Part shown: one piece after another, positions 1-64,000 of the stretch | How positions within the stretch are numbered: position 1 is the stretch's first letter | Layout of the letters: each line of letters opens with the position of its first letter | NCBI GenBank assembly: GCA_964512695.1 | Contig: CAZEJU010000001.1 | Span: 7,803 to 71,802, forward strand | Length of the DNA: 64,000 nt | Direction of reading: 5' to 3' | Origin: an uncultured Gammaproteobacteria bacterium | Lineage (GTDB): Bacteria; Patescibacteriota; Microgenomatia; Levybacterales; UBA12049 | Translations under genes and position numbers: made by a program | Notes under the pieces: model-generated | The model's database searches: none | What the model was told of the DNA's origin: nothing | The model's input: only the letters and a program-made list of their open reading frames with translations

Positions 1-54
1 ACAAAATATGCCTAATAGTGAAACCGCTACGAATAATAATAATTTTTTTCTCAT
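1..54 (-). CDS. 5' end of a secreted/lipoprotein-like gene leaving the window (partial)
   Basis: Minus-strand ATG at 54..52 followed by MRKKLLLFVAVSLLGIFC (basic n-region, hydrophobic core, Cys). Only 18 codons are visible. Confidence 0.3.
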   Translation of the reverse strand, partial: MRKKLLLFVAVSLLGIFC

Positions 55-93
55 CTATAGTCAGTATCACACGGTTTTCTAATAAAATCAAGC

Positions 94-567
94 ATGTTTC
101 TTGCCTACCTTTCAGAACTACTATACAATACAATTATGAACATGTTTAAAACTACATCAGCAAAAACTCCTGAAGAATATATTGCTATGATTGATGAGCC
201 CCGCAGATCTGAGATTAAAACGCTACATGAATTTATCACCAAGACTATTCCAGATCTCAAACCTCATATCATGGCAGGAATGATAGGTTATGGCACATAT
301 CATTATAAATACCCAAGTGGTAGAGAAGGGGACTGGGCTATCATAGCATTAGCAAATCAAAAACAATATATCTCCATTTATGTATGCGCGTCTGAAGGAA
401 AACAATATATTGCTGAGAAAAATAAAGAGAAGTTAGAAAATGCGAGTATAGGTAAAAGCTGCATTCGTTATAAGAGGTTATCAGATATTAACCTCGAAAA
501 GCTTAGTGAAGTAATAAAAGAAGGTGTCAAAATTGCTAAAGAACAAAATTTAACGACTAATCACTAG
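94..567 (+). CDS. DUF1801 / YdhG-like protein
   Basis: ORF translation (..TPEEYIAMIDEPRRSEIKTLHEFI..GYGTYHYKYPSGREGDWAIIALANQKQYISIYV) resembles the DUF1801 family. The true start may be an internal Met near 136. Confidence 0.45.
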   Translation: MFLAYLSELLYNTIMNMFKTTSAKTPEEYIAMIDEPRRSEIKTLHEFITKTIPDLKPHIMAGMIGYGTYHYKYPSGREGDWAIIALANQKQYISIYVCASEGKQYIAEKNKEKLENASIGKSCIRYKRLSDINLEKLSEVIKEGVKIAKEQNLTTNH

Positions 568-657
568 TACTTACTTCACTAAAAGCATTTGTGAACCTTT
601 GTTAAACTATAAGATATCTGATATAATATAAACATACCCCGTGTGAGGGGTTATTTT

Positions 658-2466
658 ATGAAAAACATACGAAACATAGCCATCATTGCGCACGTTGACC
701 ATGGAAAGACCACGTTAGTCGATGCACTACTGAAGCAATCAAATACAAAAATGCATAAAGACACTGCTGATTCTCTTATTATGGATAGTAATGAGTTAGA
801 GCAAGAAAGAGGAATAACAATTTTTTCAAAAAATGCTTCTGTTGTTTGGAAAGACATAAAAATAAACATTATCGACACCCCTGGACATGCAGACTTTGGC
901 GGAGAAGTAGAAAGAGTGCTTAAAATGGCAGATGGTTGTTTACTCCTCGTAGATGCTAAGGAAGGACCTATGCCACAAACCAGATTTGTTTTAAGAAAAG
1001 CACTTGAGATGAAATTAAAAACTATTGTAGTAGTCAATAAAATAGATAAAGCAGATGCGCGTATTCACCATGTACTTGACAAAACGCTCGACCTTTTTCT
1101 CGAGTTAGGTGCAGATGATAACTCCGCGGACTTTCCAATAGTTTATGCATCCGCCAAAGCAGGTAAAGCAGGACTTACAGAATCCCTTGAAGAAATGACT
1201 GATATTACTCCTCTTTTCAATACAATAATAGAGCAAGTCCCACCACCTTCGGGAGATGATAGTCAACCTCTACAAATCCTAATTACGACATTATCAAGCG
1301 ATTCTCATAAAGGAAGAATTGCTACGGGCAGAATATATAATGGTGTCATTAGAAATAATCAGGAAATTGCTCAAATAACTCGTGAAGGAGTTATTAAAAA
1401 GTGGCGTGTAACAAATCTTATAACTTTTGTAGGACTAGATAAAATAGAAACCCAGGAAGCATTCGCAGGAGATATTGTCGCAATTGCAGGTATAGAAAAC
1501 CCACAAATAGGAGAAACTATAGCTGACCCTATTAACCCTCTCCAACTACCTGTACTAAAAATAGAAGAACCGACAATAAGAATGCTTTTCACTGTAAATA
1601 ACTCTCCATTCGCTGGAAGAGAAGGAGAATTTAAGACGTCTCGACAAATTAGAGACAGACTATATAAAGAACTCGAAACTGACATGGCTTTACGAGTACA
1701 AGATGATCCGGGTGGAGGATGGATGGTTTCAGGCAGAGGAGAATTACATTTAGCAATTCTCATAGAGAGAATGCGAAGAGAGGGGTACGAATTCCAAGTA
1801 GGAAGACCACAGGTTATTGACAAAGTTGTAGATGGACAAATGCTAACTCCCTATGAAAGAGTATTCGTGGAAGTTCCTGAAGATCTTAGCGGAGTTGTTA
1901 TGCAAAAGCTTGGTGCAAGACGAGGAGAATTAAAAGATATGAATACGGATAATGGCATTGTATATATGGAGTTTATTATCTCAACTCGAGGACTTTTCGG
2001 TTATAGAAGTGAATTCGTTACAGATACAAGAGGTTTAGGAATAATTAATACTATGTTTCATGAATACTCTCCGGATAATGGATATACGCATGAACGTGAA
2101 CAAGGATCATTGGTAGCGTTTGAATCAGGAGCGTCAAATCTTTATGGCCTTACAAATATACAGGACAGAGGAACTCTATTTATAGGTCCTGGAGTTGAGG
2201 TATACAAAGGTCAAGTTGTAGGCCAAAATTCTCGTCTGGAGGACATGAGAGTAAATGTCTGTAAAGCAAAACAACTATCGAACATGCGTTCTAAAGGAGA
2301 AGGTACAATGGAACATTTTAATACCCCGAAAAAAATGGGGCTAGAAGACGCGCTTGAATTTATAGCTGATGATGAACTTGTAGAAGTAACGCCACAGAAT
2401 ATCCGTATCAGGAAAATCATCCTTGATGAAGTAGAAGAAAGAAGAAGACGTTCACAAAATCAATAA
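658..2466 (+). CDS. typA: Translational GTPase TypA/BipA
   Basis: MKNIRNIAIIAHVDHGKTTLVDALL.. DTPGHADFGGEVER.. NKIDK GTPase motifs and EF-G-like C-terminal domains. GAGGGG SD 7 nt upstream of the ATG at 658. Confidence 0.9.
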   Translation: MKNIRNIAIIAHVDHGKTTLVDALLKQSNTKMHKDTADSLIMDSNELEQERGITIFSKNASVVWKDIKINIIDTPGHADFGGEVERVLKMADGCLLLVDAKEGPMPQTRFVLRKALEMKLKTIVVVNKIDKADARIHHVLDKTLDLFLELGADDNSADFPIVYASAKAGKAGLTESLEEMTDITPLFNTIIEQVPPPSGDDSQPLQILITTLSSDSHKGRIATGRIYNGVIRNNQEIAQITREGVIKKWRVTNLITFVGLDKIETQEAFAGDIVAIAGIENPQIGETIADPINPLQLPVLKIEEPTIRMLFTVNNSPFAGREGEFKTSRQIRDRLYKELETDMALRVQDDPGGGWMVSGRGELHLAILIERMRREGYEFQVGRPQVIDKVVDGQMLTPYERVFVEVPEDLSGVVMQKLGARRGELKDMNTDNGIVYMEFIISTRGLFGYRSEFVTDTRGLGIINTMFHEYSPDNGYTHEREQGSLVAFESGASNLYGLTNIQDRGTLFIGPGVEVYKGQVVGQNSRLEDMRVNVCKAKQLSNMRSKGEGTMEHFNTPKKMGLEDALEFIADDELVEVTPQNIRIRKIILDEVEERRRRSQNQ

Positions 2467-2694
2467 GTTATTTTAAATTTTTAACATATTACTGTAATTC
2501 TTTAAGAATACCCATTGCTATTTCTTTATCTTTGTTTCCACTGTTTAAGTTTTTTTCGGAGAACAACTCCAGACTGTATAATCTTCCTTTTTTAAAACGT
2601 TAGAAAGGAAACGTTTTTTATCATCTTCAGACAATACAAAAAGAACTGTATCGAGTATTGCAGATTAGAATATAGACAAGCTATTATGTAGTAA

Positions 2695-3564
2695 ATGAAA
2701 AGTCCTAAAATTGGGTTAGCATTAGGGAGTGGAGGAGCGCGCGGTTTTGCTCATATAGGCGTCATTCAAACATTAGAAAAGTATAATATACCGATTGATT
2801 ATATAGCTGGATCGAGCATAGGTGCAGTTATAGGCGCACATTATGCTAAGTATAAAAGTAGTGAAAAATTAGTACATGATGCATTTATTTTAAATAGGAA
2901 GAAAGGATTACAATTATTTGATCCTGTTTTTAAATTCGGCATCTTTAAAGGGGAAAAATTCGAGAAACACATCCAGGAACTTCTGCAAACCACTAATTTT
3001 GATGCACTGCAAATACCCTTTGCAGCAGTTGCTACAGATTTACAAACAGCTAACTCTGTTGTTTTTAAAAGTGGTGATTTAATTAAAACGATTCGTGCAA
3101 GTAGTTCTATTCCAGGTTTTTTTCAACCGTTACAATATGAAAATAAAATTCTTGGAGATGGAGGATTATCTAACCCAGTTCCTCACGATGTGGTAAAAAA
3201 GATGGGAGCTGATATTGTAATCGCAGTGAATCTGGATCGAATTTTCGAGAACAGAGATGAAATAAAAATTCCTTCTTTATACAATATACCTATTCAATCT
3301 ATTAATATCTTACGTCATAATTTAGCCCACCACTCGCTTGCAAATGCAGATATTGTTTTATCTCCTCATGTATCCAGTGTCGGTTTAATAGGATTACAGC
3401 ACTTCGTAAATAAAAAAAAGATTGAAGAATTAATTCAAGAAGGTGTTACTGTAACCGAAGAAATGATTCCCTTCATTCTCCAAACTATTAATGAAAAAAA
3501 GAAACTTTCTATTCATGCAAAATTAAAAGGGTATTTTAGAAAAGCCAAAGATGTATTTTTTTAG
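2695..3564 (+). CDS. Patatin-like phospholipase
   Basis: GLALGSGGARGFAHIGV oxyanion motif, GSSIGA nucleophile elbow (GxSxG) and DGG motif. Confidence 0.8.
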   Translation: MKSPKIGLALGSGGARGFAHIGVIQTLEKYNIPIDYIAGSSIGAVIGAHYAKYKSSEKLVHDAFILNRKKGLQLFDPVFKFGIFKGEKFEKHIQELLQTTNFDALQIPFAAVATDLQTANSVVFKSGDLIKTIRASSSIPGFFQPLQYENKILGDGGLSNPVPHDVVKKMGADIVIAVNLDRIFENRDEIKIPSLYNIPIQSINILRHNLAHHSLANADIVLSPHVSSVGLIGLQHFVNKKKIEELIQEGVTVTEEMIPFILQTINEKKKLSIHAKLKGYFRKAKDVFF

Positions 3565-5414
3565 TGGAAAAGTTTATTGTAAACAAATGCCAGTCGTTCT
3601 CTTCTGGTACGCTGATAATGAAGTTCATCAACAGGAACGTAAATATATTTCGTTAATGGACAGTTAGCATCATCCATATGTTTATGTGATTCATTAATTT
3701 GTTTGAGAACGCTTTTTAAGGCCTGCAGCGTCGTAGGATAGAAGTTTTTTGCACCTATTACTTCATAAAGACCAGTTTTTTTGAAAATCTCGACTACTTG
3801 TGACTTTACTGTGGAGAAGAATATTTTCTTTCTTGTAACACGAAGAGTTTCTATAAAACCCGCTAGCAATTCTTCACCAGTTGCATCTATTTCGTTAATA
3901 CCGTTCGCAGAAAAAATAATATGCGTTACATGAGGATGTTGTGATAAATATCTAATAATTTCGTTTTCAAAAAAAGTTGCATTTGCGAAAAAAAGAGGAG
4001 CATCGAGACGTACAACAGCTATGTTTTCACATTGATCTAGATTATATAACTTATAATCATGTAAAAAACCATCTTTATACATAGATAAGAAAGCCACCTT
4101 AGGGCGTGTACTTCGAAAAACAAAATGTCCTATCGAAAAAACAATTCCAAGTAACAGTCCTTTCTCTAAGTCGGGCGCGAAGTATAACGTACCGAAGAAA
4201 GTTAATATTGCTGCAATACCATCATATAAACTAACACTAATAATAGGTTTAATTTTAGAAAAATCTATTAACGTTGAAACAGAGATGATGATAATCGCAG
4301 CGAGAACAACTTTTGGTAAATAGTAGAGTAAAGGAGTAAAAAACAGTAATGTGATAAGCACCATAAAAGAGGTAAAAAAACTAGAAAGCCATGTTTTAGC
4401 TCCCGCCTGATAATTAAGTGCTGTTCGAGAAAAAGAGCCTGAAACAGGATAACTAAGGCTAAATGAGCCTACGGCGTTCGCTATGCCTTGACCTATTAGT
4501 TCTTTATTCGGATCTAGCCGCTCTTTGGTCTTTAGAGCAATTGCTTGTGCTACAGAAACAGATTCTGTAAACCCTATAAGGGACATCGTAATAACAGGTA
4601 TAATTAAATGTCCTAGCACACCAGAATCAAAACGGGGAATGCCAATTATAGGTAAACCGTTTGGAATTGTCCCAACCAGAGCTACTGGATAGTTTAAAAA
4701 TTGTACAATGACAGAAAGCACGACAACAGTTATAAGCACATAAGGTATGTTCCGATTAATTTTTCGTAATATAAGCATCCAAGCGACAGCTATGCAACCT
4801 AGTATAAATGTCTGCCAATGAATTGCTGTTATAGCCTTTTGGAATAAAGCTATTATAGTTTGATAATGATGTTCCTGGTTAGGAACACTAATACCGAAAA
4901 AAGCTGATAGCTGTGTAGTAGCGATTATTAATGCCGCAGCATTCGTAAACGCATAAATAACAGGATGTGAAAGAAAACTAACAAGTCCCCCTAATTTCAA
5001 TGTACCAAGAAGAATTTGGAATAATCCTAATAAACAAGCTAAGAGAACAATATTTGAAATGTATTCGTTCGATCCGAGGGGACTAATGGGCGAAACAGCC
5101 GATAACGCTAAGAGAGATAAAACTGCGACAGGACCTGTTGCCAGCTGAGCGCTTGAACCAAATAATGCAGCTAAAAAAGGAGGTAATAAAGCTGCGTACA
5201 GTCCGTAATGTGGGGGCAAACCTGCCAGCTGAGCATACGCTAATGATTGGGGGATCAATACTAGACCCACTGTTATACCTGCAATAATATCTGCACGTAA
5301 AGTTACCTTATGGAGAAAAGGCCGGTAGACTTTAGCTAAAAATGAAGTGTTTCCTGGAAGTTGTTTCATTCTTTTCCTTATTACTAGCTTATCACAAGAT
5401 TTTTTCTCGCTCAA
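3561..5414 (-). CDS. SulP-family anion (sulfate/bicarbonate) permease with C-terminal STAS domain
   Basis: Polytopic membrane protein with SulP-like segments (AYAQLAGLPPHYGLYAALLPPFLAALFGSS) and a STAS-like C-terminus. Confidence 0.8.
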   Translation of the reverse strand: MSEKKSCDKLVIRKRMKQLPGNTSFLAKVYRPFLHKVTLRADIIAGITVGLVLIPQSLAYAQLAGLPPHYGLYAALLPPFLAALFGSSAQLATGPVAVLSLLALSAVSPISPLGSNEYISNIVLLACLLGLFQILLGTLKLGGLVSFLSHPVIYAFTNAAALIIATTQLSAFFGISVPNQEHHYQTIIALFQKAITAIHWQTFILGCIAVAWMLILRKINRNIPYVLITVVVLSVIVQFLNYPVALVGTIPNGLPIIGIPRFDSGVLGHLIIPVITMSLIGFTESVSVAQAIALKTKERLDPNKELIGQGIANAVGSFSLSYPVSGSFSRTALNYQAGAKTWLSSFFTSFMVLITLLFFTPLLYYLPKVVLAAIIIISVSTLIDFSKIKPIISVSLYDGIAAILTFFGTLYFAPDLEKGLLLGIVFSIGHFVFRSTRPKVAFLSMYKDGFLHDYKLYNLDQCENIAVVRLDAPLFFANATFFENEIIRYLSQHPHVTHIIFSANGINEIDATGEELLAGFIETLRVTRKKIFFSTVKSQVVEIFKKTGLYEVIGAKNFYPTTLQALKSVLKQINESHKHMDDANCPLTKYIYVPVDELHYQRTRRERLAFVYNKLFH

Positions 5415-5481
5415 TGATATAAAAAATTATGGTTCAAGGAAAATTTTAATGAAGTTTTATTATGTTTGAGGAAGCCTCTAC

Positions 5482-6477
5482 TTATTTTATTACTAAAACT
5501 TCATTTTTATCAGAAACTGTCAAACCTGGTTTAGGACCGCCTCCTATCGCATATATTTTACCGTCAACAGCCACAACTGCGAGACCGTGACGGGCAGTAG
5601 GAAGGGGAGGGAGTGAAAACCACTTTCCTTCTTCTATATGAAATGCCTCAACTCTATTAAAAGTCCCTAAGGCTTCTTCGCCACCAATTACTATAAATGC
5701 ATTACGAATAGTGACCCCTCCTATACCGCTTCGCTTCGATAACATTTTGGGTCCTGACGTCCAAACATCTGTAGTCGGATTATATATTTCCAAAGTATCA
5801 AGATTGGAAATTAGGGAATCTTGCCTTCCTCCAGCTACATACACTAATCCATCACTCATACCTATAGCTATATGATCACGCTTCGTAAATGCGCTTTTTT
5901 TCACAGTCCATATATCCGTAACTGTATCGTAGACATGAATACTACCCGTTACTCCATTTTTAGTCACTCCTCCCACAACATAAATTTTTGTCGCGATGGC
6001 AACAGCTGCATGCGCACCTCTCGCAAGAGGCATAGATTTTCCTTTTGTCCATTGTTTTGTTTCCGGGGAATAAATAAAGATATCGGAGGTCGGTGATGAA
6101 TCTTCTGAATATCCACCAAGAATAAATAACTTTCCCGCTACAGCTACTGCTGCAGTATGATGACGAGCCCCGGGCAAATCAGGAGCTGGACTCCATGAAT
6201 CATTCTTCGTATCATAAACCTCAACTTTAGAAGATGTGTTACCTGAATTCTCCAAACCTCCAATAATATAAATCTTACCATCTAACGAAGTACCAGCTAC
6301 TTCAGTCCGTGGTGTAGGAAGAGATTTTTTCACTGCCCATGTAGAAACTGTTTCTAAAAATGTCGTTTTATTTGTATATGATTTTTGTTTTTTTTCATTT
6401 GTAACGAATAGTATATAGAACGAAACAGTAAATAATAGTACAAAAAAAAGAGCAAAAACGAAAAGCTTTTTAATCAT
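5482..6477 (-). CDS. Kelch-repeat beta-propeller protein, N-terminally membrane anchored
   Basis: Repeated ..IYxxGG..(x)..vexYdpxtdxWt.. units (at least 5 blades) after an N-terminal hydrophobic helix. Confidence 0.7.
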   Translation of the reverse strand: MIKKLFVFALFFVLLFTVSFYILFVTNEKKQKSYTNKTTFLETVSTWAVKKSLPTPRTEVAGTSLDGKIYIIGGLENSGNTSSKVEVYDTKNDSWSPAPDLPGARHHTAAVAVAGKLFILGGYSEDSSPTSDIFIYSPETKQWTKGKSMPLARGAHAAVAIATKIYVVGGVTKNGVTGSIHVYDTVTDIWTVKKSAFTKRDHIAIGMSDGLVYVAGGRQDSLISNLDTLEIYNPTTDVWTSGPKMLSKRSGIGGVTIRNAFIVIGGEEALGTFNRVEAFHIEEGKWFSLPPLPTARHGLAVVAVDGKIYAIGGGPKPGLTVSDKNEVLVIK

Positions 6478-6585
6478 TTAATATAAGTATACATAGCTGT
6501 GACTGTTCAGAAAAGTACTCTGTATATTTTCTTTACTGACTCTAGTTCAGTAGATTTTCTAAAATAAGGAAATAATAACTGTTTT

Positions 6586-6700
6586 AGGGGTGTAGGTGGA
6601 CTCCCTCCAGGAGCTACAAACACACCTTCACCGACACCGCCTGATGGTTGCATGAACGGAGTGCAAGACCGAGCTTCAGGAAATCCTTAGTGGATTGTAA
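6586..6700. ncRNA. GC-rich island, candidate small structured RNA (class and strand unknown)
   Basis: About 115 nt, markedly GC-richer than the surrounding AT-rich intergenic DNA, with no ORF. Local hairpins, e.g. GGUGUAG..CUCC cucca GGAGCUAC..ACACC. Confidence 0.2.
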
Positions 6701-6715
6701 AGGAAAAAATAATAA

Positions 6716-7477
6716 TTATAAAATAAATTTTTCTAGAACATCTACTAAACCGTCTTCGTCGACAGTTGAAGCTATATAATCCGCAATTGCCTTTAAATCA
6801 TCTACTGCATTTCCCATAGCTACTTTAAGACCACAAGCCATTAATAATGGAAAATCGTTATACCCGTCACCCACACCTATTACATTATTCTTTTTTAAAT
6901 TCACCTTTTTCATTATGGTTTCAATACCATGAAGCTTTGTTGCATTAACATGCTCAACACTTAGACCATACATTCCCTGATTTCTATGGTGAGACTTTTG
7001 ACCTTTAACATGAGGTAGTTTACTTATTTTTTCTAGAACTTCCTCTACTGTCTGCAAATCATACAATTCATCGGCAAAGAACATATACGCTTTTTTTATT
7101 TCATCATCGTGCGTAAACCTTTTCTGGTAATCTGTGCCAATAACCTGCTGTTTAACATAAAAAGATATTTTTTTTTCTAAAAGTAAATCTTTAATCATAA
7201 TTGCTTCATCTACTGGAAGAGGACAATCATAAAGAAGTTCTCGTGACTTTAAATCCATAACTTGCGACCCATTATTTAAAACAACATAACCTTCATGCAT
7301 TTGTAACTTTGTTAAAACTGGTTCTAAAAAGCTATATGACCTGCCTGTAACAAGACAAACAATGACTTTCTCTTGCGCTTTTTTAATCGCATCAGTGACA
7401 CGTTCAGATGGGAGCGCATCATAATCATAAGGAACAATTGTTCCATCAACATCTAACATGAGTGCTTTATAATTCAT
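6716..7477 (-). CDS. HAD-IIB (Cof-type) phosphatase
   Basis: MLDVDGTI motif I, TGR motif II, GDGYNDFPLL motif IV. Confidence 0.75.
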   Translation of the reverse strand: MNYKALMLDVDGTIVPYDYDALPSERVTDAIKKAQEKVIVCLVTGRSYSFLEPVLTKLQMHEGYVVLNNGSQVMDLKSRELLYDCPLPVDEAIMIKDLLLEKKISFYVKQQVIGTDYQKRFTHDDEIKKAYMFFADELYDLQTVEEVLEKISKLPHVKGQKSHHRNQGMYGLSVEHVNATKLHGIETIMKKVNLKKNNVIGVGDGYNDFPLLMACGLKVAMGNAVDDLKAIADYIASTVDEDGLVDVLEKFIL

Positions 7478-7514
7478 TTTTCTAAGTTTAGCAGGAAAAT
7501 AGAAGCCTACTTGT

Positions 7515-7877
7515 TTAATATAAGTACTTTAGTGTAAAAACAAACGTTGCAAAACTAGAAAACGATGAAAATTTAACAAAGTTCACAGAAAAGTTATCTT
7601 TTTTTTGCATTTTTCTTAAAAGTAAGTATTCAATAACAAAAAGTACAGCTATATATATTCCTATTTTACTACAATAAACTATTGAAGAAGTTTTATCAGA
7701 TAATAAAGCTAATAGCGAACCTGTAATTACTTGCGTTGTGGCAATGGAAGCAATAATTATTGCTAATTTTTTATATGAAGAAAGTAAATTCTTTTTTAAA
7801 ACATACAATGATCTTATGCTAAACAGGAAAAGTAAAGACGCTCCTGTAAGGTGAAGAAGTAATATAAACGTGTACAT
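7515..7877 (-). CDS. Small integral membrane protein, unknown function
   Basis: 120-aa ORF with about 4 hydrophobic segments. No recognisable family. Confidence 0.4.
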   Translation of the reverse strand: MYTFILLLHLTGASLLFLFSIRSLYVLKKNLLSSYKKLAIIIASIATTQVITGSLLALLSDKTSSIVYCSKIGIYIAVLFVIEYLLLRKMQKKDNFSVNFVKFSSFSSFATFVFTLKYLY

Positions 7878-8121
7878 TCTATGAATAGTATACTAAAGCA
7901 AACCTAATTTCAATAAACTGGTTGGGAAGTTGATAGGTACGAATCTCTACGGGAAACCATTTATGAGGAGAAGCATCTTTTTTTGATAATAATGTCCATT
8001 TTTTAGGTGTCATAGCTATCCTTTAAGTAGAGTAAAACACAGTACTGATTTTAAGCCAGCTGCCTCTTCCATATAGAAATATATTTAATTTCTCCTAAAT
8101 ATGGTATTGTATTAGTAGAGT

Positions 8122-9525
8122 ATGAAATATGTTGTAGTTACTTTTGACGGATCAGGTACTCCAGTCGCACAACACTTGCAGTTGGAAGGCCAAGATGTTG
8201 TTTTGGCACAGATAGAAAACATGAGGAGTTTGGCATCTGAAGAGGATGATGAATATGCAGAAGGTCGAAATGATAAAGAACAACGTCTTTCAGTATTTGA
8301 AGGAGTTGTCAGGAAAAAACCCGCGGAAGAACTTTTGAAAGAAATGAAAACGTATAAAAATCCGCAGGATTATTTCGTTTACTTTGACACGAATGGTTTA
8401 TACGCTCTCGCAGAACAGATTAAAGACTTAGGATTCCACGGCAATTTTCCGACACGTGAAGACTATTTATATGAAGTTGACAGGGATAAAGCAAAAGAGT
8501 TTGTCAAAAAGCACTATTCTAAATTAAATATTGCAAGGAAAAAAGAATTTGCAAAAGTTTCCGATGCAAAAAAGTTCTTAACAGACACCGACGAAGTCTG
8601 GGTATTAAAAGGAAATAGTGATGCTTCAAGTGCTTTTGTGCCCGATGTCGATGATCCAATCCTTGCAGCACGACAAATAGTTGAGGTTTTGGATAATGAT
8701 TCGTCTTCATATGAATCAGAGGGATTCATTCTTGAATTACTTATTCCTTCTGTCATGGAACTTACCCCGGAGAAAATTTATTATGACGGCGAATTAATCG
8801 CTTGCACTTTAGATATTGAAAATAAGCCAATTGGCAGCGGTAACATTTCTGTTCAAACAGGTTGTGCTGCTGATTTGGTTTTTCCCATAGCAAATGACTC
8901 TCGGATTAACCAGATTGCATTTCCTCCAATTGTTGATGAATTAGCAAAAAAACACAAAGGGTTATTTTACTGGGATGCCTCAATTCTGATTAATAAACGG
9001 GATGGAAAAATGTACTTTGGAGAATTTTGTCCTAATAGGCCAGGCTACAATGCTTCATTTACAGAATTTGCTCAGTGCGGAAGTGTTCATGAGTTTTTTG
9101 AGAATGTAGTACAGAAAAAAAGTCCATTTAAATTGGGAACTGTCGCTTCCTCTATTCGCATCTTTAATCTTCATCGTGATAATGAAACCCAACAAATTCT
9201 TGGAGGATTAACTGTGGATTTTGCCCCAGAAGTGGAAAAAGATGTTTGGTTATGGGATGTGAAGAAAAAGGGAAAAAAACTGGTGAATATCGGTTATGGC
9301 GATGCAGTCGCGGCAATTACAGGTGCAGGAGATTCTGTTGAAGAAGCAGTCAGCAGGATGTACCGAAATCTAGAAAAGTTTTCTTTCTTAGGAGCTTATT
9401 ACCGTCCGAAAGCGGATTATTTATCTCTCGGGTATCCCACATCTATTCTTAATCGTTTGAATTACGGAATGGAAAGAGGGCTATATCAAATACCATTTAA
9501 TGTCAAAGTAGGGGATATCCTCTAG
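8122..9525 (+). CDS. PurD-like ATP-grasp protein
   Basis: Overall layout and the GEFCPNRPGYN segment (compare EfNxRfGDPE of phosphoribosylamine-glycine ligase). Recalled similarity only. Confidence 0.35.
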   Translation: MKYVVVTFDGSGTPVAQHLQLEGQDVVLAQIENMRSLASEEDDEYAEGRNDKEQRLSVFEGVVRKKPAEELLKEMKTYKNPQDYFVYFDTNGLYALAEQIKDLGFHGNFPTREDYLYEVDRDKAKEFVKKHYSKLNIARKKEFAKVSDAKKFLTDTDEVWVLKGNSDASSAFVPDVDDPILAARQIVEVLDNDSSSYESEGFILELLIPSVMELTPEKIYYDGELIACTLDIENKPIGSGNISVQTGCAADLVFPIANDSRINQIAFPPIVDELAKKHKGLFYWDASILINKRDGKMYFGEFCPNRPGYNASFTEFAQCGSVHEFFENVVQKKSPFKLGTVASSIRIFNLHRDNETQQILGGLTVDFAPEVEKDVWLWDVKKKGKKLVNIGYGDAVAAITGAGDSVEEAVSRMYRNLEKFSFLGAYYRPKADYLSLGYPTSILNRLNYGMERGLYQIPFNVKVGDIL

Positions 9526-9577
9526 AGTTTCAAAGCAGCAGAATGGCAAAGAACAACTTTAGAACTATTGTTTATCT

Positions 9578-10012
9578 TTACCGTACTTTCCAATTCTTCT
9601 TTGTCTTACTGCCTTTTTTCTTTGTAGGTTTTATTTTTACTTCCACACTATAGACTGCTTTTTGATAATTTTTCCAATCCATTCCCATATTCTCTATAAA
9701 GTGGCGCTCTACGTTATTCGCAATGCGGTGATATTTACAGTATAAATCATACTCTTTCTTGTGTTTTTCAGCAGCCGTATCAGTAGTGTCAAAAGCATCA
9801 ATCATAGCCACAGGAATACCAGCTGATCTAATTAAGGTATACTCAATAAACTCATGCAGCATAATAGCATTATTAATAATTGGGTTTTTCATATCATAAG
9901 CGATAATATGCGTGTCAAAATAGTCACCCACGTCATCATAGCGCATTGACTTACTAACCCTGAATTTAAGCTTAGAGTAATCAATTAATTTCGCTCGGTC
10001 TTTCTGTTTCAT
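9578..10012 (-). CDS. Hypothetical protein
   Basis: 144-aa ORF with a lysine-rich C-terminus. No recognised family. Confidence 0.4.
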   Translation of the reverse strand: MKQKDRAKLIDYSKLKFRVSKSMRYDDVGDYFDTHIIAYDMKNPIINNAIMLHEFIEYTLIRSAGIPVAMIDAFDTTDTAAEKHKKEYDLYCKYHRIANNVERHFIENMGMDWKNYQKAVYSVEVKIKPTKKKGSKTKKNWKVR

Positions 10013-10257
10013 AGTCGTTAATTATATCTCAATAGGTTACCTTAGTAAAGCAGTAAGAATCTGAGGCTAAAGCATAATATTATCCTATATTATTTATACA
10101 GAAGTATAATTTTACGAGTCTAATCTCGCAAGAAATAGTCCTATAATAACAGTTACGTTTAAACTAAATACAAGGAACTTAATCAGCTGCCCAACTATTT
10201 AAAAATTCCAACCGCAAGTTCCGCCCATACCATCCTTCCTCAACCAAGATTCAGCAC

Positions 10258-10440
10258 TCAAATTTCTTCTTGATCAATTTCATCATTTTTATACTCAAGA
10301 ATGTCTCCTGGCTGACAGTCTAAAGCTTTGCAAATCGCTTCCAAGGTTGAGAAACGAATAGCTTTTGCCTTTCCATTTTTCAAGATAGAAAGGTTAGCCA
10401 TGGTTATGCCAACTTTCTCAGTAAGTTCAGTAACACTCAT
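10258..10440 (-). CDS. Small XRE/Cro-type helix-turn-helix regulator
   Basis: MSVTELTEKVGITMANLSILKNGKAKAIRFSTLEAICKALDCQPGDILEY matches the YozG-like HTH pattern. I trimmed the ORF-track start to the internal ATG at 10440. Confidence 0.7.
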   Translation of the reverse strand: MSVTELTEKVGITMANLSILKNGKAKAIRFSTLEAICKALDCQPGDILEYKNDEIDQEEI

Positions 10441-10719
10441 TTTCCTTTTGACTAACAGGATACAGCCAGGAAAAGTTAGAAGCTCAGTTGAAAAAAGAAA
10501 CAGACTTTGAAACGTTCTTTGTAAATGCACCGCGACTGAATCCCTCGCGATCTTTAATCAAAGGCGTGATTTGTGGCGTCCGAGTGGAGGATAGTAAAGA
10601 ACCAATTATGCGCGAAATTCGCTATCTAGATAAATTAATCGATGAGCTAGCTGGAGGGAAAACGATGGAAAAGATTTTACGAAGGTGATATCTTACTGCC
10701 TTAACTTTTCCCAGTCAGA

Positions 10720-10790
10720 GCTGGGAAGCCTGGATTCGAACCAGAATAAACGGATCCAAAGTCCGTTGTCCTACCATTAGACGACTTCCC
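10720..10790 (-). tRNA. tRNA-Gln (anticodon UUG)
   Basis: Hand-folded cloverleaf: UGGGAAG/CUUCCCA acceptor with U1-A72, discriminator G73, anticodon loop CUUUGGA, T-loop UUCGAAU. CCA is not encoded. Confidence 0.85.
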
Positions 10791-10798
10791 AGCACTGA

Positions 10799-11050
10799 CT
10801 ACGAATTTTCCCTTGTTAAGATACTATCCAAATACTTTCTTCCTTGTCCAGTTTTTAAGAACTTTTCTCTTTTGACAGCTTCGCTTCTTGTATAAAACTG
10901 CTCTTGATAAATTAACTTCCATGGTTTTCTTCCTTTTGTATATCTAACTTTACCAGCATTGTGTGCAGCTAAGCGTATAGTTACATTTTCTGCACTTCCT
11001 ACATACCGCGTTCCATAGGTTATACTTTTCGGTACATATGCATACAACAT
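10799..11050 (-). CDS. Small GIY-YIG nuclease-family protein
   Basis: MLYAYVPKS..TRYVGSAENVTIRLAAHNAG..PWKLIYQEQFYTRSEAVKREKFLKTGQGRKYL matches the GIY..YVG..R..H..E pattern. The ORF-track N-terminal extension runs through tRNA-derived DNA, so I trimmed it. Confidence 0.7.
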   Translation of the reverse strand: MLYAYVPKSITYGTRYVGSAENVTIRLAAHNAGKVRYTKGRKPWKLIYQEQFYTRSEAVKREKFLKTGQGRKYLDSILTRENS

Positions 11051-11090
11051 AGTATGATTCTCCGCCGAAGGCGGATGCGCCTCTGGCGCA

Positions 11091-11175
11091 GAACCAGAAT
11101 AAACGGATCCAAAGTCCGTTGTCTCAGCCGGAGGCTGATCTGCCTCTGGCATGACTACCATTAGACGACTTCCCA
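11091..11175 (-). pseudogene. Disrupted second copy of tRNA-Gln
   Basis: Identical to nt 1-20 and 22-57 of the intact tRNA-Gln at 10720..10790. A 32-nt GC-rich insert (11124..11155) sits in the D-loop, and the copy is truncated in the T-loop. Confidence 0.75.
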
Positions 11176-11367
11176 ACGCAAACTCCAAGTTTATATTTTA
11201 AATACCATATCTAAATACTTCTTATATACCCATGAGTTTAAAGCCTTTCTCTCTTAGCGCTTTGCTTCTCATTTCTTCATTGTTCTTTATAAAGCAACAA
11301 CCATTCGATAACTTCAAATGAAAGTTAAAATTAACGCTCTGTTATTATAGCATTGAAAACCGTATAT

Positions 11368-12504
11368 CTAAAGGGTAGGGGAGCTAGCTTCAAAATATTT
11401 CTTCGCAGCGATAGTCCATAACTGAGGAGCATTGCCTTTCTTATGGACTTTAAATTCATCTACATGAAGTAACTCCGGAAAATCATGCAAGTAAGGAATA
11501 ATTCGTTCACAAACCTCCATTACATGCGGTAAATTAAACTTTTTCGCTCCAAGGTGAATAAATGCTTGTTCGAATGGCCAGACAGTATTCGTATGGTATC
11601 CATAATGGTGAGCTATATCATGTTGGAGAGAAATATCATGAGTACTTAATGTAAGATAACCTCGTTTCGTTTCTAAACTTTTAGTAGCTTCAACTATCTT
11701 TCTTACTTTTTCGGTTTTTATCTGATCAGGTTCAAGATAATATAAAATATGTAAGTTATCAGATGAAACACCGGGGAAAAAACCTTTTTGGTCCAGGCCT
11801 ATATGGAAAACTCCACGTTTATCATCAAAAAGAATAAATAAATGCTTATTCATCTCTTCAGCTTTCTTTTCTAAATCTTTCGCACCAAGAAGCCGAGCCG
11901 CACTTCGTAATGCTTTCATATTTTGGACATGTGCAAGTGTAAAAACTGCTGGATATGCTGGTATACCATGCTCGCGGTTGGAGATGTGCGAATCTTTCCA
12001 ATATGTAACCTTTAAAGCGTACCGTTTGGCATCGGCATATTTCGGATCTTCTACGAAAAGGTAATTAACCAGATGATGAAGGATATATGTTACTGCTTTT
12101 TCTAAATAATGGTGTTGTTTTTTAATGAAATAATCATCACCAGTCATATTAAGATATTCGTCATGACCAATAAGAAATAGTGCTGTCGTATCACATGCAT
12201 TATAATCAGTAGAATAGCCTTCTGTTAAAAATGGAGGCATTTCATGAAATATTTTTCCTGGCTCTTCACCTGTCTTTGAATCTTTTTTTGTTCCCTGCAA
12301 AAAGGAACAGTAAATTAATTGATCTCTCAGCATCTTCGCATCCCGCATCAAAATTGCAGAGAGAATTCCGTCCCTTGTAAAATTAGCTGGATAGCTGGGT
12401 AATCCTGCGCTATAGAGTGTTATATGGTTCAACTGGATTACTAATGAGTCAAGCGCTTCTTGAACAGTCATATGATGCTCGTGAAGAGGAGAGTGCTTAT
12501 ACAT
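11368..12504 (-). CDS. Glycogen-debranching-enzyme-like (six-hairpin) glycosidase
   Basis: Segments such as STDYNACDTTALFLIGHDEYL and TYWKDS resemble the amylo-alpha-1,6-glucosidase (GDE_C) family. Recalled similarity only. Confidence 0.35.
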   Translation of the reverse strand: MYKHSPLHEHHMTVQEALDSLVIQLNHITLYSAGLPSYPANFTRDGILSAILMRDAKMLRDQLIYCSFLQGTKKDSKTGEEPGKIFHEMPPFLTEGYSTDYNACDTTALFLIGHDEYLNMTGDDYFIKKQHHYLEKAVTYILHHLVNYLFVEDPKYADAKRYALKVTYWKDSHISNREHGIPAYPAVFTLAHVQNMKALRSAARLLGAKDLEKKAEEMNKHLFILFDDKRGVFHIGLDQKGFFPGVSSDNLHILYYLEPDQIKTEKVRKIVEATKSLETKRGYLTLSTHDISLQHDIAHHYGYHTNTVWPFEQAFIHLGAKKFNLPHVMEVCERIIPYLHDFPELLHVDEFKVHKKGNAPQLWTIAAKKYFEASSPTL

Positions 12505-12599
12505 AGTTCAATTGTATAGAAATGCAAGGAAGAAAAAAAGTAAGGTATTATACAACGAAGTAATGAAGCACAAGTTTTAGCAAGAACTATCTCTGGAGG

Positions 12600-12694
12600 A
12601 CTTTTGAGCGGGAGACGGGTAGTCCGATTAACATCGGACTCTCTTCTTTGAGCGGGAGACGGATAGTCCGATTAACATCGGACCCTCTTCTTTG
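12600..12694. repeat. Two 45-bp tandem copies of the tRNA-Gly 3' end
   Basis: TTTGAGCGGGAGACGG(G/A)TAGTCCGATTAACATCGGAC(T/C)CTCTTC occurs twice. GAGCGGGAGACGG is the complement of the tRNA-Gly 3' acceptor/T-stem, and a GTCCGAT..ATCGGAC hairpin replaces the T-arm. Confidence 0.85.
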
Positions 12695-12766
12695 AGCGGG
12701 AGACGGGTATCGCACCCGCGACCTCTTCCTTGGCAAGGAAGCATTCTACTGCTGAACTACTCCCGC
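12695..12766 (-). tRNA. tRNA-Gly (anticodon GCC)
   Basis: Hand-folded: GCGGGAG/CUCCCGC acceptor, discriminator U73, anticodon loop UUGCCAA. The T-loop is unusual (UGCGAUA, G at position 55). Confidence 0.75.
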
Positions 12767-12846
12767 AGTATCTCGCATTATAGCAAATTGACCTATAAAT
12801 AAAAAACCCCTTTACAAAATCATAAAATTTATCTTATCCTAAATAT

Positions 12847-13614
12847 GTGAAGAAAAAAATCAAGAGAAAAGTAGCCTCTAAAAAGAAACGAACTCCTATA
12901 GTACTTACCCGTACCCGATATATATTTATCGGGTTTGCAAGTGTCTGTCTTTTTCTTTTTAGCTTCTTACTGCTTAACCCAAAAACTGAAGAAAAGCATA
13001 GAGAATGCGCAAACTCCCTAAGCTGCGTAGATAATTTATCAGGTATCTACGAAGAAGACACGGTAGGTGTCTTCGCAGGGAGAAAAGTTAAAAGTCCACC
13101 AATAGCATCTCGACCATATATAAGAAACTTGTCTCAAAATATTACCCAGGCTAGTGTTCTCGGTGAAAATACTGATAGTAAACATATCTATGTGGATTTG
13201 ACTAATCAAAAGCTCTATGCCTTTGAGAATAATAGTCTCGTTTATGAATTCAAAGTATCCACAGGTAAACCATGGACACCTACCCCAACTGGTGATTTCC
13301 GCGTATGGATTAAATTGAAATATACCCGCATGAGAGGCGGAAGTGGTAGTGGATACTACGATTTACCAAATGTTCCCTATACTATGTTCTTTTATAACGA
13401 TAAAGTTGCTAAATCACGAGGATATGGGATTCATGGAGCGTATTGGCACGAGAATTTTGGATTTCCAATGAGTCACGGTTGCATTAATTTAGATGAACCG
13501 GATGCAGAGAAACTATATACTTGGGCTACACCCGTATCAGAAAAAAATACAGTGAATGCAACTGCAGAAAATCCTGGAACGCTCATTACTATCTATGGAG
13601 AAACACCAAAGTAA
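12847..13614 (+). CDS. L,D-transpeptidase (YkuD domain), membrane anchored
   Basis: GIHGAYWHENFGFPMSHGCINL contains the YkuD HxxxxxxxxxxxxSHGC active-site motif. N-terminal TM helix and GTG start. Confidence 0.8.
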   Translation: MKKKIKRKVASKKKRTPIVLTRTRYIFIGFASVCLFLFSFLLLNPKTEEKHRECANSLSCVDNLSGIYEEDTVGVFAGRKVKSPPIASRPYIRNLSQNITQASVLGENTDSKHIYVDLTNQKLYAFENNSLVYEFKVSTGKPWTPTPTGDFRVWIKLKYTRMRGGSGSGYYDLPNVPYTMFFYNDKVAKSRGYGIHGAYWHENFGFPMSHGCINLDEPDAEKLYTWATPVSEKNTVNATAENPGTLITIYGETPK

Positions 13615-13618
13615 AGAA

Positions 13619-13646
13619 TTTTCCATTTTCCACTTACCATTTGCCA
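13619..13646. repeat. Left heptamer array (TTTTCCA-type) of an inverted-repeat pair
   Basis: TTTTCCA TTTTCCA CTTACCA TTTGCCA is complementary to the TGGAAAA array at 14058..14085. Confidence 0.8.
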
Positions 13647-13682
13647 TTGATTTTTTAGTATAAAATTTATAGATTGGACATA

Positions 13683-14057
13683 ATGACATCTGATGAATTG
13701 TATAACCGGCTCCTTAATTTCGGTAGAGGTTGTCAAAAACATGTAAAAATGTTACCTAAAACAATTTATAACCTTGAATATGGAAGCCAACTTATTCGTT
13801 CTTCAGCATCAACCGATTCCAACTACATAGAAGCATTAGAAGCAGCTGGTTCGAAAGATTTTTGCTATAGGTTAAAAATCTGCAGAAAAGAGACAAGAGA
13901 ATCTAAGCATTGGTTGTATCTTCTTCTTAGTTCCAATCAAGAAATACAACATATTAATAATAATACTAAAGAACTATTATTAGAAGCATCAGAGCTAATT
14001 AGAATATTTACATCATCCATATTAACTTCTGAAAAAAATCAAAAAATGATTAAATAA
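13683..14057 (+). CDS. Four-helix-bundle protein (23S rRNA intervening-sequence protein family)
   Basis: ..LPKTIYNLEYGSQLIRSSASTDSNYIEALEAAGSKDFCYRLKICRKETRESKHWLYLL.. matches the family signature (QLxRSxxSixxNiaEg..). Flanked by inverted repeats. Confidence 0.7.
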   Translation: MTSDELYNRLLNFGRGCQKHVKMLPKTIYNLEYGSQLIRSSASTDSNYIEALEAAGSKDFCYRLKICRKETRESKHWLYLLLSSNQEIQHINNNTKELLLEASELIRIFTSSILTSEKNQKMIK

Positions 14058-14085
14058 TGGAAAATGATACTTGGAAAATGGAAAA
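14058..14085. repeat. Right heptamer array (TGGAAAA-type) of the inverted-repeat pair
   Basis: TGGAAAA TGATACT TGGAAAA TGGAAAA. Nearly identical to 46162..46189. Confidence 0.8.
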
Positions 14086-14088
14086 TAA

Positions 14089-14874
14089 TTAGTGACAATA
14101 CCCCTTTTCACAAGCTGCTAATAATGTTCCTGTCGTATTGCCTCCATAATACCGTAAACCTTGTTCGACTCCACCATGTTTAGCAAGATAGTTTGCTGCA
14201 CCGTGGATGGCATCTACAGCATTATTAATATCAGCAATCCCGTCTCCATTTCCATCAACACCATAGGCATTCCATGTACCAGGCATAAATTGCAGAGGAC
14301 CTTGCGCGCCAGATCCTTGGGCATTATAAATAGCTCCATCACGTAAACCTGTTTCAGTTAAATGAAGGCCATAGAGAATTTGCCAAGGTACACCATATTT
14401 TTCCCCTGCTTGCTTATAAATTTCGTCATAGTTAGTTGGCTCACCCTGGGTAGGGAGAATAGGGGAGGGACTTGGGAGAGTCTCCACTTGCGTAATTTGT
14501 GCTGAAAAATTTGTTTTATCTTCTTTATTTGATGCTTTTATAGAATTTTTAAGCAAACTTGCTAGTTTATCTGCCGGTATTTTGGCAACCAGGAGTGGTT
14601 TTTGTAAGGTAATGATTATTTTACTTCCTTCTGGCAAAACATTTGGATTGTTTATTTGAGGGTTATCTAACCAAATGTTCGTCCAGTAATCTTTACTCCC
14701 ATAATACTGTTGGGCCAAATCAGTTATAGTTTGTTGGGAAGAAACAACAAACTCTACCTCTGTAGGATAAAAAATAACAGGATAGGTAAAAGCGTAATAG
14801 TTAGGCTGTGAAAATAACGAGAATATAAAATATCCAAGGGCAGCGAGGGTATTTCCTAATACACCTTGCGTCAT
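14089..14874 (-). CDS. LysM-domain lytic transglycosylase (SLT-like)
   Basis: LysM-like TITDLAQQYYGSKDYWTNIWLDNP..LPEGSKIII, and a C-terminal ..GPLQFMPGTWNAYGVDGNGDGIADINNAVDAIHGAANYL transglycosylase motif. Confidence 0.75.
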   Translation of the reverse strand: MTQGVLGNTLAALGYFIFSLFSQPNYYAFTYPVIFYPTEVEFVVSSQQTITDLAQQYYGSKDYWTNIWLDNPQINNPNVLPEGSKIIITLQKPLLVAKIPADKLASLLKNSIKASNKEDKTNFSAQITQVETLPSPSPILPTQGEPTNYDEIYKQAGEKYGVPWQILYGLHLTETGLRDGAIYNAQGSGAQGPLQFMPGTWNAYGVDGNGDGIADINNAVDAIHGAANYLAKHGGVEQGLRYYGGNTTGTLLAACEKGYCH

Positions 14875-15005
14875 AATTGGGGAAATTCAACTATAGTGAA
14901 TTTCTATCGTGGAATTTTAACAATGTTCTTCTATCCTGTCAATAAAACTAATGACATATTACGTGTTTCTTACCCTAATCCATGATGTATGACAAGAGAA
15001 CTAAG

Positions 15006-15078
15006 TGCCGAGGATGTGAGTTGAACACATATCTGATGTTCTTCAGACACCCGCCGTGACCACCTTGGCTACCTCGGC
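15006..15078 (-). tRNA. tRNA-Phe (anticodon GAA)
   Basis: Hand-folded: GCCGAGG/CCUCGGC acceptor, A73, anticodon loop CUGAAGA, T-arm AUGUG-UUCAACU-CACAU, large D-loop. Confidence 0.7.
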
Positions 15079-15219
15079 TAATCGAACGAAACTATTGAAA
15101 CTAAGCTGTAACTGCTCTTAACTTATCCTGTATCATATTATAGCAAACGCTAAACGCATAGTGTAGATTGAAATTAGCAAGATGTGGTAAGGAGATTTTA
15201 TGAATGATATACTTGAGTA

Positions 15220-16203
15220 ATGGAATTGAAGCGCTACGCAGGCAATCCAATCCTCACCAAAAATCCGAAAAATCATTGGGAAGCAGGATCAGTACTTAAC
15301 CCGAACGTTCTTTACGATAATGGACTGTTCCGAATGGTTTACAGGGCTACAAATGACATTAAAACCGATGAGGATGGAGGGTATGTTTCGTCCATTGGTT
15401 ATGCAGAAAGTATTGATGGAATCCACTTTACTCGCTTCCCTCAGCCTCTTTTAGCACCTGATAAAGAGTATGAACTTAACGGGGGATGCGAAGATGCACG
15501 CGTGACAAAAATTGGGGATACGTATTTTCTCTATTATACCGCTTGCCACGTCGATAACGGAAAATGGAAAGTAAGAATAGCTTTAGCGACTAGTAAAGAT
15601 TTTAAGAACTGGAAAAAGCATGGGATTGTTGGCCCGCAGCACACAAAGTCAAAAGCGGCATGTCTTTTTCCTGAAAAAATAAACGGTAAATACACAATGC
15701 TTTATACATGGAAATCCGACAGTCCACTTTCCTCAATTATGCTTGCGCAATTTGAGACTTTGCAAGAAGTAATAAAACCTCCAAAAGGATTTATGGCAGA
15801 CAATATTGACCATTATCAAGATAATGTTGTATTTGAACCTCCGAAACCAGTATATCGTGGGGCAGAGGTCGGAGCTGTACCAATAAAAACAAAGGATGGT
15901 TGGCTCTTTATTTATTGCAATGCCAATGTATCCAATCATCCAGAATGGACTATTAATGCAGCGCTTCTTGACGTACATGACCCACGAAAGATATTGGCAG
16001 AAACAGAAAAGCCTCTTCTCAGACCCGAAACAGAGACAGAATTGAAAGGTGTGGTAAATAATGTCACATTTCCTGAAGGTGCAGCAGTTGTTGGTGATGA
16101 GTTATATGTTTACTATGGAAGTGGAGATCAGGGATGCTGTCTTGCGACCTGTAGTTTCAGCGAACTCATGAAGTATCTTACCTCGCGGATTCCTCGAAAA
16201 TAA
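15220..16203 (+). CDS. GH130-family glycoside phosphorylase/hydrolase (DUF377)
   Basis: NPILT..WE.GSVLNPNVLYDNGLFRMVYRA.. and the overall five-bladed propeller pattern typical of GH130. Confidence 0.65.
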   Translation: MELKRYAGNPILTKNPKNHWEAGSVLNPNVLYDNGLFRMVYRATNDIKTDEDGGYVSSIGYAESIDGIHFTRFPQPLLAPDKEYELNGGCEDARVTKIGDTYFLYYTACHVDNGKWKVRIALATSKDFKNWKKHGIVGPQHTKSKAACLFPEKINGKYTMLYTWKSDSPLSSIMLAQFETLQEVIKPPKGFMADNIDHYQDNVVFEPPKPVYRGAEVGAVPIKTKDGWLFIYCNANVSNHPEWTINAALLDVHDPRKILAETEKPLLRPETETELKGVVNNVTFPEGAAVVGDELYVYYGSGDQGCCLATCSFSELMKYLTSRIPRK

Positions 16204-16407
16204 ATTTATGTGGTTACCGTTATCGCTCACTACAGCCGTTGTTCTCTCTACGTATTTCTTTCTTAATAAACAACAAATAAAAACTGTTTCAATCTACACC
16301 AGCTTCAGCAAAGAAAAAAGTCTGTTTACAATTATGCCTACAATAATGATTACAATTATGTGAATTGGAGAAAACTATGTGGGTAGCACGAACAAGTATG
16401 GTTATTG

Positions 16408-16481
16408 TGGACGATTAGGGACTTGAACCCCAGACCTCTTCAGTGTAAATGAAGCGCTCTAGCCAGCTGAGCTAATCGTCC
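16408..16481 (-). tRNA. tRNA-Val (anticodon UAC)
   Basis: GGACGAU/AUCGUCC acceptor, GCUCAGCUGGCUAGAGC D-arm, anticodon loop UUUACAC, T-loop UUCAAGU. Confidence 0.85.
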
Positions 16482-16485
16482 AGTG

Positions 16486-16569
16486 TGCGGATGAGAGGAC
16501 TCGAACCTCCACGCTTTTTACGGCACTACCACCTCAAGGTAGCGTGTATACCAATTTCACCACATCCGC
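16486..16569 (-). tRNA. tRNA-Leu (anticodon GAG), type II
   Basis: GCGGAUG/CAUCCGC acceptor, anticodon loop UUGAGGU, long variable arm GCCGUAAAAAGCGU. Confidence 0.8.
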
Positions 16570-16575
16570 GTAAAA

Positions 16576-16666
16576 GCAAATAGCCTATGGCTAATAGCTT
16601 ATGGTTTGAAAATTATACCAAAATCTTCTTCCGCAAGCTATTAGCTATATATCCTTAGCCATTTGC
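16576..16666. repeat. Heptamer-periodic inverted repeat in the tRNA-Leu/tRNA-Leu spacer
   Basis: GCAAATA GCCTATG GCTAATA GCTT (16576..16600) is the imperfect reverse complement of AAGCTAT TAGCTAT ATATCCT TAGCCAT TTGC (16635..16666). Confidence 0.65.
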
Positions 16667-16674
16667 TATTTTTG

Positions 16675-16756
16675 TGCCCTGAGGGAGACTCGAACTCCCA
16701 CGGCTTTCGCCACTACCTCCTGAAGATAGCGTGTATACCAATTTCACCATCAGGGC
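16675..16756 (-). tRNA. tRNA-Leu (anticodon CAG), type II
   Basis: GCCCUGA/UCAGGGC acceptor, anticodon loop UUCAGGA, variable arm GGCGAAAGCCGU. Confidence 0.8.
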
Positions 16757-16936
16757 AATTCTGGACTCATTCTAACAAATGGCTGTAGAGGAAACAACAG
16801 AAAGTATCATATGAAATTATAAACTAGTAAAAAATTCACAAAGAAGATATCGAAGCTTAATTTTTACAGAGTGCGTGTGATTACCTACAATAGCCATTCA
16901 ACTTGACATTCTCAACTGTATCTGTAAATATGAAGA

Positions 16937-17521
16937 TTGATGAGAAAGGTTATACTGCTCATAACGTTTTCAATAATCTCACCCTCGCTGTTGATCTTCA
17001 GCCTTTTATTCTATCTTTTTCTATCTTACCATGGAGATACAACAACGTACGCAAACGCCCGGAAGGCAGCTCTCACACGCACCTATGCAGCTTTACCTCG
17101 TAAAAACGCTATAACAACTGATTCTATTACTATCGAAGAGGGCAGAGTAGAAATAGTAAGGCAATTTTTAGCTAAATATAAATCTCCACTTGAGGAACAT
17201 GCAGCATTTATAGTAAAAATTGCTGATAAATACGGGTTAGATTTTAGGCTAATTCCCGCTATTTCCATGCAAGAATCAAATGCTTGCAAAAAAATTCCTA
17301 AAGATTCATATAACTGCTGGGGATTTGGCATATATGGAGGCAAAGTAACGAGGTTTACTGACTATCCTGAGGCTATTGAAATTGTTACAAAAACTTTAGC
17401 CACAAAATACAGAAAGAAGGGCCTAATAACCCCAGAAGAGATTATGACTATGTATACACCCTCAAGTCCGAATGGTAGTTGGGCAAAAGGCGTTTCGCAC
17501 TTCATGGAAGAACTCCAATAA
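16937..17521 (+). CDS. Secreted glucosaminidase-like peptidoglycan hydrolase (paralogue 1)
   Basis: N-terminal TM/signal. LIPAISMQESNACKK..NCWGFGIYGG resembles the glucosaminidase/FlgJ motif. Paralogous to 17737..18279. Confidence 0.4.
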   Translation: MMRKVILLITFSIISPSLLIFSLLFYLFLSYHGDTTTYANARKAALTRTYAALPRKNAITTDSITIEEGRVEIVRQFLAKYKSPLEEHAAFIVKIADKYGLDFRLIPAISMQESNACKKIPKDSYNCWGFGIYGGKVTRFTDYPEAIEIVTKTLATKYRKKGLITPEEIMTMYTPSSPNGSWAKGVSHFMEELQ

Positions 17522-17736
17522 CTTCTGTAGTCAATTTTTCAGCTATTTGCTTATTGCTTAGATACAGGCTAGCCAGATTGCAAGACTAACCACCTGATAT
17601 GCCTTAATCCTATAGCAAACTACTTGACAAACCTATAGTTTAGTGATACAATCCACATCATGTACCTCGGCTAAAACTCCAAACTTTTGGCTGGGGTATA
17701 TTTTTACCAATATTTTAAATACTATAAGATTAAATT

Positions 17737-18279
17737 ATGAAGATTTTTTTAACTTTATTATTCTTTATTTTTCTTTCTACAGTACCTGCTTATGCTGAGA
17801 CTACAGCAGGAGCTTCTGCTATGCTTGTTCCTCAAAATATACCTTTTAAACAGGCTGATAAGAGAATACAAGTACTCAAGTCATATTTTAAAAAATATAA
17901 TTCTCCTTTAGAAAATGACGCTTCAGTTTTCATCGAAGTTGCTGATAAATATGATATTGACTATAGGATTTTACCGGCTATCGCTGGAGTAGAATCTGGT
18001 TTTGGAAAATTCATTCCATATAACTCTTTTAATGGTTGGGGATGGGGTATTTATGGTGGTAAAGTAACATATTTCTCATCATGGGAAGAAGCGATTCAAA
18101 CCATCTCTAAAGAATTACGGGAACGATATATGGATAAATGGGGAGCAAAAAATGTCTATGATATTGGTAAATATTATGCTTCAGATCCAGCATGGGCATA
18201 TAAAGTAAATAGGTTTATGGAAGATATTGAGAACTTTGCGCAGGAAAAAGAAGACAAAGCTATTTCCATTTCTATCTAA
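17737..18279 (+). CDS. Secreted glucosaminidase-like peptidoglycan hydrolase (paralogue 2)
   Basis: Signal peptide (..VPAYAET). ILPAIAGVESGFGKF..NGWGWGIYGG is colinear with the upstream paralogue. Confidence 0.4.
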   Translation: MKIFLTLLFFIFLSTVPAYAETTAGASAMLVPQNIPFKQADKRIQVLKSYFKKYNSPLENDASVFIEVADKYDIDYRILPAIAGVESGFGKFIPYNSFNGWGWGIYGGKVTYFSSWEEAIQTISKELRERYMDKWGAKNVYDIGKYYASDPAWAYKVNRFMEDIENFAQEKEDKAISISI

Positions 18280-18309
18280 ATAGATTATAATTAGCTAAAC
18301 TGTCTATGC

Positions 18310-18392
18310 GCGGATGTGGTGGAATGGTAGACACGTAAGGTTTAGGACCTTATGGCCGCAAGGCTGTGGAGGTTCAAGTCCTCTCATCCGCA
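18310..18392 (+). tRNA. tRNA-Leu (anticodon UAG), type II
   Basis: GCGGAUG/CAUCCGC acceptor, anticodon loop UUUAGGA, variable arm GGCCGCAAGGCUGU. Confidence 0.85.
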
Positions 18393-18423
18393 CTCATACG
18401 CGCACTATATCGCATGCAATACT

Positions 18424-19269
18424 ATGACTAAAGAAGCAACTATTACATCTCTTATAGATAAGAAAGAAGACGGTACTGTACAGTTAACGATAACAATACC
18501 CTGGGGTGATATCAGTAAAACTAAAGAAACAGTTATTCAAAAAGCTGTAGAGCAAGCTGAAGTCGCAGGATTCCGGAAAGGTAAAGCACCTCGAAATATA
18601 GTAGAACCAACTTTAGATACAGCGAAGATCAGAGAAGAAGTACTTCGCGCATTATTACCTGAAGCATATGTAAAAGCTGTTCAGGAACACCAATTACGTC
18701 CAATTATCAATCCCAAAATTCACGTGGAGAAGTTAGAAGATGAGAAAGATTGGGTTGTATCTGCATTAACATGCGAAATGCCTAAGGTCGAGCTTGGTAA
18801 ATACAAAGAAGCTGTTAAGAAGGTTACTGCTGGTTCGAAAATAGTCATACCTGGCAAAGAAAAAAAAGAACCATCACTTGATGAAATTGTTAAAGCCATA
18901 CTAGGTGAAATTACGGTTAAAGTTCCTTCTTTATTAATAGAGCAAGAAGTAGATAGACTATTATCGCAAACACTTGACGAGATTAAACGCTTAGGACTTA
19001 CATTAGACCAGTATTTAGCTTCAACTGGCAAAAATCCTAACCAGCTTCGCGAAGATTATATGAAAAAAGCTGAAGCAGATATTACGTTAGAGTTTGTACT
19101 ACAAGAGATTGCGGAAACAGAAAAAATTACAGTAGAGGAAACGGAAATCAATGAAGCAATTCAAAAAGCAAAAGATCCTATAGAAAAGGAGAACCTCGAA
19201 AGAAATCGATATATGCTTGCAAGCATCTTGAGGCAACAAAAAACACTTGATTTTTTGAAGAATTTATGA
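18424..19269 (+). CDS. tig: Short trigger-factor-like chaperone (N- and C-domains, apparently no PPIase domain)
   Basis: Ribosome-binding signature GFRKGKAP. Only 281 aa. I trimmed the ORF-track start (18352) because it overlaps tRNA-Leu. Confidence 0.6.
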   Translation: MTKEATITSLIDKKEDGTVQLTITIPWGDISKTKETVIQKAVEQAEVAGFRKGKAPRNIVEPTLDTAKIREEVLRALLPEAYVKAVQEHQLRPIINPKIHVEKLEDEKDWVVSALTCEMPKVELGKYKEAVKKVTAGSKIVIPGKEKKEPSLDEIVKAILGEITVKVPSLLIEQEVDRLLSQTLDEIKRLGLTLDQYLASTGKNPNQLREDYMKKAEADITLEFVLQEIAETEKITVEETEINEAIQKAKDPIEKENLERNRYMLASILRQQKTLDFLKNL

Positions 19270-19284
19270 TAACTTGCAGCCTAT

Positions 19285-20037
19285 ATGTCAAAACAGAAAA
19301 CGAATTATACCAAGTCATATGCTAATCCTATAGAAAAGGTAAACAACTCCGGAAGATTTTATAGTGGGGATAAACCAAAAACAGTTTCCCAGCAAGTAAA
19401 AGCCCAAATAGACGGCATCGAAGATGATTTCCTTGCTCAACTTCTAGGATACGATTATAAAGATCCAAAAACGAAAATGAGAATGCCTTCTGAACAAATA
19501 AAGAAGGATACCTCCGGAGATATGCAGCAAGGCCAATCTGTTGATTTTGCTTCACAATCAACAAACACTGACAGTATATCTTCATCCTATTCAGAATCAA
19601 TGTTTATCGAAAATACTGATTATTATTCTGAACAACGAGAGAGAAAACCAGAAGTTCTTGCAGGTATTGATTATAGAAGAGAGGTTATGTATGGAAGTGA
19701 ATCGCTTACGAAGAGAGAAGCAGCACAGCTACAACAAAGAGTCCAGGAAATTATTGATGAACTCTCAAGGCTGGTTAGTGCATCTGTCATATTACAAACA
19801 CAGTTCTCAGTATCCGTAGACCAAGCTCCACAAAGTGTCGGTAAATACCATATTAATTTTTTTGAATGGATGCTTATCTGGGTTAAAGAGTTACGAAGGA
19901 AAACAGAAGATGCGGGTTCTTGGTTGAGTGTTATGCAAAGCAAAAAATCCCAAAAAACGTATGGTAAAATGGCGAAAAAAATGGGTACGAAATTTACATT
20001 AGCCAACGAAAGAACCCCAGCAACGCAGACAGGTTAA
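19285..20037 (+). CDS. Hypothetical protein
   Basis: 250-aa ORF, Ser/Gln-rich middle, no recognised family. Confidence 0.4.
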   Translation: MSKQKTNYTKSYANPIEKVNNSGRFYSGDKPKTVSQQVKAQIDGIEDDFLAQLLGYDYKDPKTKMRMPSEQIKKDTSGDMQQGQSVDFASQSTNTDSISSSYSESMFIENTDYYSEQRERKPEVLAGIDYRREVMYGSESLTKREAAQLQQRVQEIIDELSRLVSASVILQTQFSVSVDQAPQSVGKYHINFFEWMLIWVKELRRKTEDAGSWLSVMQSKKSQKTYGKMAKKMGTKFTLANERTPATQTG

Positions 20038-20260
20038 TAATATTTAATTTCTATTTACCAAATACCATTTTCCATTTTGTTTCTTCAGATTTTTCCTTGA
20101 TGTATTAATTGAGGATGTACATATCCCGATTCCTATTAATGAAGCCAGTGCATTGGTTTGCCGATTTTTAGTACTATGCAATGGAAAATTGAAAAACGGA
20201 CAATGGGAAATTTTAATAGTTGTAGGCATAATAAGAATATGTTACAGTTACACAGGTTTT

Positions 20261-21430
20261 ATGATTTCACAACGTGTCGCAAATCTTACTCCCTCGCCTA
20301 CATTAACATTAGACGCAAAAGTAAAAACTTTACAAGCACAAGGACAAAGTGTTATTAACTTATGTGTAGGTGAACCTGATTTTGATACCCCACAGCACGT
20401 CCAAGATGCAGCTTTCCAAGCCATGCAAGACGGTTTCACTCATTACACTGTCACTGCAGGAATTCAAGAACTCAGGGAAGCAATCGTAGAAAAATTTAAA
20501 AAAGATAATACTATAACGTACAATCCTTCTGAAGTAATCGTAGGTATGGGTAGTAAACCACTACTGTACCTCGCTTTTTTATCTTTATTAAATAAAGATG
20601 ATGAGGTACTTATACCTACTCCCACATGGAACTCGTTCGTGGAACAAGTTAAATTGGTTGGGGGGAAACCAGTATTAGTACCTTTACAACCTCCTTTTAA
20701 ACTCCTAGCTGCTGATATTAAAGAGAAAATCACAAAGAAAACAAGAATGCTACTTGTCAATACACCTTCTAATCCTACAGGAGCAATGATAGATAGCATT
20801 GAGCTTGAAAAAATAGCCGAATTAGCAGTAGAAAATGATTTTTTTATTCTCGCAGATGAAATATATGAAAAAATTGTTTACACACAGCAGCATATTTCAA
20901 TCGCGTCACTATCTGCAGCTATTAAACAAAAGACTATTACTATTAACGGGTTCTCAAAAGCATACGCAATGACAGGATGGAGAATAGGCTATGCTGGAGG
21001 ACCTCAAGAGATTATTCAGGCAATGGTAGCTCTGCAAGGACAAATAACTTCAAACGTGGCTTCTTTTGTGCAGAGAGCAGGCATAGAAGCATTAAAAGGC
21101 GACCAGAATGATTTAATGAAAATGACGAAGGCATTTAGTGAACGGCGAAGGTTTGTTATTCAAACCTTAAAAAATATTCCTGGTATCACATTTTCCGAAC
21201 CAGAAGGGGCTTTTTATGTTTTTATATCAGTTGAAAAAAAATTAGGAAAAGTGTATAAGTCATCTTCAGAGTGGTGCGAAGCATTACTTGAAAAGCAAAG
21301 TGTGGCTGTAGTACCTGGAGAGGGATTCTTCCGCCCAGGCTATTTCAGACTAAGCTATGCTGCTTCGATGGAAGAGTTAAAGAGGGGAATAGAGGGAATA
21401 AAAAAGTTTATTTTGGATCAATATACATAG
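20261..21430 (+). CDS. PLP-dependent aminotransferase class I (aspartate aminotransferase-like)
   Basis: MISQRVANLTPSPTLTLDAKVKTLQAQGQSVINLCVGEPDFDTP.., NPSNPTG, SFSKAYAMTGWRIGY (PLP-Lys motif). Start moved to the ATG at 20261. Confidence 0.8.
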   Translation: MISQRVANLTPSPTLTLDAKVKTLQAQGQSVINLCVGEPDFDTPQHVQDAAFQAMQDGFTHYTVTAGIQELREAIVEKFKKDNTITYNPSEVIVGMGSKPLLYLAFLSLLNKDDEVLIPTPTWNSFVEQVKLVGGKPVLVPLQPPFKLLAADIKEKITKKTRMLLVNTPSNPTGAMIDSIELEKIAELAVENDFFILADEIYEKIVYTQQHISIASLSAAIKQKTITINGFSKAYAMTGWRIGYAGGPQEIIQAMVALQGQITSNVASFVQRAGIEALKGDQNDLMKMTKAFSERRRFVIQTLKNIPGITFSEPEGAFYVFISVEKKLGKVYKSSSEWCEALLEKQSVAVVPGEGFFRPGYFRLSYAASMEELKRGIEGIKKFILDQYT

Positions 21431-21554
21431 TCAGAATTTTTATTTGAAATTTTTAATTCAAAATCAAAATTTAATATTTAAATTTTTAAGTTTACATTAT
21501 TTGATATTGAATAAAAATTAAAAACTTAAAATTAAAAATTATACTCATATAAAT

Positions 21555-23063
21555 ATGGCGCGTAAAATACCAGCAACAATGGTCTCACAACATCCTGATA
21601 ATGCGAGTAAACCGTACTGGCATACGGAAGAATTTATTAGCACCCAACATGAAACATTTGAATGTTTCTTATCTTTCTCTGAACTTGGTGTCTCTGAATA
21701 TAAATGGGATTGGGAAGGAAAGCTCGTAGATGAGTCTATTATGGAACGGCTTTTTAGCCAGTATTATGAATTTTTTAAGACAAATCCACTAGGTTATAGC
21801 AAATTTCTCACATTCCGTCTTCCAAACCCAAAAGTAGAAACAGAATTCCGTATAGGGCGCGCTTTCATGGGTATTCTCAGTGCGGATATGTTAGCTCGTC
21901 AGCTTGGATTCTACAGTCCCTCCTTATTTGAAGTAATCTTACCAATGACAGAGTCAGCGCAAGAGATGATAGAAATTCAAGAAGCTTTTCGCGAAATGAG
22001 TGGATTAAAACATAAATTATATCGCATGGCAGATAAATCTCTTCGTCATATCGAATTGATTCCCTTATTTGAAGATGTACATACGATAATTAACTCTGCA
22101 AATATTCTCGAACAGTATATTAAACTTCACAAAAAGAAATTTAAATTTTTACCTTCATATATAAGGCCGTACATCGCTCGTTCTGATCCAGCATTAAACG
22201 CAGGAATTGTGCCTACGGTACTTGCAGCAAAAATCGCTCTTTCAAGATACAAAGCATTTTCAGAAAAAACTGGCATTCCTTTATATCCCGTTATAGGCTC
22301 TGCATCCTTACCGTTTCGCGGAGGGCTTACACCAGTAACTGTCGAAGCGTTTGCTAACGAATATAAAGGAGTCCGAACAGCTTTGCTCCAGAGCGCATTC
22401 CGATATGATTATGATAAAAATGTCGTTAAACAGGCAGTGGAACAGCTTGAAAAATTACTTCCTTCAAATAGTGCAATTTCAATACCCCAAAAAGACGAAA
22501 AAGTTATGATCGAGCTTATTAACTTATTCGAGGGATATTATAAACCTACTATAGAACAATTAGCAGATAAGATAAACGCAGTAGCCACATCTCTACCTCG
22601 CAGAAGAGAACGAGTGCAGCATGTGGGTTTATTCGGGTACTCAAGGGGTGTCGGAAAAGTAAAACTACCACGAGCCATAGGGTTTACCGCCGCTATGTAC
22701 TCACTGGGTATTCCTCCAGAAATAATAGGCACGGGACGAGGCATAAAAGAAGCAAAGGAACGCGGACTTCTGCCAGTACTCGAAAAGTATTATGTTAATC
22801 TACAAGCTGATCTCACTCGAGCAGGGAAATACGTTAATAAACCAGCAATTAAAAAACTCGCGAAAACTGATACGACATGGAATGATGTTTTAACAGATAT
22901 AACGGAAATCGAAAAATTCCTTAAGATAGCACTTGAACCTGAGACAGAAGAAGAGAAACAACATAAAACCATTACGGATGATATTACGAAGAAACTTGCT
23001 GCTGAGGAATCTATAGCAAAACTCATAGAACAAGCAGCAGTACTCCGAAAAAGTTTAGGATAG
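21555..23063 (+). CDS. Archaeal-type phosphoenolpyruvate carboxylase (PepcA family)
   Basis: N-terminus KIPATMVSQHPDN and a length of about 500 aa are characteristic of the short archaeal-type PEPC family. Recalled similarity only. Confidence 0.6.
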   Translation: MARKIPATMVSQHPDNASKPYWHTEEFISTQHETFECFLSFSELGVSEYKWDWEGKLVDESIMERLFSQYYEFFKTNPLGYSKFLTFRLPNPKVETEFRIGRAFMGILSADMLARQLGFYSPSLFEVILPMTESAQEMIEIQEAFREMSGLKHKLYRMADKSLRHIELIPLFEDVHTIINSANILEQYIKLHKKKFKFLPSYIRPYIARSDPALNAGIVPTVLAAKIALSRYKAFSEKTGIPLYPVIGSASLPFRGGLTPVTVEAFANEYKGVRTALLQSAFRYDYDKNVVKQAVEQLEKLLPSNSAISIPQKDEKVMIELINLFEGYYKPTIEQLADKINAVATSLPRRRERVQHVGLFGYSRGVGKVKLPRAIGFTAAMYSLGIPPEIIGTGRGIKEAKERGLLPVLEKYYVNLQADLTRAGKYVNKPAIKKLAKTDTTWNDVLTDITEIEKFLKIALEPETEEEKQHKTITDDITKKLAAEESIAKLIEQAAVLRKSLG

Positions 23064-23073
23064 ATCAGAATAA

Positions 23074-23658
23074 TTATTGAAACAACGGAACCGTACCAGA
23101 TCCTACTGAATAAGACTTTCTCTGCCATTCATAACCCATTTCTTCAGCTTTTCTTTCATGGACTTTGTTTAAATGTACTCTTACTGAATCTTGAAATCGA
23201 TATTCAGCTTCATCAGGGTCAAGATTTTCAGGAAATTCTGCAAATGGTCCTTCGCGTCTTCTAAACTGCTGATAATACTCACCACTAATCATACTTATTT
23301 CCTGAGGTTCAAGCACTAAGAGATCAGCCGCAAATTGAAATGTAGCACGAATGATTTGTATAGTTTTAGCTTCAGTAATATTTGTTGGGCCATTTCCGGT
23401 ATGCTTATGCGCTTTAACAGCTTTTTCCATAATTCTCCATACTAAGCTCCTGTCTTCAATTACTGCGTTTCCTAATAATCCCGGCTCAGAAAGCCCATCC
23501 CTTTTACAAATTTCAGCAATGACAGCAGCTTGAGCTGTAACAGATCCAGGCGTTCTTACACTTGCTTGGACAAATAAAGACTCTCCCAAAGTTTTTCTGT
23601 CATTTTCTGATACTTGAGAACCATCACGTGGTGTATATAACATTGCTTCTTTATTCAT
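23074..23658 (-). CDS. Hypothetical protein
   Basis: 194-aa ORF, convergent with the PEPC gene. No recognised family. Confidence 0.4.
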   Translation of the reverse strand: MNKEAMLYTPRDGSQVSENDRKTLGESLFVQASVRTPGSVTAQAAVIAEICKRDGLSEPGLLGNAVIEDRSLVWRIMEKAVKAHKHTGNGPTNITEAKTIQIIRATFQFAADLLVLEPQEISMISGEYYQQFRRREGPFAEFPENLDPDEAEYRFQDSVRVHLNKVHERKAEEMGYEWQRKSYSVGSGTVPLFQ

Positions 23659-23728
23659 AAATACTATAAGACAGAATTATACCAAGAATCTGCTTATTTG
23701 TATAGCACAATATTGAATGTAACACTTC

Positions 23729-23875
23729 TTGACAATAAGCAAAAAGTAGAGTATTATCGGATATAACGATATGCATTATATAAAAGTTGAAAACATGATG
23801 GCAATGATGATGACTTCCTAACGGAGGTGTATCACGTGCTGTTTGTGAACGACCTCCTTACTAGGAGGTTTTTTT
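23729..23875 (+). promoter_or_regulatory. Promoter plus Met-codon leader-peptide transcription attenuator
   Basis: TTGACA(23729)-17 nt-TATTAT(23752). Leader ORF 23771..23821 = MHYIKVENMMAMMMTS. GGAGGU (23823..28) can pair with ACCUCC (23852..57), which alternatively forms the terminator ACCUCCU-uacu-AGGAGGU + U6 (23852..23875). Confidence 0.7.
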
Positions 23876-23886
23876 ATTGTAAAAAT

Positions 23887-24684
23887 ATGTTTGTGACCAT
23901 TATTAACGACTGTACAGATCATAACGTAATAGGAAGGCAACTAACCAGAGCAGCTGTCTTATTTTACGCGCCTGTTATTCCGGTTGGGGTTCACAACGAG
24001 TTAGAAGCTGCCGGAAACCTCATAGATGTTCTCGATGCTGCAGAAAAGGGAAAAGGAGTAATCATTCTGAATGTCGCACCCCGACATGGTAACGCGAAAA
24101 AGTGGCCGAATGGAACACCATTTGCGTACTTTAACGTCAATAATATACTTATTATAGCCACAATAGATGGCTACTCCTTGTCTCTTATAAAAAAACTCAG
24201 GATAATAGATTCCGTGAATCTCCTTGATATTCCTGATGTAGTTAACAGGATGCAAGAAGAACATGTCATTTCTTCAGAACTACGAGATCAAATCATTCAT
24301 ACGCAATTTCGAAGTTTCGAGTTCGCTCCCCGCGTAGCAAAGTGGCTGACCGAAAGAATAGAAATCCCCAGCACACCGTATGCTTTATCCCAAGTTCCTG
24401 ATGTACCAAAAGCTATATGGTATATCGATAATTTCGGAAACTGTAAAACCACACTCCTACCAGAAGATGTAAACTTCCAGGCAGGCAAAAAAGTTCATAC
24501 GGAATTAGGTGAGTTAGCTTGCTATAACAGATTAAAAGATGTCCCTGATGGAAAAACAGCTCTTATCATTGGTAGTTCAGGTTATAAAGATAAACGATTT
24601 ATCGAGTTAATAATCCAAGGTAAAAGCGCAGCACAGATATATGGTCTGCAAGTCGGATCATTAATCATAAATACTATTGGTTAA
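23887..24684 (+). CDS. DUF62-family protein (SAM hydroxide adenosyltransferase / SAM hydrolase-like, divergent)
   Basis: C-terminal hallmark IWYIDNFGNCKTTLL (compare iDxFGNxxTN), NVAPRHG (compare VVDPGVG) and TIDGYSL (compare PDNG). N-terminal motif is divergent (IINDC versus lTDFG). Confidence 0.55.
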   Translation: MFVTIINDCTDHNVIGRQLTRAAVLFYAPVIPVGVHNELEAAGNLIDVLDAAEKGKGVIILNVAPRHGNAKKWPNGTPFAYFNVNNILIIATIDGYSLSLIKKLRIIDSVNLLDIPDVVNRMQEEHVISSELRDQIIHTQFRSFEFAPRVAKWLTERIEIPSTPYALSQVPDVPKAIWYIDNFGNCKTTLLPEDVNFQAGKKVHTELGELACYNRLKDVPDGKTALIIGSSGYKDKRFIELIIQGKSAAQIYGLQVGSLIINTIG

Positions 24685-24794
24685 ATTCGACACTACAGAA
24701 ATAACATTTATGGGAATTAAGATTACCATATTAAAAAATAACAGAAAAATACCTCAATGCCTGGACTAAAGGAATCTCGCATTACCGGCTATTA

Positions 24795-25107
24795 TTGACA
24801 AGCTCAGGCTGATAAGGTAAAGTATGGAAAGAATCAAGAGTGATGGGGAGACCCCAGTCTGATCTTCCTTTTCGCCTTAGTAGATTTCTACTTCGGCTTA
24901 AAGAGCGATCTTACCGGGGCGGGAGTTTTGGCTTCATGATCCATCCGGCAACCCTTCGGTAAGTTCAAACAATGCTTGAACAACGAGCAGGGTGCCAAAC
25001 CCAACCCAAGAGATGTGCTACCGAGTACATCTTCGTAAAGGAGGATTTGATCCTGAGACAATCGAAGGATAAACTATGTATTACCTCTCTTTACGAGAGG
25101 TTTTTTT
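24795..25107 (+). promoter_or_regulatory. Promoter plus S-box (SAM-I)-like riboswitch with extra insert, antiterminator and terminator
   Basis: TTGACA(24795)-17-TAAAGT. S-box-like strings AUCAAGAG (24833), GGGAGUUUUGGCUUCAUGAUCCAUCCGGCAACC (24921..53), GGUGCCAAACCC (24991), AAGAGAUG (25008). UUUGGC (24927) is complementary to GCCAAA (24994), like the SAM-I pseudoknot. Terminator ACCUCUC-uuuac-GAGAGGU + U7 (25083..25107). GUAAAGGAGG (25035) can pair with CCUCUCUUUAC as an antiterminator. Confidence 0.5.
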
Positions 25108-25113
25108 ATTTAT

Positions 25114-26868
25114 ATGGCTAAAGAAGGTGAAATAAAAGGCACATATCAGTTTAGTATAGATGGCCCTCAGCTGACCAGTGACGATATACAGAGGAAGTTC
25201 CCTGGTGTCAAAAATAATGGTCATCTCGGAAAGACTGGTGTAGTACTACATGATACAGCAATTCCTATCGCAGCTATCCGACATCCTCGACTTATACCTA
25301 CGCGGTTAGATGGAATTATACCTGTGTTTGGTGGCCCCCAAACACACAGTAAAATAGAGCATATCCGTATCCGACCAGCTGGTGGCTCAGAAGCGAAAAG
25401 AATAGCAAAAGCAGTCCGTGGAACAACCCCAACACTCGGACCAGAAGCAGAAGCATTTGTACATAACAGAAGAACAGGCAGACTTGTACCTACATTTAAA
25501 GGAAAACAAATTGAAACACAAAAAGCACTGAGAGAAGATGCACTTGGACATACGGGATCGCTTGAAGAACACATCGTAGCATCTGCTAAATTTACAGTTT
25601 TTAGAGCTAATCAAGAGCGCAGACGAGGACGTATCGCAGTTGAAACAAGTGTTCCTATAACCTATGGTGAAGGTAAAGATGCTCGAGATAGTGAAGGTCT
25701 CGCAGGTAGTGAAAATCCATATATTGTGGCTATGACACATCTGTTCCCTGAAAATATGCTCCCTACAGAGAAGCTTGATCCACAAGTTGCAAGCGTTTTA
25801 AATCAATACGCTCTTCGCCATGGGTTTGCGACTATTTCTGATATGACCAGCGCTCTCGGTCTTAACCGCACCTGGCACATGGCTGCAAGCCATCTGAGTC
25901 TTGGTCTACCGCAGGAACAACAACCAGATGGGAAATATATTACTTCTACTGAGATCGCGATAGGAGTTATGAATGTATTTATGAGTGACCTTAATATTTC
26001 GCATATGTTTACTCATGGAACACCTATGCTAGGCGGACAATTAGTAGATGTTCCAGCACGAAATCGTCAATCAGAACATGTGGCCTCAAATCAACCGTTA
26101 CGGGATGTACGACTTGGTGCATTTAAGCATATGTTAGGCACTGCTTATCCTGGCCCGCTTATCGCGAATGAAGAAGATCTCTATGATCGCTGGAGAAAGA
26201 TTGTTATTCCAGGGAAAGCCGCGACTGTAGATCGAGCATCGGCAATTAGTATAGCACCAAATGGAGAAATCTATGCCTCAATGCATGCACGGGCTCGTCT
26301 TCGTGTGGGAGGTGATCCCACAAAACAAACTGTACGAGTCGAATCAGTAGGAGATAGCGCTACACCTTCACGCTACGACTTAATAGCGCGTGACGCGTAT
26401 CTAGTAATGTTATGGAACGGTGCTATGGAGGCAATGGCAAAAGGAAAAACCCCACAAGATTTCTGGGGGGGAAATTATCCAGCAATAACTGACTGGAAAA
26501 AGCAGCAGGAAGCGACATTAGGATTTTCTGTTAATGGACCAGCGAATAGGGAAGCACATGTGCTGATTGAACAAAACCTGGGGTTTTTACGTGATATGAA
26601 AGCTCTCCAACCTACATTAGGTACGTACATCGATTATGTAACAGCACGTATTCGTAATTTTAGTAGACCGACAAAAGCACACACACTCGATGAGTATACA
26701 ACAGATCCATCAGGTAGCATAAGCGAGGTAATTCGACGCATGAAAGAAACCGGATATAAAGATGATGAAATCGTGCGAGCTATTGACACACATCAAACTG
26801 CAGTATCACGAAGAGTTGTTCAAGTTCATGGAGATTTTAAAGCGCTTCTACAAGATGTACAAAAGTAA
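25114..26868 (+). CDS. GCS2 / glutamine-synthetase-fold carboxylate-amine ligase-like protein, paralogue A (584 aa)
   Basis: Shares family landmarks with the other paralogues: GRIAVETSV (G-x-E-x-E-type strand), AASHLSLGLPQ, MHARARLRVGGDPTKQTVRVESVGDSA (R-x-R...E...D, compare HWxxRxx...xExRxxD of GCS2/YbdK). Confidence 0.55.
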   Translation: MAKEGEIKGTYQFSIDGPQLTSDDIQRKFPGVKNNGHLGKTGVVLHDTAIPIAAIRHPRLIPTRLDGIIPVFGGPQTHSKIEHIRIRPAGGSEAKRIAKAVRGTTPTLGPEAEAFVHNRRTGRLVPTFKGKQIETQKALREDALGHTGSLEEHIVASAKFTVFRANQERRRGRIAVETSVPITYGEGKDARDSEGLAGSENPYIVAMTHLFPENMLPTEKLDPQVASVLNQYALRHGFATISDMTSALGLNRTWHMAASHLSLGLPQEQQPDGKYITSTEIAIGVMNVFMSDLNISHMFTHGTPMLGGQLVDVPARNRQSEHVASNQPLRDVRLGAFKHMLGTAYPGPLIANEEDLYDRWRKIVIPGKAATVDRASAISIAPNGEIYASMHARARLRVGGDPTKQTVRVESVGDSATPSRYDLIARDAYLVMLWNGAMEAMAKGKTPQDFWGGNYPAITDWKKQQEATLGFSVNGPANREAHVLIEQNLGFLRDMKALQPTLGTYIDYVTARIRNFSRPTKAHTLDEYTTDPSGSISEVIRRMKETGYKDDEIVRAIDTHQTAVSRRVVQVHGDFKALLQDVQK

Positions 26869-27021
26869 CATTTGACAATATATTTGTAAATATAATTGAC
26901 AATATTACATATCTTTCAGTTAGTAATTATGAGTGCTGCCAATGCCTCTCAATACTTTTCGCACTCACTCACATCCTATAGTTGAATTTCTTCTCATATC
27001 TTTGTTACAATTTACCCCTAT

Positions 27022-28503
27022 ATGTCCCGAATACACGAATTACCAAGTATCCATACACTCTCTTCTACTGATGCTCAAAGATATTGGGATAAGTTACATC
27101 CAATAAAAGTTGTATCTCATGAGAGACCCCTGCAATACGGACATCCAGTTGAAATTCCTCCTAAACTCGCAGGAACTATTGGCAGATCAGCAAATCTCAT
27201 GGAAGAAATTGCGATAGATAGCATTATGCAACAAGGGGCCACTACATGGCTTGGAAATAATGCGGCTTCTTTCGCAGGTGATAGTCTTAACATACAAGAA
27301 ATCAACCACCAGCTCGAAGGTAGGCTTCTTCAAGGCTATCGATTACCTATTAGTTACGATGGAATGATAACAGTCTTTCGTGGAAGACCACATTATACAG
27401 TAGTGGAAGCACAATCTCTAGTTGCTCATGGCCCATGGATTCGGTCTATGCTTCAAGCAGCAGATAAAGATCCAGATGATCCATCATCATGGCAAGGGAA
27501 AGAAAATCCTACCCTCGTAGTTCAACAAATGAAAGACAATTTCGCGAAGGGTGAAGTTATAACAGTATTAGATACCACTCCACTTTCAGGTCCATTTATT
27601 CATGAACAAGTGGGTCTAGCGAAAGCATTAGGAACATCGGGAAGCGTGCCTATTTCTGCGCTTGATATCCAATTTAATCCTGAAATAGGTTATTTTCATT
27701 ACGGTTATGCAGTTGATACTAGAGGCTACCCTATACCAAATGGAAACGGCTTTTTAAGAACATCCGACCGAATACCAATCCGGCATGTGTTAAGCCGTAT
27801 GACGCAACCTGATCTGGATCATTTATACAATCTGGTCCGCGGTAACCCCCAACAAAGTGAACTTATACTCAAGTTCTTACGAGATGAAAAGATTAATTGG
27901 ATCTGGCATCCAGCATGGCAGTCCCTCATCGATAAATCGAGATTACCATATATCTGTAAAAAACTGGAAGAAAGACAAGAAAACGTAACACGCAATCAAT
28001 TTGTTCCGATTTTCGTAGCCGGTGAAACTCCACCCCTAGGAACGTATGTGCGTAAACCCGTAAGCAGCGTCCAAGGTGAAGGAGTAACAATTGTGCAAGT
28101 TAATGGCGTACCTCAACAAGTCGAAGAAGGCACAGTATACCAAAAGTATTTTTACCCGTATCCGTTTTCCATTCCCTTAGACGCAGAAATAGCACGGCAA
28201 TTTCCTGTAACACCCCATGCTCCCAGAAATGTCGCGTCTGGCTTCCAGGAACATTTCGGTTGGGGACAAACCACAACGCCTGCTAGTCTAGAATTATGTT
28301 ATATGGTGCCACCTTGGTGTAAAGGAGAACTTACGGGATATTTTATAGGGAGAGTAGCACCCAGGTATACAGGACCAGATTCAAGAAACATAACCCAAAC
28401 AAACCTCTCAAAAGCGCAAGCTGCGATGTACGAATATATCCGAGATCAGGATCATTGGAAAACACCCTTCGGCTTTTCCCCTGTAACTCTTCAAAAGACT
28501 TAA
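27022..28503 (+). CDS. ATP-grasp-like ligase (glutathionylspermidine-synthase-like flavour), 493 aa
   Basis: IWHPAWQSLIDKSRLPYI (compare the W..l.nKa.l..L motif of GspS-type pre-ATP-grasp proteins) and YVRKPVSSVQGEGVTIV (K-P-x-x-x-x-x-G-x-G-V ATP-grasp strand). Own TTGAAT-18-TACAAT promoter-like signal at 26982..27011. Confidence 0.45.
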   Translation: MSRIHELPSIHTLSSTDAQRYWDKLHPIKVVSHERPLQYGHPVEIPPKLAGTIGRSANLMEEIAIDSIMQQGATTWLGNNAASFAGDSLNIQEINHQLEGRLLQGYRLPISYDGMITVFRGRPHYTVVEAQSLVAHGPWIRSMLQAADKDPDDPSSWQGKENPTLVVQQMKDNFAKGEVITVLDTTPLSGPFIHEQVGLAKALGTSGSVPISALDIQFNPEIGYFHYGYAVDTRGYPIPNGNGFLRTSDRIPIRHVLSRMTQPDLDHLYNLVRGNPQQSELILKFLRDEKINWIWHPAWQSLIDKSRLPYICKKLEERQENVTRNQFVPIFVAGETPPLGTYVRKPVSSVQGEGVTIVQVNGVPQQVEEGTVYQKYFYPYPFSIPLDAEIARQFPVTPHAPRNVASGFQEHFGWGQTTTPASLELCYMVPPWCKGELTGYFIGRVAPRYTGPDSRNITQTNLSKAQAAMYEYIRDQDHWKTPFGFSPVTLQKT

Positions 28504-28528
28504 GCACACATACTCTTAAGTTTAAATA

Positions 28529-28675
28529 TTGACAATTTATAATTGATCTGGTAAGATTATAAGACAAATATGCAACATACGTTTAATTCTATTATTGTCG
28601 TCCTTCTCGTTACCCATTAATTGGGCGGAGGACTCGTGTTAAAAAACGTACCCGCTCAAAGAAGCGGGTTTTTTT
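28529..28675 (+). promoter_or_regulatory. Promoter plus Ile/Val/Leu-codon leader-peptide attenuator
   Basis: TTGACA(28529)-17-TAAGAT. Leader ORF 28570..28620 = MQHTFNSIIVVLLVTH (7 consecutive I/V/L codons). UUGGGCGG (28621) pairs with CCGCUCAA (28652) as antiterminator, versus terminator ACCCGCU-caaaga-AGCGGGU + U7 (28650..28675). Confidence 0.75.
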
Positions 28676-28696
28676 ATGTTTTAAAAGGAGAAATAT

Positions 28697-30556
28697 ATGA
28701 GTTCACATAAAGAATATGCAGGGCAAGCTGCTCTCAAATCCTTAGCTGAAAGATATATTAGAAGGTATGGCTTAAAAGCTGATTTTAATCCCGAAGAGAC
28801 AGGTGGAGTAATTTTCGCTCAAGACGGTACACCACTAAGGCAAGTCCGTGCTCCTTTCTGGAGAGCAGAAAAAGGTGCAAAGGGAACAGGCAGAAAAGAT
28901 ATGCCTAGAGTTTACACTGCTACAAATCCTGACCCGGATAAACCTAACTCAGGATTAGAATTAGAATTCCAAGCTTTCCATGCCATGACAGGAGAAATGG
29001 AACCAGTCATGGATGCAGACCACCCAGTACATCAGGGGTTATTGGAACACAATCGAAAAGCAAAAAATGGACACACTGAAAATAATGGAAATGGACTTGG
29101 AAACGGAAATGGGGTTAATGGATATGTTTTTGTAGAAGACGGCGCTGACTGGGACCATGACTTCCCAACTGGACCTAAAGAAGTAGGATTTAGCCCAGAG
29201 CTAACACGTCATACTTTGGAGGAAAACTTTCCTCCGAATGTAGATTCCGGAACACGAAACAGAGAGACATTATATGGTATTAGCACAGTTGTACAATTAG
29301 CAGAAGCAAATAACACACTTATCTCTCCGTTCTCGACTATACCGCATCGAGATATTACACAAATTGATACGAATCAACATCCATATGTCCAACGCATAGC
29401 GTTCGAACACATGGGTCCCGAAAAAGTTAAACACTTTACAGGTACTTCACTGCAAATTCACGTAGAAATCAAGGATTTAGAGTCAGCTTTACACGCTGCA
29501 AACCGTTGGCAGCTAGTTACACCTATTATGTATGCGGGAACACTTTCAGCACCTTTTATCGCAGGAGAAATAACACCCGATTTACAAGAACGGTATGGTC
29601 AAGTTCCCGACGTGGTTGGCGATCCACTAAAAGAAAGCACATTTGATACTATGACACAAGGACCCCATGAATCATATAGATATTATGGTAGATTAATAGG
29701 ATCACCTTCTGGAGGTGCAATGAGACAGCCTCTACCTGAAACATCTGAAGAATTTTGGTCTGCGGCTAATAATCTTCTAAAATCAGGAGAAAGTCCTTCC
29801 GTGGGTAGAGTAGCAGGACACCATGCAGATTTTCGTATTCGCCCTGACTTGGGACCGTATGGCACAATCGAGTTAGCAGTATTAGATACTGCCGGTGCGC
29901 GCATTCCAAATATCGTAGCCATTCAAGAATTCTCCAGAGCTTTGGGTTGGAAGTTACAGAGACAAGCAGGTAATTGGGAACAAATTATGGAAGATCCTCG
30001 TTTTAAATCGATATTCGGGCAAGCACCTTCTAAGGAAACATTCGAGACTGTTCACTGGAATACTATAGAGGTAGCAAAACATGGAAATAAGGCAATGATT
30101 ACTGGTATGGACGGAGAACAGCATTCTATAGCAGAGTTATGGAGTAAGTTAGTGGAATATGTACAAGAACCTATTGAAGAAACCGGTTATACTGGTTTAC
30201 CGGAAGGTATTATCGAGGTATTAGATAAAGCTTATCAAGACCCATCAGAACTATTTGATGTTTATAAAGACGAAAAAGGAGTTACTTCTGTCAAAGGATT
30301 CTATGAAACCGGAGTCGGAACTATGAGCCAGTGGGCCAGACAACGTGCAGAAGAGTTGAAAGCAAGAGGCTTAGCAGAAAAAGAAGCCATTATCGATACT
30401 ACACTTAATGTAGGCAAAAGCTTTCATGAACATGTAAAGTCAATGACACCCAAAGATCTTAATACTTTATATGTAAGCGCTAACAAGGATGTGGATAAAT
30501 CACCCCAATACAGCGCTAATGGTCAGAATCCATCATACCAAACCACTGCGTCCTAA
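28697..30556 (+). CDS. GCS2-fold carboxylate-amine ligase-like protein, paralogue B (619 aa)
   Basis: SGLELEFQAF, GTSLQIHVEIKD, GHHADFRIRPDLGPYGTIELAVLDTA (close to the GCS2 HWDVRP...T(I/V)E(V/L)RV.D signature). AAAGGAG SD 6 nt upstream. Confidence 0.65.
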   Translation: MSSHKEYAGQAALKSLAERYIRRYGLKADFNPEETGGVIFAQDGTPLRQVRAPFWRAEKGAKGTGRKDMPRVYTATNPDPDKPNSGLELEFQAFHAMTGEMEPVMDADHPVHQGLLEHNRKAKNGHTENNGNGLGNGNGVNGYVFVEDGADWDHDFPTGPKEVGFSPELTRHTLEENFPPNVDSGTRNRETLYGISTVVQLAEANNTLISPFSTIPHRDITQIDTNQHPYVQRIAFEHMGPEKVKHFTGTSLQIHVEIKDLESALHAANRWQLVTPIMYAGTLSAPFIAGEITPDLQERYGQVPDVVGDPLKESTFDTMTQGPHESYRYYGRLIGSPSGGAMRQPLPETSEEFWSAANNLLKSGESPSVGRVAGHHADFRIRPDLGPYGTIELAVLDTAGARIPNIVAIQEFSRALGWKLQRQAGNWEQIMEDPRFKSIFGQAPSKETFETVHWNTIEVAKHGNKAMITGMDGEQHSIAELWSKLVEYVQEPIEETGYTGLPEGIIEVLDKAYQDPSELFDVYKDEKGVTSVKGFYETGVGTMSQWARQRAEELKARGLAEKEAIIDTTLNVGKSFHEHVKSMTPKDLNTLYVSANKDVDKSPQYSANGQNPSYQTTAS

Positions 30557-30590
30557 CAAGTATCAACTATTGTTGTGATACAATAACAAC

Positions 30591-31676
30591 ATGATTCAAC
30601 AAGAAAGGCTTCTAAAAACATTCTTCGATCTTGTTTCAATCGATAGTCCTACAGGTGAAGAAGAACGCATTCGTAACGAACTCTCAAATCGTTTGAAAAA
30701 ACTTGGCGCTGAAACAGTGGAAAAAGATACCTATGGTAACCTCATAGCGAAATTCCATGGTGAAGGTGAACCGCTCATGATTAACTGCCATATGGACACT
30801 GTAGAGCCCGGTAGAGGCATAGTACCAATTATGAAAGGTGATAGAGTAGAAACCGACGGGAAGACAATTCTAGCGGGTGATGCAAAGGCAGGTTTAGCGA
30901 TTATCCTCGAAGCCTTAACTTCACTAAAAGAAGAAAATAAAAAACATGTACCTATCGAAATCGTCTTTACTGTAGAGGAGGAAACTGGACTTTATGGAGC
31001 TGTTAACCTCGACTATTCAAAAGTCTCCGCAAAAAAAGGATTTGTTTTTGATGGTTCAAAAGATCCTTGTACCTTAACCACATCAGCACCGGGATATTAT
31101 AGAGTCGATGTTACAATCATAGGAAGAGCGGCTCATGCGGGAGCCGAACCTGAAAAAGGTATTTCAGCTATTAAAATCGCTTCTGATATTATTACGAAGC
31201 TCGAGGTAGGCAGAATTGATGAAGAAACTACGGCAAACGTCGGTATTATAGAAGGCGGAAGCGCCCGGAATGCAGTACCAGAAAAAGCACATTTTAAGGC
31301 AGAAATTCGAAGTAGAAAGCTAGAAAAGCTTGAAAAACATGCAGGTCATTTCCAAGAAGTTTTTGAGGAAGCGATGAAGAAACATCCTGAAGCGAAAATA
31401 GAGATAGACATGCATTTAGAATTTAATCCATATATTTTCGATGAAAACCATCATGTTATTCAGCTTGCGAGTAAAGCGTTAAGCGAACTAGGACAAACAC
31501 CGAAACTTGCACCTTCGAATGGAGGATCCGATGTCAATATTTTTATTTCACACGATATAGAAACAGTGGCTGTAGGAATTGGCGATTATAATGCTCATAC
31601 AACCCGCGAATACGTCGTCATATCTGAAATAGTGTTAGGAGCTAGACTCTGCGAAAAACTCCTTGAGGCGAAGTAA
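30591..31676 (+). CDS. M20-family metallopeptidase (peptidase T / tripeptidase-like)
   Basis: SPTGEE, CHMDTVEPG, LAGDAKAGLA, EEETGLYGA, RAAHAGAEPEKGISA: M20 metal-ligand motifs. 34 nt after paralogue B, so likely the same operon. Confidence 0.75.
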   Translation: MIQQERLLKTFFDLVSIDSPTGEEERIRNELSNRLKKLGAETVEKDTYGNLIAKFHGEGEPLMINCHMDTVEPGRGIVPIMKGDRVETDGKTILAGDAKAGLAIILEALTSLKEENKKHVPIEIVFTVEEETGLYGAVNLDYSKVSAKKGFVFDGSKDPCTLTTSAPGYYRVDVTIIGRAAHAGAEPEKGISAIKIASDIITKLEVGRIDEETTANVGIIEGGSARNAVPEKAHFKAEIRSRKLEKLEKHAGHFQEVFEEAMKKHPEAKIEIDMHLEFNPYIFDENHHVIQLASKALSELGQTPKLAPSNGGSDVNIFISHDIETVAVGIGDYNAHTTREYVVISEIVLGARLCEKLLEAK

Positions 31677-31759
31677 ATTGGTATATTGCTAAACTGCTAA
31701 TTGTTACGTGAGAGTAACCATACAACAATACCCATATCAATAAATTTTCGCTACAAAAA

Positions 31760-32107
31760 TTGACACGTCATTAACCTCATGGTAGAATTACTATAACATA
31801 CGAATAACAGCGTTGATCCAGTATGGATGGGACTGGGGATTCTCCTTCATTAAAGTTACGCAAGGAGAGCGCTGGGTCTAATCAACCCCGGAGGCGAAAC
31901 CGTAAAAAGATCAGCAACATGTGTCATAGCTGCAGATAAGCACTGATTAAAAGCTGATTCTCGCTGATATAGAGCATGTCATGAATGAGAAGTCCTCCCA
32001 CGCCAAAGCTCCGGAGGATAAAACAAGGTGGCACCGTCCTTAAATAAACGTGGGACCCTTGTAAATAACTACAAAGTAATTTTGTGGTTGTTTACAAGGG
32101 TTTTTTT
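31760..32107 (+). promoter_or_regulatory. Promoter plus T-box-like leader (antiterminator bulge UGGC; specifier not resolved)
   Basis: TTGACA(31760)-17-TAGAAT. ACAAGG-UGGCACC-GUCC..GGAC-CCUUGU (32023..32062) is a T-box-type antiterminator with a 7-nt bulge. Its 3' strand is shared with a 14-bp terminator CCCUUGUAAAUAAC/GUUGUUUACAAGGG + U7 (32056..32107). Confidence 0.6.
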
Positions 32108-32108
32108 A

Positions 32109-33269
32109 ATGGTAAAAACTATGAAAGAAGGAGTTATTATACAAGTTGATCCGAGAATACCAGAGCCATATATAACATATATCCGGCAACGAAATGGGAA
32201 TGTCGGCAGAGATATAGCAGATCACCTTGGCCTACCCTATGTAGGAGACAGTCAGGGAGTACAACGTGCAGCTGATTATTATCCTGTACTTGCCAGAACT
32301 GTCACCAGAGAACATGCAAGAGTATTAGGTGCAGAAAATACAAGAGATTTCTATGGTCTTGCAGTTGAAGATTTAAATGTTGTGGGTAAATCTATACTCC
32401 ATCCTTCTATAAGCAGAAGACATCCTTTATTTCATAGAGAACAATTCGCACGAAAAGTCTTAGGTCAAACCCTTCCTGGTATAACCGGTTTCTCTAAAGA
32501 AGATTTATTAGCAGGGTATGAAAATGGTTACGCTGGATCACTGGATCATGCTTTAGATTACGAGCAGTATGGATTACGTGTTAAACTTCCAAATGAATCC
32601 GACGGCGTAGGACAATTTACTATACAAAGCAAGGATGATCTGGTTACTCTTCTAGAAGCTATTGAGGATAAAGATATCCACGAACAAGGACTGGTTCTGG
32701 AAGCTGATGTACAGAAACCTGAGACTATATCAGTCGGATTCGCGAGAATCGGTGATGAACAATTAAGTTTCATAGCCCAACAAAAAGATGCACGTGTGTT
32801 AGTAGATCATAAGGGCAAAACAATAGAGCAGAATAGATATGGTGGGGCATACGTCGTTGTGGCAAAAGGCCCTTTACAGTTACTATGCCAAGCCACGGAA
32901 GCAACTTCGCGTGAGAGATCTGCTGTAGAAAAAACACTGGCGTTTCATGAAGCCTATCAACGCATCTATGATCCTTTAGCTTCGAGATTAAGTTTCGATG
33001 TCATTTTCGGAGAAGGGAAAAACGGTCTCCCACTTGCAGGAATAAGTGACATTACTGGTAGGCTAGGTGGAACGTGTCCAGCACTCATGCAAGCTGCTGA
33101 AGAGTTCAGGAAAAACCCTTCTATTCAAATGGTAGGAACAGAAGTATCTCTTAATTATACTCCCCATGTACGATTTCCCTATGAAGATGAAGCTAAGGTG
33201 TATGTAGACCACCCAACACTCAGACTTACAGCAAGAGTAAACTCAAAACACAGAAGACTCGCAGCATAG
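32109..33269 (+). CDS. ATP-grasp-like protein (386 aa from the ATG at 32109)
   Basis: GLRVKLPNESDGVGQFTIQSKDDLVTLLE.. and ..GLVLEADVQKPETISVGFARIG.. fit ATP-grasp central-domain strands. I rejected the ORF-track start (32028) because it overlaps the leader terminator. Confidence 0.4.
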   Translation: MVKTMKEGVIIQVDPRIPEPYITYIRQRNGNVGRDIADHLGLPYVGDSQGVQRAADYYPVLARTVTREHARVLGAENTRDFYGLAVEDLNVVGKSILHPSISRRHPLFHREQFARKVLGQTLPGITGFSKEDLLAGYENGYAGSLDHALDYEQYGLRVKLPNESDGVGQFTIQSKDDLVTLLEAIEDKDIHEQGLVLEADVQKPETISVGFARIGDEQLSFIAQQKDARVLVDHKGKTIEQNRYGGAYVVVAKGPLQLLCQATEATSRERSAVEKTLAFHEAYQRIYDPLASRLSFDVIFGEGKNGLPLAGISDITGRLGGTCPALMQAAEEFRKNPSIQMVGTEVSLNYTPHVRFPYEDEAKVYVDHPTLRLTARVNSKHRRLAA

Positions 33270-33278
33270 ACATGAATC

Positions 33279-33422
33279 TTGACATTACACATGGGCTATC
33301 CTATAATCATTTATATGATACGACAAGCAGTAAATTTCTTTTTCTTTTTTACCCCACTCGCGGGGAGGTAATTTCGTGATCACACGAAATACTCTATACC
33401 CCGCATAAGGCGGGGTTTTTTT
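33279..33422 (+). promoter_or_regulatory. Consensus promoter plus Phe-codon leader-peptide attenuator
   Basis: TTGACA(33279)-17-TATAAT(33302). Leader ORF 33315..33371 = MIRQAVNFFFFFTPLAGR, with its ATG only 7 nt after the -10 (leaderless). CCCC/GGGG (33352/33362) 1:2 hairpin. GCGGGG (33360) can pair with CCCCGC (33399), versus terminator CCCCGC-auaag-GCGGGG + U7 (33399..33422). Confidence 0.8.
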
Positions 33423-33435
33423 ATGGAGGAATTCT

Positions 33436-35136
33436 ATGGCAATGACTGAACAAGACATACTAAAAGGTACAATGAACGGCCGAGTTGATTCAGGTTTAAA
33501 GGCAACTGATAACACAGCAGTACCTTTAGGTGAACAATCTCATGGCGGCATAGTCCGAAATACCGATGGACTATGGTGGCTACCTGCCTCACCACATCGC
33601 GGAAGGGGTTTCGAATGGCAAGACTCAAAGGATCCTAGATATAACGCAACACATTTAAGTGAAGTTGGCTACCACCCTGAACCTCTAGAACCACAGAGAA
33701 CCGTAGAAGTATTAGCTGAACATTTACAAGAAAAAGTTGAAGGAAGAATTCCGGAAACAGAAACCCATGGAGTTGAAGTTGAAGGGACTACCTATGATCG
33801 AGAAGGCAATCTCTTAGCAATTCCTGTCGATCAGAAAACAAATCCCGAATTATTAGCTTCTACACATGAAGAAGCCACAAAACTGGAAAACGGACAGTAC
33901 CCGAGAAAACCATTTGAAATAGCTCGAGCAGTAGCCAGTGCAACCCAGCGGGGTATCGCAATCGCTGAAAATCATAGCGGAATACTTGTCCTCACAGAAG
34001 TACCAGAAGGTGGAACATTTCATGATGCTGAAAACAGTACATTTCCATATATAGTACGTCAACAAGGAAGAATTCGAAGACACGCATTAGCACACCTTGA
34101 TGAGATACCTGAAGAAACATGGGCTCTCTATCGACGTTACGGCGTAGATATTCGAGAACTACTGGAATCTAATAGACCGCTCAATTGGCCTACTCATGGA
34201 TTGCATCATCATGCCGGTGCGCCACAAATAGAAGGATTAGTCGACCCGAGAGCCGCACTGGTTATGGGAAAAATGCGTCAAACACTTTTTGCAAAATTAC
34301 TGCAATACCCAGCATTTAATAGCAGTAGATTATATGAAAAAGAAACTGATCTCCGCGGAGTCCGATCTGTCGCAAAACACGCGCTTGCTACAACAGTTAA
34401 TAATGATTTACCTGATAGTGCTGAAGAGCTAATGTGGGATGTGCAACGGGCAATGAGAGAGGGAGAAATCGCTACGCCTTCACGATATCCTTATAAAGGC
34501 CAACACGATGTCGTTCGATTTAGGATGGATGGAAAACATAAAACTGTCGAGTCTATTAAAGATCCTATGACACCTGACCTATTAACAGCGCTTCATCTCG
34601 TGTTCGGCAATCAACTCCTGGATACCATCGGCCAGCAAGCTCTCGTACAAGTAGGTGGAGATGAAAGCAAAGTTATGGGTTATTTACAATCTATACATCC
34701 TGAGCTTTTTGCCACATTGCCTTCATTAGGTCCTGAGTCATCACATAGTGCAGATATGCAGTTTAATAAAGCAGGGTATCTAGGAACATTCCGCGGGAAA
34801 ACTTATGCTGAGCTTATAAGAGATGCACGTGCTGTCGTGGAAGGGGTAGGCAAACATTATACAGCACTTGAGACACAAGCTAAAATTGTAAATCACGTAC
34901 TAGGATACCAAACAGATATTCCTCATCCACAGACTGATCTAGCAACATTTATGGGAATAAAAAATGGAGTTTACCAACCAAATAGTATGAGAGCAGGAAT
35001 TCTAACGGATTATAAAACGGGTATTCCTACAAATGAACTGTTAGTTGTCCAGGCTGAAGCAACGAAATTACAAGCTCAAGCTTTAGCACAAGTGAGAGAT
35101 GATAAAGATCTTCTCGAAGTGTATGGATTACAGTAA
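33436..35136 (+). CDS. GCS2-fold carboxylate-amine ligase-like protein, paralogue C (566 aa)
   Basis: HGVEVEGTTY, THGLHHHAGAP, GQHDVVRFRMDGKHKTVESIKDPM. GGAGG SD 6 nt upstream. Confidence 0.55.
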   Translation: MAMTEQDILKGTMNGRVDSGLKATDNTAVPLGEQSHGGIVRNTDGLWWLPASPHRGRGFEWQDSKDPRYNATHLSEVGYHPEPLEPQRTVEVLAEHLQEKVEGRIPETETHGVEVEGTTYDREGNLLAIPVDQKTNPELLASTHEEATKLENGQYPRKPFEIARAVASATQRGIAIAENHSGILVLTEVPEGGTFHDAENSTFPYIVRQQGRIRRHALAHLDEIPEETWALYRRYGVDIRELLESNRPLNWPTHGLHHHAGAPQIEGLVDPRAALVMGKMRQTLFAKLLQYPAFNSSRLYEKETDLRGVRSVAKHALATTVNNDLPDSAEELMWDVQRAMREGEIATPSRYPYKGQHDVVRFRMDGKHKTVESIKDPMTPDLLTALHLVFGNQLLDTIGQQALVQVGGDESKVMGYLQSIHPELFATLPSLGPESSHSADMQFNKAGYLGTFRGKTYAELIRDARAVVEGVGKHYTALETQAKIVNHVLGYQTDIPHPQTDLATFMGIKNGVYQPNSMRAGILTDYKTGIPTNELLVVQAEATKLQAQALAQVRDDKDLLEVYGLQ

Positions 35137-35139
35137 GCT

Positions 35140-35982
35140 TTATTCTCCTGACCAGGACATGGCATTCATAGCTATTTGAGAATCCATATCCAAATTCTTC
35201 AAAGTAAGTGGCAGAAAAGATACATTACTTAATAAGACAGCTCGTTCTAAGGGGGTATTTTCCAGAATAGGAGCATACAGTCGTCCTTCAATACCATCTC
35301 GGACTTCCTTCACATTAACAGAATCAGTAACACCAACCACAGGTACTGTAATTGAGTGTTTTTCTATCTGTAAATATTTCGAGGGCCAGATAAGATCTGG
35401 ATTTTCACTATCTGAAACGAAAAACTGTCTACCATTCGCAGGAACTACTAAACCTGATACAGCAGGTCTGGTATCAAAACTCTGGCCTTCATCACCCCAT
35501 AACATCTCACGAATGTCCTGGTGTACGTAACCTCTTCCACCTGAAAGGAGCGCAGCGCCATTCGCGTTGGAATAGAGCAATCCGAATGCTATACCTATCT
35601 CATCTAATTCTATGGCAGCAGGGGATGCAGCACGCTCTGAAAGTGATAAAGAAGCAGTACGCATTTGTTGCATCTGACTTATAGCACCTCTATGCTTCTG
35701 CATAACCATTTCTCTAACAGATTCACGTTCTTTATTAAAAGCTGACCATGTAGCAGGGAGAACGTCTATATATGCAGTTATACCCAATTCTTCGCGAATT
35801 GTTTTCTCTAATGCAGCCACCCTATCCATAGCGATCAATCGCTCACGGTCAGCGTGGATACTAGCGCCAATATCCTTACCTGCCAGAGCTTTTAAATAAG
35901 CAGCATGATACTCAGCATATAACGTGCGTAGTTGTTGGGTGTAGATTTGCAGCAATCTCGAATTTTCTCTACGTTCTATCAT
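35140..35982 (-). CDS. Hypothetical protein (280 aa) embedded in the ligase cluster
   Basis: Long ORF convergent with paralogue C (stops 3 nt apart), with cluster-like GC-rich codon usage. No recognised family. Confidence 0.45.
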   Translation of the reverse strand: MIERRENSRLLQIYTQQLRTLYAEYHAAYLKALAGKDIGASIHADRERLIAMDRVAALEKTIREELGITAYIDVLPATWSAFNKERESVREMVMQKHRGAISQMQQMRTASLSLSERAASPAAIELDEIGIAFGLLYSNANGAALLSGGRGYVHQDIREMLWGDEGQSFDTRPAVSGLVVPANGRQFFVSDSENPDLIWPSKYLQIEKHSITVPVVGVTDSVNVKEVRDGIEGRLYAPILENTPLERAVLLSNVSFLPLTLKNLDMDSQIAMNAMSWSGE

Positions 35983-36100
35983 GGGTAATATTATATATTA
36001 TAGGATCTAATTCACACAAGCATACGGGTCGGTATTTTCCAGCACAGTTATTTATTAAGCAGTTTGTAATATTAGGAAGACTATTGTAGTTAGTAAAGTG

Positions 36101-36174
36101 TGGGGCCAAGTGGACTTGAACCACTGACCTTTTCAATGTCAATGAAACGCTCTAGCCAACTGAGCTATGGCCCC
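36101..36174 (-). tRNA. tRNA-Val (anticodon GAC)
   Basis: GGGGCCA/UGGCCCC acceptor, A73, D-arm GCUCAGUUGGCUAGAGC, anticodon loop UUGACAU, T-loop UUCAAGU. Confidence 0.85.
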
Positions 36175-36306
36175 ATTTTTTACAATCACCATTCTAACAA
36201 AATAGTACTTGTAAAACAATCTTTCTCGTTTTCTAGCATTGTTAATATTTTTACTGTATTTATTGACATAGCTTTATGACCTTCTGTTATACTATCTGCA
36301 TACTTA

Positions 36307-36900
36307 TTGGGGCAACAAATGACAAGATCTGAAGCATATACAATGCTTACAAAATATCTCCATAATAAAAACCTTATTAAGCATTGTCTTGCTGCTGAAG
36401 CGACAATGAAAGCTTTATATAAACGCCTGACTCCACAGCATGAACAAAACCCAGCAGATGAGGAAAAATGGGGGATTGTGGGACTCATGCATGATGCGGA
36501 TTATGAAATTGCACAACAGACAAACCAGCTTGATAAACATGGATTGTTACTCTTTGAAAAAGAACAGGGAACAATACCAGATGATATCGCGCATGCTATT
36601 AAATCTCACAATTTTTTAAACACGAGAGTAATGCCAGAGAATGCCATGGATTGGGCTATAGAAACATGTGATCAACTAACAGGGCTTATCGTCGCAGCCG
36701 CGCTCATCCACCCTGATAGAAAATTATCCTCACTAGATACACAATTCGTATTAAACCGATTTCACGAAAAATCATTTGCGAAGGGAGCAAAACGTGAGGC
36801 GATTATTCTCGCTGAAAAAAAGCTAGGGTTACAGCTAGAAGAATTCATAACAGTTACATTAAAGGCAATGCAAGGAATTAGTACAGAATTGGGATTGTAA
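36307..36900 (+). CDS. HD-domain phosphohydrolase
   Basis: ..HCLAAEATMKAL.. and GLMHDADYE (H..HD motif). About 197 aa, HDIG-like. Confidence 0.65.
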   Translation: MGQQMTRSEAYTMLTKYLHNKNLIKHCLAAEATMKALYKRLTPQHEQNPADEEKWGIVGLMHDADYEIAQQTNQLDKHGLLLFEKEQGTIPDDIAHAIKSHNFLNTRVMPENAMDWAIETCDQLTGLIVAAALIHPDRKLSSLDTQFVLNRFHEKSFAKGAKREAIILAEKKLGLQLEEFITVTLKAMQGISTELGL

Positions 36901-36930
36901 TTTATACTTTTATTCTCCATAATATTTTTA

Positions 36931-37152
36931 ATGTCTTCCGAAAAATATCATCATGTACATAAAGGAAAGATTGAGATTTTCATCAATAATTTTACAGGCG
37001 GAATTGCCTGGGGATTAGGAGCAAGTGTAGGTGTATCAATCCTATTTACGATTCTCGGTTTTATAGCAACTCAAGCAAATCTCGTTCCCTATATAGGAAC
37101 ATTTGTTTCACAAATTATCGACTTCGTGTTAAAACATAACAAACATTTTTAA
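36931..37152 (+). CDS. Small membrane protein
   Basis: 73-aa ORF with two hydrophobic helices (GGIAWGLGASVGVSILFTILGFIA..). Confidence 0.4.
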   Translation: MSSEKYHHVHKGKIEIFINNFTGGIAWGLGASVGVSILFTILGFIATQANLVPYIGTFVSQIIDFVLKHNKHF

Positions 37153-37163
37153 TAACTGCTGTA

Positions 37164-37296
37164 TTGACGAACTGTATGACTCATGGTATATTGCTCAAAT
37201 ATATGAAATCCACTTTTTTAGTTTGTTGTGTTACAACTCTGCTTTAAGGGGTTGTAGTTATCGTGGAATATGCACCCCGCCAAGCGGGGTTTTTTT
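37164..37296 (+). promoter_or_regulatory. Promoter plus leader-peptide attenuator with tandem Cys codons (specificity tentative)
   Basis: TTGACG(37164)-17-TATATT. Leader ORF 37203..37247 = MKSTFLVCCVTTLL. GGGG (37248) immediately after the stop can pair with CCCC (37275), versus terminator CCCCGC-caa-GCGGGG + U7 (37275..37296), directly abutting the gene's ATG. Confidence 0.55.
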
Positions 37297-38289
37297 ATGA
37301 GAAACTTATTAGAATTAGGAATTTTCGAAACATACGGAAATGGTGGAGGAGCAATTACCAAAGATAGAGTATCTCCTCCTATTTATCCAGTAGATGCTAA
37401 TTTAGGTGAATGGAGGATACTAGCAACTGATCATGAAAGAGAATTCCCGGGCGAGCATCTCGAACGTGCTTTTGAAGTGATAAAGCAATGGCAGGAAGTA
37501 TTTCCTCGGGAAGATACCTGGATTAATCGTGCGTATGGTATTCCGTCACCGATTATTAAACTCGATGCAACAATTACTAATAATGAATTACAGGTGTATG
37601 AAGTAGAAGATAGACCAGCAGGAATGGGTTATAGCGAATTAATAAATCCTGACTTACGAACAAATTTTGCTGATATTGTATCTACTTGGCCAGATTTCCG
37701 AGTCGTCGTTTCTCCTCAAAGATCTGGAAATGACGATCATTTATGGGCAAAGCCAGCAGAAGCAGATTGGCATGGTCTAGTTCTCGTCCGGGCAGAACCG
37801 TCTGAAGAAGAATTCCATGCATTACAGCGAAGATCCATAAGTACTCTGCTTACAGAAGGAGACAAATCGTATGGTGAAAAAATGGGTTTATGGAAAAGAG
37901 TTCATACAGCAGATGAGATAGATTTTTCACAAGGTTTTGTCGTCAAGCCCACCCAAGGAAGCAAAGGGAATGGTGTGTATGTATCTTTACCGAAACAATA
38001 CATGAAAGAACATGGGATCGACCCAGGTAGAAATGGCGTAGCTACTGCAGGGAAAATACGAGGTGTAATCGATACTGCAGCAGCAAATGGAGGAGTCTTC
38101 GTACAACAATATCATCCTCCTATGGAAACAGGTATCCCGACCCATCCCTGGGCAGTAAACCGGTTATTCTTCGGGTATGATATGCAAAATGGAGAATGGA
38201 GATATATAGGGGGAACATGGAATGCTCGAAATAATTTGAAAATTCATGGAGCTAGTGATACATTAACTGGCCCGTTAAAAACGGTATAA
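37297..38289 (+). CDS. ATP-grasp-like ligase (330 aa)
   Basis: GFVVKPTQGSKGNGVYVSL (ATP-grasp K-P-x-x-G-S-x-G-x-G-V strand), ..VFVQQYHPP... Start set at the ATG abutting the terminator U-tract. Confidence 0.5.
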   Translation: MRNLLELGIFETYGNGGGAITKDRVSPPIYPVDANLGEWRILATDHEREFPGEHLERAFEVIKQWQEVFPREDTWINRAYGIPSPIIKLDATITNNELQVYEVEDRPAGMGYSELINPDLRTNFADIVSTWPDFRVVVSPQRSGNDDHLWAKPAEADWHGLVLVRAEPSEEEFHALQRRSISTLLTEGDKSYGEKMGLWKRVHTADEIDFSQGFVVKPTQGSKGNGVYVSLPKQYMKEHGIDPGRNGVATAGKIRGVIDTAAANGGVFVQQYHPPMETGIPTHPWAVNRLFFGYDMQNGEWRYIGGTWNARNNLKIHGASDTLTGPLKTV

Positions 38290-38346
38290 AAAAAATTGAT
38301 TAGATTTTACTTCACTTACCCTCGGTTCGTAAACGTAAATGCTCTC

Positions 38347-38492
38347 TTGACGTCCAAATAGATATAACTCTATAATACAAAGTGTTCTATATGAATATCA
38401 TGAATAACAATGGAGCAGTAAAGAAGAACCTCTCGTAAGAGGGGTCTTTCTGTTGTCTGCACAATAGTACCCCTTACAGAAGGGGTTTTTTT
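38347..38492 (+). promoter_or_regulatory. Promoter plus Asn-codon leader-peptide attenuator
   Basis: TTGACG(38347)-18-TATAAT(38371). Leader ORF 38391..38438 = MNIMNNNGAVKKNLS (5 Asn in 15 aa). CCUCU/AGAGG hairpin over the stop codon. GAGGGG (38439) can pair with CCCCUU (38470), versus terminator CCCCUU-acag-AAGGGG + U7 (38470..38492). Confidence 0.65.
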
Positions 38493-38615
38493 ATGGATTT
38501 TTTGCTGAACCAATAGTTCTACTTAGAAATCCAAATCCTCCAAAAAGCGCTCTTCGAGCCGCAGTTCAAATGAACTAAAGCGGAAAGGAAGCTTAGGAGG
38601 ACAAAGCTTTACATT

Positions 38616-39899
38616 ATGAAAGAAGGACTAAAAGTATTATCACACTCATCTATAGAGGAATATCTATTCGATACTGATGTCGAAGACCGATATTATATTC
38701 CGTGGCGTGCAGCCGCAGAAGCAGCAGCAAGAATCGAACTAGGACAACAAGTTTTGACAATCCTTCCAAAACGTGAAGCTTTTAACGAATACCTCACCCT
38801 TTTACAAATGAAATTACTGGGAGGAAGAAGTATTCCAACGCTGTTTACACCTGATGAAGATTATCTTATGGATACTGATATTAAAAAATATCTTATGGAT
38901 ACTCTTCGTGGCAGATTTAACAGAAGTACCACTATTCATCCCTATCAAGCAACACCTGAATTTTATGATTGGGCGGGGGAGTTAGAACAGAAAGGCGTTA
39001 AAATTTACGCAGATAGAAAACGCAAAGACTTACGTGACTGGTGGGGACATAAAGGAGCATATCATCGATGGATAGATGATCTCGATACTCCCACTCAATT
39101 TGAAGGATTACATTTACCAATACCTCGAGGATACGTGGCTCAAAACCATGGAGAATTACTTGTAGCGAAAAAACTTCTACCAACTGACACTGTTGTGGCA
39201 AAACCAATTTTCGGAGCTGGTGGATTTCAAATAGAGTTCTTAGACGACGATAATATCGATACATATGAATGGCCTACCGACCCCACAACGGAAAAACCCA
39301 TGCCAGTTGCTGTACAAGAAAGACTAAGAATTGGTCGAGATGAATTCGGCGAACGTGTTTTTTCCTACCAGTTTGAGGGCCCACAACCAATGGGACGATT
39401 AACACGACAAATTATGGATCAGGAAACTGGGAAAGTCTGGAGTGGGAATAGAGTACCAGCAGATGTTACACCTGAGTTTGAACGAAGAGCAAAGGATGTA
39501 GTTCATACTTTAGTCATGAAAACAAAACCAAAAGGAGACGGGGGAGTCGATATAGCAGATGTAGATGGAGAACCAGTAATCATCGAAGTAAACGGAGGAA
39601 GGCCAACTGGCGCACATATGCCGAAACGATTTCAACAAGCCTTCGCGCCTGAAGCTCCACATTTCGTATTTCAGAAAGTAGAACCAAACGGATATTCACC
39701 ATTCGATATTTGGGATAGACTCGAAGGAGGAAACTTGCCTCGCACGAATGAAACTCTAGTATTTCAGCGTGAAAGACAACGCGGGGTTTTTCCATTAGTT
39801 TGGTTACCGAACTCTTGGGGAATGCTTGCAAGCTTCGGAGGATCATTCGAAGAAGCAAATAATCAGTTACTCGCAGCTCGTGATAGAATAGGCGTATGA
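38616..39899 (+). CDS. ATP-grasp-like ligase (427 aa)
   Basis: VVAKPIFGAGGFQIEFL, ..GGVDIADVDGEPVIIEVNGGRPTG.. (ATP-grasp C-terminal E-x-N region). AGGAGG SD. Confidence 0.5.
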   Translation: MKEGLKVLSHSSIEEYLFDTDVEDRYYIPWRAAAEAAARIELGQQVLTILPKREAFNEYLTLLQMKLLGGRSIPTLFTPDEDYLMDTDIKKYLMDTLRGRFNRSTTIHPYQATPEFYDWAGELEQKGVKIYADRKRKDLRDWWGHKGAYHRWIDDLDTPTQFEGLHLPIPRGYVAQNHGELLVAKKLLPTDTVVAKPIFGAGGFQIEFLDDDNIDTYEWPTDPTTEKPMPVAVQERLRIGRDEFGERVFSYQFEGPQPMGRLTRQIMDQETGKVWSGNRVPADVTPEFERRAKDVVHTLVMKTKPKGDGGVDIADVDGEPVIIEVNGGRPTGAHMPKRFQQAFAPEAPHFVFQKVEPNGYSPFDIWDRLEGGNLPRTNETLVFQRERQRGVFPLVWLPNSWGMLASFGGSFEEANNQLLAARDRIGV

Positions 39900-40966
39900 C
39901 TGAGAAAAGGGTAGTACAAATATTTTTCGATTTAGTAAAAATTGACAGCCCTTCTGGACATGAAGAGAACGTTTTAGAGTATATAGAAGCATATTGCAAA
40001 AAACTCTCACTAAATACACAGAGGGATTCTTATGGAAACCTCATCGTTAAAAAAGAAGGAGTAGGTGAACCACTACTTCTCTGTTCACATGCCGATACAG
40101 TAGAACCAGGGAAAAATATTCAACCACGAATAGAGAACGGAATTATAAAAAGCGATGGTACGACGATACTTGGTGCTGATAATAAATCGTCTATTGCAGC
40201 GATTCTCGAGGCTGTGAAACAATTAGTTGAAGAAAAAAAACACCATAGGCCTCTAGAGCTTGTGTTTACAAAATCTGAAGAAGTTGCTAGCTGGGGAGCA
40301 GTATATCTGGACTACAAACAACTTCAAGCAAAAGAAGGATATACGATAGATAACGCAAATCCTGTAGGAACAATTGTCTACGCGTCTCCTTTTTACTATC
40401 GTTTCGATATTACAGTATTCGGTAAAGATGCCCATGCTTCAAGACCGCATGAAGGAATTCATGCTTTAAAAATCGCTGCAAGCGCCATTCATAAAATAAA
40501 ACTTGGAAAAATTGATACAAATACACTTGCCAATATCGGCATGATCCAATCAGGCCATGTACGCAACACAATTCCAGGTTCAGTAGTGCTTATGGGAGAA
40601 GTACGAAGCTATTCCGATGAGAAAGCTCAAAGGTACTTAAACAAAATTATTGATACATTTAGAAAAACTGCAGAAAAAACGGGAGGATCTATAACGTACG
40701 AAACGCTGAAAGAAAATGCTGGGTATATATATAAAACAAATGATCCCTTTGTAAAAAAAACGATGCAGATTATGAAAAAGATTGGAGTAGAAACGAACTT
40801 AATTAAAACTCTGGGCTGTGCCGATGCAAATGTGATCCAAGAGCATGGAATTAAAATGCTCGACCTGGGCGACGGCTCACGCAGAGCGCATACACTAAAG
40901 GAGTCAATACCGGTAGCACAGTTACAAAGAGTCGTTGAGCTAGTATTAGCTCTTGCTGGAGCATAA
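39896..40966 (+). CDS. M20-family metallopeptidase (second copy, peptidase T-like)
   Basis: SPSGHE, SHADTVEPG, LGADNKSSIA, KDAHASRPHEGIHA. ATGA start/stop overlap with the upstream ATP-grasp gene. Paralogue of 30591..31676. Confidence 0.75.
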   Translation: MTEKRVVQIFFDLVKIDSPSGHEENVLEYIEAYCKKLSLNTQRDSYGNLIVKKEGVGEPLLLCSHADTVEPGKNIQPRIENGIIKSDGTTILGADNKSSIAAILEAVKQLVEEKKHHRPLELVFTKSEEVASWGAVYLDYKQLQAKEGYTIDNANPVGTIVYASPFYYRFDITVFGKDAHASRPHEGIHALKIAASAIHKIKLGKIDTNTLANIGMIQSGHVRNTIPGSVVLMGEVRSYSDEKAQRYLNKIIDTFRKTAEKTGGSITYETLKENAGYIYKTNDPFVKKTMQIMKKIGVETNLIKTLGCADANVIQEHGIKMLDLGDGSRRAHTLKESIPVAQLQRVVELVLALAGA

Positions 40967-41085
40967 AACCATACACTCTTCACCCTCCCTTTTCGAATTT
41001 ACGTGAACACTTCCCGAGGTTTGAATAGAAACCAACCTCCCAGGTTGGCAACTAGTAATTTGAGGACTTGCTTAAGGGAGCGTTT

Positions 41086-41204
41086 ATGCGATATACTTTC
41101 TTCAACATGAGTAAATCAGTTTTCGGAACTACCACTACAACAACCCTTTCCTAAGGGAGGTTGGCGTGGTATTATTTAACAACCTCCTTAATAGGAGGTT
41201 TTTT
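41086..41204 (+). promoter_or_regulatory. Thr-codon leader-peptide attenuator
   Basis: AGGGAG SD, then leader ORF 41086..41154 = MRYTFFNMSKSVFGTTTTTTLS (6 consecutive Thr codons). CCCUU/AAGGG 1:2 hairpin. AAGGGAGGUUG (41153) pairs with CAACCUCCUU (41180), versus terminator CCUCCU-uaau-AGGAGG + U6 (41183..41204). The terminator is nearly identical to that of the Met leader. Confidence 0.8.
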
Positions 41205-41322
41205 ATTGGGGAGAACACGTATCCGTCAGCTGAGGGATACCACGATAGAATCCCATGGATTATTGCATGGAATCCTATCGCCCCGGTGTACGTCAGGACT
41301 GAAAGCTGACCACAAATAACAT

Positions 41323-43107
41323 ATGACAAACGAACAAGAACTAAAAATAGGAGGACAAAAATCAGCGACGAAAGTTGATTTCGCTCATGCTGAGCATCCT
41401 TTAACCCATGCACGTCTTTATGAAGCAGTAGAAGAACGACGTGGTACCGTAGGTCCTGTAGGAGATGTTCCCAGAGCATATATAAGGGACTCTGCAACTG
41501 CGGCAATTATAGTAAGCACACCTTCAAAAGAGGTGGTTGCTGCTGTTCGATCACCTCTATGGATTCCTAGTGGTGTACGAAATGGAAGAGTAGAATTTGG
41601 TGGAAGACCAGATAAAGATCATATCGAATTTTCTTACTTACGTGAAACTGATTGGGAGTATGTAAAAGAATCTGCGAGGAAAAGATTAGACGCACTTAAA
41701 AAAGCCACAAAACTTAACGAATTTGTTGCTGAGCATGGAGGCTATCTCGGTATAGGAACAGAGCCGGAAGCATTTCTCCTTCATGAAGATGGCAGTGTCG
41801 TACAGATAAACGCTGGAGAGTCATTTTTAGGCCAGAGAGAAGACGCTCTGCCACCGATAGCGACACCCAGAGAGTATGCCCGCGCACGAGCGGAACTTAT
41901 TCAAAATCGAAGACAGCAATTACAGGCTGGTCAAATTGCCTTCGACGGCTCAGTTCGACCTACGGGGAAGATGAGCGAAACAAGAATAACCCAAGAAGGT
42001 GATGAAGCAATATATAATGTAGCTATCACGCAAGCGCTCCATACACGATACACCCATTGTGCAGATCCATTAACACGACAAATCATGGATCAGCTTGCTA
42101 AAACAGAAAACTATAGAGATTTTGACGAAATCTATAATCATGCTTCAACGATAACATACTGGGGTCCTCCCTCTGCATCGCATGCAGCTATAGGAATGCA
42201 TCAAAGACGCGAAAATGGGACAACCTTTGTACCAGAATGGGAAGCAGTAGCTCATGCAGATGTCATAAATAGCGATTTCGCAACTGCTGATGAACTACTG
42301 ATGATGTCAACGCCAGTCATATTCGGAGAACAACCTCAAGTTTTACATAAAGGTACATGGAGAAAACCACGCGACTATCGTCATTTTATGCGACATGTCG
42401 TTGACACTACCTATCCAGCACCTTTTGTCGGCTCGCCAGAAGCATTACGAGCAAATGTTACCGACAGTATACTCTCCGGCAGATCGCACACACTTGATAG
42501 ATCTGCATATACTGCAGATGTACATGGTTTATTAGTCCCTAACTATCATGGAAGAGTACGGATTAGACAAAAGGTTGATGTTACTCATAAAGGAGAAATT
42601 AAACAATCATGCCGTATAGAAGAAACAGGATGTTCACAGTCCGCATCTTTACCTGATGAATTGGCAAGAAATGCACTTATGCAGCTTAGAGCTGTTGCTG
42701 TCGACGAAGCCCTCGCAGCAGGTATGCATCCCTCTGAATTCTATAAAGAGAAATATCCGCATATGACAACTTGGCAAAAGCAGCAAGATATCGTACTCCA
42801 TGCAAATCTCTATGGTTTCCGACATCCTTTACCATCTGCTGTGATAATGGAAAATATTAGGCTTGTACGAGATATCGGTAAGAGATATCCTGTACTCGGT
42901 CTTCAAGCCGTACTCGCAGAAACACGCTTGAGAAATTTATTTGATGATCCAGCACGCTCTTTAGAAGTTTATGAACAAAAACCTATTGGTCCATTTAGCG
43001 AAGTTCTCCAGAATGAATTACATAATGGTACTTCACCTGTAGAACTCGCTCAAAAAGTAGCCGCTTACCAGGATACAGTAGCGGAAAAGATATTAAGAGT
43101 TCCATAG
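41323..43107 (+). CDS. GCS2-fold carboxylate-amine ligase-like protein, paralogue D (594 aa)
   Basis: YLGIGTEPEAFLLHEDG, SASHAAIGMHQ, NYHGRVRIRQKV...SCRIEETGCSQSA. Lies between the Thr attenuator and thrS. Confidence 0.55.
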   Translation: MTNEQELKIGGQKSATKVDFAHAEHPLTHARLYEAVEERRGTVGPVGDVPRAYIRDSATAAIIVSTPSKEVVAAVRSPLWIPSGVRNGRVEFGGRPDKDHIEFSYLRETDWEYVKESARKRLDALKKATKLNEFVAEHGGYLGIGTEPEAFLLHEDGSVVQINAGESFLGQREDALPPIATPREYARARAELIQNRRQQLQAGQIAFDGSVRPTGKMSETRITQEGDEAIYNVAITQALHTRYTHCADPLTRQIMDQLAKTENYRDFDEIYNHASTITYWGPPSASHAAIGMHQRRENGTTFVPEWEAVAHADVINSDFATADELLMMSTPVIFGEQPQVLHKGTWRKPRDYRHFMRHVVDTTYPAPFVGSPEALRANVTDSILSGRSHTLDRSAYTADVHGLLVPNYHGRVRIRQKVDVTHKGEIKQSCRIEETGCSQSASLPDELARNALMQLRAVAVDEALAAGMHPSEFYKEKYPHMTTWQKQQDIVLHANLYGFRHPLPSAVIMENIRLVRDIGKRYPVLGLQAVLAETRLRNLFDDPARSLEVYEQKPIGPFSEVLQNELHNGTSPVELAQKVAAYQDTVAEKILRVP

Positions 43108-43197
43108 GTACAAAGATGCAAGGTTCTACCGTAGTTCTCTGTAACATAAGATCTTCGTAACTATGCAACTATTCGCAGGTATGTTATAGTACAGCTT

Positions 43198-44937
43198 ATG
43201 GATAATAACGAAAAATTACAAAACTTACGACACTCAACAGCGCATTTACTTGCGGCTGCAGTCATGGAATTATGGCCTGATACGAAAAGAACAATAGGTC
43301 CTGCGATAGAAACTGGATTTTACTATGACTTCGATTTCGTAAAACCAATCTCAGTGGAAGACCTTCCTAAAATCGAACAAAAAATGCGGGAAATTCTTAA
43401 GTCATGGACAGGATTTATCAAAGAAGAAGTCTCAATAGAAGAAGCAAAAAAGAAAGTAGCAGGAAATGAATATAAACTCGAACTTATAGAAGAATTCGCG
43501 AAAGATAATAAAACCCTTACATTCTATACATCAGGTAATTATGAAGATTTATGTAAAGGCGGTCATGTAGAAAATCCAAAAATGGAAATCGGAGCATTTA
43601 AACTCCTCTCTCTCGCAGGCGCGTACTGGCGGGGAGACGAGAAAAACAAGATGTTAACTCGCATCTATGGTACTGCTTTTCCGACGAAACAAGAATTAGA
43701 AGAGTACCTAACCATGCTTGAGGAAGCGAAAAAACGAGACCATAAAAAATTGGGGAAGGAACTAGATCTCTTTATTTTTTCTCCTCTTGTAGGAGGGGGA
43801 CTTGCACTCTGGACACCCCGGGGGACAATTATTCGTGAAGAATTAGATAATTTTATTTGGCATATAAGAAAAAAGTTCGGTTATCAGAAAGTAACAATTC
43901 CTCATATTACAAAAAAAGATCTCTATGAGACATCCGGACACTGGGAAAAATTTGCAAATGAACTATTTAAAATCCAAACCCGTGAAGAAGATTTATTTGC
44001 GATGAAGCCTATGAATTGTCCTCACCATACACAACTCTACGCTTATAAACCTCGAAGCTACCGAGAGTTGCCACTACGTTATTCAGAAACAACTATGTGC
44101 TATAGAGACGAGCAAAGCGGAGAACTAGCTGGTTTATCCCGAGTTCGTGCTTTTACACAAGACGATGCGCATGTTTTTCTCAGAAAATCGCAAATAGAAG
44201 AAGAATTCTTACGAACTTGGGATATCGTAGATGATTTCTATAAAACTTTTGGCTTTGAGCTGAGAGTAAGGCTCTCACTTCATGATCCTGAACATATGGA
44301 AAAGTATCTAGGCGATGCGGGAATTTGGAAGGATGCTGAATCAAAAATTCGGGCGGTAGCAGAAAAAAGAAAAGCTAATACTTTTGAAGGAATTGGTGAA
44401 GCTGCAATGTATGGACCTAAACTAGACTTTATGACAAAAGATGCTCTTGGACGTGAATGGCAAGTAGCTACCATTCAACTTGATTTAAATCAACCAAAAC
44501 GCTTTGGCTTAACATGTATTAATGAAGAAGGAAAACAAGAAGACATCGTCATGATGCATTGTGCGGTTATGGGATCAATCGAAAGATTTGCTTCGATTTT
44601 AATCGAACATTACGCGGGAGCATTTCCACTCTGGCTTGCGCCAGTTCAAATCGAACTTTTACCAATAGCTGATCGCCATACAGAATATGCCCAATCAGTG
44701 TATAATCAGCTATCTGCAGCCAATATTCGTGTAAATCTTAATACCGAAAAAGCAACACTCCAGGCAAAAATACGTGAGGCTACTTTACAAAAAGTACCAT
44801 TTATGGGTATAATAGGCGATAAGGAAATTGCTGCAGAAGCGATTTCAGTCCGAACAAGAGAAGGAAAAGATGTCGGCCAACAACAGGTTGGTACATTTAT
44901 AACGGAGTTACAGGAAAAAATTGATAAAAAAGAATAG
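43198..44937 (+). CDS. thrS: Threonyl-tRNA synthetase (no N-terminal TGS domain)
   Basis: HSTAHLLAAAV editing-domain motif, class II motifs (..FRDEQSGELAGLSRVRAFTQDDAH.., ..GSIERF..) and an anticodon-binding C-terminus. TATAGT sits 7 nt before the ATG and there is no SD. Confidence 0.9.
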   Translation: MDNNEKLQNLRHSTAHLLAAAVMELWPDTKRTIGPAIETGFYYDFDFVKPISVEDLPKIEQKMREILKSWTGFIKEEVSIEEAKKKVAGNEYKLELIEEFAKDNKTLTFYTSGNYEDLCKGGHVENPKMEIGAFKLLSLAGAYWRGDEKNKMLTRIYGTAFPTKQELEEYLTMLEEAKKRDHKKLGKELDLFIFSPLVGGGLALWTPRGTIIREELDNFIWHIRKKFGYQKVTIPHITKKDLYETSGHWEKFANELFKIQTREEDLFAMKPMNCPHHTQLYAYKPRSYRELPLRYSETTMCYRDEQSGELAGLSRVRAFTQDDAHVFLRKSQIEEEFLRTWDIVDDFYKTFGFELRVRLSLHDPEHMEKYLGDAGIWKDAESKIRAVAEKRKANTFEGIGEAAMYGPKLDFMTKDALGREWQVATIQLDLNQPKRFGLTCINEEGKQEDIVMMHCAVMGSIERFASILIEHYAGAFPLWLAPVQIELLPIADRHTEYAQSVYNQLSAANIRVNLNTEKATLQAKIREATLQKVPFMGIIGDKEIAAEAISVRTREGKDVGQQQVGTFITELQEKIDKKE

Positions 44938-45502
44938 ATATCAACAAGAAAATAAAAAGTTTTATCGGACGAATGAGCGGATATTCGCACAAACGCTCAG
45001 GGTTGTCGATTCTGAGGGAAAGCAAATAGGTGTTTTCTCCAAACAAGAAGCGTTAGAAAAAGCGCGAGAAGAAGAGTTAGACCTTGTTGAAATAGCGCCA
45101 CAAGCGCAACCACCTGTAGCAAAAATCATAGATTTCCGAAAATTCCTCTATCAAGAAGAAAAAAAGAAAAAAGAAGAGAAAAAGAAAGCTAAAACCAGTG
45201 ATACAAAAGAAGTTCGACTCGGTCCTTTCATGTCTGACAACGATTTACAGGTCATGATAAACCGATGTAGAGATTTCCTAACAGAAGGAGATAAAGTACG
45301 ATTAGTCGTTAAGTTTCGAGGAAGACAAGTTACTCGATCAGATTTCGGTTTCGGTGTCGTCAAAAAAGTGATAGCAGCCGTTAACGATATTTCAAAAGTC
45401 GATAAAGATGCAAAAATGGAGGGGAGACAAATAGTAGCCGTTCTCTCTCCAGAAAGGAAAAAACAACATGGGCAAGATCAAAGTGAGAAAATCAGCAGCT
45501 AA
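44921..45502 (+). CDS. infC: Translation initiation factor IF-3
   Basis: ..NERIFAQTLRVVDSEGKQIGVFSKQEALEKAREEELDLVEIAPQAQPPVAKIIDF... The start codon is uncertain (non-ATG, overlapping the thrS end), as is usual for infC. Confidence 0.8.
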   Translation: MIKKNRYQQENKKFYRTNERIFAQTLRVVDSEGKQIGVFSKQEALEKAREEELDLVEIAPQAQPPVAKIIDFRKFLYQEEKKKKEEKKKAKTSDTKEVRLGPFMSDNDLQVMINRCRDFLTEGDKVRLVVKFRGRQVTRSDFGFGVVKKVIAAVNDISKVDKDAKMEGRQIVAVLSPERKKQHGQDQSEKISS

Positions 45503-45665
45503 ACGTTTTAAAGTTACAAAAACAGGTAAAGTCATGCATGGTTCACAATATAGTAGTCATTTAAAACTACATAAGTCAAAAAGACGACTACGACGACAAA
45601 AAGAACCAACTGCATTAACAGGTGAATTTGCAAAGAAAATTAAAAGAATGCTCGCAGTGGGGTAA
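45468..45665 (+). CDS. rpmI: Ribosomal protein L35
   Basis: MGKIKVRKSAAKRFKVTKTGKVMH.. Confidence 0.9.
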   Translation: MGKIKVRKSAAKRFKVTKTGKVMHGSQYSSHLKLHKSKRRLRRQKEPTALTGEFAKKIKRMLAVG

Positions 45666-45737
45666 CGATTTTCACTGATCAGAAGCGGATTAACACGGAT
45701 CCGCGAAAATCTGTATAGAATCCGTGTAAATCATAAC

Positions 45738-46085
45738 ATGAGAATAAAAAGAGGGATGGTATCCCGAAGAAAACACAACAAACTATTAGGATTAACCAAA
45801 GGGTATCGTGGAACGAAAAGTAAACTCATAAAAGTGGCTCACGAAGCTGCGCTACATGCTGGCGCATACGCATTCCACGGTAGGAAACTTCGTAAACAGA
45901 ATTTCCGATCACTCTGGACTGTCCGTATAAGCGAGGCTTTAAAAACTGAAGACATGTCTTACAGTGTATTCATCAATAAATTAAAAAAGGCCAACATCAC
46001 ACTTGATAGAAAAATTCTCAGTGATCTCGTCGTAAACGATCCAGCCACATTTAAACACATTGTCAATTCGGTAAAAACAGAATAA
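45738..46085 (+). CDS. rplT: Ribosomal protein L20
   Basis: MRIKRGMVSRRKHNKLLGLTKGYRG.. Confidence 0.9.
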   Translation: MRIKRGMVSRRKHNKLLGLTKGYRGTKSKLIKVAHEAALHAGAYAFHGRKLRKQNFRSLWTVRISEALKTEDMSYSVFINKLKKANITLDRKILSDLVVNDPATFKHIVNSVKTE

Positions 46086-46086
46086 A

Positions 46087-46189
46087 CTCCCATTCTCCAT
46101 TGTCCATCTTCCATTTACCATTTATTCTCATTTATCTCATTTTTTGAATTTATTCTTTTCAATGGAAATGATACCTGGAAAATGGAAAA
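46087..46189. repeat. Heptamer-periodic inverted repeat pair with no cargo (long hairpin between rplT and pheS)
   Basis: Left: CTCCCAT TCTCCAT TGTCCAT CTTCCAT TTACCAT. Right: ATGGAAA TGATACC TGGAAAA TGGAAAA, which is near-identical to 14058..14085. Confidence 0.75.
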
Positions 46190-46211
46190 TAAGTATGTTA
46201 TCCTTAAGCCT

Positions 46212-47315
46212 ATGGAAGAGCGATTATTAACAATAAAAAATAATGCACTACCTCTCATATTCGATGCTGAATCACTTAAGGAACTTGAAGCAGCAAGGAT
46301 TCAGATTTTAGGAAAAAATGGAACATTAACTCTTATAATGAAGGAAATAGCGAAAGCTGATCCAGAAGACCGGCCGAGATTCGGAAAGGCAGCAAATGAA
46401 ATAAAAAGTGTTCTTGAAAATGCAATCTCTGAAAAATTATCAGACCTCAACCGTCAGCAGACAGATCAATTCTCCAGCAAAAAAGTAAAATTGGATGTCA
46501 CAGAACCTGGAATCCGGCCGCAGTTAGGGCATCTCCATCTTATTACACAAGCAATTTATGAAATTACTACTATTTTTGAGAAAATAGGTTTTACACGTGT
46601 CCGATACCCTGAAGTAGAGTGGGATTGGTTTGCATTCGAGGCATTAAACTTTCCTGAAAACCACCCAGCCAGGGATGACTGGGAAACTTTTTTTATAAAA
46701 GAAAAACCAGATCCCAAACTCGGTCCTATGCTACTTACTCCACACACCTCATCAGGACAAGTAAGAGAAATGCAAAAACACATGGAACAAAAGTTAAAAG
46801 TCAAAAGTCAAAAGTCAAAAGTTCAAGAAAATGAAGTTAACACAATTAATATTAAAATGTTAAATATTGCGAAGTGTTATCGCCGTCAATCTGATGTATC
46901 CCATACACCTATGTTTCACCAGTTCGAAGGATTGGTCGTAGGAAAGGATATAGCAATTACACATCTAAAAGGAACTTTGGATTACTTCGTAAGATCATAT
47001 TTCGGAGAGAATAGGAAAGCCCGTATTCGACCCTATCATTTTCAATTCACTGAACCTTCATTCGAAGTTGATGTTTCATGTGGGGTTTGTAATGGTAACG
47101 GATGCAGATTATGTAAAGCTGGATGGCTGGAGATGGGCGGAGCAGGTATGGTACACCCTAATGTACTAAAAGCTGGAGGAATAGACCCTAAAGAATATAC
47201 TGGTTTCGCGTTCGGATGGGGAGTAGAAAGAGTACTGATGATGAAAGAAGGAATTGAAATAGATGATTTACGATTGCTGTATTCGAATAAACTAGAATTT
47301 CTTGAACAGTTCTAA
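46212..47315 (+). CDS. pheS: Phenylalanyl-tRNA synthetase alpha subunit
   Basis: ..LTPHTSSGQVREM.., ..CYRRQSDVSHTPMFHQFEGLVV.., ..GFAFGWGVERVLM... Start set at the ATG at 46212, outside the repeat. Contains an in-frame (AAAAGTY)x5 array. Confidence 0.9.
   Translation: MEERLLTIKNNALPLIFDAESLKELEAARIQILGKNGTLTLIMKEIAKADPEDRPRFGKAANEIKSVLENAISEKLSDLNRQQTDQFSSKKVKLDVTEPGIRPQLGHLHLITQAIYEITTIFEKIGFTRVRYPEVEWDWFAFEALNFPENHPARDDWETFFIKEKPDPKLGPMLLTPHTSSGQVREMQKHMEQKLKVKSQKSKVQENEVNTINIKMLNIAKCYRRQSDVSHTPMFHQFEGLVVGKDIAITHLKGTLDYFVRSYFGENRKARIRPYHFQFTEPSFEVDVSCGVCNGNGCRLCKAGWLEMGGAGMVHPNVLKAGGIDPKEYTGFAFGWGVERVLMMKEGIEIDDLRLLYSNKLEFLEQF
46789..46823 (+). repeat. Five tandem heptamers (AAAAGTT AAAAGTC x3 AAAAGTT) inside the pheS coding sequence
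   Basis: Read directly. Encodes ..KLKVKSQKSKVQ.. in a loop between conserved PheS motifs. The same heptamer, as its reverse complement TTTTGAC, occurs in the T-box leader at 56186..56220. Confidence 0.85.
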
Positions 47316-47383
47316 TAAAAATCCTACATCACAAGTGATTGAGTTAGGACTCATAAATGATAACTTTTTAACTATTATAAATT

Positions 47384-49372
47384 ATGAATATTAAAATACT
47401 TGATTCTTGGTTACGGGAGTATGTAAAAACAGATGCGACACCGCAAAAAATCGCTGAGGTTATGTCCTTAACAAGTGTCTCAATAGAAAAAATTGAGAAA
47501 TGGGAAAATGATTATGCCTATGATATTGAAGTAACGACAAACAGACCAGATTTAATGTCTGTAACTGGCTTAGCCAGAGAAGCAGCAGCTGTATTACCAC
47601 ACTTCGGAATACCAGCAACTTTTGAACAACTACATCTGCAGCGTCATCCTGATAAAGCGGCAATCCAAGATAGAATCTCGTCTTCACTCCAGCATGACAA
47701 CAAGGTCAAGTTTGAAATTGAAAACAATCCGGAACTGGTCAATAGAGTGAGTGGCGTTGTGATGGAAGTACAAGTTAAAGATACCCCCAAAGATATTAAA
47801 AAGAGATTGGAAGCTTCAGGAATACGCAGTCTAAATAACCTTATCGATATTACAAATTATGTTATGAGAGTCATCGGACACCCTACGCATGTTTTCGATT
47901 ATGACCGGTTACAATCTCAAAAACTCCGCATTCGGGAATCGAAAAAAGGAGAAAAGATAATAACGCTAGATGGAAAAACATATGAACTACCAGGAGGGGA
48001 CATCATCGCAGTCGATGAAAAGGGAAGAATAGTAGATCTCCTCGGTATCATGGGGCTCGAAAATAGCGTGGTAACTGACGAAACGAAAAGAATTTTATTC
48101 TTCATCGATAATAATGACCCTGAAAGAATGAGAAAAACATCTATGACTTTAGGGATACGTTCTGAAGCAGTACAGCTAAATGAAAAAGCGATTGATCCTC
48201 ATTTAATAGAAGATGCTCTGTATTATGGAATATCCCTGTATGAACAATTCGCAGATGGGAAAATTATCTCAAATATTTTCGATCACTTTCCCAACCAATA
48301 TAAAAAAAAGGTTCTGATCGTTAGTGAAAATCTTATTAATACAGTAATTGGTATTGAAATACCTTTAAATCAAGCTGCTACAATAGTAACTTCTTTAGGA
48401 TTCGATGTAAAAATAGGTAAAGATATTCTTGATATCACCGTACCTTCATTCCGATATAACGATATCAATAATGAAGAAGATATCATCGAGGAAATAGCGC
48501 GTATTTATGGCTACCATAAAATACCATCTGCTTTGCCACCCCTTTCTCCCAGCAATCTAGCTCATTATACAAATGAATTCTACTGGGAACAGCGAATCAA
48601 AGACGCGTTTAAATATTGGGGTTTTTCTGAAGTATATACCTATTCGATGGTAGGAGAAAATCTTTTCGAGGGCGAGTTATCAGAGGCTGTTACTATTCAG
48701 AATCCGCTTACAGAAGATATGGTCTATATGCGGAAAACTCTCATTCCGAATCTTCTACAAGTTATTCACGAAAACAAAACTAGAGAAGAAATTAAAATAT
48801 TCGAAATAGCAAATATTTACAGAAAACAAATAAACAGTTTGCCTCACGAAAAACTACACTTGGCAGGAATCATGAAAAAACCTAATGTTTCTTTCTTCGA
48901 AGTAAAAGGATTATTCGAACAGCTAGCAGAAGATCTTGGAATTAATGGATTAAAATTTAAAGCAATTGATAACGGTAGTACAGGTGCAGAAATATATATA
49001 CATTCAGAAAGAATTGGAGATATTGAAATACTTGATGCGCAAGTCATTGATTTCGAAATAGACTTCGGATTACTTATAGAACATGCTACCGCGAAAAAAA
49101 CCTACGAACCACTCGCGAAGTATCCACCAATAATTGAAGATATGGCTTTTCTACTACCTGATACAGTTTCAATTGGAGAAATAATTGAAACCATAAAAGC
49201 TCAGAATCAACTTATTAAAACAGTAACATTATTGGATAAATACAAAGATACCAGAACCTTTAGAATAACCTACCAAAACCCAGAGAAAAATTTAACATCA
49301 GAAGATGTAACACCAGTACGAGAAAAAATCGAAAAAGTTTTAAAAGAGAAACTTCAAATTCAACTGAAATAA
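47384..49372 (+). CDS. pheT: Phenylalanyl-tRNA synthetase beta subunit (short form)
   Basis: B3/4 domain (..TNRPDLMSVTGLAREAAA..), B5 domain, and a C-terminal ferredoxin-fold anticodon-binding domain. At 662 aa it lacks the usual N-terminal OB-fold tRNA-binding domain. Confidence 0.85.
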   Translation: MNIKILDSWLREYVKTDATPQKIAEVMSLTSVSIEKIEKWENDYAYDIEVTTNRPDLMSVTGLAREAAAVLPHFGIPATFEQLHLQRHPDKAAIQDRISSSLQHDNKVKFEIENNPELVNRVSGVVMEVQVKDTPKDIKKRLEASGIRSLNNLIDITNYVMRVIGHPTHVFDYDRLQSQKLRIRESKKGEKIITLDGKTYELPGGDIIAVDEKGRIVDLLGIMGLENSVVTDETKRILFFIDNNDPERMRKTSMTLGIRSEAVQLNEKAIDPHLIEDALYYGISLYEQFADGKIISNIFDHFPNQYKKKVLIVSENLINTVIGIEIPLNQAATIVTSLGFDVKIGKDILDITVPSFRYNDINNEEDIIEEIARIYGYHKIPSALPPLSPSNLAHYTNEFYWEQRIKDAFKYWGFSEVYTYSMVGENLFEGELSEAVTIQNPLTEDMVYMRKTLIPNLLQVIHENKTREEIKIFEIANIYRKQINSLPHEKLHLAGIMKKPNVSFFEVKGLFEQLAEDLGINGLKFKAIDNGSTGAEIYIHSERIGDIEILDAQVIDFEIDFGLLIEHATAKKTYEPLAKYPPIIEDMAFLLPDTVSIGEIIETIKAQNQLIKTVTLLDKYKDTRTFRITYQNPEKNLTSEDVTPVREKIEKVLKEKLQIQLK

Positions 49373-49450
49373 TAAAGAAAGTTATTCAAAACCACTTGCG
49401 TATGGTTTAGTCCCAAAACTGAAATATTTCTTTCTCTCTCCGACCAGTAT

Positions 49451-51802
49451 TCATGTAGGAGAAGGGGCATCACTAGGAGGGATAGTCGGTGTAGGTGTTT
49501 GTTCTTCTTTCTTTTCCTCCTCCTTCTTCTCTTCCTTTTTCACTTCCAGAATATCACCTGGAGGATGATATTTCTTATCATCTTTATGGGACTGTTCTAT
49601 CCATGCGTTGATACCTTCTTGCCAACGGTTTTTTCCATCATTTGAGGTAAAATCATCTTCACGGAAAACGAAGTAATCCTGACCATCTTTGTTCTGAAAA
49701 ACACGAGATTTCGTGGTAGGTTCTGTTCCTTTTACGAAATATTCAGTACGTGCCTGTAAACCATCTGTAGCCAATCCTCCAGCTAATGTGTCTACTTGTA
49801 CTGCTATGACATTATCTGGTTTTTTAAATTCCTCATTTGGTTTATCTTTTAAAGCCAATTTCATTAATTTGTTCCAGATAGAAGAAGCGCCTGTCGTTCC
49901 TGAAGCTATAGTGGGATTCATAGCACTATTATCGTTATTTCCTACCCATACACCTACTACGAAAGATGGGGTGTAACCCACAGTCCAGTTATCGCGTTTT
50001 TCGTCAGTAGTACCAGTTTTAACTGCAACAGTTTTTCCAGGAATGACGAGCAGCGAATTAGCACCGAACTCCTGTACACGGGCGTTATTATCAAGCAATA
50101 TATGAGAAATGATATAGCTAATCTCTTCTGATAATACTCGGGAACCTTCACGATTTTTATGTTCAAAAAGAATCTTCCCTTTAACATCTTTTACGTTTAT
50201 GAACGATATCAAATCTTTTCTAACTCCACTATTTGCGAAAACACCATATGCTTTTACTTCATCAAGTAATGATGTTTCTCTTCCTCCCAGAACTAACGAA
50301 TAGCCAACATTCTTCATAGTCTCCGTAGTAGGTTCCCAATTTTCTATACCCATTTCATACCCTTTTTGCATTGCGTCTTTTAGACCTACCATAGCAAGCA
50401 TCTTAACGGCAGGGATATTAAGAGAATTTCCTAAAGCGAAACGCATTTGAACAGGACCTTGGAATTTACCGCTATAGTTATTCGGCAGGTATGAATTCTC
50501 ATTTTCATTTGCTCGAAATTCTGTCTTTACATCCATAAACATGGTAGCTGCGGTATATCCTTTTTCTAAACCTTTAGCATAAATAATGGGCTTTAGTGAA
50601 GAGCCAGGTTGTCGTTTACCGATAGCGGCATTAAAATTCGGCTCGAAAACGCAATTCTTTCCCGGAGTACAACCTTCCGGAAGAGGATCGCTAAAATAGT
50701 CTTTACTTCCTACCATAGCAAGAATCTCTCCTGTTTTCGGATTTGTAATCACAGCTGAACCATTACCCACCTTATACTTCTCTAAATTATCAATCTCATC
50801 CTTTAAAATCTCTTGTGCTTCAGTTTGTAGCTTATAATCAAGAGTCGTAGTTACTTGTAAACCACCACGTTCCACCATCTGTTCACCGAACTGCCGCGCA
50901 AGTTGTTCTTTCACATACAAAACGAAGTGGGGGGCTTTAATCGTAGTATCCCGCTGAGAAAAAGTCATTTTCTCAATTTTTTTAATTGTCTCATCTGACT
51001 GTTTCTGTGTGATATATTTATTAGCTACCATTTGCTTTAAGACTGCTTTTGAACGGTCTATATAAAATTTATTACCAGTAAGCGGAGAATAAATGCTCGG
51101 ATTTTGAGGTAAACCTGCCATAAAAACAGACTCTGCTAAGGTTAAATCTTTCGCTGATTTATTAAAATACATTTGCGCTGCTGCCTCAACACCGACCGAG
51201 GTACCACCATAACCGATGTTATTTAGATACATCTCGAGAATCTGGTCTTTACTGAATTTGCTATCTACCTGAATAGCCAAAATTAACTCTTTAATCTTAC
51301 GAGGTAAACTTCTTTCGCTAGAAAGAAGAACATTCTTAACTAACTGTTGCGTAATACTCGAAGCACCGATTGCACGTCTTTTAAAAACGAGATTATATGC
51401 TATTCTCAAAGGACCCATAGGATCAAATCCTTTATTTTTATAGAAGTTTTCATCTTCTATAGCTACAGTAGCATTGCGGAGATTTTTCGCGATGTTATCT
51501 ATCGTGACATATGTCCTGTTTTGTTCAGCGTATACGGAATAGAGTAACTCGCCATTTCTGTCATAAATTCTCGTAGCATCTGAATATTTCGATTCAGCTA
51601 TCTTTCCTGGCTGCGGTAATTGGAAACTATAGTAAACGAAAAGACCCGCCACAAATATAATTCCAGCGATCACTGCAAAGAGAAGATACTTCATAAGCTT
51701 ATTAACAGTGATAACATCGAGAAGTTTTATTTTCCTTTTTGGAAAGCGAGATCTAAAGCGGTTAATCGCCCGGAGATTCCTTCTTCGTGACCGATAATCC
51801 AT
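49451..51802 (-). CDS. Class A penicillin-binding protein (glycosyltransferase + transpeptidase)
   Basis: GT51 motifs (AIEDENFYKNKGFD, GASSITQQLVKN, RKIKELILA), transpeptidase SxxK (GSSLKP) and KTGTT. Pro/Glu/Lys-rich C-terminal tail. Confidence 0.85.
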   Translation of the reverse strand: MDYRSRRRNLRAINRFRSRFPKRKIKLLDVITVNKLMKYLLFAVIAGIIFVAGLFVYYSFQLPQPGKIAESKYSDATRIYDRNGELLYSVYAEQNRTYVTIDNIAKNLRNATVAIEDENFYKNKGFDPMGPLRIAYNLVFKRRAIGASSITQQLVKNVLLSSERSLPRKIKELILAIQVDSKFSKDQILEMYLNNIGYGGTSVGVEAAAQMYFNKSAKDLTLAESVFMAGLPQNPSIYSPLTGNKFYIDRSKAVLKQMVANKYITQKQSDETIKKIEKMTFSQRDTTIKAPHFVLYVKEQLARQFGEQMVERGGLQVTTTLDYKLQTEAQEILKDEIDNLEKYKVGNGSAVITNPKTGEILAMVGSKDYFSDPLPEGCTPGKNCVFEPNFNAAIGKRQPGSSLKPIIYAKGLEKGYTAATMFMDVKTEFRANENENSYLPNNYSGKFQGPVQMRFALGNSLNIPAVKMLAMVGLKDAMQKGYEMGIENWEPTTETMKNVGYSLVLGGRETSLLDEVKAYGVFANSGVRKDLISFINVKDVKGKILFEHKNREGSRVLSEEISYIISHILLDNNARVQEFGANSLLVIPGKTVAVKTGTTDEKRDNWTVGYTPSFVVGVWVGNNDNSAMNPTIASGTTGASSIWNKLMKLALKDKPNEEFKKPDNVIAVQVDTLAGGLATDGLQARTEYFVKGTEPTTKSRVFQNKDGQDYFVFREDDFTSNDGKNRWQEGINAWIEQSHKDDKKYHPPGDILEVKKEEKKEEEKKEEQTPTPTIPPSDAPSPT

Positions 51803-51869
51803 ATATCACCTACAGTATAACAAAAATAGTACCCGCGAGGCAAAATCTACGGAGTGATATACTTCAGGT

Positions 51870-52526
51870 ATGGAAGAAAAATATTTTAAAGCATTCAAAG
51901 AAAAAAGAGATAAACAATTAGAAAACCTGCAACCTGAAGATGTTATTCCTTTTGACTTCACACCAATTCCTACAAGCTATTCACTGATTCTTCGACCTGA
52001 TCAAGGAACGTATATGAAACTTTCCGCATTACAAGACGAACTGAAAATTATAGATAATGATCAATATTATTATCCTAAGGATAGACTCCACCTAACACTT
52101 ATTGGTGGATTTTCAAGTGCTTTAAACGAAGAATTGATTGTTACAGCGATTAGAGATTCGTTATCTAAATATAATCCTATACGTTTTACGTTAGGAGTTA
52201 TCGCAAGTAACCAGTATTGTTCGTCAGTTTCAGCATTGCCAATTAGTTTTTCACTACATGATTTCCGAGAAGAAATCCGAGCAAAAGTTGGAGAAAACGG
52301 AGATGATTATTACCAGCATGTTTTTTACTATGAATATGTAGGATGGATAAACTATTTGCGTTATCTAAAGCAGCCTAAAGAAGCATTACTTAATGCATTA
52401 AGAGAAAAAAAAGAATATTCGGTTGGTGAGATGACTCCATCATCAATTAGCTTATTTAAAACTTCTAGCAGAATATTACATCCTAAAGAAACAACCATAA
52501 TTCATGAATTTGATGTCTATGCATAA
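51870..52526 (+). CDS. Hypothetical protein (possible 2H-phosphoesterase/LigT-like)
   Basis: One H-x-T-x motif (RLHLTLIG). A second is not evident. Confidence 0.25.
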   Translation: MEEKYFKAFKEKRDKQLENLQPEDVIPFDFTPIPTSYSLILRPDQGTYMKLSALQDELKIIDNDQYYYPKDRLHLTLIGGFSSALNEELIVTAIRDSLSKYNPIRFTLGVIASNQYCSSVSALPISFSLHDFREEIRAKVGENGDDYYQHVFYYEYVGWINYLRYLKQPKEALLNALREKKEYSVGEMTPSSISLFKTSSRILHPKETTIIHEFDVYA

Positions 52527-52710
52527 GTTCCGATATATATTAGGCCTAATGATAAAAGTTGTACGGAACGACCGTGGATATAATGTACTTACTATTACTA
52601 AACCTGAGAGTAGGGAATCACATGAAACTAAAAAGAAAAATTACCTCGTAACAAACTTGCGTTGCACAAAGATAACTTCATTAATAATATATTCAATACT
52701 TATTTTGCGA

Positions 52711-54291
52711 TTAGGTTGATTCAACAGCATCAAGTTGAGGAGTTATGATAACCGTGTGCATGGTATCGCTACCAACTTGATATGAATCAAGTTCTTTTAC
52801 TTCGAAATGCACTCCAGATCCATGCGTAAATCTATTTAAAAGTCCCCGGGAAATCAGGCGATATGAAGTATCTCCACGCATTTGAGAAAAAATCGGCAAT
52901 AATTTTCCTTTTTTAGCATACTCTTCAACATATTTTTCTATAAATGCTTGAATTAACTTTATGCCACCCATACCTGTGCTGCTATCAAATCTATCGGTAG
53001 CAAAATCCATTATATATATACAAGATTGATCTGCATATTCAGGGTTATCAGCTATTGATATATCACGCATTTTCCCTTCATACGCTAATAAATACCCTTT
53101 AAGCCTTCCCTCTGATGTTCTATATGCAAAACTCATATTAGGTCTACCTTGTCTTGCGTTATTAATATCTTTCGCAATAAGTGTATTTTCCATCCCGTGC
53201 AAACCTAATAATAATCCATCATTTTCTTTGTATATACGGCTTTCTAGAAAACCTACTTGCAAAGAATCTTCAAATGTAAGAGGCGTTATTTGTTGATCTA
53301 AAGCTGGAGGAGTTTTTTTATCTGTTTGGCTAACATGAACCGTTTTATTTCTTATTTGATGTTTTCTCTTACGTTTTTCTTGAAGACCCAATTCGTATAC
53401 TTCATCATCGATATTATCTGAATAGCTCATCGGTGCTTGGGGAGCGAATGTGTTAGGACGCTTTGGAAGTTGGGTAAGTGCATCAGAATATCCCATACCA
53501 ATCACGACTCTTCCCTTTTCTACTCCAAGTTGATCACCGTATTGATCAACATATTCTTTAAAAAAGTCACTATAGAGTAACTCTAATACTTCATCTTTTC
53601 CCTTAAAATTTGGTGTAATTTCAATATTATCGCAGGCAATTATCCCTTCTTGTTTATCAAGAACGGTTTCTGGAAGGACTTCGTCAAGTGGTGTCTTTTG
53701 CTGTAGTGCTCTCGTGACATTTGGTATTGGTATATTCATATTTTTATCCTTAGTTACGACACTTTGTGCAACTGTCCTTTTCTTTCCATTTTTTTGTACA
53801 ATTTGAATAAGAAGTTGACTACAATTTGGATTAAATGTATACACCGTGTTTTTCCCATCCCCGAACGGCATACAACACGCTGTATCATTGCCTGCTACTG
53901 TTGCTTCGGGATCAGACTTTACTGCTATTTCAACAATATATTTAGTAGTTTGTGCCTCGGATTTCGGTATTCCAAATTCTGGATTATATATAAGACTCTC
54001 AAGTCTGGCTGCAATGTCAGCAGGTAAATCAATCCCAGATTCAAGATAGTCATTAAGCGAAATGTTGGGTATACGGAAAATTGCGGCGATTTCTTTATAG
54101 AGTCTCTGAGGATTACGCGCTTCTCCTGCAATTCGACGAGAACGTGATCCTAATGCTTTTTGAGCAACTTCATTTAAAGCGATAGATTCCTTATAATCTT
54201 CAACTTCATATTCAATTCGCATTGGAGGAAATACTTGTAAAGTATCTATTGTTCCTTCCACTAATGCATCGCGTAAATCTTCCGATGTCAT
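52711..54291 (-). CDS. Hypothetical protein, downstream ORF of a frameshift-linked pair (C-terminal GNAT-like region)
   Basis: 526 aa from the ATG at 54291, but the frame stays open upstream to 54480 with no start codon. The C-terminal ..CIYIMDFATDR..GMGGIKLIQAFIEKYVEEY.. looks acetyltransferase-like. Confidence 0.5.
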   Translation of the reverse strand: MTSEDLRDALVEGTIDTLQVFPPMRIEYEVEDYKESIALNEVAQKALGSRSRRIAGEARNPQRLYKEIAAIFRIPNISLNDYLESGIDLPADIAARLESLIYNPEFGIPKSEAQTTKYIVEIAVKSDPEATVAGNDTACCMPFGDGKNTVYTFNPNCSQLLIQIVQKNGKKRTVAQSVVTKDKNMNIPIPNVTRALQQKTPLDEVLPETVLDKQEGIIACDNIEITPNFKGKDEVLELLYSDFFKEYVDQYGDQLGVEKGRVVIGMGYSDALTQLPKRPNTFAPQAPMSYSDNIDDEVYELGLQEKRKRKHQIRNKTVHVSQTDKKTPPALDQQITPLTFEDSLQVGFLESRIYKENDGLLLGLHGMENTLIAKDINNARQGRPNMSFAYRTSEGRLKGYLLAYEGKMRDISIADNPEYADQSCIYIMDFATDRFDSSTGMGGIKLIQAFIEKYVEEYAKKGKLLPIFSQMRGDTSYRLISRGLLNRFTHGSGVHFEVKELDSYQVGSDTMHTVIITPQLDAVEST

Positions 54292-54419
54292 ATCTAAATT
54301 AGGAAGGCGTGTATAATTAGAAGGTTTTTTTCTATCTTGAATCCAGTCAGGAGTATGGGAAGCTTGAGCATTTAGAACAAGATCGGGATTAAAGGCAAAA
54401 TTTAGTACTGCAGTTTGAT

Positions 54420-55760
54420 CTACTTTACTATTGGGATGAAAGCCGACAGTTGTAACCCATTGATATAATTTTGCTTTTTTTCATCTTTTTTTCCTTCTCT
54501 TCCTAACGTGTTTAATTTTATTAACAAATATTTCTTTTGCAGAAGTTCAGCAAGTTTCGCGAAACGTTTTAGATTATTCCAACTCTCAAAAACTTTTTTC
54601 GGATTTTGAAACTCTGATGCCAGTGCAGAAACTTCTGGTGTATCTTTAGCTTCCTCTAGTAATTGTATGCAAGTCTCCCAATTCGTTAGGATTGTTTGAG
54701 CAATAGGAATAAAAAAGTCATAAGAGGTATATTCAGCTACCTCATCATCATCGCTCAACTTATACCTTCCACGGTCAAGTGAAACTTGATGGAGAATATT
54801 TGCCCAGAATTCATCAGGTGTCAGACCACTGACTTCATATAGCTTTAAGACATCTGGAAATGCATGGATTGCATCATGGGTACTTATATCTTGTTCAAAT
54901 GTTGCTTCATGAGTTTTTGGATCAAGGTGATAGCGTCGTATATATTTAAACATTCTATCATAACCAAATATTTCTCCTGCTGCTCTGAAATTAGTAATGT
55001 CTAACTCCTTCCATTCATTGATCCATGATTCTAAGTTTTTTGATCCACTAGTTATTGCATCAAATGCTCTTTTAAAATCTTCTGAAGATCTTAAGTTAAG
55101 AATGTCAATTCCCGCTTTCTTTACAAACTCTGCATCTATAGGAGATATACCGACTTTATGTGCATAATCAATTTCACTCCTTGTTAAACCAGAAGGTTCA
55201 ATAATTTTATTTAACAAAGCGTAAGCATGATCAAACGGTAAGACATATTCACAAATTGCATAAAGATCTGAGAAGGAATTAACGTTATATGATGCAAAAA
55301 GAGATTGAAGCTGCGGTGGCATATCCTTTTTATATTCTTCTAATAAACCTTTTGAATCGATATCTTTGAACACCTGCATGATCTGACCATTTAGATCGGA
55401 CTCTCTTCCGTAGTTTGTTATTAAGAAATTGGAAAGTACGTTTAAAGGGGGAGGTGTCTGGGAGTGATCATAAATATATTTATAAAAATCAAACCTTTTA
55501 ACTTGTCTAGACCCAGTTCTATTATCATCAGTTAATAATTCATAGGTTTTAGCTGCCTCATCTGGTGTAAGAACTAGGCCATTATATTGAGTTTGTAATT
55601 CTTCTACTAACTTTGTATTATCTTCTCCTTCGACTGTGGAAAATTTTCTAAAAAGATCTTCGAATTTTGCTTTTCTTTCTATTTCAGCAGGATTAACTTC
55701 TACAACACTATTAGTATCTGATATCTGATATCTGATATCTGATATCGACAATATCTTCAT
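54420..55760 (-). CDS. Hypothetical protein, upstream ORF of the frameshift-linked pair (446 aa)
   Basis: Long ORF with no recognised family. It ends 17 codons after the A7 tract. Confidence 0.5.
   Translation of the reverse strand: MKILSISDIRYQISDTNSVVEVNPAEIERKAKFEDLFRKFSTVEGEDNTKLVEELQTQYNGLVLTPDEAAKTYELLTDDNRTGSRQVKRFDFYKYIYDHSQTPPPLNVLSNFLITNYGRESDLNGQIMQVFKDIDSKGLLEEYKKDMPPQLQSLFASYNVNSFSDLYAICEYVLPFDHAYALLNKIIEPSGLTRSEIDYAHKVGISPIDAEFVKKAGIDILNLRSSEDFKRAFDAITSGSKNLESWINEWKELDITNFRAAGEIFGYDRMFKYIRRYHLDPKTHEATFEQDISTHDAIHAFPDVLKLYEVSGLTPDEFWANILHQVSLDRGRYKLSDDDEVAEYTSYDFFIPIAQTILTNWETCIQLLEEAKDTPEVSALASEFQNPKKVFESWNNLKRFAKLAELLQKKYLLIKLNTLGREGKKDEKKQNYINGLQLSAFIPIVK
54474..54480 (-). 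promoter_or_regulatory. Candidate -1 frameshift heptamer A_AAA_AAG
   Basis: Zero-frame codons GAA AAA AAG of the 446-aa ORF. The -1 frame has TGA immediately upstream (54483..54481) and is open from 54480 into the 526-aa ORF. Confidence 0.45.
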
Positions 55761-55810
55761 TCATGCTTTATATTATTACATATTTAAAAACATTTTTTTG
55801 AATCGGTCTA

Positions 55811-56331
55811 TTGACGTACTATAGGGAATATAGTATCATTATTTAACAATTTATAAAGGCTATGACGAAGTCAAAGTAGTTTTCGCAGAGTGACACCAGA
55901 GAGAAGACGTCGCTGCAAGATCTTCCGTATCTTCGAAAATGAATTACGCTTCTGAGCTGTATGCCGAATCCGTTAACCGATGGATAGGCAGAACCGGGTT
56001 CGCACCGTGATAGCGAAAGAATGTGTCGCAGAAGAAGTGGAGCATTCGAAAATAAGCGTTTATCGTATTACTTCGAATCCCTTCATAAGGGATTTTTTAT
56101 TGCTAAGATAAGCGAAACCGAGGTGGTACCACGGAGAAAAATTAAAAGGTAAAAGGTAAAAATTGTATAAGGAAAGATAGTAGTAATTTTACTTTGGACT
56201 TTTGACTTTACACTTTTAACTTTCTTGTTCCGTCCTTGAGAATCATTATTGTTCGAGTGAAGTGAGAGTTATTTTTTACACATAAACTTCTCATTTTGTT
56301 CGAAGAATAGTATTTCTGGGACGGTTTTTTT
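55811..56331 (+). promoter_or_regulatory. Promoter plus T-box leader, probable Tyr (UAC) specifier, with unusually large inserts
   Basis: TTGACG(55811)-17-TATCAT. Stem I base GCUAUGACGAAG/CUUCUGAGC with AGUA...GAA flank and UAC+G at 55945..48. AGAGA box. F-box CCGUUA (55970). T-box GAGGUGGUACCACGG (56119..34). CGAGG-UGGUACC-ACGG pairs with CCGU-CCUUG (56230..38). Terminator arm CCGUCC/GGGACGG + U7 (56230..56331). Confidence 0.6.
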
Positions 56332-57711
56332 ATGAAAGACAATGTACTATCAACTGAGCAAGAACAAGAAAACGAGTTAGAGATGCATGAAGCTTTCCAC
56401 AAGCAAGTACATGCAGTTCTAGAATCTGAAGACAGATTCAGAAAAGCTGAAAGAACAACGAGAATTGGCCTTGAAGCCGAATATAGTGTCATAAATGCAA
56501 CGTGTGATCAAGTAGACCAAACAGTCAGAGATCAAATTATTGAAGACAATAGAGACTTCGCTACCCAAGAGTTAGGGGCAGCACAAATTGAATTACGAAC
56601 TGACCCTATTATCCTTTCTGATGGAGGAATCTGGCAGGTATTTGACCAGATGGCATCTAGAGATGACGCTATAAGGAATGCGGCACATAGACGGGGTGCG
56701 CGTATACTGAGAAGCGGCACAAACCCCTTAGTCGATCTTCATGACATACTAAGAACTGATAAACCAAAATACCGGCAAGTACCTGATTTCCATAATAGAA
56801 AGAGAAAGTTTGGCACAGACACAACAATTGGCAATGGAAAAAGAGTTGATGTAGGAGACGCTGCTGTAGTTGCACTCTTAAACTCTTTGCAGACGAATAT
56901 AGAAGCTGTAGATTTCGCAGATGCCACAGATAAATTAAACAGATCGTTAATGATTGGACCGTATGTTACTGCAGTCAGTTCCGGGGCACGGTATATCGCT
57001 CATCAAGACGCAGGCTTAGCTGATTTACGAATTCTTGCTTGGGAAACGAGTCATGACACGAGAACTGACTCAGAGAGAACACTAGGTGAAAAAACCAGAG
57101 TCGGACTGCCAGCACGATACTATACTGATGTAAAGGATTACTTTACACAAGTGGGATCATATCCATTTATTCTCCATAATCCAGAGGCAGCACTTCAAAT
57201 AGGAATCGGTCTTCATTGGAGAGATACACGGTTAAAAGTAATAGGGGACAGCCTTGTGGTAGAATTCCGTCCCATATCTGCACAGCCAACATCTGCAGAA
57301 AATGTAGCTTCTGCTTTATTTTATACAGGAAGACTACATTGGTCTCAAGCCACAAACGAACCATTGCTGCCGTTTGATAAAGTAGAACATAATAGAAAAC
57401 AAGCACTACACGAAGGCCCTAGAGGGACTATGTACTATACAGAAGACAATAATGTACAGCGATATAAAGCTCCAGAAATCATAAAACTAGAATTAGCGAG
57501 AGCAAAACATGGATTAGAGATGATAGGTTGTCACCCAAAAGATATTGAACCATTCTTTTCAGTTCTAGAAAAAAATCTCGATGAAGGTACACCTGCTGAA
57601 CGGATGCACAATGTCGTATCACGTCTCACAGAAAATGTTTCTGAGAAAGATAAAAAAGAGGCTACACATGATGCTCTTATCACAGCCATTCAAGTCTTAC
57701 AATTCGTATGA
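56332..57711 (+). CDS. GCS2-family carboxylate-amine ligase-like protein, paralogue E (459 aa, the most canonical copy)
   Basis: RIGLEAEYSVIN, GLHWRDTRLKVIGDSLVVEFRPISAQPTSAENVASALFYTG matches the GCS2/YbdK signature closely. Confidence 0.7.
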   Translation: MKDNVLSTEQEQENELEMHEAFHKQVHAVLESEDRFRKAERTTRIGLEAEYSVINATCDQVDQTVRDQIIEDNRDFATQELGAAQIELRTDPIILSDGGIWQVFDQMASRDDAIRNAAHRRGARILRSGTNPLVDLHDILRTDKPKYRQVPDFHNRKRKFGTDTTIGNGKRVDVGDAAVVALLNSLQTNIEAVDFADATDKLNRSLMIGPYVTAVSSGARYIAHQDAGLADLRILAWETSHDTRTDSERTLGEKTRVGLPARYYTDVKDYFTQVGSYPFILHNPEAALQIGIGLHWRDTRLKVIGDSLVVEFRPISAQPTSAENVASALFYTGRLHWSQATNEPLLPFDKVEHNRKQALHEGPRGTMYYTEDNNVQRYKAPEIIKLELARAKHGLEMIGCHPKDIEPFFSVLEKNLDEGTPAERMHNVVSRLTENVSEKDKKEATHDALITAIQVLQFV

Positions 57712-57723
57712 TATACTTTCGAT

Positions 57724-58920
57724 ATGGATAAAATAGAAGAAGTACTCACCAGAGGAGTTGCAAACATTATTCCAGGAAAACAAGTCCTAAAGGACGTTTT
57801 AACTTCAGGTAGAAAAATAAATATCTATCTCGGTATCGATCCTACAGCACCGAGAATCCATCTCGGTCATGCAGTTTCTATTCGAAAACTACAAAACTTC
57901 GTCGACTTAGGTCATAAAGTAACATTTCTTATTGGTAATTTTACTTCGCTTATCGGCGATACCTCTGATAAGGATTCAGAAAGGCCCATTCTCACAGAAA
58001 AAGAAATAGAACAAAACTTCCAGACATATAAAGAACAAGCAGAGAAGTTACTTGATTTTTCAAAAGTACACATAGTACGTAACAGAGATTGGTTAAATAC
58101 ATTAACATTTGCCGAAATTGTACGATTAACACAAAACTTTTCAGTTAATGACTTTATCAGTAGAGAGTTAATTAGAAAACGTTTAGATGAAGGCAAACGT
58201 GTACGACTCGATGAGGTACTCTATCCAATTATGCAGGGATATGACAGTTATTTTATGGATACAGATCTACAGATAGGGGGTACTGATCAAACGTTTAATA
58301 TGCAAGCTGGGAGAACATTACAAAAAGTGATGAGAAATAAAGAATCTTTTGTCTTATCTACTGTTTTCCTAACAGGAACAGATGGTCGAAAAATGAGTAA
58401 ATCGTGGGGGAATGCAATCTGGATAAGCGATTCAGCTGAAGATATGTTTGCGAAAGTAATGGCTGTCAGAGATGACCTTCTCCTAGAATATTTCTTATTA
58501 GCTACAAATGTCCCCTTACACCAGGTCGAGGCTATAAAAGAACGGTTACAATCCGGTGCAAATCCTATGGAAATTAAAAAAGAACTCGCTTTTATAATTG
58601 TCGAGGAATTACATGATAAAACTGCCGCGGTAGCAGCTCAAGAAAAATTCGAAAAAACTGTACAGAACAGAGAATTACCCGAAGAGATACCTGTGGTCAT
58701 TATTCCGGAAACACTACAATCAGAAATTGCTATTGCAGACGTTTTAAGCACACTGGGATTAGTAGAAAGTAAATCAGAAGCCAAACGTTTAGTAGATCAA
58801 GGTGGTGTGGAAATAGATGGACAAAAAGTAACGAATACAAATGAAATAATTAGTGTAAAAGATGATATGATAATAAAAGTAGGAAAGAGAAGAATTGTTA
58901 AACTGACAACGACGAAATAA
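57724..58920 (+). CDS. tyrS: Tyrosyl-tRNA synthetase
   Basis: GIDPTAPRIHLGH (HIGH), KMSKS, and a C-terminal S4-like domain (..SKSEAKRLVDQGGVEIDGQKV..). Starts 12 nt after paralogue E. Confidence 0.85.
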   Translation: MDKIEEVLTRGVANIIPGKQVLKDVLTSGRKINIYLGIDPTAPRIHLGHAVSIRKLQNFVDLGHKVTFLIGNFTSLIGDTSDKDSERPILTEKEIEQNFQTYKEQAEKLLDFSKVHIVRNRDWLNTLTFAEIVRLTQNFSVNDFISRELIRKRLDEGKRVRLDEVLYPIMQGYDSYFMDTDLQIGGTDQTFNMQAGRTLQKVMRNKESFVLSTVFLTGTDGRKMSKSWGNAIWISDSAEDMFAKVMAVRDDLLLEYFLLATNVPLHQVEAIKERLQSGANPMEIKKELAFIIVEELHDKTAAVAAQEKFEKTVQNRELPEEIPVVIIPETLQSEIAIADVLSTLGLVESKSEAKRLVDQGGVEIDGQKVTNTNEIISVKDDMIIKVGKRRIVKLTTTK

Positions 58921-59080
58921 TATGAACTTCGCACGAAAACATCAAAAAATATTCAGAGTGATCATGCTTATTGCTATTATAGCGATGATTCTGTCATCAT
59001 TCCTCATGTACCTACCATACTTCTAACCCTTAGTTTGAAAACTAAAACAAGGCTAAAATAATCTGCTACAATTGCAACAT

Positions 59081-61168
59081 ATGACTTTACAAACTCCAGT
59101 TGCGACATTAGGACGAGCCTTTAAAATGTATGCAGGGAGATTAGCTAAGCTGGGAATATTTACAATCGAAGACCTATTTTTTCACTTTCCTTTTCGTTAT
59201 GATAACTTTTCTTTGATTTCTAAAATTGCCAGCATTCAGCCCGGAGAGGTCGTAACAGTTCAAGGACAAGTTTTAACAATTGATAATATCTATACTCGAA
59301 ACAACAAAAAAATCCAGAAAGGTATGGTTGCTGATGAAACTGGTTCACTAGAAGTCGTTTGGTATAACCAACCTTTTCTTACGAAATATATTCATGTAAA
59401 CGACAAGATTTCTCTTTCTGGCACGGCAGAAATGTTTCAAAATAAAGTAGTTCTTACATCCCCAGAGTACGAGCTTATCCACGCAGAAGGCAAAACCTTA
59501 CATACAGGGAGATTAGTACCAATATATCCAGAAACAGCTGGCGTCACATCTAAATGGCTACGACGGCAAATTTATAAACTACTCGATGAAACGCAAGCCA
59601 GCATTCGAGATTACTTACCAGCTAGTCTGTTAATAAAATACAATTACCCGCCTCTCCGTGAAGCATTGTGGCAGATTCATTTTCCTCAAACGCTAGAACA
59701 AGCACAACGGGCAAGAGAAAGACTTTCTTTTGATGAATTATTGCTGATACAACTGAAGTCTCAAGAGCGACGAAAAGAATGGGAAAAAGACTTACGTGGG
59801 TATAAGTTATCAGTTGTAGGTTATCAGAAGGAACTCGACAATTTTATACAATCCTTACCTTTTACCTTAACACAATCACAATCAAGGGCTGTTGATGAAA
59901 TATTTCGAGATATGACAAAAGAAAAACCGATGAATACACTTTTACAAGGTGACGTCGGTAGTGGAAAAACAATAGTTGGTGCTTTTGCTATATATCTCGC
60001 TTATTTAAATGGTTTTCAATCAGTTTTCATGGCTCCTACTGAAATCCTCGCACAACAACACTATGAAACGATTAAAAAGTTTTTAGAGCCTTTTGGTGTA
60101 AAAATTGCGTTGGCAACAGGAAGTAAAAGAGAAGGATTTAAGATTCAAGATTCAGGATTCAAGAATAAAAAGACAAAAGAACATACATCTTTAATCTTAA
60201 ATCATGAATCTTTTCATGTATTAGTCGGTACTCATGCTGTACTTTCGGACAAAATCAAACTCGATAACCTTGGACTTGTGATCATCGACGAGCAACAACG
60301 TTTCGGCGTAGAACAACGGGGAATAATCAGGGAAAAAGGAACAAATCCTCACTTTCTTACCATGACTGCCACACCAATACCGCGAACTGTTGCACTTACA
60401 ATGTACGGAGATCTTGAGGTAGTATTTCTAGGTGATATGCCTAAAGGCAGAAAGCCAATTAAGACATGGCTCGTACCACCAGAGAAAAGAGAGGGGGCAT
60501 ATGGATGGATTCGAAAGCAGATTACTGACACGCATTCGCAAATATTTATTATCTGTCCTTTTATAGAAGAATCAGAAAATATGCAAACAGTAAAAGCTGC
60601 AAAAGTAGAATTTGAAAGACTTCAAAAAGAAGTGTTTCGGGATTTACGGTTAGGATTACTCCATGGAAAATTAAAAGCAAAAGAAAAAGACCAGGTATTA
60701 ACTGATTTTCGTGAAAATAAGTTTGATATCCTTGTAGCTACACCAGTCGTAGAAGTAGGAATAGATATTCCCAATGCGACAGTTATTATGATAGAAGCAG
60801 CTGACCGGTTCGGCCTAGCGCAATTACACCAGTTACGAGGAAGAGTAGGAAGAGGAGAGAAACAATCATACTGTTTACTTTTTACAGAGTCTCCATCACA
60901 GCAAACGTTTACTCGTCTAAAAGCAATGGAAACGAAACACCAGGGTGCAGAACTGGCTGAACTGGATCTTAAGCTACGAGGTCCAGGAGATATTTTCGGT
61001 ACAGCACAGTCAGGACTACCAACATTAAAAATAGCGACATTTTCAGATTTCCCACTCATAGAAAGAACAAGACAAGAGGCTCACAACTTATTTCCAATGG
61101 TAGAAAAATATCCTGCGTTGCAGGAAAAAGTGACAGAGATTACATCAACAATAGTCTCCCCAGACTAA
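59081..61168 (+). CDS. recG: ATP-dependent DNA helicase RecG
   Basis: Wedge/OB N-terminus and helicase motifs (LLQGDVGSGKT, DEQQRFGV, TATPIPRT, QLHQLRGRVGRG). Confidence 0.85.
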   Translation: MTLQTPVATLGRAFKMYAGRLAKLGIFTIEDLFFHFPFRYDNFSLISKIASIQPGEVVTVQGQVLTIDNIYTRNNKKIQKGMVADETGSLEVVWYNQPFLTKYIHVNDKISLSGTAEMFQNKVVLTSPEYELIHAEGKTLHTGRLVPIYPETAGVTSKWLRRQIYKLLDETQASIRDYLPASLLIKYNYPPLREALWQIHFPQTLEQAQRARERLSFDELLLIQLKSQERRKEWEKDLRGYKLSVVGYQKELDNFIQSLPFTLTQSQSRAVDEIFRDMTKEKPMNTLLQGDVGSGKTIVGAFAIYLAYLNGFQSVFMAPTEILAQQHYETIKKFLEPFGVKIALATGSKREGFKIQDSGFKNKKTKEHTSLILNHESFHVLVGTHAVLSDKIKLDNLGLVIIDEQQRFGVEQRGIIREKGTNPHFLTMTATPIPRTVALTMYGDLEVVFLGDMPKGRKPIKTWLVPPEKREGAYGWIRKQITDTHSQIFIICPFIEESENMQTVKAAKVEFERLQKEVFRDLRLGLLHGKLKAKEKDQVLTDFRENKFDILVATPVVEVGIDIPNATVIMIEAADRFGLAQLHQLRGRVGRGEKQSYCLLFTESPSQQTFTRLKAMETKHQGAELAELDLKLRGPGDIFGTAQSGLPTLKIATFSDFPLIERTRQEAHNLFPMVEKYPALQEKVTEITSTIVSPD
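60135..60213. repeat. Inverted pair of heptamer arrays inside the recG coding sequence
   Basis: GATTTAA GATTCAA GATTCAG GATTCAA (60135..62), and CATCTTT AATCTTA AATCATG AATCTTT (60186..60213). GATTTAAGATT is exactly complementary to AATCTTAAATC. Confidence 0.75.
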
Positions 61169-61248
61169 TGATATAATTACGAAAATTATATTTATAATTT
61201 TTATATATTCACTGACTTATAGGCCAATAGTACTGATATAATATTTTT

Positions 61249-61575
61249 ATGCAATCAATTTGGATTCTCATAAACTGCAATTCTCAGGAAGAAGCCGAAA
61301 AAATAGGAGATAGACTCCTGCATGAATTAATAATTAACTGTTACAATATTTTTGACAGAAAACTCTCAAAGTACTTTTGGCCGCCAAAATCTCATCAGCT
61401 TGAGGCAGCAAAAGGTGCATTATTAATTGCAGAAACTTTTGAACCTTATTATGAACAAGTTCGGACACTAGTAAAATCATTACATAGTGATAAACTCGCA
61501 TTTATAGGATATATTCCAATATATGGATTGGAGAAAGACTTCGTGGATTGGATGAGAGGAGAATTAAAAAAGTAA
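61249..61575 (+). CDS. CutA1-like protein
   Basis: Pattern ..EEAEKIGDRLL.ELIINCYNIF...SKYFW....LLIAET....HSDKLAFI...FVDWM is colinear with CutA1. Confidence 0.45.
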   Translation: MQSIWILINCNSQEEAEKIGDRLLHELIINCYNIFDRKLSKYFWPPKSHQLEAAKGALLIAETFEPYYEQVRTLVKSLHSDKLAFIGYIPIYGLEKDFVDWMRGELKK

Positions 61576-61578
61576 TTT

Positions 61579-62016
61579 ATGAGGTGTAACTTCTGTTATC
61601 CTAATAAATCATTTAAACACTTATGTATTAAACAATATAGATTTTGGAGACTAGAGTTAGGTTGTAATCAATATTTCCTCGGAAAGTCGCTACTAATCCT
61701 TAATAGACACTTAGAAGATTTTATGGAAATATCTACTGAAGAACAAAAAGAGCTGTTTATAATTAGTAAAAAAGTAAAAAAAGCTTTAAATATTTTATTT
61801 AAACCTGATAAATTTAATTATTCTAGTTTGGGAAATGAACAGAACCATGTACATTGGCACATCGTTCCTCGTTATATGCGAAGCAGAAACTATAATGGTG
61901 TTTACTTCGAAGATAAAATTTGGGGCAGAAACTATGCTCATTATGATAAAACTTTTACAATCTCTAAAGAGATTGAGCAATATATTGTTCAGGCAATACA
62001 AAAAAACTTACAATGA
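61579..62016 (+). CDS. HIT-family hydrolase
   Basis: Histidine triad HVHWHIVPR. Confidence 0.7.
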   Translation: MRCNFCYPNKSFKHLCIKQYRFWRLELGCNQYFLGKSLLILNRHLEDFMEISTEEQKELFIISKKVKKALNILFKPDKFNYSSLGNEQNHVHWHIVPRYMRSRNYNGVYFEDKIWGRNYAHYDKTFTISKEIEQYIVQAIQKNLQ

Positions 62017-62555
62017 AACTCTTACTCATCCGACATGGACAAACAGATATAAATGGAACTGGTTATATGCATAAAATTCATGATCCTGTTAGCTTAAACG
62101 ATACTGGAAAGAAACAAGCGAAAGCATTAGTACCTATCTTAGAAATGCACCAAGTAGAGGCTATTTATTCTTCGCCAGAAAGAAGAGCTATAGATACAGC
62201 AGAAACACTTTCAGCTTCACTCAATATTCCAGTTATAACAACACCTAATCTGGAAGAGAGAAACTTCGGAGAGCTGCAGAAACTGCCTTATAGAGAAATA
62301 AAAGAAAAACTTGATGCCCTGTCCATCGAAAAACGGTATTTATTTAAACCTCCTGGGGGAGAGTCATGGGAAGAAATGGATAAAAGACTCCAACTTTTCT
62401 TAAAGGAAATAAAGAAAAAATCATACGCATCAATCGCTATGGTCACGCACGAAGGCGTACTACGGGCACTCATAACATTAATCAACCAAGAACCAAAAGA
62501 AAAAAGTCTCGAAAAACACTTTGATAACGGTTCATGTAGTGTAATTGAAATATAA
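62013..62555 (+). CDS. Histidine phosphatase (phosphoglycerate-mutase-like) family protein
   Basis: LLLIRHGQTD (RHG motif), SSPERRAIDTA, THEGVLRAL. Confidence 0.75.
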   Translation: MKLLLIRHGQTDINGTGYMHKIHDPVSLNDTGKKQAKALVPILEMHQVEAIYSSPERRAIDTAETLSASLNIPVITTPNLEERNFGELQKLPYREIKEKLDALSIEKRYLFKPPGGESWEEMDKRLQLFLKEIKKKSYASIAMVTHEGVLRALITLINQEPKEKSLEKHFDNGSCSVIEI

Positions 62556-62560
62556 AACTT

Positions 62561-63250
62561 CTAAAGAATCCTTAGTCCCTGGAGTAGTTTTTCGGTTGAT
62601 TCTTCGTCTGAGCCACCAGCGATATAAAATGCACGATTACTATCTATTACGACCATACAAAGTATATTCGTCATAGAAAGATCAACATTATACATACATA
62701 AACCAGATTTACCATTAACTGTGTAATTTTTTTCATATGTCCTGTCTGTAATCATACCTTCTCCATTAGAAGACGATTGTTTATAGAGAAATTGATGTCT
62801 CGAACCCCCATCATACGCTCGAATATTTACTGTATATACGAGGAATTGATATCCTTCTTTCAAGTTAAGAGTAACATAATCACTTGTAGCTGTCGCTTTG
62901 TATATTTGTGGATCATATGCGACTTCAAACGTTTTATCTCCACTTTGCATAGTGGTCCATCCTGCCGGTACTGAATAGGTAAGAGATTTAATTGATTCCT
63001 TTTTACTATTTTGTCCGGGGTTTATTGTCTCTGAAATATATGCCGTAGCGACCGGAGACGCGGTCGCTTGTTTATTCATCTCTCCCGTCTCAGTTGGTGG
63101 TATGTCAACCTTAGAAGAACCATGACGTAAACCTGCAGAATATGATAAATAAGACACCAATAACACAAAAACAATGCCAGCAATAATGAAAAATATTTTT
63201 TTAAATTTATTTGTACTTTGTGGTTCCTGTATCGTGCTTCGCTCTTCCAT
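62561..63250 (-). CDS. Membrane-anchored hypothetical protein
   Basis: 229-aa ORF with one N-terminal TM helix. No recognised family. Confidence 0.4.
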   Translation of the reverse strand: MEERSTIQEPQSTNKFKKIFFIIAGIVFVLLVSYLSYSAGLRHGSSKVDIPPTETGEMNKQATASPVATAYISETINPGQNSKKESIKSLTYSVPAGWTTMQSGDKTFEVAYDPQIYKATATSDYVTLNLKEGYQFLVYTVNIRAYDGGSRHQFLYKQSSSNGEGMITDRTYEKNYTVNGKSGLCMYNVDLSMTNILCMVVIDSNRAFYIAGGSDEESTEKLLQGLRIL

Positions 63251-63316
63251 ATAACACTACGATAATATACGAAAAGAACACTGTCAACAAGGAAAAGCTG
63301 TGTTATAATCACATTC

Positions 63317-64000
63317 ATGCAGCCTCAGAGATACTTTATAATTGACTTTGATAGTACACTTGTAACAGTAGAAGCATTGGACGAACTTGCAAAAATCGTA
63401 TTGAAAAATAATGCAAAGAAAGAAACGGTTTTGGAAGAAATAAAACGAACGACTTCTTTAGGTATGGATGGTACAATAAGTTTTCCAGAATCCTTAGCTA
63501 AACGACTTGTATTATTTCAACCTAATAAAGAACATATCCAAAAACTTATAACACATTTAAAGAAACAAATTACACCTTCTATACTCTCGAACAAAGCGTT
63601 TTTTAAAGAAAATGCACAATGTATCTATATTATTTCAGGCGGATTTAAGGAGTATATTTACCCAGTTATAAAAGGATTTGGTATTCCCGAAGATCATATT
63701 TTAGCTAATACGTTCACATTCGCTAAAAATGGAAATGTTACAGGTTTTGATAAAACAAACCCCCTCAGCCAAGAAGATGGAAAAGTAAAACAAATAAGAA
63801 AACTTAAGCTTCAAGGAGAAGTGTATGTGATAGGAGATGGATTTACTGATTATCAAATTAGGGAAAAAGGTCAAGCAACAAAATTTTTCGCTTTTACAGA
63901 AAATGTTAAGAGAGAAATTATTACAGAGAAAGCAGACGATATTGTCAAATCATTTGACGAATTACTTTACAAACTACAGATGCCACGTTCTTTATCTTTT
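63317..64000 (+). CDS. HAD-IB hydrolase, phosphoserine-phosphatase-like (3' end outside the window)
   Basis: My translation from the ATG at 63317: MQPQRYFIIDFDSTLVTVEALDEL.. (DxDxT motif) ..ISGGF.. ..VIGDGFTDYQ... The frame is open to the window end and is absent from the ORF track because it has no stop. Confidence 0.6.
   Translation, partial: MQPQRYFIIDFDSTLVTVEALDELAKIVLKNNAKKETVLEEIKRTTSLGMDGTISFPESLAKRLVLFQPNKEHIQKLITHLKKQITPSILSNKAFFKENAQCIYIISGGFKEYIYPVIKGFGIPEDHILANTFTFAKNGNVTGFDKTNPLSQEDGKVKQIRKLKLQGEVYVIGDGFTDYQIREKGQATKFFAFTENVKREIITEKADDIVKSFDELLYKLQMPRSLSF

Follow-up and report, generated by a model that had tools for sequence, protein, structure and literature searches.

A predicted tyrosine-sensing T-box leader ahead of a GCS2-like ligase gene and tyrS in a CPR bacterium

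The window (the whole 64-kb stretch of DNA that was analysed) carries, one after another on its forward strand, a sigma-70-type promoter, a T-box leader (55853-56331), a gene encoding a GCS2-like carboxylate-amine ligase and tyrS (Table 1). Transcription is predicted to start at about 55846 (+). The tyrS product is a class I TyrRS (PF00579, 227.5 bits) with C-terminal S4 PF01479 (41 bits) and PF22421 (31 bits) matches. The two genes are separated by 12 nt, and the same 12-nt junction is found at the related locus L029. The earlier note had drawn attention to this short gap and to the lack of a Shine-Dalgarno (SD) sequence before tyrS; both are present, the missing SD being ordinary here, where only seven of the 47 genes of the window have one.

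Table 1. Predicted elements of the T-box-ligase-tyrS region and their positions in the window.
Feature	Position	Strand	Remarks
Sigma-70-type promoter	55811-55839	+	TTGACG, 17-nt spacer, TATCAT; 10/12 consensus matches
T-box Stem I	55853-55957	+	RF00230 alignment, high posterior probabilities throughout; aligned with L021 and L096
K-turn base of Stem I	55859-55870 pairs with 55949-55957	+
Stem I AGUA	55875-55878	+
AGAGA box of Stem I	55898-55902	+
Stem I distal loop	55911-55919	+
Specifier loop, 3' side	55941-55948	+	GAAUUACG, read GAA-U-UAC-G
Specifier codon UAC (Tyr), then G55948	55945-55947	+	RF00230 model codon position
Stem II	55959-55991	+	GUAUGCCGAA ... GGAUAGGCAG; RF00230 alignment
Stem IIA/B pseudoknot region	55994-56017	+	CGG/CCG; F-box CCGUGA 56005-56010; RF00230 alignment
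Extra linker hairpin	56019-56047	+	Taken as 'Stem III' by the covariance model
Long Stem III	56056-56114	+	Outer helix 56056-56064 with 56107-56114; dG -18.3
Stem III tip hairpin	56075-56095	+	U-run 56093-56098; scan calls tip terminator-like
T-box sequence	56119-56134	+	CGAGG-UGGUACC-ACGG
A1 5' strand CGAGG	56119-56123	+
7-nt bulge UGGUACC	56124-56130	+	UGGU predicted to pair with tRNA 3' ACCA
A2 5' strand ACGG	56131-56134	+
95-nt insertion in helix A2	56135-56229	+	Long A/U-rich arm, dG -17.3
Shared strand CCGU-CCUUG	56230-56238	+	A2 3' and A1 3' strands, alternatively terminator 5' strand
Intrinsic terminator	56230-56331	+	CCGUCCU (56230-56236) pairs with GGGACGG (56318-56324)
GCS2-like carboxylate-amine ligase, 459 aa	56332-57711	+	PF04107
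Extended -10 element TGATATACT	57709-57717	+	Ends 6 nt before tyrS ATG; overlaps ligase stop codon
tyrS, bacterial-type tyrosyl-tRNA synthetase, 398 aa	57724-58920	+	Pfam

The covariance model RF00230 matches the leader over 55853-56072 with 58.2 bits (E 4.7e-12 locally, 4.5e-10 over the whole window), which is below the Rfam gathering threshold of 93 bits, so that a default Rfam scan misses it. The shortfall is ascribed to the 95-nt structured arm in helix A2 and the 79 nt added to the terminator: these insertions are beyond the reach of the model, which misplaces the antiterminator. Homologous leaders score 60.2 (L021), 76.4 (L049), 90.0 (L096) and 68.8 bits (L041), and an nhmmer match links the leader to that of L021 over about 270 nt (E 2e-11). 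The core T-box elements are all intact and in their usual order in the RF00230 alignment. The K-turn base, the AGUA/GAA loop, the UAC followed by a purine (G) and the AGAGA box lie where the earlier note had placed them, a single loop position following the codon. UAC occupies the same register in the homologous leaders (GAA-A-UAC in L021, GAA-U-UAC in L096 and AAAUACC in L041), which supports a specificity for Tyr, not Leu; the alternative specifier UUA (Leu), still open in the earlier note, is rejected since its register is not common to the homologues. As judged from alignment and covariance model, which assigns the Tyr specifier at its sub-threshold score, the proposal of a T-box is confirmed, and the leader is predicted to be a real tyrosine-sensing one in an ultra-small (CPR) bacterium.

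The segments between Stem I and the T-box sequence required some revision. In the model alignment, CCGUUA (55970-55975), formerly taken for the F-box, falls in an insertion that enlarges the loop of Stem II, and the F-box position is occupied by CCGUGA, which differs from CCGUUA by one change and belongs to the Stem IIA/B pseudoknot region. The IIB pairing, as read from the sequence, joins the loop UUCGC (55999-56003) to GCGAA (56013-56017), and L021 has at this place a different yet complementary pair, GCGC with GCGC. The scan agrees with the earlier description of Stem III as terminator-like (a hairpin plus U6). This hairpin with its U-run precedes the decision point and could end transcription regardless of tRNA; it recurs in four of the five related leaders, at the same place in L021, L049 and L041. 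Stem III acts as a pause site in T-boxes (PMC6197855), and the terminator-like tip is probably a pause element.

The T-box sequence pairs with the shared strand, leaving the 7-nt UGGNACC bulge between helices A1 and A2, and this antiterminator is mutually exclusive with the terminator through CCGUCCU. Across six platforms, with strands picked by eye and loops excised, 100% of the A1/A2 cells are paired, 4 of the 8 pairs are compensatory and none of 500 shuffles matches the score; pairing drops to 21-50% in slid registers. The long-range CCGU-CCUUG pairing suggested earlier is thus backed by covariation. The canonical antiterminator has a dG of -21.1, and the platform has a dG of -57.0 in the terminator form versus -48.0 with the antiterminator enforced. 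Taken alone, the antiterminator segment is no more stable than its shuffled versions (z -0.37), and part of the UGG bulge is paired in the minimum-energy fold computed without constraints. In L021 and L041 the tRNA-Tyr(GUA) genes carry A73, complementary to UGGU, in agreement with the expected fit of the bulge to an A73 tRNA-Tyr; no tRNA-Tyr gene is found among the eight tRNA genes of the 64-kb window.

Both unusual loops of the earlier description turned out to be structured. The 95 nt in the antiterminator are indeed an insertion, but form a self-pairing arm (103 nt counting the helix A2 base pairs) rather than an open loop, and leave A1, the bulge and the A2 base unaltered. Tandem Repeats Finder (TRF) locates the suspected heptamer repeats in two mutually pairing 7-nt arrays of this arm (56143-56161 and 56187-56223), with no further copy of the insertion within the 64-kb window. 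Similarly, the terminator is of unusual length, but in place of an 83-nt loop its 79-nt extension (56239-56317) builds a near-perfect hairpin with a 14-nt apical loop (56230-56324; dG -37.6, z -5.67, 0/200 shuffles equally stable), and the U7 that follows (56325-56331) directly abuts the ligase ATG. Compact terminators occupy the same place in L029, L021, L096 and L049. A comparison of leaders with and without the inserts, as the earlier note had suggested, is afforded by L029 (ligase 70% identical), which keeps the repeat arm, especially its 3' half, and the CCGUCCUUGA strand, together with a compact terminator.

The ligase matches PF04107 (GCS2) over residues 46-239 with 29.2 bits against a cutoff of 21, and this domain is present in 119 of 120 homologues among the matches listed. 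A PDB profile search matched it to plant GCL and YbdK. Its AlphaFold2 model (pLDDT 95.4, pTM 0.93) has a gamma-GCS/glutamine-synthetase-like fold, with 1R8G and 1TT4 as the top Foldseek matches (E about 2e-15, TM 0.78-0.80 over the target), followed by 2GWC and 3IG5. In an alignment of 31 homologues G46, E48, E50, E80, E87, E311 and R313 do not vary; they are candidate metal/ATP-binding residues.

A tie of this ligase family to tyrosine is evident from its genomic surroundings. TyrRS is encoded in the flanks of the ligase at 25 of 79 non-redundant loci, where about 0.4 would be expected by chance (437 kb of flank, genomes assumed to be roughly 1 Mb); prephenate dehydratase occurs at eight of the 79, and five of the 11 tRNA genes seen near ligase loci are tRNA-Tyr. 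Tyr T-boxes stand ahead of ligase operons in three lineages (window/L029, L021 and L096), and Tyr-codon leader peptides (YYYY/YYYYY) plus a terminator in at least five (L018/L082, L081, L088, L052 and the group L001/L008/L035/L046); the search for such leader ORFs gave 14 forward-strand matches and none on the reverse-complement control. The idea that ligase homologues elsewhere are without tyrosine-specific leaders is contradicted by this survey of ligase loci. The gene order in L021 is Tyr T-box, tRNA-Tyr, deacylase-like gene and ligase, with tyrS upstream and outside T-box control; in L096 a Tyr T-box directly precedes the ligase; and in L018, L082 and L088 TyrRS lies on the other strand, the ligase still being behind a Tyr-codon attenuator. 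The earlier claim of the GCS2-like ligase as first regulated gene is strongly reinforced by Tyr leaders even where tyrS is not downstream, and the conserved regulatory target appears from these loci to be the ligase, not tyrS. The T-box of L049 seems to read UUC (Phe), and the family may be linked more broadly to aromatic amino acids, not only to tyrosine. In relatives the ligase adjoins an MR/MLE-superfamily enzyme and a class-I GATase/peptidase-C26 hydrolase, or an AstE/AspA-type deacylase; the C26-type hydrolase and the MR/MLE enzyme are absent from the 64-kb window. Two M20 peptidases are encoded in the window, near other ligases.

The gene tyrS seems to have a start signal of its own. The 9-mer TGATATACT recurs, identical in sequence and spacing, before the genes at 15220 and 51870, and is conserved in L029 though the flanking bases differ; a -10-like hexamer lies 4-12 nt before the start of 23 of the 47 genes, compared with 6.7% at random positions. 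TGATATACT probably serves as the promoter of a leaderless tyrS mRNA, and thrS, like tyrS, very probably has its own leaderless promoter. Given this promoter, the T-box may add to tyrS expression, boosting TyrRS synthesis rather than solely determining it.

We consider it quite probable that the region 55811-58920 comprises a promoter and a transcription-attenuating tRNA-Tyr T-box that controls the GCS2/YbdK-fold ligase and, by read-through, tyrS. It is proposed that Stem I binds the tRNA-Tyr anticodon via the specifier UAC, and that the hairpin plus U-run at the Stem III tip most likely serves as a programmed pause, giving time for tRNA binding before the decision. The 3' ACCA of an uncharged tRNA would pair with the UGGU of the 7-nt bulge and stabilise the antiterminator (A1 CGAGG/CCUUG and A2 ACGG/CCGU, the latter extended by the 95-nt arm); with CCGUCCU thus engaged, the long terminator (56230-56324 plus U7) would be blocked and RNA polymerase would enter the ligase gene. 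With charged tRNA, which would make no UGGU contact, the far more stable terminator should form. Presumed read-through into tyrS would let the T-box boost TyrRS synthesis in addition to the probable leaderless promoter. The ligase would then belong to a regulon for shortage of tyrosine (or aromatic amino acids) that is widespread in CPR bacteria, its substrate presumably being tyrosine itself or an immediate precursor or derivative, and its effect a better tyrosine supply.

The leader could instead be a decayed, non-functional relic, its inserts and Stem III disabling the switch, with the ligase fixed at a low level and tyrS transcribed only from its own promoter. Decay might explain the sub-threshold Rfam score, the insertions of 95 nt in A2 and 79 nt in the terminator, an antiterminator segment indistinguishable from shuffles, the hairpin plus U6 ahead of the T-box core and the separate -10 element of tyrS. 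We regard such decay as unlikely. In staphylococci, an insertion in A2 is known to be functional (PMC9177973). The leader has lost none of its core elements, which stand in their usual order; the A2 insertion folds on itself without altering A1, the bulge or the A2 base; and with its extension the terminator remains more stable than the antiterminator, long as the latter has become. L029, at only 70% protein identity, retains both the repeat arm and the shared strand, and the hairpin plus U-run, found in four of five related leaders, is therefore a feature and not damage.

It is less likely still that the T-box serves tyrS as in Bacillus, the ligase being an inserted passenger without a tyrosine function. 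The classical role of tyrS as a T-box target, the mere 12 nt between the genes and the partner genes missing from this window would suit such an insertion, but the Tyr leaders placed before the ligase in L021 (with tyrS upstream and uncontrolled) and L096, the Tyr-codon attenuators before it in at least five lineages, including those with TyrRS on the other strand, and the conserved promoter of tyrS itself argue for the ligase as the target. Just as improbable is a switch acting mainly on translation, in which the 3' strand of the terminator would mask the region where ribosomes bind the ligase mRNA. In favour of it are the direct contact between U7 and ATG, the GGAGGGG on the 3' strand of the L029 hairpin, which lies about 10 nt ahead of the ATG and would make a good SD, and the existence of translational T-boxes in Actinobacteria (PMC7778990, PMC11297988). 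Against it, the window has GGGACGG, which is not an SD, and only 7/47 genes here use an SD at all; a GC-rich, base-closed hairpin with seven U behind it is the hallmark of intrinsic termination and is present in all five related leaders. Transcriptional and translational modes are not mutually exclusive.

The earlier note had tied ligase paralogues of a Thr and a Tyr unit to the cognate aaRS, and this holds at the level of fold but not of protein sequence: the Thr-unit protein (594 aa) has no Pfam match and does not resemble the GCS2-like ligase significantly in sequence, yet the best matches of its confident AlphaFold2 model (pLDDT 89.9) are YbdK and gamma-GCS, the same fold as that of the GCS2-like ligase model, which best matches YbdK and GCL. 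The Thr-unit protein is preceded by a conserved six-Thr-codon attenuator. Further ligase-family members lie behind short ORFs with one-amino-acid codon runs (Tyr, Thr, Phe or Ile/Val/Leu), alternative hairpins and a terminator, the Tyr attenuators being paired with the GCS2-like ligase, Thr with the 594-aa protein, Phe with a 566-aa protein, and Ile/Val/Leu with a 619-aa protein and a U594-family member in L100. We tentatively suggest, as a possibility with the balance somewhat against it, that CPR carry gamma-GCS-fold (and ATP-grasp-type) ligases, each devoted to a single amino acid and induced by shortage of the cognate charged tRNA via T-box or attenuator, and that together with nearby hydrolases (C26, AstE/AspA-type, M20) and sometimes an MR/MLE epimerase these constitute an undescribed ATP-driven route of amino-acid acquisition. 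If so, the route might run as conjugation, conversion or trapping, and release, in organisms unable to make amino acids.

The Bacillus subtilis tyrS leader is the founding transcriptional Tyr T-box. The window leader shares with it Stem I with the K-turn, the UAC specifier loop, AGAGA, Stem II, IIA/B and Stem III in the same order, the antiterminator with a UGGN bulge (UGGU for A73), the competing terminator and a downstream tyrS. It differs in belonging to a CPR/Patescibacteria-type genome, in scoring below the Rfam cutoff, in having a GCS2-like ligase and not tyrS as first gene, in the 95-nt A2 arm and 79-nt terminator extension, in the F-box CCGUGA, in a terminator U-run touching the start codon, and in the leaderless promoter of tyrS. 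The E. coli thr, pheA/pheST and ilv leaders are ribosome-mediated leader-peptide attenuators, and the one-amino-acid codon runs, alternative hairpins and terminators ahead of other ligase-family members resemble them; the CPR attenuators control ligase genes, not biosynthetic operons, and the Tyr unit of the window uses a T-box instead. In staphylococcal glyS T-boxes, helix A2 carries a functional insertion, Stem Sa, that tunes read-through (PMC9177973). Both Stem Sa and the window arm are lineage-specific A2 insertions that leave the T-box bulge and A1 intact, but the window arm is unrelated in sequence, consists of two complementary 7-nt repeat arrays and is accompanied by a second, separate insertion lengthening the terminator. 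T-boxes with an ultrashort Stem I (class II) occur in Actinobacteria (PMC7778990, PMC11297988). The CPR leader L041 is similar in having UAC in the terminal loop of a truncated Stem I, where 5 nt replace 74 model positions in the RF00230 alignment, but it closes with an intrinsic terminator instead of an SD sequestrator, and Stem I of the window leader is full-length.

For the protein, conjugate-convert-deconjugate pathways offer an analogy, as in the D-to-L conversion by Geobacillus N-succinylamino-acid racemase and in gamma-glutamylation by PuuA/PuuD. Relatives likewise pair the ligase with an MR/MLE enzyme and a C26 hydrolase, or with an AstE/AspA-type deacylase; in the window these partners are not beside the ligase, and the parallel may serve as a lead only. 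YbdK (E. coli 1R8G; Salmonella 1TT4) and plant-type GCL (2GWC) have the same fold (Foldseek probability 1.00) at an identity to the ligase of only about 15%; GxExE and E/R motifs are invariant in the ligase family, which, unlike these enzymes, is limited to CPR and some DPANN-labelled MAGs. A true GCL ligates glutamate and cysteine in an ATP-dependent manner. No glutathione context of the ligase was seen in the genomic neighbourhoods, and its genomic context points to tyrosine, not glutathione. To our knowledge, neither control by tRNA-Tyr charging nor clustering with TyrRS and tRNA-Tyr is known for any GCS2 member, and the tyrosine tie across many relatives points to an undescribed amino-acid supply pathway.

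The element at 55853-56331 is a T-box of a known kind; what is new in it is the CPR host, the sub-threshold score, the A2 arm, the lengthened terminator, the terminator-like Stem III and the target gene. A default Rfam scan of the window at the gathering threshold returned tRNAs only and no T-box. RF00230, the T-box covariance model with an Rfam cutoff of 93 bits, reached it only in a permissive scan, with 58.2 bits (E 4.7e-12 local and 4.5e-10 over the whole window), which is below the cutoff and nevertheless supports the T-box call of the earlier note. In the alignment the K-turn base, the AGUA/GAA specifier loop, the AGAGA box, Stem II and the IIA/B region have high posterior probability; the antiterminator is misplaced by the model, the true T-box core lying further 3' (Table). 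CCGUUA, formerly taken for the F-box, turned out to lie in an insertion within the Stem II loop, and the aligned F-box is CCGUGA.

RF00230 sets GAAUUACG on the consensus GAAauuca, which makes UAC (Tyr) the specifier, with G after it. The same register is found at loci holding ligase-family relatives, as GAA-A-UAC-C in L021, as GAA-U-UAC-C in L096 and as AAAUACC in the terminal loop of an ultrashort Stem I in L041, and UAC is the sole in-register triplet common to the window and the homologous leaders. The alternative UUA (Leu), which the earlier note had kept beside UAC, stands one position out of register and is not conserved in register in these leaders, and it is thereby ruled out. The UGGU bulge calls for the discriminator A73, and A73 is present in the tRNA-Tyr(GUA) genes adjoining the L021 and L041 leaders; no tRNA-Tyr is encoded among the window's eight tRNA genes.

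Table. Coordinates of the features; window positions unless a locus (L) is named.
Feature	Coordinates	Description
Promoter, Tyr unit	55811-55839	sigma-70 type; TTGACG, 17-nt spacer, TATCAT
Leader, Tyr unit		480 nt, between promoter and 459-aa ORF
RF00230 match	55853-56072
Specifier region GAAUUACG	55941-55948
CCGUUA	55970-55975	within an insertion in the Stem II loop
F-box CCGUGA	56005-56010
Stem III	56056-56114	tip hairpin 56075-56095 + U-run; dG -18.3
T-box core	56119-56134	CGAGG-UGGUACC-ACGG
A1	56119-56123, 56234-56238	CGAGG with CCUUG
T-box bulge		UGGUACC, 7 nt
A2	56131-56134, 56230-56233	ACGG with CCGU
7-nt arrays	56143-56161, 56187-56223	complementary
GGGACGG	56318-56324	alternative partner of CCGUCCU
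GCS2-like ligase ORF	56332-57711	459 aa; PF04107 GCS2, 29.2 bits, cutoff 21 (Pfam)
tyrS ORF	57724-58920	398 aa; class I Tyr/Trp-type synthetase + S4 domain = TyrRS (Pfam)
Thr leader	41067-41207
594-aa ORF, thrS	41323-43107, 43198-44937
Phe-run leader	33269-33436	MIRQAVNFFFFFTPLAGR, five Phe codons
566-aa GxExE protein	33436-35136	no Pfam match
619-aa leader	28503-28697	MQHTFNSIIVVLLVTH + terminator
619-aa GxExE protein	28697-30556	no Pfam match
ATP-grasp_3 leader	38289-38616	MNIMNNNGAVKKNLS + terminator CCCCUUACAGAAGGGG + U7
ATP-grasp_3 protein, M20 peptidase	38616-39899, 39896-40966
Second M20 peptidase	30591-31676	37% identical
584-aa leader	24684-25114	432 nt; terminator CCUCUCUUUACGAGAGG + U7
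584-aa protein	25114-26868
T-box-like platform	31760-32108
DUF3182 protein	32109-33269
TATCTGA x 4.6	55715-55746	in minus-strand gene 54420-55760
TGATATACT	15205, 51855, 57709	each 6 nt before an ATG
L018 leader peptide	3773 (start)	MIYYYYYTLV...
L082 leader peptide	1348 (start)	...VAYYYYYTLV...
L081 leader peptide	3751 (start)	...VAYYYYLAL...
L088 leader peptide	3733 (start)	...STYYYYSNA...
L052 leader peptide	688 (start)	...TTYYYYLLF...
L001, L008, L035, L045, L046 leader peptides	L046 3824, L001 3842 (starts)	...QFS[F/S]YYYQLLY...
L049 T-box with GCS2-like paralogues	1-2243
L021, L041 T-box + tRNA-Tyr	2593-3040, 5486-5841
L041 TyrRS	7647-8741	archaeal type
L016 TyrRS-like protein	5367-6290	about 300 aa
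L100 Phe run MITASTSFGFFFFFTPQMAG + terminator	6797-6957
L100 Ile/Val/Leu run MKFRVLSVIILVLLITA + terminator	4840-5001
Asn-run ORFs	L054 3025, L057 3002, L068 2958	MCNLYTTNNNMNLYKNTNF..., for example

The terminator-like hairpin with its U-run, noticed earlier from the sequence, belongs to a longer Stem III, of which it forms the tip. A GC-rich hairpin with 5-6 U occurs at the same place, 20-35 nt 5' of the T-box core, in L021, L049 and L041, and is absent from the matching place in L096. PMC6197855, citing Grundy and Henkin 2004, attributes to Stem III of the glyQS T-box a likely pause that gives the tRNA time to bind, and T-box pause sites appear also in PMC13001445. By analogy, the CPR hairpin and U-run would be a strong version of the glyQS-type pause; the same combination of hairpin and U-run may instead serve as a leaky first terminator. 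Under the pausing function, which we prefer, Stem III would hold the polymerase ahead of the expression platform.

In the platform, the 95 nt between the A2 strands self-fold into a long A/U-rich arm (dG -17.3 including A2) composed of two complementary 7-nt arrays (TRF). The CCGUCCU segment has GGGACGG as its alternative partner, and the 79-nt extension between them folds almost perfectly as a hairpin. For the terminator as a whole dG is -37.6 (z -5.67; 0/200 shuffles fold as well), and its U7 runs directly into the ligase ATG. The unusual size of both elements, previously described as loops of about 95 nt (antiterminator) and about 83 nt (terminator), and the heptamer repeats are thus real, but they are a self-folding arm and a hairpin rather than loops. 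Since the terminator form of the platform is lower in energy (-57.0 kcal/mol) than the form with the antiterminator enforced (-48.0 kcal/mol), the terminator is the default state, as expected of a T-box. Folded alone, the antiterminator segment does not exceed shuffled sequence in stability (z -0.37), which is normal for a structure needing tRNA to hold it.

The proposed long-range CCGU-CCUUG pairing was examined for covariation in six platforms, namely that of the Tyr unit, those of L021, L049, L096 and L041, and a second T-box-like one at window 32020; the loops were swapped for a fixed spacer and the pairs counted. With the caveat that the strands were picked by eye, it is borne out: 100% of the cells are paired, 4/8 pairs are changed on both sides, and the covariation score is reached by 0/500 shuffles; pairing falls to 21-50% when the 3' strand is slid by 1-3 columns. 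Comparison of homologues with and without the inserts separates the two additions. Locus L029, a fragment that begins inside the leader and comes from a relative whose ligase shows 70% identity, keeps the 3' repeat array and CCGUCCUUGA together with a compact terminator of 18 bp, and the terminators of the other related leaders are all compact; the A2 arm is therefore older and conserved, and the extended terminator is confined to the lineage of the window. An origin of the inserts by copying of a mobile or repetitive element was rejected, the other matches in the window being only short, A/T-rich and coding (33 nt in pheS and 25 nt in recG). Stem Sa of the staphylococcal glyS T-boxes, a functional insertion in helix A2 that tunes read-through, is a direct precedent for the insertion in the window (PMC9177973).

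Outside the unit, a perfect tandem TATCTGA repeat lies within codons 5-16 of a divergently transcribed 446-aa ORF with no Pfam match. It is a candidate phase-variation site because its 7-nt unit is not a multiple of three and gain or loss of copies would shift the frame.

The detected homologues of the 459-aa ligase number 167, the named ones coming from Saccharibacteria, Levybacteria or Patescibacteria. A lineage-specific DNA pattern gave 0 matches in metagenome contigs. The fetched loci (28 genomic and 69 metagenomic) fall into 79 non-redundant groups with 437 kb of flanks. TyrRS lies in the flanks of 25/79 (17 bacterial-type and 8 archaeal-type), against fewer than one expected by chance, assuming one tyrS per ~1-Mb genome; a TyrRS-like paralogue of about 300 aa is found in 11/79, prephenate dehydratase in 8/79, and tRNA-Tyr genes in five (of 11 tRNA genes seen). 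A Tyr T-box precedes ligase-containing operons in three places: window/L029, L021 (T-box, tRNA-Tyr, AstE/AspA-like gene, ligase) and L096 (prephenate dehydratase, T-box, ligase). Upstream of ligase homologues that lack a T-box lie short ORFs containing Tyr-codon runs (14 matches on the forward strand versus 0 in the reverse-complement control), each followed by a GC-rich hairpin and U-run immediately before the ligase start. Two unrelated sensors of tRNA-Tyr charging thus converge on the family, in agreement with the earlier view that the ligase is the first regulated gene. Judged from these leaders, the ligase is their conserved target and is tied to tyrosine.

Two further leaders were set aside. 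The L049 T-box (76.4 bits) lies between two tandem GCS2-like paralogues and has UAC in its loop, yet the covariance model and the TBDB positional rule give UUC (Phe), which suggests that some GCS2-like family members are tied to phenylalanine. The small 'FFFF' ORF of L058 was rejected as a leader peptide, being 380 nt upstream and lacking a terminator. As a separate observation, the ~300-aa protein, a distant relative of the TyrRS catalytic domain (PF00579, E 0.003, below cutoff), occurs in L004, L015, L016, L030, L031, L034, L040, L058, L071, L074 and L094, in an operon of ligase, MR/MLE, GATase, ~300-aa protein and TyrRS. In many loci a ~260-aa protein (C3) with a weak Amidoligase_2 match precedes the GCS2-like gene, and in L054, L057 and L068 small Asn-run ORFs lie upstream of C3.

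In the unrelated loci L021 and L041 the Tyr T-box is directly followed by a tRNA-Tyr(GUA) gene, and it appears from this order that the T-box controls transcription of the gene of its own ligand, an arrangement not found in a literature search limited to one searchable library. Further along the L041 operon come genes for a DUF554 membrane protein, a class I/II aminotransferase and an archaeal-type TyrRS; such a TyrRS also stands beside the ligase in L001, L005, L007 and L008. The L041 T-box pairs an ultrashort Stem I (GGAG-AAAUACC-CUCC) with an intrinsic terminator, and the tRNA-Tyr next to it is of the archaeal/eukaryotic type, with a C1-G72 pair and a short variable arm, matching the archaeal-type TyrRS.

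The earlier note had joined the Tyr unit and the Thr unit as ligase paralogues linked to the cognate synthetase. The 594-aa protein that precedes thrS has no Pfam match, three word-index homologues and ~50 cluster representatives in an exhaustive search. Paralogy demonstrable by sequence is rejected, because BLASTP aligns no more than 37 C-terminal residues with the GCS2-like ligase (E 0.009) and hhalign, with the GxExE...E motif aligned, gives probabilities of 0.5% and 3.4%, all non-significant. The kinship that stands is one of fold: the AlphaFold2 models of the 594-aa protein (pLDDT 89.9, pTM 0.91) and of the 459-aa ligase (pLDDT 95.4) both match YbdK best (1TT4 and 1R8G for the former, 1R8G and 1TT4 for the latter), then gamma-GCS. 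RF00230 finds no T-box upstream of the Thr unit (40900-41500). The leader ORF there carries an unbroken run of six Thr codons (MSKSVFGTTTTTTLS; read from the first ATG, MRYTFFNMSKSVFGTTTTTTLS), and downstream of it come alternative hairpins and the terminator AACCUCCUUAAUAGGAGGUU + U6. The leader is conserved in the relative L101 as MSKSIIITTTTTTLS, whose Thr codons differ by synonymous changes. By its layout the Thr-unit leader is a ribosome-mediated threonine attenuator.

Similar leaders precede other genes of the window. After the Phe run, the terminator CCCCGCAUAAGGCGGGG + U7 abuts the start of the 566-aa protein, whose homologue in L100 (36% identity) likewise lies behind a Phe run and terminator. 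The leader of the 619-aa protein and that of a U594-family member (a relative of the 594-aa protein) in the distantly related L100 look like branched-chain amino-acid attenuators. Another leader ORF with terminator precedes an ATP-grasp_3 protein and one of two M20 peptidases. The 584-aa homologue of the 594-aa protein (BLASTP 1.5e-38) has a leader whose terminator abuts the start codon, with no amino-acid-run ORF and no recognised Rfam family. Ahead of the DUF3182 gene, a promoter is followed by a T-box-like platform, CAAGG-UGGCACC-GUCC...GGAC-CCUUG, with the competing terminator CCCUUGUAAAUAAC...GUUGUUUACAAGGG + U7; RF00230 has no match at 31700-32130 (E up to 1), so that Stem I is non-canonical or absent. 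Its UGGC would fit a G73 tRNA, and UGG triplets occur in an upstream hairpin loop.

An SD-like motif is present in only 7/47 window genes, and a -10-like hexamer ends 4-12 nt before the start in 23/47, versus 6.7% at random positions; leaderless mRNAs therefore appear to be the rule in the window, and the lack of an SD at tyrS, although correctly noted before, is uninformative. The two ORFs of the Tyr unit are 12 nt apart, and TGATATACT ends 6 nt before the tyrS ATG; L029 keeps it ahead of tyrS while the surrounding bases differ. For thrS, TGTTATAGT lies 7 nt upstream of the start. A promoter of its own is therefore probable for each synthetase, and the leaders, as read from this arrangement, act primarily on the ligase genes.

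The type of RNA switch is familiar, and the value of these results lies elsewhere. T-boxes in CPR/Patescibacteria score 58-90 bits against the Rfam cutoff of 93 and are missed in routine annotation; in one searchable library we found no paper linking T-boxes, leader-peptide attenuators or the ligase family with CPR/Patescibacteria. A gene controlled by an amino-acid-specific T-box or attenuator nearly always serves to supply or charge the amino acid in question. The most valuable result is accordingly a functional label for a widespread CPR ligase family, whose tie to tyrosine comes from two independent sensors and from gene neighbourhood: the family belongs to a regulon for tyrosine shortage, and the vague annotation 'glutamate-cysteine ligase family protein' gives way to a hypothesis that can be tested directly and names a class of substrates. 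The same logic recurs within one 64-kb window, where sister ligases lie behind Thr, Phe and branched-chain sensors as the Tyr ligase lies behind its T-box with tyrS downstream, which suggests a general, unrecognised way for reduced symbionts to cope with amino-acid shortage.

The analysis shows the RNA elements with their alternative pairings, the specifier, the protein folds and the comparative associations. Beyond these, we propose that uncharged tRNA-Tyr stabilises the antiterminator while Stem III pauses the polymerase, that read-through would extend into tyrS, and that tyrosine or a closely related compound may be what the ligase acts on. Its neighbours in other genomes, an MR/MLE-superfamily enzyme, a class-I GATase/peptidase C26 and an AstE/AspA-type deacylase, suggest a pathway of conjugation followed by conversion and release; none of the three is encoded in the 64-kb window, which holds M20 peptidases. 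Routes of the conjugation type include the N-succinylamino-acid racemase route and gamma-glutamylation pathways such as PuuA/PuuD, and the putative ligase pathway would resemble one or the other by analogy.
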